The translations under genes were made by a program, and so were the position numbers. Positions 1 to 64,000 of a DNA stretch of 64,000 nt are shown piece after piece (the stretch's first letter is position 1; every line of letters starts with the position of its first letter). The stretch comes from Octopus sinensis (lineage: Eukaryota). Below the pieces are notes generated by a model. That model was not told the origin of the DNA, made no database searches, and saw nothing but the letters and a program-made list of their open reading frames with translations. The stretch spans positions 46,004,001-46,068,000 of the forward strand of contig NC_043000.1 in the NCBI RefSeq assembly GCF_006345805.1. The letters are read 5' to 3'.

Positions 1-654
1 TCACCTACAAGAGATACAATCTCCTCCCTCCTTTCCCAGTCATCAATGATCCTCATGTTTTTCTTCATTTTCTTCCCAATATATTACTTGATGTTGCATA
101 ACCATCCCCTTTGTGACCAGGAATTTGTCTATACATGACCATATTCATCAAATGAAGAATATATCAAGTTTCCATTTCATTTTCTACCTTTCAAGAATTG
201 ATAGATGAGTTCTGTGTTTCACAGTCTTCTTTGCAGTTCTTTTTTTGTCTTTTAATTTTCATTAGTTTGACTTTTCACTATAAAACAAAAGATCTTTTTA
301 TTCCATTTCATTTCAAGAGTCATGGTCTTTCTCTCTTATTCTTACTTTCGGTAGCTAACATACATAATCTGCACCCATAGAACACATTTAAAATCATTAT
401 CACTCTTTAAAAGAATGATGTACAATCAAGCAAAATGTGTAAAATTTCTACTATATACCACCTTTTAACAGAAATTCTCCCCACTCATCCAAAAATGCAT
501 GCTTTGCCATTTATGCTTTTGTCAAACTTCTTCAGCATGTGCAACAGTTTCGGTTACCTTGAACTTCGTTTAATGTTATATCTATTTCCATGTACAGAAG
601 GCAATGTTCAATAGCAGTTGTTGTCCTTGCTGTTATCACCACAACTCTTATCAC

Positions 655-880
655 CATAGATCTAAGTCCAAACACTCTCTAGCCATGACCAGTTTATCGC
701 ATAGAGAAATTAACTTGGATTACATTGTTTACTATATCTTTTCCCTTTTTAAAGACAGTAGACTGTGGTTTTAGGGAAATTTAGCTGCTACTTTTTGCAT
801 ATTGAGCAACCATGTATAAGTTTATACATTGGCTTAGTATTTTCACTAGCATTTACAAGGGATATGAACAAGTGTGCATT
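655..880 (+). repeat. Old unclassified interspersed repeat (related pieces near 16925-17000, 25545-25670, 34850-35045)
   Basis: Shared motifs 'ccagccatgacca' and 'tttagctgcta...agca'; reverse complement seen at 34850-35045. Family not named. Confidence 0.4.
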
Positions 881-994
881 TTTTCATGGTTCTTTTCAAG
901 TATAGTGTACCTAGAACTACCTTTTTCAGTCAGTCATACCTTTTTAAGATTGTAGAGACTGACCTCAGGAAAACTGTCAGCTATTTTTAGCAAA

Positions 995-1640
995 CAGAGT
1001 TAGCTAGGTGATAAGAAGTTTGCTCCCCAACCATACAGCTTCAGGCTAAGTCCCACTATGTGGCAACTTAGGCAAGTGTCTTCTAGAATAGCCCCAGGCC
1101 AACAAAAGCCTTGTGAGTGTATTTGGTAGATCGAAACTGAAAGAGGTGGTGAGCTGGCAGAAATGTTTCCACGCCGGGTGAAATGCTTAGCAGTATTTCA
1201 TCTGTCGTTATGTTCTGAGTTCAAATTCCGACGAGGTCAACTTAGTCTTTCATCCTTTCGGGGTCGATAAATTAAGTACCAGTTACGCACTGGGGTCGAT
1301 GTAATCGACTTAATCTCTTTGTCTGTCCTTGTTTGTCCCCTCTATGTTTAGCCCCTTGAGGGCAATAAAGAAATAAGAAACTGAAAGAAGCCCATTGTAT
1401 GTATGTATGTGTATTTCTTTGTGCCTGTGTTTACACCTACCACTGTTTGGCAACTGGTGTTGGTATGTTTACATCCTGATAACTTAGAAGTTTTACAAAG
1501 GAAAATAACAGAATAAGTACCAGGTTTGAAAAACAAAAAAGTACGAGGGTTGATTTGTTTCACTTAAATTCAAGGCAGTGCCCAAGCATGGCCACAGGCA
1601 AGTAACTGAAACAAGTAAAAGACACATAAAAGATCAAAGA
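995..1640 (+). mobile_element. tRNA-derived CORE-like SINE (family B), split by a SINE A insertion
   Basis: Degenerate head, CORE-like 'ttaggcaagtgtctt', central microsatellite and 'gactgaaacaagtaaaaga' tail, collinear with the intact copy at 60282-60705. Confidence 0.85.
1145..1376 (+). mobile_element. tRNA-headed SINE (family A), monomer, with 12-bp TSD
   Basis: A-box/B-box-like head (tggcagaaa; gagttcaaattcc). TSD GAAACTGAAAGA at 1133-1144 and 1377-1388. Confidence 0.9.
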
Positions 1641-2346
1641 TACTCTGTAGATGTTCCGTCTTCGCCCTGGTTGCATTCATAACTGATCATCTGCGCTCAA
1701 TACAGCAGCTGAAGTTGTGCTATGCACAAGACGTAAACTAGGAGTTTACATGATAAAAAACAAAAAAACATTTTTCGTAAAAATTTTCTTCATGTCAGCA
1801 TATATAATATAATAATTTATTGTAGGCAGTGTTCAGGTTCACTATAATACAATAAAGAAAGAATTTTGAAAAGGTGTCAGAAAGCATCAACATGTCATGT
1901 AAAAACAGACAGCAATGATAGTCAAAATTCATACTTAGTAGAGAAGATAAAAACAAAAGACAGAAAAGGGAACAATGAACCAGCTATAAAGAGGAAAACG
2001 TGCATAGGAACATCAGAAGTAACGTTTTATCTTAGGTAAAACTAGATCATAAAAGAAGCTGTTTCACAACCAGTAGACACTAAGATATGATACAAAATAG
2101 CTAAACATTAAAAAATAAACATATGAATTGAACAGTTTTATCTATAAGTAATCAAGATCAGAATCTATTTATTGCTATGATAGCTATCTTCAAGGCAGTA
2201 CCTTTAAAAAATAATTTTTTCATCTTAGGTGAGCCATAGGTAGGAATTAAATAGATTTTCATTTCATTTAACTTTCTGTATTTCAAAGCAAAATGGTTAA
2301 AGGCATCACATTTATTTAATCAATAACTTTTTGAAATATTGCACTG

Positions 2347-2795
<449 letters not shown>

Positions 2796-4093
2796 TGAGG
2801 GGGAAAAAATCTACCTTCGTCATAAAGTTTAAATTTATTCTTTAATATTTCCAAGTAATTTGATAATGTAATTGTATAAATATTTTATTATTGCTAGTTA
2901 AGTTATGACTAAAATTCTCATTCATAAAGGTAGCTGTTGACTTGAATATTATTATATACTCTCCAAGAATATTAGACGAAGCCTGTAATTCCTGCTATAC
3001 AATTTACTTTCAAACAAATTACATTAAAATCAACTTTTACTGGGAAACTATTTTCTAAGAGTGTGGGATTCACATTAAGTACTGTATTCTCTGCCTTAGC
3101 TCAGATCTTTACTGGTTGGAATTCACCTTCCGGTTAAGAAAAGTTAATTAATTTGTTGTCCTTTGCATACTTGTAAATCATTACGACAACCTCTGACCTT
3201 TTGAAGCACTCATCCAATTTTATGGCTCATTTTAAAAGCTTATCATGAAATATTGCCTTCATGTAAAGAACCATGTATAAAATAGATAAATTCATTTTAT
3301 ACATTGATACCGAATTGATTTTCTTTTTCTTTTTTTTATATTCCTGATATAAACTTATAAACTTAGGTCACTCTATGTAATTTGCTGTTAATAAAGTTTT
3401 GTTTTAGTTAATGGCAATAAATAGCTCAGAAAATAATTAATTTGACCGAAGTAGACTTACGGATCAATTTTCATCCTTAATAGTAAGTATACTCTACTGT
3501 GTTCATGCTTCTGTGTTTGTGTATTTGTTTTTGTCGATTTTCAATCAGTTGCTAATTTTTATTAGATTATTTCCTTTGATTTGTGATTTCTATGAGAAAT
3601 TAATGCCATGGACAGAAATCAAATTAACAGCTTTATGTAATTCAGACAATTTATAACAGAGCATATTATACAGCGTAATTTCTTCTGAATCTAACACTTG
3701 ATCAATGTGTTACCATGTTCCTTCCTACTGATAGCTTCTTTTGTTCACTGATTCAAGTCCTTCTTTTGACATATAAATTGCTGGTAAATAAAATTATAGG
3801 ATTTTCATTTCTAAACAAAATGCTTTACTAATTAACGAAGCATTAAACAACTGACAATGAAGTCTGTGTCTCTATTGACTCTAATGTCAGCGGCAGTTCA
3901 TTAAAACTGATAATAATTGGGAAAAGGTTCCTTCAAGTAACCTAGAGATCAAGCATTAAAGCTTTTGAAAATATTTCAACTGCTGTTGTTTAAAATTTGG
4001 CAGTCCTACATCTTTTATTAAAATGTGCTCGAAATGCAGTAAAACTTTTTTTGTTTCAGGAAGGAATTAACTTTATATTTGGTATATTATTCT

Positions 4094-4510
4094 TATTTCT
4101 TTACTGCCCACAAGGGGCTACACACAGAGGGGACAAACAAGGACAGACAAACGGATTAAGTCGATTTTATCGACCCCAGTGCGTAACTGGTACTTAATTT
4201 ATCGACCCTGAAAGGATGAAAGACAAAGTCAACCTCGGCAGAATTTGAACTCAGAACGTAACGGCCGATGAAATACCTATTTCTTTACTGCCCACAAGGG
4301 GCTACACACAGAGGGGACAAACAAGGACAGACAAACGGATTAAATCGATTATATTGACCCCAGTGCATAACTGGTACTTATTTAATCAACCCCCAAAGGA
4401 TGAAAGGCAAAGTCGACCTCGGTGGAATTTGAACTCAGAACGTAGCAGCAGACGAAATGCCACTAAGCATTTCACCTGGCATGCTAACGCTTCTGCCAGC
4501 TCGCTGCCTT
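4094..4510 (-). mobile_element. SINE A dimer (full copy 4279-4510 plus headless copy 4094-4278)
   Basis: Two tandem copies starting 'atttctttactgcccacaagggg' on the + strand; the tRNA-like head is present only in the right copy. Confidence 0.9.
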
Positions 4511-4809
4511 CATATTGGTATATTATTTCTATGAGAGTTTCGCTGTTCTCCTTATCATAACAGCAATATTAACTAAAAGGCAGAAAGCTTGGTATTTATA
4601 TTAAAAGTACAGAGTGCCTGGGTTAAATTTGACAATTTTATGTCTTGTATTTTTTTTGGGAACAGCTTGATGTATTGGGAACAGTCAACGGTTTTGGAGA
4701 GTTAAAGTTGTAGCTGAGAAAAACTTAGCTGACATGGAAGACTGGAAGCCATCAGAATATTGGAAAAGTGTTACCTGTACCATGATGATTCATTCCTGGT
4801 ATTCAAATG

Positions 4810-5075
4810 TTGTTGTTTGTTCCTTCTCAAGCCATGCCTGGCCCATAAGGGCTGGTTTCCCGGTTTCTTTGGCGTATAGGTTCCCCACCTGGATGGGATG
4901 CCAGCCCATTGCAGGTGAGCAGCACGATGCAGGAGGAAAGAGTGAGAGAAAGTTGTGGCGAAAGAGTCAGCAGAAGTTTGCTCATAAACACACACATCGC
5001 CCAGTCTGAGACTCAAACCCGTGATCCCTCCACTGCGAGTCAGCTGCTCTAACCACTAGGCCATGTGCCTCCACA
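4810..5075 (-). mobile_element. tRNA-derived SINE (family C) inserted in the TIR element
   Basis: Minus-strand head GTGGAGGCACATGGCCTAGTGGTTAGAGC...GGGTTTGAGTCTC; 12-bp TSD GGTATTCAAATG at 4798-4809 and 5076-5087. Confidence 0.9.
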
Positions 5076-5149
5076 GGTATTCAAATGCCAACATCATGAC
5101 CATTACTCAATGCTCTGTGGACACTGTAAAGGCTGCAAGATGTGTTTTG

Positions 5150-5300
5150 GACATCAGGGAAACCAAGATACCCAAACTGTGATGGTCTTTGAATGTGTCT
5201 CCCAAGAGGGTTACATCATGCAGCACCACAACTTTGAACAGAGCCTTAGGCTCCATTCAGATAGTTATGTGAAGCTGCTGGAGACTGTGGTTAAACCTTC
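5150..5300 (+). pseudogene. Degenerate DDD transposase fragment (maT/DD37D-like)
   Basis: TVMVFECVSQEGYIMQHHNFEQSLRLHSDSYVKLLETVVKP resembles the VMV..VS.EG....F.E.G.....Y...LE.VVKP segment of Bmmar1-type transposases (recalled motif). Confidence 0.7.
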
Positions 5301-6259
5301 GTTGAATTTGGCTCCTTTCTATGACTTCACCACTTCCAATTTCTGGCTTCTAATTCTCCTGATTGTAATTCCATGGATTATTATGCAGTGGTAGAAGCAG
5401 CAACAGTAGCAGCTGCAGCAGTATTAGCGTGGGTGGTGGCAGTAGTAAAAGTGGTAGCAGCAGCAGCAGCAGCAACAACTTCAGAAACTCCTATACAAAC
5501 AACAACAAGAGTTGATTGTCTTGACTGCATGGCAATGTTGGTGGAGGATGAGGTTGGTTTTGTTGAGCTTTTCTCTCCTGTCATTTAATTTCTTCGTTTC
5601 TCTTCTGGTGATTTTGAAGCTTTTGGTTCCAATGGTGATGGCACACCACCACTTGGCATAGTCTCAGGTTTATGTTACAAATAATTTAGGCTCAATTACA
5701 GTGACTTTCAGCATTGTTTTGAGTTGCGATTCCTCATTGTCAATGGTATTTTAGACATTCCATCCATAACTTCTTAGACAATTATTCAGCGCTATTGCAG
5801 ATTTGCATGGTTTGGAGTGTAGGTAACACTTTCCCAATATTCTGATGGCTTCCAGTCTTCCATGTCAGCTAAGTTTTTCTCGGCTACAACTTTAACTATC
5901 CAAAACCGTTGACTGTTCCCAATACATCAAGCTGTTCCCGAAAAATAACAAGACATAAAATTGTCAAATTTAACCCAGGCACTCTGTACTTTTAATATAA
6001 CTGGTCAGGTTTGCATACATTGCCCCTCTTTCATTATCATAGGAAATTCAGTAGATGGAGTGACAAATGAGATCACCATAAAGAAACATGTGTATGTCAT
6101 TGAGTTATAATGATCAACATACATACAAACAAAGAAACATTGTGACCAGTGGTGTATAACAACATCTGATAGTTTGGTTGATGCAGTAATACAACGATCC
6201 ATACACACACACACGCGCACATGGGCATATGCACGCTCTCTCTCTCTCTCTCTGAATGT

Positions 6260-6410
6260 ACTTCTTTCACTTTCTGTTTACCACATTATTCACAAAGCTT
6301 TAGTAGGTTTGGTGTTATACTTGAAGACATTTTTCAAAGATGTCACTCAATGAGACAGAACCTGAAGTGAAGTGGTTCAGAAGTGAACATCATACACAGG
6401 CAGCCATACA
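6260..6410 (-). mobile_element. Old SINE B 5' half
   Basis: Degenerate match to the family-B head and CORE-like region. Confidence 0.55.
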
Positions 6411-6699
6411 TATACTTTTATATTAATACATTCATACCTGTATATACATAGATATAGAAACGGATATCAATTTGTATGATTGTGTATAGAAGAATATATT
6501 AATCGAAGCATTCCTGTCACAACCTGCAAGAAAGTATACTAGTTCAAGGAGAATAGACATTTAATATTTAATTTTCAATAAAACATTCAATACTTCGTTT
6601 CATTTCTTTTTTACTATATAATCTATATTCCATATCCTATATTATTACTATAAGAATATAAAACATAAAAAAACAGACAGAATTGGAATTCCTTTGAGT

Positions 6700-6731
6700 A
6701 ATACATACATATATATATACATATACATACA

Positions 6732-6792
<61 letters not shown>

Positions 6793-6795
6793 GTA
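6700..6795. repeat. (TA)/(CA) compound microsatellite
   Basis: Directly visible. Confidence 0.95.
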
Positions 6796-6799
6796 CATA

Positions 6800-7191
6800 C
6801 TAGCAGCATAGCCCGGCGTTGCCGGGTATGTAAGAGCCCCTAGTAGGCAACGACTAATCCCAATCTAGTTCTTTCCCTCTAGGGAACGAATGCGTATGTG
6901 TAGGTTGCAACGTCTTCTCTTCACTCGAACACTTCTATGTATACGATGTTCCTAGCTGTCTCCTGCATATAAAAAGCTTAAATTGTCGACCCCATGTCGA
7001 ATTTATCGATTATTTTCAAAACTGGGCGAACTTTTCAAAAGTTTTGCTGCGTTAGTTTTGAATTATGACATTGGGCTATGTGTGTGTCAAGTTTCATCAG
7101 AACCGGTTGAAAGCCGTGGTCAGGGTGAGGGTACAACCTGACAGACACACAGATACACAGACAGACAAACTGCCGTTTATATATAGAGAGA
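6800..7191 (-). mobile_element. Non-autonomous Helitron
   Basis: Minus strand starts TCTCTCTATATATAAA and ends with hairpin CCCGGCAACGCCGGG then CTAG; sits between A and T; homologous to 30944-31384. Confidence 0.85.
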
Positions 7192-7414
7192 TAATGAAAA
7201 GATAGGGAGATAGCATACAAGAACTCAGTTATAATCTAGATTATGGCTAGCTTCCTCAAGTTGTAAGTTACATCAAGAATTAATTAAGGTAAGCAATCCC
7301 ACTATATTTCATCCAATGGGCAAATCCTGGATTTGCTTTACTGGATTATAAATATTTCACCGAGTGTATATCCAAGGTAATTACAGTGAATACACACATT
7401 ACTATATCTGCATG

Positions 7415-7728
7415 TTTTTTTAATTTATACAGGCAACTGTATAACATATTTAGTTTAAATGTGTTCTACACCCGTTTCTGCTACATAGATAACTAGCAAT
7501 TGTATTTGCATCCATTTACTTTCGATTGGTTATTAGTCTCTGCAACTTTATTTAAGACCCATCCTCAAACCACGTCATTGGATGGGCCTTGAATAAAGTT
7601 GCATAGACTAATAACCAGTTGAAAATAACTGGATGCAAATGCAATTACTAGTTATCTATGCAGCAGAAACGTATATGAGACACATTTAAGCCAAATATGC
7701 AGCATTATTGCTTGTATAAATAAAAAAA
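7415..7728. mobile_element. Foldback/MITE-like long inverted repeat
   Basis: ~140-bp imperfect arms (7423-7564 and 7580-7721) around a ~15-nt loop. Confidence 0.7.
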
Positions 7729-7840
7729 TATACAGACATACTAATCTATGTATTCATTGTAATTGTCTTATATATATATGTGTGTGTGTGTTTATATACA
7801 TGTGTATATATACATGTGTGTGTGTGTGTATATATATATA

Positions 7841-9195
7841 TCATCATCATTATCATCGATTTACGTCTGTTTTCCATGCTGGCATGAGTTGGACGGTCTG
7901 ACTGAGGTCTGGAGAGCCAGCGACTGCACCAGGCTCCAAAATGGTCCGGCAGAGTTTCTACCACTGGATGCTCTTCCTAATGCCAACCATTCCGAGAGTG
8001 TAGTCGGTGCTTTTTATGTACCACCAGCATGAAGTACCTGATTTATGATGTGGGTGACAAGACCATAACCCACACCACCCAATATTTTAAGTATTCCAGC
8101 AGTAATTGCTGATGGACCAGGTGCTTTCCCTCTCTTCATATCCTTAATTGCTTTATCTACCTGGGTACTGTCAATTCTGAGCTGATCCCTCAATTGGGTC
8201 AAACTTTGGCAGACTCTCCTCCTACCATTCATTCTCCACATTCAACAGTCTTTCATAATGGCTTCTCCAAGCCTTTTTCTTTGCAGAATCATTGAACGCA
8301 AGGGCACCATCATCCATGTGGACACATTTCTCTCCTATGACATCATGGTTTTCTCTCACACTCTGTCTTGCAATCTGAAATACTTCAGTTCTTTGGTCCT
8401 CACATCGCTAAACATTGGCAAACTTCTTCTTTTCTGCTACTTCCTTGGCTATACATACCTGTCTTTTAGCTTCCCTTTTGGCTATCTGATACATTCTCCT
8501 GCTACCCCCACTCTTCCAGGCATTCCAGGCCTGTTCTTTGCTCTAATGGCCCGGTCTATAGTGTTGTTCCATCACCATGTTATCCTAGGTCTGGAAGGGA
8601 CTTTGCACCACCCACAAATTTGGTCTCTGGTACTCAGCAAGCTGTCTCACAGGAAATTCCAGCTGCCTTCTATGTCACAGGACTGTAGCTCCTCCTCCGT
8701 ATCATCAAATTTCTCGTTAAGGATATCCCTAAATCTCAGCCCATGTGAAGGTTTCCTAAGCTTCCAAATCATTCTTTTCCAGATTGGTCTGGTTTTGGCA
8801 TCCTTCTGGCCGTCAGTCTAAAGTCACTAATAAGTAGTCTATGTTGCAGGGTAAATTCTTCACCAGGGAGGGTCTTAGTATTTAAGAGCAATCATGCATC
8901 CTGCTGCCTGATGAGAATGAAATCGATCTGGTTAGCAGAGTCACCTGATTGATAGGCTAGCTGGCTTCCTGAGGTTGGTGTTGTGGATCAATAGGTTATT
9001 TGCATCGCAGAACTCCAGGTATCTAGTTCCTTCTTCATTTCTGATACCAACTCTGTGGCCCCTATGTACACCATAGAAGATACCAGATTGCTGTCTGACA
9101 TGCCCATTAAAATCTCCAGCCACAAAGATGTGATCATTATCACTCATTTTTTAGGTAACCTGCAGAAGACTATCATAAAAGTGAATCTTTTCATT
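7841..9195 (-). mobile_element. Internally deleted RTE-clade LINE (AP endonuclease end and linker joined to 3' UTR and (GAT)n tail)
   Basis: IFVAGDFNGHV...RNEEGTRYLEFCDANNL (endonuclease) at 8941-9150; KAIKDMKRGKAPGPSAITAGILK (pre-RT) at 8050-8170; RTE 3' tail at 7841-8030. Confidence 0.85.
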
Positions 9196-9236
9196 TAGTA
9201 GGCCTGCTTGTAGGGCGTAGGTGGAGATAATTATAG

Positions 9237-9237
<1 letters not shown>

Positions 9238-9325
<88 letters not shown>

Positions 9326-9347
9326 TATATATCTGTATGAATTTGTA

Positions 9348-9386
<39 letters not shown>

Positions 9387-9915
9387 GATTTTATGAATAT
9401 ATGTATGTCAGTGTATTTTTGCATGTTTATGTGTGTGCATGTCTGTCTGTGTATGTATGCATGCATTGAAACACACACACCCACATATATAGCATACAAG
9501 CGTTGCTATTTCAACATGTAAGATCTTGGCATCCTATTTTCCTTTTTTTTTTTGTCTTCCTTTTTATTGTTCACTCTGGGAAAGTGCATACCGATTTCCT
9601 GATTTGCCTAAAATAAGCATTTTGCTGTGCTTAAATAGATAACCTGCTACAGATAACAAAAGAGTACAATATATATATATATGTATGTATACTATGTATA
9701 TATATATAAGTATGTATATTATGTATATATATATGTGTGTGTGTGTATGTATATACATGTGTGTGTGTGTACTTATGTGTATATGTATAAGCATACATAC
9801 ACATATATTTGAATTTGGTATATATATATGATATATATTTTATATATGCATGTTTTTATATATATAACAATATATGTATATGTATATGTGTATATATATA
9901 TATATGTATATAGAA

Positions 9916-9978
<63 letters not shown>

Positions 9979-10020
9979 ACTAGATATATAGATAGATAGA
10001 TTTGTGCATATAGATACATA
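9238..10020. repeat. Cluster of (TA)n/(TG)n microsatellites
   Basis: Directly visible at 9238-9390 and 9670-10020. Confidence 0.9.
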
Positions 10021-11059
10021 TGTGTATATATTTATACATAAAAGAAATGCAAGCAGAATATCATGTTGCAGCTACCTTATAATATTTAACACAATTTTGC
10101 AGGTGTATTTTGGTTGTCATAAGTTTTGTTAAGAATATTCTTTAATATTTTATACCAAGATTCAAGAGAGATATATATATGGTACTTACTTTTTGACTTT
10201 TCTAATTTTTATACAAAAGTTTTTTTTTATATATTATTCTCTTATGTGTTGTTAAATGCAAACAACCCTTATATGAATACATAGATATATGATAGATATA
10301 TAGGTAGGTACACACACACACACACACACATGGAGGAAAGGCATTTGACAATGAACACGAAAATATTTTCTATATATGTCTCAAAAAGGAAATGCATATA
10401 TTTCTCTCCAACATGAATATATAATAATATACCTTCACACAATTTTGTTGCCCTTCTTCAAATGGAACTAAATTCTATTAGCATCCATCACTCATTCACG
10501 TTATCATTCCTTCCCACATTATTTTCCACCGATAACTTCCTTTCTTTACTTTCAGATATTTTCCCTTCTCCTCTGGGCTACATCTTAGACTGTCATGACT
10601 CATATCTGCTATCATTCTCATATCCTCTATCAATGCCCTCCATCTTTGTTGCCTCACTCACTCAAGCCATCCTTACATACCTCTGACCTCCATCTTTGTC
10701 AATGTACATCCCCCTCTTATCCCAACTCTAACCTCAACACCTCACTACTTTCTGATCTGTATAGAAATTTATGACACAGCAGTTCTCTTCTCTTTCTGTG
10801 ATGCTGTTTGTCCCCTCATCTTTTTATGCTGCTTCCATCTTTCTCACTTCCTCCCCTCACTGCTGATATTTGTCCTCAACCAAACTTCGTTCATCACTCA
10901 CAACATTCAGCACTACCCCTACCTCTAAATATGTCCTATGTATCTCACACTCCTATGTTATTTCCCATATCTCTTTCCCAATTGTTCTATTTGTATTCTC
11001 TATTACATTTAGTAGTTTGCTCTGGTAACTCATCACCACCTTGTTATTCTAACTCACCT

Positions 11060-11192
11060 TAATTTAATATTGGGTAGCCATGTATCTCAATAAAAAGACA
11101 TCTGTGCTTGTCTCTCTTTCATAGTTTAACCGCTCAACATCTGAACATCTGACACGAATATCCCTTCTCAAATATACATGTTTATATACATG

Positions 11193-11229
<37 letters not shown>

Positions 11230-12140
11230 ATACATATATATATATATATATATAGGATTGGTTTTTCCAACACAAAAAATTTCTTACAAACTATCTCTTC
11301 ACATAATAACAACCTGTTAAACATTAATACATTTACTAATGCTAACATTAATTTAGCTAATAACATCCATCCCTCTAGAAATATTAATAATAAGGTTATT
11401 GTAGCTGAAGTCAATTCCAACAGAATTAAGTTTATGTCAAGTAACTCTAAAATTAAAAATTCTATATACCAGCATAAAATCATTTCTCATAATAAAGTAC
11501 AATTCTACATTGGAACCACATCGTTACAGTTATCTAAAATAATTTCTATCCATTACTCAACATTTACGGATAGAAATAAACGTAACAGTACAGGGCTCTA
11601 TAAATTAATTTGGGATCTAAAAGACCACAACGAGCAATTTAATTTAGAATGGTTGATTCTCTCAATCTCAATACCTTATGACAAAGGCAAGGAATTCTGT
11701 CTTCTCTGTAATTCTAAGCTATTTTTCATTATTTTTTCTAAAAATCCCCTAGTAAACATGGTTATAGAGCGTGCATACTGATGTAAACATTCGCAAAAAC
11801 TTACCTTTAGTTCATATAAGTAATCTCTATCATTATATATAATTTAAACCTTAATTTTCTTTTTATGTTTAACATTCACTAAAACAATATCCCTCCTCTT
11901 TCTATTGGCTACTTCTGACGTTAAATCATATAACGTTTTTTCAAACAATATTAATAACGTTCAGTAAATCACTGTACATATACATCATTTTCTGTTAAAA
12001 TGTCTTATTGACGAGTTTCATTCCTTCACTTCCCTGAAGAGAAGATTACATTGTTTTACACCATTTATTCCATTGGAATAATATCAGTGATATCTTCGAA
12101 ATATGTGTTGGAAGTAAAAGTATTTGAATTATACCTGCAT
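11060..12140 (+). mobile_element. Penelope-like retroelement 3' fragment with GIY-YIG endonuclease remnant and pLTR
   Basis: ORF 11212-11781: FYIGTT...RNSTGLYKLIWDLKDHNEQFNLEWLIL...PY...CLLC matches the C-terminus of Penelope-like GIY-YIG domains; hammerhead motif lies downstream. Confidence 0.8.
12028..12115 (+). ncRNA. Minimal type-I hammerhead ribozyme motif
   Basis: Stem I ACTTCC(12028-33)/GGAAGT(12110-15); core CTGAAGA(12034-40); stem II GAAGAT/ATCTTC(12041-46/12092-97); GAAA(12098-101); short stem III; NUH triplet GTT(12107-09). Confidence 0.7.
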
Positions 12141-12157
12141 TAAATTTCATATATATA

Positions 12158-12770
12158 TCTCTATATATATAAAACTGAGAATGTGTGTCTGTCTGTCTGT
12201 GTGTTTCCCTAAAACTTGAGAACTACACAACTAATTTCATTCAAATTTTACACATGCCTTACTTAGGGTCGATGTAGTTTCATGGGCAAGAAAAATGTTC
12301 AACTTCTTGCCTAGGGCAAGCCCATAGCAATATCATATCTTCTCCACTATTTCAGTATTACATGTTAAAAGTGAAACAAAAACATTTCTCTATTTTATGT
12401 CAGATACTTTCACTTTAACAATAAAAATTAGCGATAATAACAAAAGTAAAAATAGCAATTGGTATAAAATTGCATCAATGACTTGAACTTGAATAAGTGG
12501 TTTCACATGAATGGGAATAAATTAAAAATAAAATTAGTGTGCAGAAATGGAATAGTCCAGATGGAGCTGTGCACATACCGTTTACCACAGCTTTTACATT
12601 AGATTATCTGCTAATTAGCTAGCATTAAGTATCTATATGAAGTTTGGCTGTATGTAATGTCTGTTTTCTCGAACAGCCGTTTCTACTGAGTACTGCTGTT
12701 GGTTTATTTCTTATACATAAACGACTATAGCCTCAACTGCATACTGCTTTTTGATTCACCGTAAGGTTTG
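12158..12770 (+). mobile_element. Helitron-like element, 5' portion
   Basis: A|TCTCTATATATATAAA start followed by a CTGT microsatellite, as in the other Helitrons; no CTAG end seen. Confidence 0.55.
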
Positions 12771-12789
12771 TTGTTATTATTATTATTGT

Positions 12790-13625
12790 TTAACTATTGT
12801 TATCATGTTTGTTGGTTCCTCGTAAGGGAAACGTTGTTGTGTTGCATTTGTTAAATAATTGTAAACTGTAACCCTCCCCCTTTGGGAGAAGGAGCTTTGG
12901 TTACTGTTTAAAAATTTAATTGTGTCCCTGTTTGGGGAAATTGACAATATTTTCACCGTTAATACAGAAGCATTTTTGTTAGAATGCCTTCGATAGAAGA
13001 AAGTCCAAAAATGAATTTTGCTGCAACCGTCGGCGGGCACGAACTCATGAAAATTAAAATGGAAGAAATACAATCTTATTTCGGATTGATCACCGACAAA
13101 GACGGTGAATCTAGGATAACACCACCAAATGAAATAAAAAATTAAATTAAAGGAAAGACTATTGTCTATAAAGTATACAATGTAGAGAAAAAAATGATTT
13201 GAACACCTGGAGGAAAGCACCATCGAAAAGTGTCTTGGTGCGACTATGAAAGATATCTAACCAGAGACGGTAAATTCGCCACAATAGAAGTTCAGGTTTA
13301 TACCTGTAATTATTAGGGCCCTGGGATATGTAACACACTGCCTAAATTCCAATTTTGAGAAATTAGGCTTCTCAAAACCAGAAAGGAGAAAGCTAATTTG
13401 AAGACTATAGATTCAATACATCACCGGAACTCTAAAAATCTGTAAAACTTTCCAGAAGTTTATCATTTAAATATATATGAGCATGTTTAAATATGCAACT
13501 ATATGCATGAGAATACATACAAACAAAATAAAAATACCTTGTTGTTGATGTTGAAATTCCAATGAAAGAGTCTTGGATCTAGGTTAGAGATCATTCTTTC
13601 TCTATTGGCAAGAAATCTTGAAATG
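12790..13625 (+). mobile_element. Internally deleted non-LTR element with restriction-like endonuclease C-terminus (R4/HERO/NeSL-like)
   Basis: 13290-13470 reads FIPVIIRALGYVTHCLNSNFEKLG...I*RL*IQYITGTLKICKTF (PVIIGALG-type REL end); a short frameshifted reading MPSIEESPKMNF... starts at 12984. Confidence 0.65.
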
Positions 13626-13779
13626 ATATACATACATACATATATATATATGCATATTTGTGTTTGTTTTGTCTCCTTTTGACATCACTTGATGGATGCA
13701 GATGAGTATCACAGTCATGCAAGAAGTGTCAGTAATTTCCAATATTCTGCAGAAACATTTCTGAGGATTGGGAAATATT

Positions 13780-13902
13780 ACCATCCTTGGAAAGAAGTGA
13801 GTGTTGGTGACTGGTAAGTCATCCAGTCATAGAATATTCTACTTCGATTAATTTCCATCCAACCCATGCAATCATTGAAAAGACCATGTTAAATGATGAT
13901 GA
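13780..13902 (+). mobile_element. Degenerate RTE 3' tail
   Basis: 'ccatccaacccatgca...gttaaatgatgatg' matches the RTE terminus. Confidence 0.55.
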
Positions 13903-15902
13903 TATATACATAGATATAGACATAGATATATAACTATCTACATATAATATTTTGCTTAGGTCAGTACAATATATTGTGGAATCATTCTCATAAAAAATAG
14001 AAAGGAATGTTACTTTCATATCTTTATGTCAATTTTTTTTTTCTTTTGTTATTTTTTTGATAATGCATTTCTTGACTTTAATACTTGATAAAGCTCTTCT
14101 ATTAATGCCCCTTGTTCTGTTCTGAAATAGGATTTTTTTTTATGAGCTACTCAATACCTTTATTCTAAGATTACATTAAAATATTTTTATATAAACTAAA
14201 GAAGCTGTGCATTTCCTACCTTGCTGTTTTATACTGTAAATTTATTTCCAGTATCCTATTCCAGTTACATTTTCAGAAATACTTTCCATATCCAAAACAG
14301 GTGTTATAAGTAATTTATATCATAAACAATGAGTTGAGAATGAGGTTGAAATACAACTGGAGTTATCTCCCATACATGTCAGAAAAAGTGAAAATAATGT
14401 TTCATATTGACTGATATTTTCTTTTCTGTTTTCCTTTATCTTTTTTTTTTGCCATGTTTAGTTCTGGTTCTCTATACATTAAAAAGTATATGTACACCAA
14501 CTTCCCATGCAAATGATATCTGAATTTTTTTTCTTTAAATGAGTCTCTTTTTCTGACACAAATGTATGTTCTTACATCATTCAATTTTTTTCTTCAGCTA
14601 CAAATGAAAAAATCTTGCACATTTACTTTCTGTCTTTGTCATCACTAGACTGAAAAATATGGTTTACGTAACATGCTTTGCTTAATCATTCAGTAATACT
14701 ATTTCTTTAGAGACATTTTTTAATAGTTAGTTTTCTAATACTTCCTGCATTAAATATATTAACACTAATTTACCAATTGTTTTTATGCAGATGTCTTTGA
14801 ATTTCACTTTTAAACAATTCTGTTTTCGTATGCCAGCCAATGTCTATATCTTGCATATTTATTTAGCAATTTACTCATGACTAGTTTTGTAAATATAATG
14901 AATTTATATAACACAAATAATACACACATATTTACATAAACATATGCACACTCACACATAAACATAGACATACACGTGCACATACACACACACATGCACA
15001 CACATTCACACATGCATATAAAATGACTAATAGCAAAACGTGGAATTTTTTCTAATCAACCTGCCTGAGACTTCTGTTCCTATGATACAAATGTTTCAAT
15101 GTTAAAGTGTTTATATCTAAATTTAGATCTACTATCAAGATGTTAATAGAAGAAATTCTTCTAAGTTATGTTTCAAATATCTGCTTCACAATGACAAAGT
15201 TAGTCAATTAGTTTACTATATGCTGTAAAATTCTTGATTATTTAAAAAAATTATTCATGCAGACATTATAATTCATTAGAGATATGGTCACAAACGAGTT
15301 AAGAATTTTAACATGTATAAATTTAAAGTAATGTTTTCGGTTATTTCTTCTTATTTCCATATTTACCAAACTGTTCTTGTTATTGTTGTCCTTTTAATTC
15401 TTAATTTTCAATTTCATTTGCTATCAACTATTTTATTAATGTAATGTTTAAACTCTTATTTTCTTAAATGTTTAAATGTCTGAAATGAGTTATTGTTAAT
15501 ATGATTACAATTTTCCAGACTATTAAATTCATCTTCTGAGTCAATATTTTCAGTATTTACATTCAGTTTTTATGGCATAGACATAGGAGAAAGCACAGTG
15601 TCCATGACTTGTGCAAGGCTATCAAGACTAGTATGAGCAAAAAGTATAATGGAAATTACAACTCACAATTCCCTGCTGGAGGTAAAAACACATCCTTTTT
15701 GCATGGCATTCCGCTATCATTTCTTAAAATGCAGGTAGCCAGGATTGAGTGAAGCAAATTTGGATATTCTTTGCACTTATCAGAGGCTTTGCTTGACTAG
15801 CTCTCACTAAGGCAGAGGAAAAGCAAAGTCAGTATATCTGAGAACAACATCTGGAGTCAGGGCTGCCAAGAAAGTCATTAATGCTGGGCTAAAATACTTC
15901 AA

Positions 15903-16160
15903 GTGGAGGCGCGTGGCTTAGTGGTTAGGGTGTCAGCATCATGATCATAAGATTGTGGTTTTGATTCTTGGACCAGGCAATGCATTATGTTATTGAACAA
16001 AACACTTCATTTCACATTGCTCCAGTCGACTCAGCTGGCAAAAATGAGTAACGCTGCGATGGACTGGTGTCCCGTCCAGCTGGGGGACACATATGCCATT
16101 GAAACCAGGAAACTAGGCCCATGAGCCTGGCTAGGCTTTAAAAGGGTGCAATTATTTTAA
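15903..16160 (+). mobile_element. tRNA-derived CORE-like SINE (family C type)
   Basis: Head GTGGAGGCGCGTGGCTTAGTGGTTAGG, degenerate B box, CORE-like 'ttgaacaaaacacttcatttcac'; partial TSD AAATACTT. Confidence 0.8.
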
Positions 16161-17389
16161 ATACTTTGATATGTCCCTACTCCATTTGTAAGTTCAATAG
16201 ATAGTTATTGATTCCTTGTTGAATTTACCTGCTCTTGTAAGCAGATACTGTATTTTTTCCTTTCAAGGTTTTCATCAACCCTCTACGCCCAAGAATGAGT
16301 CACAAGTTGATATTGTTAGTTCAGTAGCATGTAAAAGAGTAGCTTATCATTTTTTGTCTGATTTGACGGGGAAACAATACTTTCAAACATCAATTTTTCT
16401 TCAGTCTGAAGACTTGGTCCAAATGCCTGTAAAAACATTGGTCATTGGTCTCCACTAAAGACAACCAAGGATCAGGTGGTAGTATTAACCTAGACAAGAG
16501 ATTAGCTCTGCCAAGTTTCAATCAGTCTGCTCTCTTGTAGTCAAGTGTCTTATTCTTGACTGCATTCATAGTTGAAAATTTTTATATTTGTCATCTGAAG
16601 GCAATACAAAAAAATATGTGACTAAACCATAAGAACATATTTATAAATCATTTAGAAAATAACATTCTTTTATATACTCCTTCGTTAACCATCATCAGTA
16701 TATTTAACTTTCAGTCAGTTTGGAAGCTTCTATGGAGTCACCTTAACTGTTTGATATAACAGACAAATATTTCTAAAATCCTATCCTACAGTTTTAGAGC
16801 CTTTTTAAAAAAAAAGACACAGGGAATGACATAATCTTTGGCAGAATGTGCCAAAAGAAAGACAAAATGTTCAGGATAGAGTGCTTTCCATTACAGACCC
16901 AACACAGGTCAAAAACATTAAAAATATTTACAGAGCTGCTTGAAATATATAGTCAGATCTCCTTCAGATCACACCTAACCACTAATCTAAATTCAGAATA
17001 CAGTGGACTCAGTAGTCCCTGATATACAAAATGACAGGGCTCTTAAGTTATGTGTTAAGGACACCTATACAGATTTTCTATAGAAATTATAGTCAGCACT
17101 GATTTTTGTTATGACATTTCATATGCGAGATGCCAGATGTAAAGAAACTGAGATTGAAGATTAAAAAATGGATATCTGGTGTCTTGGATATGAATCATCA
17201 TACCAAAAATACAGCAGTAGCAGTATTTTATCCATTGCATATGTCTTATGAATACCAAAGATTTTAAATTTTTACCACTTTCTTACTGAATGAAAATTAT
17301 TCTACAAGGAACACTGTTGAAGGACCCAGAGGCACTTTCCTCATATTGAGAATGCTTTAGGGTTTGCTGCTTTCAATATATTTAATATA

Positions 17390-17391
<2 letters not shown>

Positions 17392-17457
<66 letters not shown>

Positions 17458-17462
17458 TATTG
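17392..17462. repeat. (ATT)n microsatellite
   Basis: Directly visible. Confidence 0.97.
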
Positions 17463-17795
17463 TTATTACTTTTGTATCTTGTTGGTTGGCAAACATTTAA
17501 CCAAAATAGTGCCTACAACGACATATGGAAATCTCTCCTACAAATTTTTAATGTGAGAAAATCATTTTACAAATAGAAAAGAAAAATAGAAATTATTAAA
17601 TGCAAAAGCATATATCACTTAATAGACAAACAAAAAGACTATTATTCTATGGACATCATAAACAGTAATGCACAAGATATATGTAGTAAATGTAAGTAGA
17701 AAATGCAACAATGAAATTCAAACACACACACACACATTCACACAAAAAGTGAAAATGTAAACTTTTTTGTTGATATCTCTTTCTCTACCCTACAC

Positions 17796-18270
17796 ATCGT
17801 CATCATCATCATCATCATCAACGTTTAACGTCTGCTTTCCATGCTAGCATGGGTTGGACGATTTGACTGAGGGCTGGCAAACCAGATGGCTGCACCAGGC
17901 TCCAATCTTGATCTGGCAGAGTTTCTTCAGCTGGATGCCCTTCCTAATGCCAAGAGTGTAGTGGGTGCTTTTACGTGCCACTGGCACGGGGGCCAGTCAG
18001 GCAGTACTGGAATGACCTTGCTCGAATCTTTTTAAACATGCCACCTGCACAGCTGCCAAGTAAGGCAATGCTGGTAACGATCACGCTCGAATGGTGCTTT
18101 TACATGCCACCAGCATGGAAGCCTGTTAGCTGCTCTGGTAATGATCATGCTCAGATGGTGCTCTTAGCACCCTACCAGCATGGGGCTCAAGTGCCAGTAA
18201 GGTAATGCTGGTAATGATCACACTCGAATGGTGCCTTTTATGTGCCACTGGCACGGAAGCCGGTTAGCTC
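17796..18270 (-). mobile_element. 5'-truncated RTE 3' UTR with internal tandem units and (GAT)n tail
   Basis: 'catcatcatcaacgtttaacgtctgctttccatgctagcatggg' is the reverse complement of the 55414 terminus. Confidence 0.85.
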
Positions 18271-18317
18271 TTAGTATATATTGTTGTATGAATGCAACCT
18301 GAGGAATATTCAAAAAG

Positions 18318-18875
18318 ATTATTATTATTATTATCCTTATTGAGTGAGAGAGCAGTGCATACCATCAAAGTGACATTGACGTAAAGTATACGAAGCCCAG
18401 TATACCCATCATGACTACCCGTCTGAAAAGGGTAAACCAGGCACATTCACCACAACCATATGTGCATGACCTAGTGATCTCATATCAAGATAAATAGCAC
18501 ATGACCTTGCAGATATAGCCAAGTGAGAATTTTCTTCAGGTCGAGTAACCCATCCCATTTAAAGGGTCCCTGAATAAGGGTTGTTTAAGGATATTAAACA
18601 AAACACCATGTTTCCAGGGTGAATTATCAATACCCAAAGAATTCCTCTCAACACATGGCTATGATTCTCTCCCACAACTTCTGCTCGTGATTAGAGATGT
18701 ACATCTCATCAGCCACTAAGGGACATGCTCAACTGGTTAAGGTCAAATAACTGACAAGCAAATCTGTGGTATTGAGCAGAATATTTACTGTAGCCCATAT
18801 TTTATACCAAACAAAACAATGTCATGATAACACTTCCAATCATTTAAGATTAGAAGTCATGAAAGCCACTGCCTA
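18318..18875 (-). mobile_element. 5'-truncated LINE 3' end with (TAA)n tail, copy 1
   Basis: ~550 bp collinear with 21183-21740; simple-repeat tail; clade not determined. Confidence 0.7.
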
Positions 18876-18902
18876 GTATTTATCATTATTATTATTATTA
18901 TT

Positions 18903-19775
18903 ATTATTACCCTGCACATGTAAGTGAATGCAGGGTATTGTAATCACTCATCTTTGTCTGTGTGTTTGCAAAATTGCTGGAAAATGGCCAAATGGATTTT
19001 CATCTCATTTGGCAGAAATACTCATTGAGTGAGTGGCTCAGAATGATGAACATTTGGTTTGATTATCTTTAAAAATAAAAAAAATTTTAATCAAACTTAC
19101 AAATTTCCCGATAAGCAAGTGGTCATTATTTTGTTCACTTTCTTTTTCATATGAATTAACCCTCATCTGCATGTGTCTAGATTATGGTGTACTTATGTGT
19201 GTAGACAAGTGTGCATACATGCATACATGCATGCATACATAAATACATACATAGATATGCAACTTTGTGTGTGTGTTTGTGTGCATACGTGTGTGTTAGT
19301 ATAGTGATGGCTTTGAGGGTTTTGTTTATTTACAACTTGATTTCTTAATTTTACCGAAGTATAAATACCTATAATAGTGATACTTAAAAAAAGCAAATTT
19401 TTAATGAAACTTACAAATTTCCCAATAAGGAAGTGGTCATATTATTTTGTTCACTTTCTTTTTCATGTGAATCAGCCCTCATCTGCATGTGTATAGACCA
19501 TAGTGTATCTATGCACATAGTCATGTGTGTGTACATACCAACATACGTACATAGATATGCAGCTGTGTGTGTGTGTGAGTGTGTGTGTACACTGATGGGT
19601 TTTGTTTATTTATGAGTTAGTTTCTTAATTTCACTAGAGTACAATTACCTATAATGGTAATACTTAAAAAGATCAAAATATTCACTTCAATTAAAGAGCA
19701 TGGGTAAGCAACACATTTCCATCCACTCTATAATTTGTGAAAAAATTTATCTGCACGTAGGGAATGCATTGCCCC
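18903..19775 (+). mobile_element. Helentron-associated (HINE/DINE-1-like) non-autonomous element
   Basis: 5' TTATTACCCTGCA...TGCAGGGTA inverted repeat, CTGT/GT microsatellite, 3' hairpin GCATTG...CAATGC followed by a T-run; internal ~315-bp tandem duplication. Confidence 0.5.
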
Positions 19776-19817
19776 CCCCCAATGCCTTTTGTTTCATTAT
19801 TATTACTTCTACTACTA

Positions 19818-20080
19818 AGGTGGTGAGCTGGCAGAATTGTTAGCACACCTGGTGAAATGCATTTCATCTATCTTCATATTCTAAGTTCAAACTCCATCGA
19901 AGAAATTTTGCCTTTCATCCCTTCAGGATCATTAAAATAAGTATCATTTGAATACTGGGGCCAATGAAATTGATTTATCTCATCCAACTAATTTGCTGGC
20001 CCTGTGCCAATATTTGAAATTATTATTATTATTATTATCATTATTATTATGATTATTATCATTATTATTATTATTATTAC

Positions 20081-20116
<36 letters not shown>

Positions 20117-20575
20117 CATTATTATTATTATCATCATTAGTAAAGACAGCCAGCTGGCAGATTCGTTAGCGCACTGGACGAAATGCTTAGCAGTAATTCG
20201 TCCGTCTTCATGTTCTGAGTTCAAATTCTGCCAAGATTGACTTTGATTTTCATCCGTTTGGGGTTGATGAATTAAGTACCAGTTGCATACTGGGGTCGAT
20301 CTAATCAACTTGCCCCCTCCCACCAAATTTCAGGCCTTTTGTTTATAGTAAAAAGGATTATTATTATCATTAGGCAGTCAGGCAGTCAGCTGGCAGAATC
20401 GTAAGCCCACTGGATGAAATGCTTAGTGGTATTTCCCCTGGTCACTACATTCTGAGCTCAAACCATGCTGAGGTCGACATTACCTTATATCTTTTCAGGG
20501 TCGATAAATTAAGTACCAGTTAAGTCTCTGGCTCAAAAACAATTTCAGTCGATGTGCCCTAAGTAGAAAGGAGCT
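19818..20575 (+). mobile_element. Three tandem SINE A variants separated by (ATT)n tails
   Basis: Heads 'agctggcaga' near 19826, 20151 and 20388; conserved 'ggtcgataaattaagtaccag'-type domain. Confidence 0.8.
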
Positions 20576-21025
20576 TGTAATAATTCTGCTTGTTCCTCTG
20601 TTGCTTAGCCCATCTGTAATGCTTTCACGGGATTAGCTGAGGGTGGGGAAGAAAAGAGGGAGAGAAAGAAGGAGGCACAGAGAAAAGAGGAGGTGGAGGG
20701 GGAAGGGAAGGTAGGGATGCGGAGGGGGGGAGGTGAAATGTGTAATTTTTTTATTTAACCAAGTTTTTTGCTCTGTTACTTAGCCCGTCTGTAATGCTTT
20801 CATGTGATTAGTTGAAAGGAAAGGCAAAGAACGAGAGAAAAAGGGGAGAAAGAAAAGGGAGAGCCAAAAAGAAGGTAAAGTGAAAAAGTGGGAGCTAGCA
20901 GTTGAGTGACTATCTTTTGATGCAGTCACAACACAGGCTACGTTTTCAGATTTTTAAGATAAAGTTTTCAGAAATAACCCCAAAAGTTTATGATTAATTC
21001 CATGAAATATTCACGGGTCCTGCTA
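20575..21025 (+). mobile_element. Helitron-like 3' fragment
   Basis: Ends 'ccatgaaatattcacgggtcctgCTAG|T'; duplicated ~45-bp motif at ~20600 and ~20774; purine-rich interior. Confidence 0.5.
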
Positions 21026-21182
21026 GTTTTGATATTATAATTATAATCATTATTATTATTATCATTGTTATTATCATTGCTTTTACATAGCTTCTAACAC
21101 TGGAGATTTACTATGGTGTCAGCTATTCACTACCTATGGACTTTCTTTTTTTTATGCGCCCTTTTCAAGCCTAGGCAGTGAA

Positions 21183-21740
21183 CTTATTATTATTATTATT
21201 ATTGAGCAAACGAGCTGTACATGCCATCAAAGTGACACTGGGATAGAATATACAAAGCCCAATCATGACTACCTGTCTGATAAGGGTACACCAGGCACAT
21301 GCACCACAACCATGTGTGGGCAACCTGGTGGTCGCATATGAAGATAAACAGCACATGACCTTGCACGTGGGGCCCAATTAGAATATTTTTCAGGTTGAGT
21401 AGCCCATCCCACTCAAAAGGTCTCTGAAAAAGGCTTGTTTAAGGGGCATGAATGAAACATCCATGTTTCCAGGGGTGAATCATTCAAATATGAAAGAATT
21501 CCTCTCAACACATGGCTATGAAGCTCCCCCACTGCTCCTGCTCACATTCAGAGATGCTCATATCATCAGTCATCAAGGGACATGCTCAACTGGTTAAAGT
21601 CAAGCAACTGATAAACAAGTCTGTGGTAAATATTGAGAATATTTGCTCTAGCCTATCTTCTACATCAAGACAAAATATATACATGATAACACTTCCGATC
21701 AGTTAAAATGAGAAGCCATGAGAGCCGCTGCTTGTTGTTA
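21183..21740 (-). mobile_element. 5'-truncated LINE 3' end with (TAA)n tail, copy 2
   Basis: Collinear with 18318-18875. Confidence 0.7.
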
Positions 21741-21742
21741 TT

Positions 21743-21777
<35 letters not shown>

Positions 21778-22629
21778 TATTATTATAGTGCAGTGGATAA
21801 TCAGAACCATTAAAGCATTGGACAAAATACCTTGTAGTGTTTACTCACGGCTCTTTACATACTGAGCTTCAATTGTGGTGGGTAAAATGAATCACTTGTC
21901 ATTCTAGATTCTTTAATTGTAAAGTACAAATACTGGGTCAATTTAGCCAAATAAACCTAACCCAATGGACCAAAGTATGTGGTTTTGTGTCCATAGCAGA
22001 TGCCATAGTCACTATTACCATCAACATTGTTACTATAAGAGAAATTCATGCCATTATCTTTTTTTATAGATAATTGCTAATATTTCTAATAAAGGGTAGC
22101 TTATAATTAATATTTATGAATTTGATATGTAGCATAATGACAACCTATCCAGTATAGTTTCTTATGAATGAAAGTAGAGACATTTCAAGCAAACAACCTT
22201 TGTTATTTGACAAAGCTCCCTGTTCAGAATGTTTGCTTCTATCTCATTTCTTAATGCACTAACATGCTTTTACTATTACTTCCAATATTTCTGATATAGT
22301 ATTTTCTAAGTTTCTTTTGCTTCATTTCATAATGTTATATTGCACATTAATATTGTCCATTTGATTGCTATTGACTGTATGCTGATATGAAGACCAGCAA
22401 ATATTACTAAACAATGCTATATATGTTTGGAATATCAATGCACATAAACTATATAAGTTATTGTGTTCCAAAGCTTTAATGGAACAGTTTTTGTGTTGAA
22501 TGTCTGTGATTTACACAACCCATAAAAGGCAAGCTACAGCTGAATAAATTGATATGAGGTGATTAGTTCTGCTTTTTTTCTTACTGTGCTTTGTTGATGG
22601 CCAAAATATAACTCATGAATGGCCATACA

Positions 22630-22990
22630 CATCATCATCATCATCGTTTAACGTCCGTTTTTCATGCTAGCATGGGTTGGACTGTTCAACCGGGGTCTGG
22701 GAAGCCAGGAGGCTGCACCAGGCTCCAGTCTGATCTGGCAGTGTTTCTACAGCTGGATGCCCTTCCTAACACCAACCACTCCGTGAGTGTAGTGGGTGCT
22801 TTTTACACGCCACCGGCACAGGTGCCAGGCAAGGCTGGCAACAGCCATGATTGGTTGGTGCTTTTTACGTGCCACTGGCACGGAGGCTGGTCAAGGTGGC
22901 ACTGACAATGGCCACGTTCGGATGGATCTTTTTACGTGCCACCAGCACTGGTATCACAACTGCAATTTCCATTGATTTTTTTTGATCGAT
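22630..22990 (-). mobile_element. 5'-truncated RTE 3' UTR
   Basis: (CAT)n-cgtttaacgtccg terminus and 'gtgccaccggcac' units. Confidence 0.85.
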
Positions 22991-23598
22991 TTAGACAACT
23001 AACAATAAATAGGTACCACATATTTGGTTCCAACTTGTAAGTAATTAGTAGTCTGAGAGATTATTGAATGTTTCCTTAAATTATATTGTTTAGTTTAAGT
23101 TCTCTAATGAGATTAGTTTAAAGATATTTTCTGCTTCACTCAAAATACATTATACAAAGGCAAAAATATTTATAAGCACCCTTTAGCTTAGTGGGTAAAA
23201 GCATTCACACACATATGCACAAACACACACACAAACTCACACACACACACATACACACACAAGATCCCTTTGGGGCCCTGATCTGTATGTAGATTCTCTT
23301 AGTGTTATCTTTTGTCTATACAACTAGGCCTACAATAATTAATAATAAACACTAATAAAAAGAAGTAAGTGTGGTGTGATAAGCATAGTGATACTTGTGT
23401 ATGTGAATTAAGTGTATGTCAGGATGGGAGTAGTAGAAAGTGCTTGTTTTTGAGGGCATGGATGGATGTTGCTTGGTGGTTGTGGAGCCCTCCTTACCTC
23501 TTGGGCCAGGAACAAAGTACTGGCTGGACCCCACTCTTGGAGGCCCTGCACATGTGCATACACACACAAACACATACACATTAAACAATGATAGCCAA

Positions 23599-23980
23599 TC
23601 TCTCTATATATAAAGCTGAAGTTGTCTGTGTAGGGCAGGTTTGGTAGCCTTCATCTAACACTATCTCCTCCAAGACTCTGCGACGCAAGTTGACCAAAAT
23701 TGAGAGAAGGCTTGCTCTTCCTTCCGTAAAAGAAAAAAATCAAATCAGACCATGTTAGGACCAAAAATTATTTACATCAAAAAGGTGCATTTTTTTCTAT
23801 GAAAATAACTATTTAAAAAATTTTTTTGACTGCTGTGTCACCATATTTCGGTGTATTTCAACCAGAAAAATGTTCACTTAAAGAGAATAACAAGCTGCAT
23901 AATGCAAAACTTTTACTTTTCAAAAATTCCAATTCTAAATGGTCAAAACAAACCTGAGCAACGCCGGGCAATACTGCTAG
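23599..23980 (+). mobile_element. Non-autonomous Helitron (second family)
   Basis: A|TCTCTCTATATATAAAG ... cctgagcaacgccggg ... CTAG|T. Confidence 0.8.
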
Positions 23981-24035
23981 TATGAGATCAATCTAAAATA
24001 CACTTTGACTAATGCTCTCCTTTAACCAATAAAAA

Positions 24036-24215
24036 TTAACCCTTTAGCATTCAGATTAGTCAATGAAATGTATTATTATTTATTCACATTGTTTTGAATT
24101 AATTATGCATTATCTTGTAGCTTTGAGATTTCAATTATGTGATGGTTTATTTTTTAGAATAACATTGTGGGATATGTATGAGAGGATGGATATAGCCAGT
24201 TTAAATGCGAGTGAA
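24036..24215 (+). mobile_element. piggyBac-like MITE remnant
   Basis: TTAA-CCCTTTAGCATTC terminus; homologous in opposite orientation to 25790-25968. Confidence 0.55.
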
Positions 24216-24899
24216 TGTATTGATAAATACATTAATTCTGTTTCTTTTCCAAGGTACAAAATACTTTCAGTTAATATTTAGTATTGCCAGTATTGCAAAT
24301 GAACTGAATGAATCTGAGAGATTTTAAATTTGTTCATGAAAAAGATAAAATAATATGAAGAAAACTATAAATATAAAAAAAGATAATTAGATTTAAAAGA
24401 TAGGAAAATATTTTGTTCTCTGTATAATTGTAATTATTAACATTGATTTAAGCACACTTGTAATAAAACATTATTTAAAATTTTTTTTTTAAATAATCCT
24501 TGGAGAGTACTATATAATGTTGGCTTTAGAATATTTAAATATTAAATTTTGCTGTGGAATATATACTTTTGGAAAAAATATAGTTATGTTAAACAAATGA
24601 AATGTTTTTTTTATGATCTAGGTTCAGCCAACATACTCATTATTTTTTGCTCAATTAATTTCATAAAATAACAGTATGTTCATTAGAATAATCCCTAGAG
24701 CAATTAATGTTTGTGAATTATTTTTTAAATATGCTACTTACTCGTATACAAAGTTGTATGCTTATTTAATGACTCTTTGTGTGATTTTCTCATCATTACT
24801 TGTGTATGTACAACATATTCTATGTTTCATTCAGGCCTACTAATATAGAAAATTTCCCAAAGTTGTCTCCCACACTTGTGAAAATGTTTGAAATAACAT

Positions 24900-25168
24900 T
24901 GGTTTCAAATTCTGGCAAAAGTTCAGGGAAGTTGGTAAACCAGTTACATTGAATCCCATATTCAACTTATCCTTATTTTATCAACCCCGATAGGATGAAA
25001 GGCAAAGTTTCATTTGCTTCATTTCATAATGTTGTATTGCAAATTAATATTGTCTATTTAATTGCTAATTATCATGGGCAGAATTTGAACTCAGAACATA
25101 AAGACAGACGAAATGCCACTAAGTATTTTGGCCAGTGTGTAAATAATTCTGCTAACTTACTTGCCTTA
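24900..25168 (-). mobile_element. SINE A interrupted by a ~60-bp foreign insert
   Basis: SINE sequence stops at 'ggcaaagtt' (~25010) and resumes at 'ggcagaatttgaactc' (~25077). Confidence 0.7.
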
Positions 25169-25789
25169 ATGTTTGAAATAACATTAACCATTGAATTTAC
25201 ATCACCATTTTCCCACTACATAATTATTTCTGAGTATATTTTTTATGCACACTACATTAACATTAATGTAACTATCATAAAAGAATAGCTTAGAACATTT
25301 TTCCATTACTTCAAAAATAAAATTTTTAGATTGGTTAAACAGTTATTAACATTTTTTTTTCTTTATTGTCCAGCCTATTTCATCCCATATCATTGATCTG
25401 TTATGATTAAATAGCTGAGTGAACAAATGACCAGGTCATAGATATTGATTTCAAATCCATTACAGTCATCACTTGTTGTATTTAGAGAGAACAATTAATT
25501 TCACATACGTCATGCTATGTTGTGGTTGCTGTTATTATTGTAGTTGTTCTTTTTGCTTAACGCCAAGTTAGCTTAGATTGAACAAGCATAATGTAAGATG
25601 TTCTACCCATCACCATTCAGTCTTTTTCACAGACAATGCAGCTAGAATCCTGACTACATAGAGCTTCCTATCTGTCTCATGTCATGAAATGACCAAGGAA
25701 TATATGTTCCAAAATTTATTACGAATTATGTATACAAGGATGGGCTGGTGTACTGTGTAAATTTTACCTCCACTAAATCAACACCATAA

Positions 25790-25968
25790 GACCTCTAGTA
25801 TTTAAACTGACCATATCAGGCCCAAATATTCTATCAGTTCTATGTTCAAACAAGCCAGATCTGGCTTCTCACATGATAGGAAATTTAAAAGTTATGAGAT
25901 ATTGCATAATTGATTTAAAGCAATGTGAATAAATAAACATTACACTTGCTTGAATGCTAAATGGTTAA
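25790..25968 (-). mobile_element. piggyBac-like MITE remnant
   Basis: Ends GAATGCTAAATGG-TTAA on the + strand. Confidence 0.55.
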
Positions 25969-26129
25969 ATCATAAATAAGTTATGCCCAAGACGATTGCA
26001 AACCTTTGTTCAGTCAAGCTATTCATCTGGCACACACACACACACACACACGAACACACACACACACACACACACTTATATTCATTCACACATTCTCTCT
26101 CTCTCTCATTCTCTTTCTATATATATATA

Positions 26130-27440
26130 TAGAGATGTAAGATCCAAGGATCAAGGTGTAGGAAGAAAGTTAGCTTCAAGCAATCTGTAGTAAATATATA
26201 AAAAACAACTTTCAGGGACAGTAGTGGTTTATTGAGATGGAAGGTTGTGGACTTATTTGTACTGAAGTATGATAAACTGAAAACAGTTCTTTTTATATTT
26301 CAAGGTAGGCGACCAGGGTTGTTGGGTGTGCAAATAAGATTAAAAGAATTATGGAATAGGGTAGATAAGATTTGGACTGCATATGATCCATAGCAAGCAG
26401 AACTGCAGAAGTGGTAAATACCCAGGTGAGGTGTATATTGCAGGCTGCTAATCAGGTTGAGGATATTTTGATTAGAAGGTAGAGATGTTAGCACACTGGG
26501 CAAAATGCTTAGCGGTATTTTGTCTGTCGCTTTGTTCTGAGTTCAAATTCCACCAAGGTTGACTTTGCCTTTCATCCTTTTGGGGTCGATTAAACAAGTA
26601 CCAGTTACACACTGGGGCCAATGTAATTGACTTAATCCCTTTGTCTGTCTTTAATTGTCCCCTTTTTGTTTAGCCCCTTGTGGGCAATAAAGAAATAGAT
26701 ATTTTGATTAGAAAAATATAATGCTGCTCCCAGTCATCCCTTTCTGTTTCCTATAGAAAGCTACCAGTGTAGATGAGGATACCACTGTACTTTGTGGCAT
26801 TCATTGGTACAATACAACAACCCATTAACCCTTCTTTCCATTCCTCCAGCTACCACACTCGGTGCTCACTCCCATATAGTAGCCTGTGTATCTATGACAA
26901 TATTGGACTGCTTGTGCCCACTTCACTTTACCTTCATCCTCCTGGCCTGTACTGCCTGTTATCAGCCTTTTTCACTTTGACTGCATGGGGAATTTCAACC
27001 ATGTTTTGTGGTCTGCTACCACAAAAGTTCCTTTATAGGATCCAGTTAGCTGAAGACATCATCAGGAGGAACCATGTCTTGTTTCGACCCCTACTCCTCT
27101 ACCGTTTCAGAGGTGTCTTCAGCTCTGGTGTTGGGTGGATTTCTTCTTTCTTCTGTTCCCTGGCCTCTTCGATGTAGCGTCAACAAGTGTCAGTGGGCAA
27201 ATAACTGTCTTGTCAAATTTTTTTCCCTTTAAATACCTGCTGATAGGCTCCAGCAGGCAGCCCCAGCAAGTTGTCATGTGACACTGTCTCAACTTTAACT
27301 GACCAATGAAAGCACATAGTCTTAGCCCAGACCGTCACCTGTCAATCAGCGAAGCTAATTCAGTTTCAGCTTGTCTCACCTAGTGATGATATTATCCACC
27401 TGCATGTTATGACTTTGAAGCCACCTTTGGTTGTGGGTAG
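26130..27440 (-). mobile_element. Degenerate retroelement-like ORF remnant and putative 5' region
   Basis: Codon-like, stop-riddled minus-strand reading; CCAAT- and E-box-like motifs at 27270-27350; interrupted by a SINE with TSD. Family not recognised. Confidence 0.3.
26478..26697 (+). mobile_element. SINE A, slightly 5'-truncated, with 16-bp TSD
   Basis: TSD GATATTTTGATTAGAA at 26462-26477 and 26698-26713. Confidence 0.9.
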
Positions 27441-27454
27441 TAATGACTGAAATA

Positions 27455-27850
27455 AGTAGCTTGTTTACCAACCACATGGTTCCGGGTTCAGTCCCAGTGC
27501 ATGGCATCTTGGGCAAGTGTCTTTTGCTATAGACTCAGGCCGACCAATGCCTTGTGAGTGGATTTGGTAGACGGAAACCGAAAAGAAGCCCGTCATATAT
27601 ATGTATATATATATATATATGCGTGTGTATGTTTGTGTGTCTGTGTTTGTCCCCTTAGCCATTGCTTGACAACCGATGCTGGTGTGTTTACACCCCCGTC
27701 ACCTAGCGGTTCGGCAAAAGAAACCGATAGAATAAGTACTGGGCTTACAAAGAATAAGTCCCGGGGTCGATTTGCTCGACTAAAGTCGGTGCTCCAGCAT
27801 GGTCGCAGTCAAATGACTGAAACAAGTAAAAGAGTAAAAGAGTAAAGAGT
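27455..27850 (+). mobile_element. SINE B, slightly 5'-truncated, young
   Basis: High similarity to 60282-60705; (GAGTAAAA)n tail. Confidence 0.9.
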
Positions 27851-28609
27851 ATTGATAAGTGTGTATGTATGTGTGTGTATATGTGTGTAAATACATATAT
27901 ACACACATATGTTTGGATGTCTGTTTCTACTATGTATGTATGTGTGTGCCTGTAAGTATGTATGTATACATATATATGTACATGTAATTCATGATTGTGT
28001 TATGATTGTTTATTTGCACTGAATACACTTTTCAATTTGACTAAAGTGATTAATATGTGAGATTAGAATACACAACATTTAATGTTTGTTTACACATAAA
28101 AAAAATAATTAGTAAAATATTAAAGACAAGTGCTGAATTTTTACTCTTTTCTCACATGTTAGCCGCTCCCCTCTGTTTAGCTTTTACTCTTGGGATGAAC
28201 ATTTATTGAAAAAATTTCACTGTGATCTTTATGTTTCTTTATATCCTATCAACTTTGCAATGTGATATTTCTTTTTACTTCTTCACTTCTTATAATACTC
28301 TAATAGACTTTTATACTATTTTACTTTTATGCTATTTTACTTTTCTTCTGAACACAGTGTGTTTTTATGCTTTTCTAAAAATAAAAAAAAACTGGGGTGA
28401 AAAGATATGAAAATTATTTACTGATAGTTCATGTGATCAAATCCTATTCCAATGATAGCATGATATTCTTCGGCAAGGTTCCTTCGTAATCCTTATCTTC
28501 GCTGTCATTTCATGTATCACTACCATCGCTCCTAACATCCAAATACCAGTGAATTTACTAGATTGATAGCTGAAATGTCTACTATCTAAGAAATTAGAGA
28601 GACCAGAGT

Positions 28610-28822
28610 TGTCTTTTAGTTTTTTACTTGTTTCAGTCATGTTGGGGCACCACCTTCAATTTTTAGCCGAATGAATAGATCTTAGTACTTACTTTTTAAA
28701 CCTAGCACTTATTTTGTTGGTCTTTTTTGCTGAACCACTAAATTAAGGAGATGCAAACACAACAACACCGGTTGTCAAGTGGTGGTCATGGGACAAACAC
28801 AGACAGAAAGATACACACACGA
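28610..28822 (-). mobile_element. SINE B 3' half
   Basis: 'ttttacttgtttcagtca' tail complement through to the central microsatellite. Confidence 0.7.
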
Positions 28823-29245
28823 AGGTGGTGAGCTGGTAGAAACGTTAGCACGCCGGGTGAAAAGCTTAGCAGTATTTCGTCTGCCGCTACATTCTGATTT
28901 CAAATTCCACCAAGGTCGACTTTGCCTTTCATCCTTTCGGGGTCGATAAATTAAGTACCAGTTATGCATTGGAGTCGATGTAATCGACTTAATCCCTTTG
29001 TCTGTCCTTGTTTGTCCTCTCTGTGTTTAGCCCCTTGTGGGTAGTGAAGAAACAGGTATTTTGTCTGCTGCTACATTCTGAGTTCAAATTCTGCCAAGGT
29101 CGACTTTGCCTTTCATCCTTTCGGGGTCGATAAATTAAATTAAGTACCAATTACGCACTGAGGTCGATGTAATCAACTTAACCACTTTGTCTGTCCTTGT
29201 TTGTCCTCTCTATGTTTAGCCCCTTGTGGGCAATAAAAAATAAGA
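28823..29245 (+). mobile_element. SINE A dimer (full copy plus headless copy)
   Basis: Second unit begins at 'ggtattttgtctgc' (~29056), the same breakpoint as the dimer at 4094-4510. Confidence 0.85.
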
Positions 29246-29357
29246 AAAATGCATGCACACACACACACATACACACACATATAAAGACAGGTATTCTCCA
29301 TATAGAATACACTTCATAGTGCTCAAGAGATTTAAACTTGAGTAGGTAGAGGAACAG

Positions 29358-29635
29358 ATGTAAGGACAAGCAAGTTAGACAAGTCGATATACAAAAAATA
29401 TTAAATATATTTAATACAAAAAAATGTACATATGTTTACATATAAAAAGGTCCAACTTACACAAAATAGAAATCATATCAGGAATTAAAGGGGTTGAATA
29501 AGAGTTTTGTAAGTCCAACAGCTGTTTCGGGGGATGGGGGGGGGGATTTCATAGGTAAACATATGTACATTTCTTGTATTAAATGTATTTAATATTTTTT
29601 GTATATCAACTTGCATAACTTGCTTGTCCTTACAT
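29358..29635. mobile_element. MITE-like element with ~80-bp inverted arms
   Basis: 29358-29439 pairs with 29555-29635. Confidence 0.7.
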
Positions 29636-29639
29636 TTAC

Positions 29640-29670
<31 letters not shown>

Positions 29671-29777
29671 TATTGGTAAAAACGGTAAGATAACAAAAGA
29701 AAGAAAAAGACCTCAATATTATGTAAATAGAGGAAATTTATCTATAAACTAATATGTTACAATTACTTAATAGTCAA

Positions 29778-29838
29778 GATAAAACTCTGAGTTTCAGATG
29801 CCGAAGTGGAAATTCACAACACCATCTCTTCGGTTATC
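29778..29838 (-). ncRNA. Degenerate type-I hammerhead-like motif
   Basis: Minus strand: GATAA-CCGAAGA-GATG...CATC-T-GAAA-CTCAGAG-TT-TTATC; U4>C substitution and one extra U before GAAA. Confidence 0.45.
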
Positions 29839-29999
29839 TGGCCATCTGAAAAAACGTATATATATACAAACTCATACACACACACATGCGTACTGTAAAA
29901 GTTCATGCATACATCTATATATGCACAAGCACAAGAAAAACCATGGTTAAAGGTAACATAAAAAAACATAAGGAAGTATACAAAGCATATATATATATA

Positions 30000-30150
30000 T
30001 ATATATATATACGATGAGCTTTCAGTTTCCATCTACCATATCCACTCACAAGGCTTGGTCGGCCTGTGGCTAGAGTATAAACCATTTGCCAATGGTGCCA
30101 TGCAGTGGTACTGAGTCCAGAACAATGTAGTTAGAAGCTTGTTCCCACAC
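30000..30150 (-). mobile_element. SINE B 5' half
   Basis: 'tccactcacaaggcttggtcggcctg' matches family B. Confidence 0.7.
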
Positions 30151-30559
30151 AGCATTGCCTCAAATTTTTTAATCATTAGCGCAAAACTCAAAATTAAAAT
30201 GGTGTCTTTTTTATTCATTTTCGAAATATACAGCTAGAAGTTTTGGCATAAGTTGTGTGAGCTATTTGTTATGCACAAAGAAAATTCATATAGAAGAAAA
30301 ATGAATTTCAGTAGAAATATATAGCACTCCCAGTTAATTAGCAGCACTTTCAGACATTGCTAACTGCATTCAAATATTGGCATCACATTCTAAGACAAAA
30401 TTTTCCTATTGTTTTCATTTAAAATATTCATTAATATTAAACTAAATATTTTTTCTGCAATAAATTTTACAACTCCTACTGATTAATATCATGAAGAATA
30501 AATATAAAATTAGATGTATGGATGATATTGTGTGCCGCACTTCCTTTAAATGGTAAAGA

Positions 30560-30780
30560 TTTCTAATGATCGTTTCTACTAAAGACACAAGGCCTGACAT
30601 TTTGGGGGAGGGGGCCAGTTGACTAAGTTGACCTCAGTATGTAACTAGTACTTAATTTATCAACCATGAAAGAATGAAAGGCAAAGTTGACCTCAGTGAA
30701 ATTTGAACTCAGAATGTAAGGACAGGCAAAATGCTACATTTTGCCCAGTATGCTAGCAATTCTGCCAGCTGGCCACCTGG
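30560..30780 (-). mobile_element. SINE A variant
   Basis: 'aatttgaactcagaatgt...ttctgccagctggccacc'. Confidence 0.75.
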
Positions 30781-30943
30781 AAGATTTCTAGTATTAAGCA
30801 CAAAGTCACAAATTTTGAAAAGGGCTGTCGGTTATATCAACTTCAGTGCTATTTCATAGATCTTGGATAGATAAAAGACATAGTTATCCTTGAAGTGATT
30901 TGAACTCAGAATGTAAAAGATTGTAATTAATTATTGCAAGACA

Positions 30944-31384
30944 TCTCTCTATATATAAACGGTAGTTTGTCTGTCTGTGTGTCTGTGTGTCTGTCAGGTT
31001 GTACCCTCACCCTGACCACGGCTTTCAACCGATTCTGATGAAACTTGACACACACATAGCCCAATGTCATAATTCAAAACTAACGCAGCTAAAATTTTGA
31101 AAAGTTTCCCCAGTTCTGAAAAAGATCGATAAATTCGACATGGGGTCGAGAATCTAAGCTTTTTATATGCAACACATTTTCTGTCTAGGGGACACAACTC
31201 GACCTTTTTATCGCCCAAAAGGATAGCTAGGAACATCGTATAACACAGAAGTATTCGAGTGAAGAGAAGACATTGCAACCTACACATGCGCCTTCATTCC
31301 CTAGAGGGAAAGGACTAGATTGGGATTAGTCGTTGCCTACTAGGGGCTCTTACATACCCGGGAAACGCCGGGCTATGCTGCTAG
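30944..31384 (+). mobile_element. Non-autonomous Helitron (same family as 6800-7191)
   Basis: A|TC...cccgggaaacgccggg...CTAG|T; carries a ~45-bp internal segment absent from the other copy. Confidence 0.88.
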
Positions 31385-33944
31385 TTTTTTCTAAAATGCA
31401 CTGCCCTTTATTTTCATTGAATAAGTTATTTTGAATGGAAAATCTAATAGTTAAAGTAACTGTTTTTTTAAAAAAATGCTTCAGTAATTGGGGGAAATGA
31501 GGACGTGAATAATGGTGATTAAAAAACAAAGAAATCTAAGTGATGATAGTGGATTGGGCTTATTAATAGTGGTAGTACCAGTGTTTTGAACCTACTAAGT
31601 TCAGCCAGAAAGTTATGAGACAAAGTTTCATATAATTTCAGCCAGAAAGCTTTTATATGTGTAAGAATATGTATTTTTACAATAAATCAATATTGAAATA
31701 ATTTCTCAATGTAATGGCAAAGTTACAACAAACAAAAGTTATGTAACATGAAATTTGGCAATATTTGTAATGAGTAGCAGTAACAGAAAGCACACAATGG
31801 TAATTATTGTGTTTCAGCGTTTTGCCTTGAAATGAATGATACTGTCATCAAAATTCAGGTTGTCTATTTGTGGAAATAGTACCAAAAGTTGTCCAGTTTG
31901 TTGAGTACCATAGATTCCACCAATAAGACTTGATTATTCACAGCTTGAAAAAAGTTTGTCCTTTGACTCACTGCTTCAAATTGGTGTCATGCTTGAGAGC
32001 AATTTAAAGCAATGTTAACATATTCCTGTAACTTGATTTCTAAATTCAAAATGTATGACTTCCACTTGAAATAGTTTTTCACTGTAACACTCTGCCTGTA
32101 GATCATCGAAATTCGGTCAATATGTCTCTGCCATAAATTTAAAGCTATCAATGTTTGAGAAACCAAACACTTTGTAAACTGTGGGATGATGTCAGCAACT
32201 GGGGAGCTGACCGGAACTTGGGGCTGACCAGAAGAGGCAGCAGTGATGCGCGCGCAGGTAGGGCAGGATTCTGCCTTTTCGATTGACGTCGCCGAGCGAG
32301 TAAGATGGGCCAGCATGTTGTTACGGTTGGGAGAAGCAGCTGCTATTTCTAGCGTTCGGGTCGGGCTGTGTTGAAGGATCCATTACCGTTGAAGGGTCTC
32401 CATCTGAGCTAAGAGAAGGTAGGTGTCTTTATTTCAAATCTCTCGCATACCCCACATACACCAAAATGGAAAGCCACTGTGTGGTATTAATCATTTATCT
32501 ACAGAAAAATGGTATTGAAAAATCTCTGGACAAATTGAATCCAAAGCAGGAATGAAGGTCTTATGACAAAAATTGGTTGGAGGATCTCTATTTGTTGTCA
32601 ACCAGCTTCCTACGACCTCTCAGACCATCACATCCACCAAATGTGACAGTTTGTTTCACTGTTTTGGCTTCCTCCAAACTTGCTGGTCACCCTTGCTTCT
32701 TGCCTATTTGATCACAGGCCACACGACTCTGACATTCAGCTTGTTTCAGTTGGTGTAGTAATCCCCAACATAACTGGATATTGATTCACTTTCTGCTTTT
32801 ATAACTAGGAAAGAGGTAATTAGCCAAGACAGCACTATAGCCAGTGGCTTGATTCATAGCAGAATTTGTTCAATGAGGATGAGATAAGAATAAACGTTTG
32901 CCGAGAAAATTAATAAAAGACATTTACTCTCAAATGTGTCATGTGTAATATGGTATCCTCAGTGAAATACAATGGTATCCAGTATGAATGGAACTAAACA
33001 ACTCACAGCATAACATGAAGCATGCTGACAGCTCTAACTAATGTTGAAGAAACCTTTCAGTTCCATTGGCTTCAAGACACCATTTTGTTCCTGCAATTAT
33101 ATGAGATACTGATGTAAAGTAAACCAAACCGTGATCAAATAGAATTGCAAAAGTATTGTGACTTATTCTCTCACTATGGTAATAGAGGGTAAATGGAACA
33201 ACAGAATGCAGCTGTTCTTAAAAACCAGTGATTTCTTCTACTTATTAATGAGGTATCCTTGGAGCATTGAGTGATATATAACTAAGAATTAACAATAATA
33301 CAGTTCCATACTGGCAATATGTGCTGCAGAAGCATTATAGCAAGTAGTTCAAATGCTATAACCAATAATACATTCTTGTCAAAAAGGCAGTACAGATGAA
33401 GTGAGAGCTGTTTAGTGTACAGAATGTCTTTGTTTCACTCTTTGAACTCATTCATTTTTTATTACTAATGCCATGAAAAAAGATAGAAAATCTTGTTCTG
33501 AATATTGGGACATGAACGTTTTTGCAATTTGAATACTCTCTATTATAAATTTTTTTTTCTTTTTGATAATATTTTCATTCTTTGATATTAGATACAATAT
33601 TTCTAACATGTTACCATCCATTTACTTGTCATGTTCATATACTCATTGGGAATTCTTCTGTATCACTGTTAATCATAAACCAGATACAAAAACAGATAAA
33701 TAGTGACTGTTTTTACAAACTTGCTGGCCATGAGTGTTGTTAGTTGTTGATCACAGAATAGCAGAGAGATGTTCCTTTTAAAACATTTTGATAATTCCTC
33801 CATACAGAAGCAGCTGTGATTATAAAATCCAGACCACGTGTATAAAACCAAAGTATACTTATATTCTCATAATGCTTCCAATCAAGAAACCATTCCTTAC
33901 TGAATACCTCATTATTGCTGATTTTGAATTACCTGGAAAACAAT

Positions 33945-34370
33945 AGTTTCAAATTTTGGTACAATGCCTGTAATTTTGTGGGAGGGGCTGAGTTGATAAC
34001 ATTGATCTCAGTATTCAACTGTTTCTTATTTTACCGACCCTGAAATGAAAGGCAATTTCGACTCCAGTGGCATTTGAACTCAGAATATACAGACGGATGA
34101 AATGTCGCTAAGCATTTTGCCCAGAGTGCTAAGGATTCTGCTAGTTCACTAACTTGATTATCTGGAAAATATTGATTTCAAATTTTGGCACAAGGCCAGC
34201 AATTACATCGACCTCCAATACTCAGCTAGTACTTATTTCATCGGCCCCACCAAATGGACGAAACACAAAATTGACATTGGTGGGATTTGAACTTAGAATG
34301 TGCTGGCAGATAAATTACTGCTAAGCATTTTGTCAAGCATACTAAGCATTCTACCAGCTCACTGCCTTGA
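33945..34370 (-). mobile_element. Two old SINE A variants in tandem
   Basis: Two 'tttgaact..gaat' B-box complements and two 'ctaagcattt' motifs. Confidence 0.7.
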
Positions 34371-35067
34371 TTTTCCTGAAAATGTTGACAACAAAAAGAC
34401 TATACTGCATTTTCTGATATGTTGTTATCGATCATAGATTGAATTTATAAATTTCTGGTGTGAAACTGCAATGATTTAAGCCAATGTCATGAAAATTTCC
34501 TGAACTATAGTTTAGAGGCTCCATTGCTTTAGTTGTCTGTTGGATGAGGACACAACATGAATTTAAAACACAAAGAGCTGGAGCAAATAACTGAATGATA
34601 TTTTATTTAATCCAGCATTTTAACAACTTTACTAATTCAATGCCACCCAAAATAATTATTGAAATTGATAATTATGTAATAATTAAAGTGATAATTAAAA
34701 TCAAGAGCTCAGTTTTAAAGGTATTAAAAAAAGACAATAAATGAATACTTTTGTCTTCTGACATCAGATTTTATCTGATTAACACATTTAACAATCAACT
34801 TTCCTGAGACCATGCTCATATCGAAATCATAAACCTACCAGTGTATAAGAGAAAATGAGGGTGCTCTGCATGGTCATTTGATCTGCCAGAAATAGCAGCC
34901 AAATCTCCTTCAAATCATAGCCCACCATCTTAGAAAATGTACTCTTAGATCCTTTATCCGTAGTGAGAAGATAAAATGATCAAAGCTGGAATGCTTTTAA
35001 TTAGAGGTCTGCCTGATTAGGGCTGACCTAACACTAAACAACTGCAACCTCATTCTAATATATAAAA

Positions 35068-35290
35068 TTGCCAAAGGGTGGCAAGATGGCAGAATTGTTA
35101 GCAAGCCGGGCAAAATGCTTAGCAGCAATTTGTCTCTCTCTACATTTTGAGTTCAAATTTCATTGCAGTCAACTTTACCTTTCATCATTTCTGGATCTAT
35201 TAAATAAGTACCAGTTGAACACTGGGGTTGATGTAAATGATTTATCCTCTCTCTGAAATTGCTGGCTTTGTGCCATATTTTGAAACCATT
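35068..35290 (+). mobile_element. Old SINE A variant
   Basis: 'atggcagaattgttagca...gagttcaaatt...aataagtaccag'. Confidence 0.75.
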
Positions 35291-35364
35291 ATATAAAGTT
35301 ACAAAAAAAGTAACAAAATGAGAGTATCAATAGTATGCGAGGCAATTTTTAAATTATTTTGTTA

Positions 35365-35712
35365 TGTGGCCATTTCCAGCGCCACCCCGACTGGCCTCCA
35401 TGCTGGTGGCATGTAAAAAGCACCATACGATTGTGGCTGTTGCCAGCCTTGTCTGGCCCCTGTGCTGGTGGCACGTAAAAAGCACCATCCGATCATGGCC
35501 GTTTGCCAGCCTCGTCTGGCACCTGTGCAGGTGGCACGTAAAAAGCACCCACTACACTCACGGAGTGGTTGGCATTAGGAAGGGCATCCAGCTGTAGAAA
35601 CACTGCCAGATCAGACTGGGCCTGGTGCAGCCTACTGGCTCTCCAGACCCCAGTTGAACCCTCCATCACATGCTAGCATGGAAAACGGACGTTAAACGAT
35701 GATGATGATGAT
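35365..35712 (+). mobile_element. 5'-truncated RTE 3' UTR with (GAT)n tail
   Basis: Matches 55090-55414. Confidence 0.88.
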
Positions 35713-35714
35713 AC

Positions 35715-36125
35715 TAAAGCCTATTCCTCATTTTTTAGAAGTGGGTAGCCACAACAAGACACATTTCTCAGCTCAAAGAGATAAGCCTCGTTTTATGCTC
35801 GGGTCAAGGCATAGAACACAACCCCCAGTATCAGCATCAGGCCTGACATTATATGCTGGTTTACACCCACTGTATCATGCTGGTTGCCCCTTTGAGCAAC
35901 ATCAAATTCACTCGTCCATGAACACCCTCCAAGCTTTCCTATCATTTATAAACTCTCTTGCTTCTCTCACTCCAACACCCCTAACCACCAAAGTTATGCT
36001 GTCCATCCACACAAAACAAGGTCTGCCTCTGGTTCAGCTGTCTACCACTTCTGCCTTTATCATCCTTCTTACCATCCTCTCCTTATCCATCCTCTTCATG
36101 TGATCAAACCACATCAACATTCATC
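35715..36125 (-). mobile_element. 3' end of a second RTE-like LINE family
   Basis: Minus strand reads LMWFDHMKRMDKERMVRRM...TRGRPCFVWMD...DRKAWR, the typical RTE C-terminal WFGHV.RM...RGRP...W...DR..WR motif. Confidence 0.7.
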
Positions 36126-36639
36126 TATCCATTTTAGTTGTTAGGTTTTCTCTCATCCCTACTCGCCTTCGCACCTCCTCGTTCCTCACCCTATCCATCC
36201 ATGTCACACCAACCACAGCCCTCTGACATCTCATCTCAAACACATCTACTAGTTACCTCTTTTCCACTTCTCTCAACCCCAATGTCTCTGCACCATATAA
36301 CATTGTCAGCACAACCATACCCTCATACACACCTATTTTCACTTTCATACTCAACCTTTTTTCACAACTCCAAGTACCTTACTGAGGTAAAATACTCATC
36401 CATCTTTATATTCCAAGTTAAAATTCCGCTGTGAATGAAAATTGACTTTGCCATTCATCCACCACCCCAAAGTTGCTGGCCTTGTACCAAAATTTGAAAC
36501 CAATATGTAAAATTACAATAAAGTTATAGATAATTTACTAAGTCACCAAGCAATCTTTATTATACAGAAAATTAAATGAGACCTTTAGGTTCTCAAGAGA
36601 TTCCAAATATATTTATCTGATACTTCATATGTAAGCACG

Positions 36640-36800
36640 TATGTATGAGTTGTATGGCTGTGTGATAAAAAGCTTGCTTCTCAACCACATGGATCTAGGT
36701 TCAATCCCTCTGTGTGGTACATTAGGCAAGTATGTTCTATTATAGCCACAGGTTGACCAAAGCTTTGTGAGTGAATCTGGTAGACAGAAACTGAGAGAAG
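36640..36800 (+). mobile_element. SINE B 5' half
   Basis: Head plus 'gtgagtgaatctggtagacagaaactgagagaagcc'. Confidence 0.75.
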
Positions 36801-37200
36801 CCTGCCATACCCCCACACTCTCATCCCAACCCACACCCACCTTTATACCCCACCCTTGCATCTCCCACTCCTGCATCCCCCACCCTCGTATCTCTCACAC
36901 CCCAACATCACCACACACCACCACACACACACCACCACACAACACAGCACCACACCACAACACAACATACCACACATCACCACACCATCACACCACAACA
37001 AAACACACACCACACATCACCACACCACACACCACTACATCACACCACGCCACATCACACCACTCCACACACACTAGTACTGACCACCTTCCAACACCCG
37101 CACCATCATCCACACACCTACACATGCACATACCCCCACGTCAAGGTCACCAGCCCCTATCTACATGCAAACACATGCTCTCACATACACATGCACAAAC
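36800..37200. repeat. Degenerate (CCACA)-rich low-complexity tract
   Basis: Directly visible; source of the T/H-rich ORFs. Confidence 0.85.
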
Positions 37201-37249
37201 ACCTTCATTTTGGAATGACCACTACATTATTGTCTCCCCTTCTTCCTAG

Positions 37250-37460
37250 CTCTCCTGTCCGACCACCTCTGTTCAGCCATCACCATGATTGACTGATAGC
37301 CACTAAAGCTTCTTTCATTCTCTCTCTGTTTATCTTCTCGTCTTCCTTTCTGCTGAAGAGCGTAGGCTCAAAACATAAAAGATTTTCTCACCTTCCTGAG
37401 CATTAAACTAATACAACTGCTTATTGTTTACACACTTGTCTCCATTTTTTGTTTTTTTGC
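37250..37460 (+). mobile_element. Short repeat with hammerhead relic (Penelope pLTR-like); second copy at 59095-59290
   Basis: CTTT-CTGCTGA-A-GAGC-GTAG-GCTC-AAAA-CATA-AAAG at 37346-37381. Confidence 0.5.
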
Positions 37461-37464
37461 AAAT

Positions 37465-37673
37465 TCCAACTATATATATATATATATATAAATATATATA
37501 TAAATATATATATGTATGTATACACACACGCGCAAACATACACGTGTATACATGTATATATATATATTTATGCATGTGTATCCTTGTGGATGGGTTTATG
37601 ACTGAAACAAGTAAAAGAATATAAGAATAAAATAATATGCATGAATCTATATACATACATACATATATATACT

Positions 37674-37705
<32 letters not shown>

Positions 37706-37708
37706 CCT

Positions 37709-37758
<50 letters not shown>

Positions 37759-37789
37759 GTATATATATATGTGTATATATGTGTGTATC

Positions 37790-37855
<66 letters not shown>

Positions 37856-37900
37856 CACACACACACACATGTACACACACAAATCACACACACACACAGA
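37465..37900. repeat. (TA)/(CA) microsatellite cluster with SINE B tail fragment
   Basis: Directly visible. Confidence 0.9.
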
Positions 37901-38645
37901 TATAGATATAACAATAAATGTTGCTGAGAGGGTGAAGAAAGTAATTTATGGGAAAACATATAAAGACACAAGAGAAACAAATAGAAAAACACTCAAACCA
38001 CTTGTCAGTTGTTGACCAGTTATCATCGCAATTTCAACATCTTCTGACAATATTATTCAATCTGGTGATACCAACAATATGGTAGCAGGCAAGGTATAGA
38101 TAAGAGAATGTGTGAAATGAACAAGGGAATAAAAAAAAAATAAATATACAAAATTAGATGAGGTCGGTAATAGGAAAAATATATTCGGTTTTCTGACAGA
38201 ACAGTAGTTTAAAATAAATTGTGAGAATGGAGAAAAACACAAAATGAAACACACACACACACACACACACAGTGGCCCAGCAACAAAATTTGTTAAGGGG
38301 GTGCAAACCCAGGTCCTAATTTTTTAATGAAAAATGTGGATTTTTCCAATGTTAACATTAAAACAAATGCAGGTATAATAATAATTTTTATTATTATGAG
38401 GGTCAGCTGAAATATTCATAACCTGAGCAAGACACTCTCAATGGAATGTGACCAAATGAAGTTCATTTTCTAACATAGTTCCTCTTACTGTCCACACACT
38501 TCCATTAGTAGTTGCAGTGCTTGGATCACACTGGTGAAGAAGCTTTTCTGTTGATCAAAATGGTCATCAACAACAGATACGGTGTTCTCATCATGGTGAT
38601 ATTGATACTCAGCTGAGTGTTTTTCTGTTTTTCTATCTGTCCGTC

Positions 38646-38686
<41 letters not shown>

Positions 38687-38759
38687 TATATATATGTAGT
38701 TCGTGGAGGAGGGAGCTGTCTTGCCAAAGCGCCAGATTAATCCATAGCTATTGAAGTGT

Positions 38760-39030
38760 ATATTCCTCGCCCTAGATGTGCAAGCTGGCACTTTTGGAAC
38801 GGAGATGTAATCTCCATTTGTAGGTGTGGTATAACTCAATCGCAAATTATGGTGCCAGACTCTTCAGTATCTACCATTCATATATCACTGTGTATGCCTC
38901 ACATCTTTGCTCCAGGAAGTACAGTCGTACCTACTTTACTCTCTCCCAGTAGCTCAGCAATGTTCCTCGTATACAATCTCTGAACTACCTGCAGTTCAGC
39001 AACTTTTCCAAAGGTGAAAAAGCCATAGTT
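38760..39030 (-). pseudogene. Possible degenerate SGNH-esterase ORF1 remnant of a CR1/L2-type LINE
   Basis: With frameshifts the minus strand gives VV-RDC-IR...VLPGAKM...H..TNGD, resembling GDS...PGAK...HVGTND; weak. Confidence 0.3.
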
Positions 39031-42000
39031 GAGAACATTAATCTAGACGGCTAAAGACGAATGTCCAGCACAGTTTCCTGGTGCATGGTACTGAGGTTTC
39101 TCAGAACCTAGCCATATATTTAACGTAGAACGAGGAGGTGGGGGCAGTAAGGACAATGAGCTCAATGAAAAGTAGTCTGTATAAAAGATATTGGATAAAC
39201 ATTTTTGATTTAAAGTGTCTGGTGAAAATATTGAAAAGGTTGGCTGAAAATGTTTCCTAAAAATGAGTGATGGAAATGATTCATGAACATGTTTGACGAA
39301 AATATTTCATGAAAATGTTTGATAAAAATGTTCGATGAAAATATCTGATGAAAATGTGTAATGAAAATGTATGATGAAAATGTTTGATGAAAATGTCTAA
39401 TGACAATGTTTAATAAAAATGTTTGATGAATATGTTTCATGGAAATGTTTGATGAAAATGTTTGATAAAAATGTCTGATGAAAATATCTGATGAAAATGT
39501 TTGATGAAAATATCGGATAAAAATGTTTGATGAATATGTCTGATAAAAATGTTTGATGAAGATATTTGATAAGTTTTATGAAAATGTTTGATGAAAATGT
39601 TTGATGAAAATGTCTGATGAAAATATCTGAAAATCCTTGATGAAAACGTTTGATGAAAATGTCTGATGAAGATGTCTGATGAAAATTTTTCATGAAGATA
39701 TCTGATGAAAATGTATGATGAAAATGTTTGATGAAAATGTCTAATGACGATGTTTAATAAAAATGTTTGATGAATATGTTTGATGGAAATGTTTGATGAA
39801 AATGTTCGATAAAAATGTCTGATGAAAATATCTGATGAATATGTCTGATAAAAATGTTTGATGAAGATATTTGATAAAAAATTTTATGAAAATGCTTGAT
39901 AAAAATGTTTGATGAAAATGTCTGATGAAAATATCTCAAGAAAATCCTTGATGAAAATGTTTGATGAAAATGTCTGATGAAGATGTCTGATGAAAATTTT
40001 TCATGAAGATATCTGATGAAAATGTCTGATGAAAATATCTGATCAAAATATTTGATAAACATGATTGATGAAAATGTTTTATAAAAATGTTTGATGAAAA
40101 TGTCTGAAGAAAATGACTGATGAAAATGTTTGATGAAAATGCCTGATGAAAATGTTTGAGAAAAATGTTTGATGAAAATCGTCGATTAAAATGTCTAATG
40201 AAAATGTCGGATAAAATGCCTGATGAAAAAGTTTGTTGAAAATGTTTAATGAAAATGTCAAATGAAAATGTTTGATGAAAATGTTGGATAAAAATGTTTG
40301 ATGAAAAGTTTGATGAAAATGTTTCATGAAAATGTCTGAAGAAATGTTTGATGAAAATGTTTCAAAAAAAATTTTCATCAGATGTATTCAACAAACATCA
40401 AAAATTGCAGCAAATATTTTCATCAGATATATTCATCAAATTTTCCTGAACCATGTTCATCAAACATTTTCATCAAAGATTTTCTTCAAACATTTTCATG
40501 AAACATGTTCATCAAACATTTTCATCGAACATTTTCATGAAACATTTTCATAAAACATTTTATCAAATATTTTCTTCAAATATTTTCATCAAACATTTCC
40601 ATTAGATATTTTCATCAAGCATTTTAACAAATATTTTCATCAAACATTTTCATCAGACATTTTCATCAAGTTCAAAAAAATGTTTGGTTAAAATGTTTGA
40701 TAAACTGTTTCATGAATATGTATTATGAAAATGATAGATGAAAATATCTGTTGAAAATGTTTCATGAAAGTGTTTGATGAAAATGTTTGATGAAATTATT
40801 TTATGAAAATGTTTGAAGATAATGTCTGATTAAAATGTTTGATGAAAATGTTTCATGAAAATGTTTAATAAAAATGTTTGATGAAAATATTTCATTGACA
40901 TATTTGACGAAAACGTTTGAAAAAATTTGTTTGAAGAAAATGTCTGATGAAAATGTTTGATGAAAAAGTTTGACGAAAATGTTTGATAAAAATGATGGAT
41001 GAGAATGTTCGATGAAAATGACTGATGAAAATGTTTGAAGATAAAACTTGATGAAATGTCTGATGAAAATGTTTCACAAAGTTTCATGAAAATGTTTGAT
41101 GTAAGGTCTAATGAAAATGTTAAATAAAGATGCTTGATAAACATGTCTGATGAAAATGTTTGATGAAGATGCTTGATGAAAATGTCCAATGACAGTGTTT
41201 AATAAAAATGTTTGATGAAAATGTCTGAAGAAAATGTCTGATGAAAATGTTTGATGAAAATGTCTGATGAAAATATCTGAGGAAAATGTTTGATGAAATG
41301 TTTGATAAAAATGTTTGACAAAAAGGTTTGATGAAAGTGTCAAAATATTCATCAGATGTATTCAAAAAACATCAAAAATTGCAGCAAATATTTTCATCAA
41401 ATATTTTCCTGAACAATTTTCATCACACATTTTCTTCAAACATTTTCGGGAAACATGTTCATCAAACGTTTTCATGAAACATTTTCATGAAACATTTTCT
41501 TCAAACATTTTCATGAAACATGTTCATCAAATATTTTCATCGAACATTTTCATGAAACATTTTTATGAAACATTTTCTTCAAATATTTTCATCAAGCATT
41601 TTCATTAGATAAAGCATTTTAACAAATATTTTCATCAAACATTTTCATCAGACATTTTCATCAAGTTCAAAAAAATGTTTGGTTACAATGTTTGATAAAC
41701 TGTTTCATGAATATGTATTATGAAAATGATAGATGAAAATATCTGCTGAAAATGTTTCATGAAAGTGTTTGATGAAAATGTTTGATGAAATTATTTTATG
41801 AAAATGTTTGAAGATAATGTCTGATGAAAATGTTTGATGAAAATGTTTCATGAAAATGTTTAATAAAAATGTTTGATGAAAATATTTCATTGACATATTT
41901 GACGAAAACATTTCAAAAAATTTGTTTGAAGAAAATGTCTGATGAAAATGTTTGATGAAAAAGTTTGACGAAAATGTTTGATAAAAATGACGGATGAGAA

Positions 42001-45000
42001 TGTTCGATGAACATGTCTGATGAAAATGTTTGAAGATAAAACTTGATGAAATGTTTCAAAAAGTTTCATGAAAATGTTTGATGTAAGGTCTAATGAAAAT
42101 GTTAAATAAAGATGCTTGATTAACATGTCTGATGAAAATGTTTGATGAAGATGCTTGATGAAAATGTCCAATGACAATGTTTAATAAAAATGTTTGATGA
42201 AAATGTTTGATGGAAATGTTTGATGAAAATGTTTGATAAAAATGTCTGATGAAAATGTTTGATGAAGATATTTGATAAAAAGTTTTATGAAAATGTTTGA
42301 TGAAAATGTCTGATGAAAATGTTTAATGAAAAAGTTTAATAAAAATGTATGATGAAATTGTCTAATGAAAATATCTGAAGAAAATGCTTGATGAAAATGC
42401 TTGATGAAAATGCCTGATGAAGATGTCTGATGAAAATCTTTCATGAAGATATCTGATGAAAATGTCTGATTAAAATATTTGATAAACATGTTTGATGAAA
42501 ATGTTTAATAAAAATGTTTGATGAAAATGTCTGAAGAAAATGTCTGATGAAAATGTTTGATGAAAATGTCTGACGAAAATGTTTGAGGAAAATGTTTGAT
42601 GAAATGTTTGATAAAAATGTTTGACAAAAAGGTTTGATGAAAGTGTCAAAATATTCATCAGATGTATTCAACAAACATGAAAAATGCAGCAAATATTTTC
42701 AACAAATATTTTCCTGAACAATTTTCATCAAACATTTTCTTCAAACATTTTCATGAAACATGTTCAAACATTTTCATCGAACATTTTCATGAAACATTTT
42801 ATCGAACATTTTCTTTAAACGTTTCATCAGACATTTTCATCAAATACATTATCAAATATCTTAATCAAACATTTTCATTACATATTTTCATCAAGCATTT
42901 TAACAAATATTTTCATGAAACATTTTCATGAAACATTTTCTTCAGATATTTTCATCAGACATTTTCATCAAGTTCAAACAAATGTTTGGTTAAAATGTTT
43001 GATAAGCTGTTTCATGAATATGTATTATGAAAATGATAGATGAAAATATCTGCTGAAAATGTTTCATGAAAGTGTTTGATGAAAATGTTTGATGAAATTA
43101 TTTTATGAAAATGTTTGAAGATAATGTCTGATGAAAATGTTTGATGAAAATGTTTCATGAAAATGTTTAATAAAAATGTTTGATGAAAATATTTCATTGA
43201 CATATTTGACGAAAACGTTTGAAAAAATTTGTCTGAAGAAAATGTCTGATGAAAATGTTTGATGAAAAAGTTTGACGAAAATGTTTGATAAAAATGACGG
43301 ATAAGAATGTTCGATGAAAATGTCTGATGAAAATGTTTAAAGATAAAACTTGATGAAATGTCTGATGAAAATGTTTCAAAAAGTTTCATGAAAATGATTG
43401 ATGTAAGGTCTAATGAAAATGTTAAATAAAGATGCTTGATAAACATGTCTGATGAAAATGTTTGATGAAAATGCTTGATGAAAATGTCCAATGACAATGT
43501 TTAATAAAAATGTTTGATGAAAATGTTTGATGGAAATGTTTGATGAAAATATTTGATAAAAATGTTTGACAAAAGGGTTTGATGAAAGTGTCAAAATATT
43601 CATCAGATGTATTCAAAAAACATCAAAAATTGCAGCAAATATTTTCATCAGATATTTTCCTGAACAATTTTCATCAAACATTTTCTTCAAACATTTTGAT
43701 GAAACATGTTCATCAAACATTTTCATCGAATATTTTCATGAAACATTTTATCAAACATTTTCTTCAAACGTTTTCATCAGACATTTTCATCAAATACATT
43801 ATCAAATATCTTAATCAAATATTTTCATTACATATTTTCATCAAGCATTTTAACAAATATTTTCATCAAACATTTTCTTCATATATTTTCATCAGACATT
43901 TTCATCAAGTTCAAAAAAATGTTTGGTTAAAATGTTTGATTAACTGTTACATGAAAATGTTTTAGGAAAATGTTAGATGAAAATATCTACTGAAAATGTT
44001 TGATGAAATTATTTTATGAAAATGTTTGATGAAAATGTTTGATGAAAATGTTTGATAAAAATATTTGATGAAAATATTTGAAGATAATGTCTGAAGAAAA
44101 TGTCTGATGAAAATGTTTGATGAAAAAGTTTGATGAAAATGTTTGATAAAAATGACGGATGAAAATGTCTGATGAAAATGTTTGAAGAAAAAACTTGATA
44201 AAATGTCTGAATGAAAATGTTTGAAAATGTTTCATGAAAATGTTTGATGTAAGGTCTAATGAAAATGTTAAATGAAGATGCTTGAAGAACATGTCTGATG
44301 AAAATGTTTGATGAAGATGCTTGATGAAAATGTCTAATGACAATGTTTAATAAAAATGTTTGATGAAAATGTTTGATGGAAACGTTTGATAAAAATGTTT
44401 GATAAAAATGTCTGATGAAGATATTTGATAATAGGTTTTATGAAAATGTTTGATGAGAATGTCTGATGAAAATATCTGAACAAAATGCTTGAGGAAAATG
44501 CTTGATGAAAATGCTGGATGAAGATGGCTGATAAAAATCTTTCATGAAGATATCTGATGAAAATGTCTGATTAAAATATTTGATAAACATGTTTGATGAA
44601 AATGTTTAATAAAAATATTTGATGAAAATGTCTGAAGAAAATGTCTGATGAAAATGTTTGATGAAATTGTCTCATGAAAATATTTGAGGAAAATGTTAGA
44701 TAAAAATGTTTGTTGAAAATGTTCGATGAAAATGTTTGATGAAAATGTTTTTTGAAAATGTTTCATGAAAATGTCTGATGGAAAAGCTTGATGAAAATGT
44801 TTGATGAAAATATTTGATTGAAATATTTTATAAAAATTTTTGATAAAAATGTCCGATGAAAATGTCTGATGAAAATGATTGATGAAAATGTCTGATAAAA
44901 ATGTTGGATAAAAATGTCTGATGAAAATGTTTTTTGAAAATGTTTTTTGAAAATGTTTTTTGAAAATGTTCGATGGAAAATGTTTGATGAAAATGTTTGA

Positions 45001-45389
45001 TGAAAATATTTTGAGGAATATTATGGAAATCTTGATGAAAATGTCTGATGAAAATATCTGATGAAAATGTATCATGAAAATGTTTGAAGAAGATGTCTAA
45101 AAAATGTTTGATTACAATGATTGATGAAAATGTTTGATGAAAATATAAAAATATCTTATGAAAATGTTTGATAGAAATGTTTGATGAAAATGTTTGATAA
45201 AAATTCTCTATAAAAATGTCCGATAAATATTGTCTGATGAAAATGTGTGATGAATATATTTGAAGAAAATGTTTGATGGAAAGGTTTGATCAAAATATCG
45301 GATGAAAATGCTTGATGAATAAGTCTCATGAAAATGATTGATGAAAATATTTGATTAAATGTTCCATTAAAATGTCTGATGACAATGTT

Positions 45390-48230
45390 TGATAAAAATT
45401 TCTAATGAAAATCTTACATGAAAGTGTTTGATGAACGTGTATGCTAAAAATGTTTGATGAAAATATCTGATGCAAATGTCTGAAAAAAATGTCTGATGAA
45501 AATGTTTGATGAAAATCTCTAACGAAAATGTCTGATAGAAATGTTGAATAAAAATGTCTGAGGAAAATATTTGTTGAAAATGTTCGATGGAAATATGTGA
45601 TGAAAATGTATGATGAAAATGTTTGATGGAAATGTTTGATGAAAATGTCTGATGGAAAAGCTTCATGAAATTATTTGGTGAAAATATTGGATGGAAATAT
45701 TTTATGAAAACTTTTGATAAAAATGACGAATGAAAATGTCTGATGAAAATGTTTGATGAAAATGTCTGATGAAAATGTTTGATGAAAAAGCTTGATAAAA
45801 TGTTTCATAAAAATGTTTCACTAAAAGGCTTGATGAAAGTGTCAAAATTTTCATCAATATATACAATAAACATCATAAATTGATGCAAATATTTTCATAA
45901 GATATATATTCATCAAATATTTTCCTGAAATATTTTCATCAAACATTTTAATCAAACATTTTCTTCAAACATTTTCACCAAACATGTTCAGACATTTTCA
46001 TCGAACATTTTCATGAAACATTTTCATGAATCATTTTATCAGATATTTTCTCCAAAAAGTTTCATCAGACATTTTCATCAAACATTTTATCAAATATTTT
46101 CATCAAACACTTTCATCAGACATTTTCATCCGGCATTTTTTCAAATATTTTCATCAAACATTTTCATCAAACATTTTCTTCAGATATTTTCATCTGACAT
46201 TTTCATCAAATTCAACAAAATGTTTGGATAAAATGTTTGATAAATTGATTCATGAAAATGTTTTATGAAAATGTTCGATGAAAATATCTATTGAAATTGT
46301 TTCATGAAAATGCTTGATGAAAATGTTAAATGAAGATGCTTGTAGAACACGTCTGGGGAAAATGTTTGATGATGATGCTTGATGAAAATGTCTGATGAAA
46401 ATGTTTGGAGAAAATGTTCGATGAAAATATCTGACGAAAATATTTGATGAAATTGTCTGATGAAAATCTTAGTCGAAAATGTTTTATGAACATGTATGGT
46501 GAAAATGTTTGATTAAAATGTGTGATGAAAATGTCAGAAGAAAATGTTTAATGAAAATATTGATGAAAATGTTTGATGAAAATGTGTAATGAAAATCTTA
46601 CATGAAAATGTTTGATGAAAATGTATGATATTAATGTCTGTTCAAAATGTTTAATGAACATGTTTCATAAAAATGTTTGATGAAAATATCCAACGAAATT
46701 GTTTCACGAAAGTGTTTGGTGAAAATGTTTGATGAAAAAAATATTTTACGAAAATGTTTGATGAAAATGTTTGATGGAAATGTTTGATGAAAATGTTTGA
46801 TGAAAATGTTTGATGAAAATGTCTGATGAAAATGTTTGATAAAAATTTCTAATGAAAATCTTACATGAAAATGTTTGATGAAAATGTATGATGAAAATGT
46901 TTGATGAAAATATCTGATGCAAATGTCTGAAAAAAATGTCTGATGAAAATGTTTGATGAAAATCTCTAACGAAAATGTCTGATAGAAATGTTGAATAAAA
47001 TGTCTGAGGAAAATATTTGTTGAAAATGTTCGATGGAAATATGTGATGAAAATGTATGATGAAAATGTTTGATGAAAATGTTTGATGAAAATGTCTGATG
47101 GAAAAGCTTCATGAAATTATTTGGTGAAAATATTGGATGGAAATATTTTATGAAAACTTTTGATAAAAATGACGAATGAAAATGTCTGATGAAAATGTTT
47201 GATGAAAATGTCTGATGAAAATGTTTGATGAAAAAGCTTGATAAAATGTTTCATAAAAATGTTTCACTAAAAGGCTTGATGAAAGTGTCAAAATTTTCAT
47301 CAAATATATACAATAAACATCATAAATTGATGCAAATATTTTCATAAGATATATATTCATCAAATATTTTCCTGAAATATTTTCATCAAACATTTTAATC
47401 AAACATTTTCTTCAAACATTTTCACCAAACATGTTCAGACATTTTCATCGAACATTTTCATGAAACATTTTCATGAATCATTTTATCAGATATTTTCTCC
47501 AAAAAGTTTCATCAGACATTTTCATCAAACATTTTATCAAATATTTTCATCAAACACTTTCATCAGACATTTTCATCCGGCATTTTTTCAAATATTTTCA
47601 TCAAACATTTTCATCAAACATTTTCATCAAACATTTTCTTCAGATATTTTCATCTGACATTTTCATCAAATTCAACAAAATGTTTGGATAAAATGTTTGA
47701 TAAATTGTTTCATGAAAATGTTTTATGAAAATGTTCGATGAAAATATCTATTGAAATTGTTTCATGAAAATGCTTGATGAAAATGTTAAATGAAGATGCT
47801 TGTAGAACACGTCTGGGGAAAATGTTTGATGATGATGCTTGATGAAAATGTCTGATGAAAATGTTTGGAGAAAATGTTCGATGAAAATATCTGACGAAAA
47901 TATTTGATGAAATTGTCTGATGAAAATCTTAGTCGAAAATGTTTTATGAACATGTATGGTGAAAATGTTTGATTAAAATGTGTGATGAAAATGTCAGAAG
48001 AAAATGTTTAATGAAAATATTGATGAAAATGTTGATGAAAATGTGTAATGAAAATCTTACATGAAAATGTTTGATGAAAATGTATGATATTAATGTCTGT
48101 TCAAAATGTTTAATGAACATGTTTCATAAAAATGTTTGATGAAAATATCCAACGAAATTGTTTCACGAAAGTGTTTGGTGAAAATGTTTGATGAAAAAAA
48201 TATTTTACGAAAATGTTTGATGAAAATGTC
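45390..48230. repeat. Near-identical tandem duplication, period ~1447 bp
   Basis: Junctions at 45843/47290; near-identical ORFs at 46013/47460 and 46026/47473; motif at 45394/46841. Confidence 0.9.
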
Positions 48231-51200
48231 TGATGAAAATATTTGATGAAAATGTTTGAATAAAATGTCTGATGAAGTTGTTTGAAGAAAATGTTTGATG
48301 AAAATGATTGATGAATATTTTATGAAAATACTTGCTGCAATTTTTGATGTTTTTTAAATTTATATTATGGAAATCTTGATGAAAATGTCTGATAAAAATA
48401 TCTGAAGATGTTTCATGAAAATGTTTGATGAAAATGTTTCATGAAAATGTTTGAAGAAAATGTTTCATGGAAATGTTTGAAGAAGATGTCTGCGGAAAAT
48501 GTTTGATGACAATGATTGATGAAAATGTTTGATGGAAATTTTAAAATATTTCATGAAAATATATGATAGAAATGCTTGATGAAATTGTTTGATAAAAATT
48601 CTGTTAAAAATGTCTGATAAATATAGTCTGATGATAATGACTGATGAAAATGTGTGATGAATATATTTGAGGAAAATGTTTGTTGAAAAGGTTTGATGAA
48701 AATGTCGGATGAAAATGCATGATGGATAAGTCTCATGAAAATGTTTGATGAAAATAATTGATTAAATGTTTCATTAAAACGTCTGATGACAATGTTTGAT
48801 AAAAATTTCTAATGAAAATATTACAAGAAAATGTTTGATGAACGTGTATGATGAAAATGTTTGATGAAAATGTGTGATGCAAATGTCTGAAGAAAATTTC
48901 TGATTAAAATGTTTGATGAAAATGTTTGATGAAAATGTCTTGTGAAAAAGTCTCCTGAAAATGTATGAGGAAAATGTCTGATGAAAATGTTTGATAAAAA
49001 TGTTTGATGAAAATGATTGATTAAAATGTTTGAATAACATGTTTCATGAAAATGCTTGATGAAAATGTCCGATGAAAATGTCTGATGAAAATGTTTGATG
49101 TATATGTCTGATCAAAATGTTTGATGAAAATGTTTGAAGAAAATATTGGAGGAAAATGTCTGATAAAAATGTTTGATGAAAATGCTTGAGGAATATGTCT
49201 GATGAAAATATTTTATGAAAATGTCATGAAAATGTTTCATGAAAATGTTTGATGGAAAAGTTTGAGGAAAATGTTTGATGAAAATGTTCGATGAACGTGT
49301 ATGATGAAAACGTTTGATGGAAATGTCTGATGCAAATGTTTGGTAAAAATGTTTGATGAAAATTTTTGATGAAAATATCTGATGAAAATGTCTGATGAAA
49401 ATGTTTGATGAAAATATATATTGAAAACTTTCACGAAAGTGTTTCATGAAAATGTTTCATGTAAATGTTTTATGAAAATGTTTGATGAAAAGGTTTGATG
49501 AAAATGTCTGATTAAAATGTTTGATGAAAGTATTTGAAGAAAATATCTGATGAAAATGTTTGATGAAAATGTTTCATCAAAATGTCTGATGACAATGTTT
49601 ATTAAATATATTTGATGAAAATATTTGATGGAAATGTTTGAGGAAATTGTTCGACAAAAATTGTCTGATGAAAATGTCTGATGAATAAGTTTGATAAAAA
49701 TGTTTGATGAAAATGTCTGATGAAAATGTCTGATGAAAATGTTTGATGAAAATGTCTGATGAAATTTTTGATGAAAATATTTGAAAATATTTCATGATAA
49801 TATTGGAAATGATTGATTAAAATGCTTGAAAAACATGTCTGATGATGAAGCTTGTTGAAAGTGTTTTATGAAAATATTTCATGAAAATTTCTGGTGAAAA
49901 TCTAAGATGAAAATGTTTGATGAACATGTACGAGGAAAGTGTTTGATAAAAATATCTGATGAAAATGTCAGAAAATGCTTGATGAAAATGTTTGATGGGA
50001 ATCTGTAATGAAAATCTGAGATGAAAATGTAGGATGAAAATGTCTGATGAGAATATTTCATGAAAGTGTTTCATGAAAATGATTTATAAAAAAGATATAT
50101 GAAAATGTTTGAGGAAAATGTTTGATGAAAATGTCTCATAACATTGTTTAATAAAAAATATTTGATGAATATGTTTGATGGAAATGTTTGATGAAAATGT
50201 CTCATAAAAATCGTCTGATGAAAATGATTGATGAAAATGTTTGTTGAATATGTATAAAGAAAGTGTTTCATAAAAATGTTTGATGAAAATGTCAGATGAA
50301 AATGTTTGATGGAAATGTCTGATTAAACTGTTTGATGAAAATGTTTGACAAAATGTTTAATGAAAATTTATGAAAATGTTTGACTTAAATGTTCAAGAAA
50401 AATGTTTGATGAAAATGATTGAGGAATCTGTCTGATGAAAATGATCCCTGAACGTGTATGGTGAAATTTTTTTGATAAAAACGTCAGATGAAAATGTCTG
50501 ATGGAAATGTTTGATGAAAATGTTTTATGAAAATGTTTGTTGAAAATGTTTGATGAAAATGTTTAATGAAAATGTTGGAGGAATATATTTGATGAATATA
50601 TTTGTAAAAAATATTTACTGATATTTTTGATGTTTGTTGAATATATTTCATGAAAGTTTTGATGAAAATGTTTGATGAAAGCATTTTAATAAAATATGTT
50701 AAACAGACATTTTCACCAAACATTTTCATCAAACATTTTATCAAACATATTCATCACACATTTTCATCAGAGATTTTCATAAAACATTTTCATCAAATAT
50801 TTTATCAAACGTATTCATCAGACATGTTTATCAAATATTTTCACCAGACATTTTCATCAGACGTTTTCATCAAACAATTTCATCAGACATTTTCATCAAA
50901 CATTTTCATTAGACATTTTCATCAGACATTTTATCAAACATATTCATCAGACATTTTTATCAGACATATTCATCAAGCATTTTCATCACACGTTCATCAA
51001 ACATTTTCATCCAAGATTCAGACATTTTCAACAAACATTTTCATAAAAAATTTTCATGAAAGATTTACAAATTTTTTATTCAAATATTTTAGTCAGAAAT
51101 TATCAAACAATTTAAATCAAAGAATTTCATCAAACATGTTCATCAGACATTTTCATCAAACATTTTCATCAGACATTTTCATCAAACAATTTCATCAGAC

Positions 51201-51929
51201 GTTTTCATCAGATGTTTTCATCAGATAATTTATCAAACATTCACCAGACGTTTTCATCAGATATTTTCATCAAACATTTTCATCAGACATTTTCATCATC
51301 AATTTCATTAGACATTTTCATCAAACATTTTCATCAAACAATTTCATCAGACATTTTCATCAAACATTTTCATCAAACAATTTCAACAAACATTTTCATC
51401 AAACATTTTCATCAAATATTTTGTTCAAACAATTTCATCGCACATTTTCATGAGACATTTTCATCAGACATTTTCTTCAGACGTTTATATCAAACATTTT
51501 CTTCCGACATTTTCATCAAACATTTTCATGACACACGTTCATCAAACATTTTCATCTAAGATTCTCATCAGACATTTTCAACAAACATTTTCATGAAACA
51601 TTTTCATCAAACATTTTCAACGAACATTTTCATCAAATAAATTCAACATACATCAAAATTTTCGGCAAATGTTTTCATCGAATATATTCATCAAATATTT
51701 TTGTGAAGCATTTTCAATTTCATCAGACAATTTCGCTAGACATTTTCCTCAAACATTTTCACCAGACATTTTCATCAGAAATTTCCATTAGACATTTTCA
51801 TCACACATTTTATTAAACATTTCCATCAGACATTATCATCAAGCATTTTAATCAAACATGTTAATCAGGTATTTTCATCAGACATTTTCATCAGACACTT
51901 TAATCAAACATTTTCATCAAACATTTTCA

Positions 51930-53340
51930 ACAAACATTTTCATCAGACATTTTCATCAAACATTTTCATCAGACATTTTAATCAAACATTTTCATCAAAC
52001 ATTTACATCAGAAATTTTCATCATACATTTTCTTCAGACATTTGCCTAAAACATTTTCATTAAACATTTTCATCACACACGTTCATCAAACATTTTCATC
52101 CAAGATTCTTATCAGACATTTACACCAGACATTTTCAACAAACATTTTCCTGAAACATTTTCATGAAAGATTTTCATCAAATATTTTATTCAAACATTTT
52201 AATCAGACATCATCAAACAATTTCATCAAACATTTTCATCAGACATTTTCATCAAAAATCAAACACCAAACATTTTCATCACACACGTTCATCAAACATT
52301 TTCATCCAAGATTCTCAGCAGACATTTACATGAGACATGTTCCACAAACATTTTCATGAAACATTTTCATGAAAGATTTTCATCAAATATTTTATTCAAA
52401 CATTTTAATCAGACATCATCAAACAATTTAATCAAACAATTTCATCAGACATTTTCATCAAACATTTTCATGAAACAATTTCATCAGACATTTTCATCAA
52501 ACATTTTCAACAAACATTTTCATCAGACATTTTCATCAGACATTTTTTTCAAACAATTTCTTCAGACATATTCATCAAACATTTTCATCACACATTTTAT
52601 TAAACATTTCCATCAGACATTATCATCAAGCATTTTAATCAAACATGTTAATCAGGTATTTTCATCAGACACTTTAATCAAACATTTTCATCAAACATTT
52701 TCAACAAACATTTTCATCAGACATTTTCATCAAACATTTTCATCATACATGTTAATCAGATATTTTCATCAAACATTTACATCAGAAATTTTCATCATAC
52801 ATTTTCTTCAGACATTTGCCTAAAACATTTTCATTAAACATTTTCATCACACACGTTCATCAAACATTTTCATCCAAGATTCTTATCAGACATTTACACC
52901 AGACATTTTCAACAAACATTTTCCTGAAACATTTTCATGAAAGATTTTCATCAAATATTTTATTCAAACATTTTAATCAGACATCATCAAACAATTTCAT
53001 CAAACATTTTCATCAGACATTTTCATCAAAAATCAAACACCAAACATTTTCATCACACACGTTCATCAAACATTTTCATCCAAGATTCTCAGCAGACATT
53101 TACATGAGACATGTTCCACAAACATTTTCATGAAACATTTTCATGAAAGATTTTCATCAAATATTTTATTCAAACATTTTAATCAGACATCATCAAACAA
53201 TTTAATCAAACAATTTCATCAGACATTTTCATCAAACATTTTCATGAAACAATTTCATCAGACATTTTCATCAAACATTTTCAACAAACAATTTCATCGG
53301 ACATTTTCATCAGACATTTTTTCAAACAATTTCTTCAGAC
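51930..53340. repeat. Near-identical tandem duplication, period 774 bp
   Basis: Identical 105-aa pseudo-ORFs at 52042 and 52816; matching starts at 52356 and 53130. Confidence 0.9.
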
Positions 53341-54575
53341 ATATTCATCAAACATTTTCATCACACATTTTCATCAGACATTTTATCAAACTTATTCATC
53401 AGATATTTTCAAACATTTTCATCAAACATTTTCATCAAACAATTTCATCAGACATTTTCATCAGACATTTTCATCAGACATTTTCATCAGACATTTTCAT
53501 CAAACATTTTCATTAGTCATTTTCATCAGACATTTTATCAAACATATCATACATTTTCATCAGACATTTTCCTCAAACATTTTCATCAGACATTTTCATC
53601 AGACATTTTCATCAAACAATTTCATCAGACATTTTCATAAAACATTTTCATCTCACACGTTCATCAAACATTTTCATCCAAGATTCAGACATTTTCAACA
53701 AACATTTTCATAAAACATTCTCATGAAAGATTTTAATTAAATATTTTTTTCAAACATGTTAATGAGACATTTTCATCAAATATTATCAGCAAACATTTTC
53801 ATTAGACATTTTCATCAAACATTTTCATCAAATTTTTTCATGAGACATTTTCATTAAACATTTTCATCAGACATTTTCACCATACGTTTCCATCAAACAT
53901 TTTCATCAAACATTTTAATCAAACATTTTCAACGAATATTTTCATTAAATAAATTCAACATACATCAAACTTTTGGGCAAAAGTTTTCATCGAATATATT
54001 CATCAAATATTTTCGTGAAAACTTTTCATTTTCATCAGACAATTTCACTAGATATTCTCCTCAATATTTACATCAAACATTTTCTTCATACATTTTCATC
54101 AGACATTTTCATCAGAAATTTTCATTAGGCGTTTTCCTAAAACATTTTATCAAACATTTTCATCAGACATTTTCATCAAACATTTTATAATTCATATTCA
54201 TCAGACATTTTCATCAAACATTTTCATCAGACATTTTCATCAAACATTTTATAATTCATATTCATCAGACATTTTCATGAAACATTTTCATCAGACATTT
54301 CATAAAATAATTTCATCATACACGTTCATCAAACATTTTCATCTAAGATTTTCATCAGACATTTCCATCAGACATATTTATCATGCATTTTCATCAAACA
54401 TGTTCATCAAAAGTTTCATGAAATATATTCAACAAACATCTAAAATTGCAGCAAAATTTTCAACAGATATATTTCATCAAATATTTTCCTGAAACATTTC
54501 CATCAAACATTTTCATCAGACAATTTAATCAGACATTTTCATCAAACATTTTTAATAATCATTTTCATCAAACAT

Positions 54576-55388
54576 TTGCGCTGGTATGGTCATGTGGCGA
54601 GAATGGATGAAGATAGTTGTGTGAAAAAGTGCCACACCCTAGCGGTTGAGGGAACCTGTGGAAGAGGCAGACCCAGGAAAACCTGGGACGAGGTGGTGAA
54701 GCACGACCTTCGAACTTTAGGTCTCACTGAGGAAATGACTAGAGACCGAGACCTCTGGAAGTGTGCTGTGCGCGAGAAGACCCGGCAGGACAAGTGAGTC
54801 CATAACCCGTGGCCTTCTACATGGGATGGAGCCAGCCTACGTATGCATACCTTCCCTTCTTGGGACACAAAACTCTACTTGTGAAGACGTGTTGAGGCAA
54901 GTGAGGATCAGAATCGAAATCGATCAATGGAAATTGCGGATGTGCTACCAGTGCCGGTGGCATGTCGAAACTCTACTTGTGAAGACCCGTTGAGGCAAGT
55001 GAGGATCAGAATCGAAATCGATCAATGGAAATCGATCAATGGAAATTGCAGATGTGTTACCAGCGCAGGTGGTATGTAAGAGAACTTTCCGTTTCGCGAC
55101 CGTTGCCAGCACCGCCCCGTTTCGTGTCCGTTGACAGCCTCGCCTGGCCCTCGTGCCGGTGGCACATAAAAAGCACCATCCGTTCGTGGCCGTTTGCCAG
55201 CTCTGTCTGGCACCAGTGCGGGTGGCACGTAAAAAGCACCCACTACACTCACGGAGTGGTTGGCGTTAGGAAGGGCATCCAGCCGTAGAAACACTGCCAG
55301 ATTTGACTGGGCCTAATGAAGCCTTCTGGCTTCACAGACCCCAGTAGAACCGTCGAACCCATGCTAGCATGGAAAACGGACGCTAAAC

Positions 55389-55414
<26 letters not shown>
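54576..55414 (+). mobile_element. Young 5'-truncated RTE LINE inserted in the satellite
   Basis: LRWYGHVARMDEDSCVKKCHTLAVEGTCGRGRPRKTWDEVV...DRDLWKCAV* then 3' UTR and (GAT)n tail; flanked by ATTTTCATCAAAC on both sides. Confidence 0.93.
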
Positions 55415-55419
<5 letters not shown>

Positions 55420-57296
55420 ATCAAACTTTTTCATCAGACATTTTCATCTGACGTTTTCATAAAACATTTTCAACGAATATATTCAACAAATATATTCATC
55501 AAATATATTCAACATACAGAAAAATTTCAGCAGAAGTTTTCATCGAATATATTCATCAAGTATTTTCCAGAAATATTTTCATTTTCATCAAACATTTTCA
55601 TCATTTTCATATTTTATCAAACATACTCATCAGAGATTTTCATCAAAACTTTTCATCAAGCAATTTCATCAGACATTTTCATCAAACATTTTCCTCAAAC
55701 ATTTTCATCAATTATTTTCATCAAACATATTCATCAAATATTTTCATCTATCATTTTAATCAAACAGTTTCCTCAAACATTTTCATCAAACATTTACATA
55801 AAACATTTTCATCAAACATTTACTTAAAACATTTTCATCAAACATTTTCATGAGATTTTTTATCAAACATTTTCATCAGACATTTTCAAATATTCAAAAA
55901 TGTTTGATGAAAATATTTCATTAAAATATTTGATGATGTTTTATGAAAATGTCTGATGAAAATGTCTGATGAGTATGTTTGATAAAATGTTTGTTGAAAA
56001 TGTTTGATGAAAATGTCTGATGAAAATGTTTGATGAAAATATTTGATGAAAATATCTGATAAAATGTCTGATGAAAATGGTTGATGAAAATGTTTCAGGA
56101 AAATATTTGATGAATATATTAAAAATATTTGCTGCAATTTTTGTTGTTTGTTGAATATATTCCATGAAAATGTTTATGAAAATGTTTTATGTAAATGTTT
56201 GATGAAAATGTTTGATGAAAATGTTTGATGCAAATGTTTGATGAATACGTTTGATAAAATATTTGATGAAGATGTTTTATGAAAATGTCTGATGAAAATG
56301 TCTGATGAAATTGTTTGATGAAAATATCTGATGAAAATGTTTGATGAAAATGTTTGATGAATATATTTGATGAAAATGTCTGATGAAAATGTCTGATGAG
56401 TATGTTTGATAAAATGTTTGATGAAAATGTTTGAGGAAAATAACTAGTGAAAATGTCTGATTAAAATGAAAATGTTTCAGGAAAATATTTGATGAAAACT
56501 TTTGCTGAAATTTTTGATGTATGTTGAATATATTTCATGAAAATGTTCGTTGAAAATGTTTGATGTAAATGTTTGATGAAAATGTTTGATGAAAATGTCT
56601 TTTGAATGTGTTTGTTGAAAATGTTTGATGAAAATTTCTTATGAAAATGTTTGATAAAATTGTTTGATGAAGATGTTTGGTGAAAATGTTTGACGAAAAT
56701 GTTTGAATATATTTGATGTAAATGTTTGATGAAAATGTCTGATGAAAATGTGTGATGAGTATGTTTGATAAAATGTTTGATGAAAATGTTTGATGATAAT
56801 GTCTGATGAAAATGTCTGATGAAAATGTTTGAGGAAAATATCTAGTGAAAATGTCTGATTAAAATGAAAATGTTTCAGGAAAATATTTGATGAATATATT
56901 CGATGAAAACTTTTGCTGAAATATTTGATGTTTGTTGAATATATTTGATGAAAATGTTCGTTGAAAATGTTTGATGAAAATGTCTGATGAAAATGTCTGT
57001 TGAATGTGTTTGTTGAAAATGTTTGATGAAAATTTTTGATGAAAATGTTTGATAAAATTGTTTGATGAAGATGTTTGATGAAAATGTTTGATGAAAATGT
57101 TTCAGGAAAATATTTGGTGAATATTTTTGATGAAAACTTTTTTTTGAAATTTTTGATGTTTGTTGAATATATGTGACTAAAATTTTCGATGAAAATGTCT
57201 GATGACTATGTTTGATGAAAATGTTTGATGAATATATCGAATGATAACTTTTCGTTAATATGTCTGTTGAATATTTTTGATGAAAATATCTGCCAT

Positions 57297-57480
57297 CCTC
57301 GGAGCTTTCCAGTAAATCTCATTCACGGAATTTTCCCGGTGATTTTATCCTCGGAATTTGTAAGAATGTCTCAACCTCGGAAGTTTCCAGGATATCTCCC
57401 TTCCACGTAACTTTCAAGTATGTTCTCGGAATTTTCCAGGATGTCCCAACCACGGAACTTTCCAGTAAGTCTCTCAGCTA
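57297..57480. repeat. Degenerate ~25-bp minisatellite (CCTCGGAACTTTCCAG core)
   Basis: About seven CC(T/A)CGGA-anchored units abutting the satellite end. Confidence 0.7.
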
Positions 57481-58459
57481 GGGTTAGACTTTTGAGGGAA
57501 AAAAATTACCTCTGAAGTGATTTTCGTAGTTCACCATGTCAGCATAACGGTTGGTAATGACTTTAATATTTCCTTTTTATATAGATTAATCTGAAATTGT
57601 ATCCATTTCTTCGCAAATTAGGTAATTTCGGGGCTTATCTGCAATCATTTATATTTAAACGTTTCCTTTCAAAATCTATTTTCTTTTTTTTATATTAAAC
57701 TGGACTAGTATTTCGAAACAGCATAAATATCAAAGCATTTAACAATGAGCATTAAATATCAAAGATAAAAATAAATCATTTTCTTCCCTTGTCAAACTTT
57801 GGTCCTAACAACCTAAATGAGAAAACCGATATGACTGAAAGAATTTTAAAAGGGCTTTTATTTTTAGGCTGAGGTCAAACAGTCGAGTCCTTTCAACCAT
57901 ATCGTCAGTCTTTAGCAACATCAACTACAAAGAACTTGAGAGAAGTGACAGATAGAGAGAGGACAAGTACCTTCAAACATTTTCAGCATTGCAAGATTTC
58001 GGAGTTATCTTTGTCAGATTCTTCAAGAATCCATGTATTGAAAAGTAGCCGTAGATGCTGGTCATGTTGTTGTTCTTGTTGTTTGCTGCTACTGTTGTTG
58101 TCATATACTTTTTTATTTGATGCTACTTTGCTTCACAAGTTGGTTAGTCATAAATTCCCATGGGAATTTTAAGCCCAGATCCCTTTTATTTATTTATTTT
58201 GGTTCTTTGTTTTTGCTTTGAAACGAAATCTAGCTTCAAGCATCATACACTATTTTCTGAAACTGGTAAAATTATGTAGGGGTGCCAATTTTGATCTTGC
58301 ACCACCTGAAAATTCCAAGGTTTGCAGGTGCACCCGCTGCACCCCCTGTTCCCGGGCCCTTGAACACACACACACACACACACACTCATGCAATATCCAC
58401 ATGTATGTGTATGCACACACACATACACACATATATATATGTGTATATATATATATTCT

Positions 58460-58560
58460 TTTATTTCTTTTACTTGTTTCAGTCATTTAACTGCAGCCAC
58501 GTTGGAGTACTGCCTTTAGTCAAGCAATGCTGGGGGAACAAACACAAATACACACACACA
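58460..58560 (-). mobile_element. SINE B 3' fragment
   Basis: 'ttttacttgtttcagtcatttaactgcagcca'. Confidence 0.7.
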
Positions 58561-58581
58561 CGAATATATATATATATATAT

Positions 58582-58612
<31 letters not shown>

Positions 58613-58619
58613 ATATTAT

Positions 58620-58661
<42 letters not shown>

Positions 58662-58662
58662 A

Positions 58663-58718
<56 letters not shown>
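58560..58718. repeat. (TA)n microsatellite
   Basis: Directly visible. Confidence 0.95.
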
Positions 58719-58719
<1 letters not shown>

Positions 58720-59062
58720 TGGCTCCTGTCCTGGTGGGATATAAAAAGCACCATCTGAACGTGGTTGATGCCAGTGTCTCTTGACTGGATCCCATGCTGG
58801 TGATACGTAAAAGGCACTATTTGAACGTAATCAATGTCAGGACCGCCTGACTAGCTCCTGTACCAGTGGCACGTGAAAAGCACCCACTACACTCTCAGAG
58901 TAGTTAGCGTTAGGAAGGGAATCCAGCTGTAGAAACATTGCCAGATCAGTTTGGAGCCTGGTGCAGCTGCTGGCTCTCCAGACCTCGGTCAAACCATCCA
59001 ACCCAAGCCAGCATAGAAAACAGACATTAAACGATGATGAGGATGTTGCTGCTGATGATGAT
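58718..59062 (+). mobile_element. 5'-truncated RTE 3' UTR
   Basis: 'aaaagcacccactacactc...attaaacgatgatga'. Confidence 0.85.
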
Positions 59063-59283
59063 ATGTATATATATATGTGTATATATATACACTTATATAT
59101 AAGATAGATCGGTAGCCACTACACACATTTTATTCTCTCCTTGTTTCTTTCTGTGTTCCTTTCTGTGGAAGAGCATAGGCTCGAAACTTTAAAGACTTTT
59201 TCAATTCCCAAGTGTTATACTAATACATCTGTTTCTTTTCTACATCACCTGTCTTCGTCTTTTGTTTTTTTCATGAATTCTTG

Positions 59284-59284
<1 letters not shown>

Positions 59285-59338
<54 letters not shown>

Positions 59339-59350
59339 ATATATAGATAT

Positions 59351-59405
<55 letters not shown>

Positions 59406-59420
59406 GATATAAATATAGAT
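59285..59420. repeat. (TA)n/(GATA)n microsatellite
   Basis: Directly visible. Confidence 0.95.
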
Positions 59421-59476
59421 TGTGTGTATTTGTGTATGTATATATGTGTGTGTGTATATATATATATAAATACTGA

Positions 59477-59751
59477 TTGCTTAGCTACATACCGAAAAAT
59501 TAGAAATACCAGTCAAAGACTTTTTATTTCTATTTTCTATAAATGAAACTACACATACGACATATTCCTGTAATTCACATATGCAAAACAGAAGGAAGAA
59601 ATAGCAAAAGCAAAGTCTAAGGGTTATTCCTTTCTTCTGTTTTGCATATGTGAATTACAGGAATATGTCGTATGTGGAGTTTCATTTGTAGAAAATAGAA
59701 ATAAACAGTCTTTGACTGCTATTTCTAATTTTTCGGTATGTGGCTAAGCAA
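59477..59751. other. Near-perfect 118-bp-arm inverted repeat
   Basis: 59477-59594 pairs with 59634-59751 with about five non-Watson-Crick positions (by eye). Confidence 0.9.
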
Positions 59752-59859
59752 CCTGTTGCCTGCCCCTTTTATTTATATACAAAAATATATATTGAACTTA
59801 TTTTATAAAAGTTCCTACCCTTAATGGTTATATTTACATGCCGAAATCTACCCGTAAAT

Positions 59860-59947
59860 AATTCATCATTATCGTTTAACGTCCGTTCTCCATGCTAGCA
59901 TGGGTTGGATGGTTCGACTGGGGATCTGGGAAGCCAGAAGGCTGCAC
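59860..59947 (-). mobile_element. RTE 3' tail fragment
   Basis: 'atcgtttaacgtccgttctccatgctagcatggg'. Confidence 0.8.
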
Positions 59948-60281
59948 GAGTTGGTTTTTTTTTAACTATTAAAACTATTATTTACTCTTATTATATTACT
60001 ATATAAATACTGATGTAAATACATATATGTGTGTGTGTGCATACGTACATTCGTGTGTGTGCACATACATATAGAGCCTTTCAGCATAATATTGTTTATA
60101 TAGAAATTCTTGACACTGTTTGTATAAGAATATAGACCTAAAATGTAAAAATTACATCGTATGGGGTGAGAAAGCAAAAACACGCAATGATGGAAATTTA
60201 AAATAAATTTTCTGAGTTTTGTTATAGTCATGGTGGAACTTATTGGTCATATATGCATACATACATACATACATACATATA

Positions 60282-60441
60282 GGCGCAGGAGTGGCTGTGT
60301 GGTAAGTAGCTTGCTTACCAACCACATGGTTCCGGGTTCAGTCCCACTGCGTGGCACCTTGGGCAAGTGTCTTCTACTATAGCATCGGGCCGACCAAAGC
60401 CTTGTGAGTGGATTTGGTAGATGGAAACTGAAAAGAAGCCC

Positions 60442-60493
<52 letters not shown>

Positions 60494-60705
60494 TGTGTGT
60501 CTGTGTTTGTCTCCCCAACATCGCTTGACAACCGATGCTGGTGTGTTTACGTCCCCGTAAGTTAGCGGTTCAGCAAAAGAGACCGATAGAATAAGAATAA
60601 GTACTAGGCTTACAAAGGATAAGTCCTGAGGTCGATTTGCTCGACTAAAGGCAGTGCTCCAGCATGGCTGCAGTCAAATTACTGAAACAAGTAAAAGAGA
60701 GATTA
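60282..60705 (+). mobile_element. Full-length SINE B
   Basis: A box TGGCTGTGTGG, B box GGTTCAGTCCC, CORE-like CCTTGGGCAAGTGTCTT, central (TA)/(TG), GAGTAAAA-type tail. Confidence 0.92.
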
Positions 60706-61045
60706 AAGAAACATACATACATACATACATACCTCCACACACACACACATTATAGACATTGTAACCATTAATTTCTTTAACTCTGTTAATATCTAACAAT
60801 ACTCTTTTGTTTTAAATCAATATCTAGCTTGGGTTTGCATTTTTACAAACCAACAATACTCAGCAGTAAAAAGTCTTCCAGGATAATAGAATAGAAAACA
60901 TGTGAATAAAGTATTATAAAGAATGTAAAATACTCTTACAACCACATTCATATGCATTATGTATGTTATTAATGATTTAAAACACACAGCCATGTATCTT
61001 GTAATATAAATTTCAGACGTATGGAAAGCATTCATACATGAACAT

Positions 61046-61252
61046 TTTACTCTTTTACTTGTTTCAGTCATTTGACTGCAGCCATGCTGGAGCACCGCCT
61101 TTAATTGAGCAACTCGACCCCCGGGACTTATTCTTTGTAAGCCCAGTACTTATTCTATCGGTCTCTTTTGCCGAACCACTAAGTGACGGGGACGTAAACA
61201 CACCAGCATCGGTTGTCAAGCGATGTTGGATAGGACAAACACAGACACAAAA

Positions 61253-61287
<35 letters not shown>

Positions 61288-61516
61288 CATATTATCTCTA
61301 TGTTTAGCCCCTTGTGGGCAGTAAAGAAATATATATATATATATACATATATACGACGGGATTCTTTCAGTTTCTGTCTACCAAATCCACTCACAAGGCT
61401 TTGGTCAGCCCGAGGCTATAGTAGAAGACACTTGCCCAAGGTGCCACGCAGTGGGACTGAACCCGGAACCATGTGGTTGGTAAACAAGCTACTTACTACA
61501 CAGCCACTCCTGCACC
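61046..61516 (-). mobile_element. Full-length SINE B with a SINE A 3' fragment in its microsatellite
   Basis: Reverse complement of 60282-60705; SINE A end at 61285-61330. Confidence 0.92.
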
Positions 61517-63084
61517 TATATAATGTTAAAATATTTATGAAATTCTATTATTTACTATCAGAATCACTAGACATATCTCAATTATCATAGACTTTGTTAA
61601 TGACCATGTTTTAATTAATTCTATATTCTGTTGATTTACTTGTCGGAAATAGAGATGCCAAATTATATCTAATAAGATGACCAGTGTATGCTGATTATGA
61701 ATGTATTTATATTACTTAAGTATCTATTCTATATTCGAAATGAAATATGAAGAGTTTCGATACTATGATTAAGTTGGAAACAACCAAATTAGTAAATATT
61801 ACTGAAACCAACCAGCAATTTGCAGTGTGACTAGAAAAACTGTACTGGGTCATTAAAATATAAAGTTCAGTCTCAATATTGATTAAATGCACTACAAATT
61901 GATGAAATTATCTAATTTCATTTAGGGTTATGTTCGGTAAGCTTTCTCATATTTCATAACTGTTGGTGTCACAGTAATTAACAATTACTATATTTGGATT
62001 GAGGAAACAAAATTACATTTTGTTTATTTTTCATTTTCTTCACCTGTTTTTGTTTATCTAGAAACCATAGATTATGGGCACATGTTCAAAATAATTCAGA
62101 TTAGGACTTCTAATTACTGGTCTTACTCTGATTCATATAATAAGATTGGACGCATAACAACATGGTATCATCTGAACAAATCATACAAGAGAGAAACTTA
62201 CTGAAAAATACTTTAATTGCTAAGCTTAATTCTTCATTTGATAAGAGGTAACCAGCAATTAAGTTAAGTACTACTTTAGTAGGTTGGACCTTTTAACATT
62301 GAATTGAGCACTAATAAAATCCTGGCACTGTCAAATACATCAGGAGAGTTTCAATCTTCATTGTGGTGGTTCTTCACAGTGTTTCTTTTGGCAGTTATCT
62401 GGAGTACATAATTACAGACTAACATTTCTTGAAGCTACTAATAGAATCAATACTTCAACCAGAACTTCCAAAATGTAATTCCAAATGTGTTGTTTCGTAA
62501 AATACAATTTTAGCTTGTTTTCTTAAGATGCAACCATTTGGTCTAAAACTACACACATACACATATACATATACATACATGTGCATACATGCAAACGTGA
62601 GGATATAAACACTCACGCACAAACATAGTCATACACACTCACAAATACTTACACATGCATGCACACGCATACATGCACATACATGAAGAAAAGTACAGGG
62701 AGAACTTGATTAGTAATACCAAAATGGCATTTTACTAATGGCTGAAACACTACTGTTTGTTTGAATTGTAAACAATCTATTTATAAAATATATATTTCAG
62801 ATTCTTCAAAATGTTGTCGATGAGGCTGGGGAGAGGTTTGAATATGAGATCGAAAACTGTTTTGTAAATTAAATTTATCAATAGTATTGATTTTTTGTTG
62901 ATAGAACCCCCCCCCCCCCAAAAAAAAAAAGGAATTCAGAGGTATAATTAGCAAGTGTGATAGTAATTCAGCAGTGTTGAGCACGCCCATGCAAAGTTTA
63001 TTGAGTGATTTTCATACCCTAATATTTTGTTGTGTCTCTAGCCAAGACACTCAATCCTCAGTAAAACCTAACGTTAAGCAGTGA

Positions 63085-63313
63085 CAGGATGTGTCATGCA
63101 AATGGCACCTGTGCCAGTGGAATGTAGAAGTATCCATTACACTCTTGGAGTGGCTGGCATTAGGAAGGGCATCCAGCCATAGAAAAACCATGCCAAAATC
63201 ATACTGGAGTCTGGTGCAGCCTTCCAGTGTGCCAGCCCAGCCAAACCATCTAACCTATGCCAGCAAGGACAGCGGACATTAAATGATGATGATGATGAAG
63301 ATGATGATGATGA
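63085..63313 (+). mobile_element. Old RTE 3' UTR fragment
   Basis: 'ggcattaggaagggcatccagc...attaaatgatgatgatg'. Confidence 0.8.
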
Positions 63314-63499
63314 TTTTATCTATTTGAAGTTCTGAAGTTCAACTCTCCCTGTGAGTGAATGTTATAGAGAAAGATAGGGCCTATCAAGGTAACTGGCCCC
63401 TCGATATATTACACAGAGATAGAAAAAAATCCACTAAAATCTCTACAACTAGTTTCACTTAGTATAAGCAAACAAATACATAGTACTCACTCTCTTTCC

Positions 63500-64000
63500 A
63501 GTAATATACCCTTATCTTTAAAAATACATTAGAGTGCATCCAATTCCTAAGAAAGACAACTACCCTGGCCTTGCCAACTATTATCTCGTTGCAGTCATTT
63601 CTAATATCTGAACGGTAATGGAAATAACCATTAACAATGAAGTCCTCTGATATTTTGAATATCTTTCTTCCCAATTACAAGTGCTATCACTGTTTTTGGA
63701 GAGCCAGATCCACTGGAGAACTACTTTCTTGACATCAACAAATAGACACACACTTTAGAGAAATTCAATGAAATCAATGTTGTTGCCCTTGGCATCAATA
63801 AAGTCTTCAGCTGTGTCTGACGTGAATCTCTATTCAAAACCAACTTCCCATCTATATCTCTCTATCTCTCTCATTATTTGGATTAGTAGCTTCCTTTCAA
63901 ATTATATTATCAAAATGTTTCTTGATAAAAGTCTTCCATCCCATTCTCAGACAAGCTTGGTGAACCCCAGCATTTGGTTTTGTCTTCCATTCTGTTCTTC
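63500..64000 (+). pseudogene. Degenerate reverse transcriptase of a CR1/L2/Jockey-type LINE (runs off window)
   Basis: VHPIPKK...NY (63532), FWRARSTGELL, VVALGINKVFSCV (cf. VALDISKAFDRV), WISSFLSN, with stops and frameshifts. Confidence 0.8.

What the first reader, a model, noticed from the sequence alone, without database searches (positions are those of the whole stretch)
39190..57290. 18-kb 13-bp satellite that flips strand 14 times
Seen: blocks of (TGATGAAAATGTT)n alternate with blocks of its reverse complement. Short reverse blocks (~310-385 bp) sit between 0.6-3 kb forward blocks up to ~50.7 kb, followed by a ~5-kb reverse block and a final forward block. Established: satellites are usually head-to-tail over long distances. 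Inference: neighbouring blocks can fold back, giving cruciforms in DNA or hundreds of bp of dsRNA if transcribed, which could feed ADAR editing or siRNA/piRNA silencing. I do not recognise this satellite as described.
Basis: partly seen in the sequence, partly recalled or inferred. Interest (0 to 1): 0.8.

Follow-up and report, generated by a model that had tools for sequence, protein, structure and literature searches.

The report
Octopus 13-bp satellite with amplified inversion
An 18-kb array of a 13-bp repeat in what is probably an octopus genome really does change strand 14 times, but twelve of those changes are copies of one small inverted piece that was multiplied along with its neighbours, so this is ordinary satellite-DNA turnover of a kind already described in beetles and humans.

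Summary
(TGATGAAAATGTT)n occupies about 39,190-57,296, roughly 1,320 monomer equivalents at 85-89% identity to consensus.

The 14 changes are not 14 events. The six short reverse blocks (310-387 bp) share both breakpoints and the non-consensus sequence around them. They sit inside 0.95-1.45-kb higher-order units that are 83-99.8% identical to each other. So one roughly 320-bp inverted segment of the array was co-amplified six times. The other two changes bound one roughly 5.2-kb reverse block. That block carries its own 774-bp duplication and a later 836-bp retroposon insertion.

No junction is a palindrome: arms match at 0.62-0.81, against a background of 0.77. Fold-back read chimeras are therefore unlikely.

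A forward block plus its neighbouring reverse block is predicted to fold into an imperfect hairpin of about 290 bp. Nothing here tests transcription, ADAR editing or small RNAs.

I found the monomer described nowhere. The architecture is known: orientation switches with conserved inversion sites occur in Tribolium "macro-dyad" satellites, human HSat3/beta-satellite and mouse satellites.

Verdict: a real feature, a new member of a known kind, of modest interest.

The parts
39190..57296 (.). Whole 13-bp satellite array (TGATGAAAATGTT)n, about 1,320 monomer equivalents. The first ~100 bp are degenerate edge monomers.
   Evidence: TRF; strand vote; wrap-around alignment to the consensus; sequence read
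39292..40365 (+). Forward block F0
40366..40675 (-). Short reverse block R1. Its left junction has a 7-nt deletion relative to R2-R6.
41341..41670 (-). Short reverse block R2, with the same two breakpoints as R1 and R3-R6
42647..42977 (-). Short reverse block R3
43592..43914 (-). Short reverse block R4
45843..46215 (-). Short reverse block R5
47289..47675 (-). Short reverse block R6, 99.8% identical to R5 including flanks
45369..48305 (+). Two copies of a 1,447-bp higher-order unit (45369-46846 and 46816-48305; 97.7% over 1,492 bp), each containing one reverse block
   Evidence: self-blastn; ungapped chunk identity 0.99-1.00; autocorrelation peak 0.66 at lag 1447
40456..44126 (+). Four copies of an older 0.95-1.3-kb higher-order unit carrying R1-R4. 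Pairs: 40456-41274 with 41471-42256, 93%; 40646-41263 with 42948-43565, 96.9%; 42511-43189 with 43455-44126, 89%.
47676..50682 (+). Forward block F6. It contains, in forward orientation at 48323-48352, the marker motif found inverted at the left end of each short reverse block.
50683..54577 (-). Large reverse block, part a. It has an internal 774-bp higher-order duplication: 51792-52743 matches 52579-53513 at 95% overall, and about 100% over 51.99-52.4 against 52.77-53.2 kb.
54578..55413 (+). Retroposon inserted into the large reverse block. It consists of a 5'-truncated LINE ORF end (RWYGHVARM...GRGRPRKTW...*), a SINE-like 3' tail and a (GAT)n tail.
   Evidence: sequence; translation; at least 7 other copies of the tail in the window; 85% identity to a 'Hypothetical predicted protein [Octopus vulgaris]'
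55414..55889 (-). Large reverse block, part b
55890..57296 (+). Final forward block F7, with an internal period of about 398 bp. It carries the marker motif in forward orientation at 56120-56149.
57294..57475 (+). A different tandem repeat, about 24-26 bp (CCTCGGAATTTTCCAGGATATCT-like, ~7 copies), directly abutting the array. It is unique in the window, and whether it is related to the satellite is unknown.

Best explanation
This is a real, old and poorly homogenised interstitial 13-bp satellite array in an octopod genome. Its many strand changes come from at least two rearrangements followed by local amplification.

Step 1 (shown): a roughly 320-bp piece of the array itself became inverted. 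In reverse complement it carries a non-consensus marker segment that also exists in forward orientation at 48.3 kb and 56.1 kb. Homology stops at a sharp breakpoint, TTTTGA|CACTTT.

Step 2 (shown): the inverted piece and its forward neighbours became a 0.95-1.45-kb higher-order unit. That unit was duplicated in tandem in several rounds: first an early split between R1-R4 and R5/R6 (83-86% identical), then R1-R4 (87-95%), and most recently R5/R6 (99.8%). That accounts for 12 of the 14 switches.

Step 3 (shown): a separate roughly 5.2-kb reverse block, about 50683-55889, supplies the other two switches. It later gained its own 774-bp duplication and a retroposon insertion.

Inferred: the duplications arose by unequal crossing-over or replication slippage. 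The inversions arose by break and rejoin or by template switching. The arrangement is a neutral by-product of satellite turnover, not a selected device. If the locus is transcribed through, imperfect A/U-rich hairpin RNA would form. Nothing here shows that it is transcribed.
For: Same consensus in all 16 blocks. All six short blocks share both junctions. The 38-nt R>F junction string occurs only at those six sites, with 0 expected by chance. The F>R-side 30-mer is at five of the six junctions at up to 3 mismatches (R3's diverged copy falls outside that limit), and additionally on the minus strand at 48323 and 56120. Alignment A1 covers the six units and their pairwise identities are 83-99.8%. 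Alignment A2 shows the reverse complement of the blocks' left ends homologous to 48.3 kb and 56.1 kb up to the breakpoint.

Long direct duplications reach 97.7% over 1,492 bp, 96.9% over 618 bp, and 95% over 953 bp, while neighbouring monomers match at only 72-75%. In 156-bp chunks, direct best matches reach 1.00, whereas inverted best matches have a median of 0.78 and a maximum of 0.91. No junction is palindromic: 0.62-0.81 against a control of 0.77 +/- 0.03.

The TE insertion and 11-15% divergence from consensus fit an old, decaying array. Diverged human alpha-satellite likewise accumulates mutations, inversions and TE insertions. Octopod origin: the retroposon ORF end is 85% identical to an Octopus vulgaris protein, and a SINE motif I recalled from octopus genomes matches 3 times against 0 expected.
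Against: Only one locus in one assembly could be examined, and no reads were available, so assembly errors cannot be ruled out. The near-identical R5/R6 unit in particular could be an over- or under-collapsed copy number. Whether the first event was an in-place inversion or the insertion of an inverted duplicate cannot be decided. Whole-block similarity of the reverse blocks to any candidate source segment is barely above background. Neutrality is an inference from lack of evidence. In Tribolium, the authors take conserved inversion sites as a hint of function.
Confidence: 0.8

Rival explanations
1. Assembly artefact: the orientation switches are chimeric joins, or fold-back (missed-adapter) reads, in a region that is hard to assemble.
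For: Satellite arrays are prone to misassembly. The R5/R6 units are 99.8% identical, so the copy number there is uncertain. No reads were available to check.
Against: Fold-back chimeras give near-perfect palindromes centred on the switch. Here the arms match at 0.62-0.81, the same as random F-versus-R pairs at 0.77 +/- 0.03. The same two breakpoints recur six times with 5-17% divergence between non-twin copies and with monomer-sized indels, and an assembler cannot invent that. A retroposon with a normal tail sits inside the large reverse block.
Confidence: 0.07
2. Functional hairpin-RNA locus. The array is transcribed across F and R blocks, and the resulting dsRNA is a substrate for ADAR hyper-editing or is diced into endo-siRNAs.
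For: Predicted hairpin of about 290 bp for F0+R1: -242.6 kcal/mol against -126.7 +/- 6.4 for shuffles. Perfect complementary runs are 22-36 bp between neighbouring blocks and up to 49 bp across the array. The host is probably an octopus, and from general knowledge that lineage has very active A-to-I editing.
Against: There is no evidence of a promoter, a gene or transcription. No Rfam family matches, and there is no convincing coding ORF in the window. The arms are only about 70-80% complementary and are not kept similar to each other: inverted matches never exceed background, whereas direct duplicates reach 100%. So nothing suggests selection for pairing. Any inverted satellite would give the same folding result.
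Confidence: 0.06
3. A structural macro-dyad module of the Tribolium kind. Orientation switches with conserved inversion sites would be a genome-wide, possibly (peri)centromeric, feature of this satellite, spread for example through eccDNA, and this locus would be one instance.
For: The inversion sites are conserved and have no foreign sequence at the junction, as described for TfSat01 and TmSat1/2. The F6 and large-R pair forms a dyad of roughly 3.0 and 4.4 kb.
Against: The array is small (18 kb) and flanked by ordinary TE-rich unique DNA on both sides. The short arms are very asymmetric, 0.3 kb against 0.6-3 kb. Monomers are poorly homogenised at 72-75%, unlike centromeric major satellites. 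All the conserved junction copies are explained by local tandem duplication.
Confidence: 0.06
4. Fourteen independent flips produced by a recurrent site-specific or hotspot mechanism acting on the monomer.
For: The reverse blocks have similar sizes (310-387 bp).
Against: The flanks of the reverse blocks are co-duplicated over 0.6-1.5 kb at 89-98% identity. The junction-adjacent sequence shares private substitutions and indels in a nested pattern: R5=R6, R3~R4, and R1-R4 against R5/R6. That is the signature of descent by copying, not of recurrence.
Confidence: 0.01

Closest known systems
Tribolium satellite arrays with inversely oriented subarrays, 'macro-dyad symmetries': TfSat01/TfSat03 (PMC12581902) and TmSat1/TmSat2 (PMC13081366)
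   Same: An uninterrupted satellite array changes monomer orientation. The inversion sites fall into a few conserved types. A truncated monomer abuts a reverse-oriented truncated monomer with no foreign sequence between them. Hairpin or cruciform potential is predicted but untested.
   Different: The Tribolium arrays use 110-170-bp-class monomers in multi-megabase (peri)centromeric regions. They mostly have two roughly symmetric subarrays, and their junction types are shared across chromosomes. This locus has a 13-bp monomer in a single 18-kb interstitial array with strongly asymmetric arms, and all junction copies are explained by local tandem duplication. The Tribolium authors state that such symmetries had been documented only in Tribolium.
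Human HSat3B5 (chr9), beta-satellite and diverged alpha-satellite arrays with many inversion breakpoints (Altemose et al., 10.1101/2021.07.12.452052)
   Same: Strand switches occur inside satellite arrays. [quoted passage not shown] This array likewise has 11-15% divergence from consensus, inversions and a retroposon insertion.
   Different: Monomer family, scale (megabases against 18 kb), chromosomal context and host all differ.
Complex satellite monomers built from inverted subunits: Tribolium brevicornis 1,061-bp satellite, T. madens MAD2 and T. audax TAUD2 (cited in PMC12581902)
   Same: The amplified repeating unit itself contains oppositely oriented parts. Here that is a 0.95-1.45-kb unit made of about 320 bp reverse plus 0.6-1.1 kb forward.
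   Different: Those units are homogenised and make up major satellites with thousands of copies. Here there are only six copies, of variable length.
Hairpin-RNA (hpRNA) endo-siRNA loci of Drosophila, recalled from general knowledge and not tested here
   Same: Inverted repeat arms could form long intramolecular dsRNA if transcribed.
   Different: hpRNA arms are kept highly complementary and the loci are demonstrably transcribed and diced. Here the arms are at background similarity and no expression data exist.

Membership tests
Satellite / tandem-repeat DNA | Head-to-tail repetition of one monomer over kilobases | tested here: met
   Period 13, with 889, 303, 36 and 104 copies in four TRF rows. 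Same consensus in all blocks.
Satellite / tandem-repeat DNA | High genomic abundance, multiple arrays, heterochromatic location | not testable with these tools
   No octopod genome is in the searchable DNA collections. There were 0 hits in metagenome, prokaryote-genome and viral contigs. The only hit is one 1.1-kb Tara Oceans contig with about 21 related monomers.
Higher-order repeat (HOR) organisation | Multi-monomer units more similar to each other than neighbouring monomers are | tested here: met
   Units are 89-97.7% identical over 0.6-1.5 kb, against 72-75% between adjacent monomers. Autocorrelation peaks fall at lags 774, 1307 and 1447.
Satellite arrays with orientation switches and conserved inversion sites (Tribolium macro-dyad type) | Oppositely oriented subarrays within one uninterrupted array | tested here: met
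Satellite arrays with orientation switches and conserved inversion sites (Tribolium macro-dyad type) | Few conserved inversion-site types, with no extraneous sequence at the switch | tested here: met
   Two junction types, each present six times, plus two unique junctions. Satellite sequence of opposite orientations abuts directly.
Satellite arrays with orientation switches and conserved inversion sites (Tribolium macro-dyad type) | Tendency to symmetric arms (dyad symmetry) | tested here: not met
   Short blocks of 0.31-0.39 kb lie next to forward blocks of 0.6-3.0 kb. Only F6 (3.0 kb) and the large reverse block (4.4 kb of satellite) are roughly balanced.
Satellite arrays with orientation switches and conserved inversion sites (Tribolium macro-dyad type) | Same inversion sites on many arrays and chromosomes; (peri)centromeric location | not testable with these tools
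   Only this window is available.
Hairpin-RNA / dsRNA-producing inverted-repeat locus | Arms with long, well-maintained complementarity | tested here: inconclusive
   The predicted hairpin is strong. But the arms are only 62-81% complementary, no better than random F/R pairs, and perfect runs are 22-36 bp.
Hairpin-RNA / dsRNA-producing inverted-repeat locus | Transcription through both arms; small RNAs or A-to-I edited reads | not testable with these tools
   No expression data. No Rfam match.
Fold-back read or assembly chimera | Near-perfect palindrome centred on the switch point | tested here: not met
   All 14 junctions score 0.62-0.81, against a control of 0.77 +/- 0.03.

The most novel reading that the evidence does not exclude
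Orientation-switching satellite arrays with propagated, conserved inversion junctions may not be peculiar to Tribolium. They may also be a regular feature of cephalopod genomes. In the octopus, with its very active ADAR system, such arrays would be transcribed into long imperfect hairpins that are hyper-edited or diced.
Probability: 0.06. Interest if true: 0.6.

Novelty: new member of a known kind. Interest (0 to 1): 0.28.

Why it matters
The locus is a clean small-scale example of how a satellite array comes to look as if it flips constantly. One inversion captured inside a higher-order unit is multiplied by tandem duplication, so counting strand switches greatly overstates the number of rearrangements. 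It also records an apparently undescribed 13-bp satellite in an octopod, a group for which I found no satellite catalogue. It extends the "conserved inversion site" pattern beyond beetles, but at a single locus only. If the locus proved to be transcribed, it would be a ready-made imperfect dsRNA source in an animal known for RNA editing. That remains untested.

Tried and rejected
1. Literature search for the monomer in six rotations. It returned only chance matches in primers and similar sequences, and no satellite.
2. Searches for cephalopod or octopus satellite catalogues found nothing relevant.
3. Rfam scan of the whole window: 0 matches.
4. Exact searches for 2- and 3-monomer patterns in metagenome contigs (two scans), prokaryote genome contigs and viral contigs: 0 hits. 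Genome-wide distribution therefore could not be assessed.
5. Protein search with the stop-free satellite ORF, used as a proxy for finding other arrays. It gave only two short ENA marine-metagenome ORFs. One of them, contig L001, carries about 21 monomers of the same family, but its flanks do not match the window.
6. Coding reading of the (NIFIKHFHQTFSS)n ORFs: rejected. The C-containing strand has no TA or TG dinucleotide in the consensus, so it cannot contain stop codons. The ORFs are broken by every indel and have no Pfam match.
7. TE-borne origin (terminal inverted repeats or LTRs bounding the array): the flanks share only dispersed SINE copies.
8. Identifying the source segment of the inverted block by whole-block alignment. 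F7 scores highest for R1-R3 but only marginally above the 95th percentile. Only the roughly 100-bp marker region is convincingly homologous.
9. A gapped blastn chunk scan with word size 11 timed out and was replaced by an ungapped scan.
I did not submit the pseudo-proteins prepared, so the absence of exons near the array is not established.
Full report
OBSERVATION

Tandem Repeats Finder reports four period-13 arrays: 39232-50680 (889 copies), 50682-54577 (303), 55414-55888 (36) and 55897-57232 (104). Their consensus units lie on opposite strands, and adjacent copies match at 72-75%. The forward consensus TGATGAAAATGTT contains no C, so GC skew in 1-kb windows swings from about +0.2 to +0.7 down to -0.6 as orientation changes.

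An 8-mer and then a 6-mer strand vote resolve the array as F, R1, F, R2, F, R3, F, R4, F, R5, F, R6, F, a large R and a final F. That is 14 switches. Wrap-around alignment to the consensus shows that all 16 blocks belong to one family: the consensus is identical, the match is 85-89%, and there are about 1,320 monomer equivalents. Dimers of the monomer are absent from the rest of the window.

WHAT THE SWITCHES ARE

Self-comparison shows long direct duplications that are far more similar than neighbouring monomers:
- 45369-46846 matches 46816-48305 at 97.7% over 1,492 bp.
- 40646-41263 matches 42948-43565 at 96.9%.
- 40456-41274 matches 41471-42256 at 93%.
- 42511-43189 matches 43455-44126 at 89%.
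- 51792-52743 matches 52579-53513 at 95%.

Each of the first four pairs carries one short reverse block at the same relative position.

Printing the junctions and aligning the six units (alignment A1) shows that all six short blocks share both junctions, together with non-consensus sequence:
- On the left: ...GATGAAAGTGT|CAAAATATTCATCAGATGTATTCAA..AAATTGCAGCAAATATTTTCATCA...
- On the right: ...CATTTTCATCAAGTTC|AAAAAAATGTTTGGTTAAAATG...

The 38-nt right-junction string occurs only at these six places, with 0 expected. Pairwise identities are nested. R5/R6 are 99.8% identical, R3/R4 94.9%, R1-R4 87-91%, and the R1-R4 group against R5/R6 83-86%. Sequence-defined blocks are 310-387 bp. Successive left breakpoints are 975, 1306, 945, 2251 and 1446 bp apart.

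Twelve of the fourteen switches are therefore copies of two breakpoints. One inverted segment was carried inside a higher-order unit that was duplicated in several rounds.

ORIGIN OF THE INVERTED SEGMENT

The 30-mer next to the left junction also occurs on the minus strand at 48323 and 56120, which means in native orientation inside forward blocks F6 and F7. Alignment A2 shows that the reverse complement of the left ~100 bp of the reverse blocks is homologous to those two forward segments. This includes the odd motif AAAATATTTGCTGCAATTTTTGATGTTT. Homology ends abruptly at TTTTGA|CACTTT.

The reverse blocks are thus inverted satellite from this array family, not foreign DNA, and the breakpoint is sharp. 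Whole-block alignment to any single source segment is only marginally above background. I therefore cannot distinguish an in-place inversion from the insertion of an inverted duplicate.

THE LARGE REVERSE BLOCK

The remaining two junctions, at about 50682/50683 and about 55889/55890, bound about 5.2 kb. This block has its own 774-bp duplication, about 100% identical over 400 bp.

It is interrupted at 54578-55413 by an 836-bp insertion in three parts:
- The end of a LINE ORF, RWYGHVARM...GRGRPRKTW...*.
- A SINE-like tail with at least seven other copies in the window.
- A (GAT)n tail.

The ORF fragment is 85% identical to a "Hypothetical predicted protein [Octopus vulgaris]". A SINE motif I recalled from octopus genomes matches three times against 0 expected. 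On that basis the host is most likely an octopod.

There is a weak, old inverted similarity (0.86-0.91) between 51.5-52.0 kb and 56.6-57.0 kb. I leave it unexplained.

ARTEFACT TEST

Fold-back chimeras would give near-perfect palindromes at the switch. For 200-bp arms, the left arm in reverse complement matches the right arm at 0.62-0.81 across the 14 junctions. Random F-versus-R pairs give 0.77 +/- 0.03. Across the array, direct best matches reach 1.00, while inverted best matches have a median of 0.78 and a maximum of 0.91.

Six copies of the same breakpoints, most pairs of which have diverged and which carry monomer-sized indels, cannot be produced by an assembler. Copy number of the nearly identical R5/R6 unit could still be wrong. 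No reads were available.

FOLD-BACK POTENTIAL

F0 plus R1 (644 nt) folds in silico into one imperfect hairpin of about 290 bp. Its free energy is -242.6 kcal/mol against -126.7 +/- 6.4 for shuffles, z = -18. Neighbouring arms share perfect complementary runs of 22-36 bp, and the longest such run in the array is 49 bp.

This shows potential only, because any inverted satellite would behave the same way. From general knowledge, arms at 70-80% complementarity are poor candidates for cruciform extrusion in DNA. Imperfect dsRNA is possible if the locus is transcribed. I found no Rfam match, no convincing gene in ORFs of 90 aa or more, and I have no way to test transcription.

The long ORFs on the C-containing strand, (NIFIKHFHQTFSS)n up to 192 aa, arise because that strand's consensus has no TA or TG dinucleotide. 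They are not evidence of coding.

COMPARISON WITH WHAT IS KNOWN

I found no description of the monomer, and no other array in the searchable DNA collections. The one exception is a 1.1-kb Tara Oceans contig with about 21 monomers of the same family at 77-81% identity.

The architecture, however, is known:
- Human HSat3B5 and beta-satellite arrays contain over 200 inversion breakpoints, and diverged alpha-satellite accumulates mutations, inversions and TE insertions.
[quoted passage not shown] Their inversion-site types are few and highly conserved, with no intervening sequence at the switch. The authors call these macro-dyad symmetries.
- Several Tribolium satellites have complex monomers built from inverted subunits.

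This locus shares the orientation switches, the conserved junction types and the direct abutment. It differs in monomer size (13 bp), in scale (18 kb, interstitial, flanked by TE-rich unique DNA), in its strong arm asymmetry and in its poor homogenisation. All of its junction copies are explained by local tandem duplication.

VERDICT

The mechanism is at least two rearrangements plus higher-order amplification in an old, decaying satellite array, most likely neutral (confidence about 0.8). The dsRNA/ADAR/siRNA idea is not excluded, but nothing beyond generic folding supports it. This is a new member of a known kind, of modest interest.

Noticed in passing
window 54578-55413: An 836-bp retroposon is inserted in the large reverse block. 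It has the end of a 5'-truncated LINE ORF (85% identical to an Octopus vulgaris hypothetical protein), an internal ~98-bp duplication, a SINE-like tail and a (GAT)n tail. The tail family has at least 7 other copies in the window, for example 35433-35712, 22624-22886 and 58866-59057.
   Followed up: partly
window 39397-55827, both strands (e.g. 50650-51228 +, 44542-45075 -): ORFs of 90-192 aa encoding (NIFIKHFHQTFSS)n run along the C-containing strand of the satellite. This happens because that strand's consensus has no TA or TG dinucleotide and so cannot contain stop codons. Two metagenome 'proteins' (P0001, P0002) appear to be ORFs of the same kind; P0001's contig does carry the repeat, P0002's DNA was not examined.
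   Followed up: yes
L001 563-858 and 320-390 (ENA ERZ908221, Tara Oceans marine metagenome contig, 1,106 bp): Short arrays (~21 and ~5 copies) of the same 13-bp family (CATTTTCATCAAA / TTCATCAAGCATT) are 77-81% identical to the window's array. The contig ends repeat each other (GGAGAGCGTGCGCTATGGGTAAGTGA...), so it may itself be a ~1.07-kb repeat unit. The source organism is unknown.
   Followed up: partly
window 57294-57475: A distinct tandem repeat of about 24-26 bp (CCTCGGAATTTTCCAGGATATCT-like, ~7 copies, 60-81% matches) directly abuts the right end of the satellite. It is unique in the window.
   Followed up: partly
window 48323-48352 and 56120-56149 (minus-strand matches): The marker motif AAAATAyTTGCTGCAATTTTTGwTGTTT occurs in forward orientation inside forward blocks F6 and F7. 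F7 also has an internal period of about 398 bp (56329-56704 matches 56727-57102 at 88%). This hints at an older ~400-bp higher-order unit from which the inverted piece derives.
   Followed up: partly
window 51525-51970 against 56616-57004: Weak colinear inverted similarity (0.86-0.91, the highest inverted match in the array) links the large reverse block and the final forward block. It may be the remnant of an old inverted duplication.
   Followed up: no
window 36000-37250: A C-rich, CA/CCA-type low-complexity tract (period 5/15 CACAC/CACCAC, GC skew about -0.5) lies 2 kb upstream of the array. It produces a spurious 160-aa Pro/Thr/His-rich ORF at 36767-37249.
   Followed up: no
window 4094-4458, 28872-29230, 35401-35549, 18067-18269; motif hits at 27785, 60650, 61074: SINE-like elements are frequent, and some are locally duplicated in tandem (184-bp, 189-bp, 63-bp and 73-bp periods). 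The motif GACTGCGGCCATGCTGGAGCACCGCC, recalled from octopus repeats, matches three times.
   Followed up: partly
window 2353-2796, 9238-10040, 37648-37853, 58564-58719, 59285-59472: Unusually long AT/TA dinucleotide microsatellites (up to 223 copies) and other microsatellites are scattered through the window.
   Followed up: no
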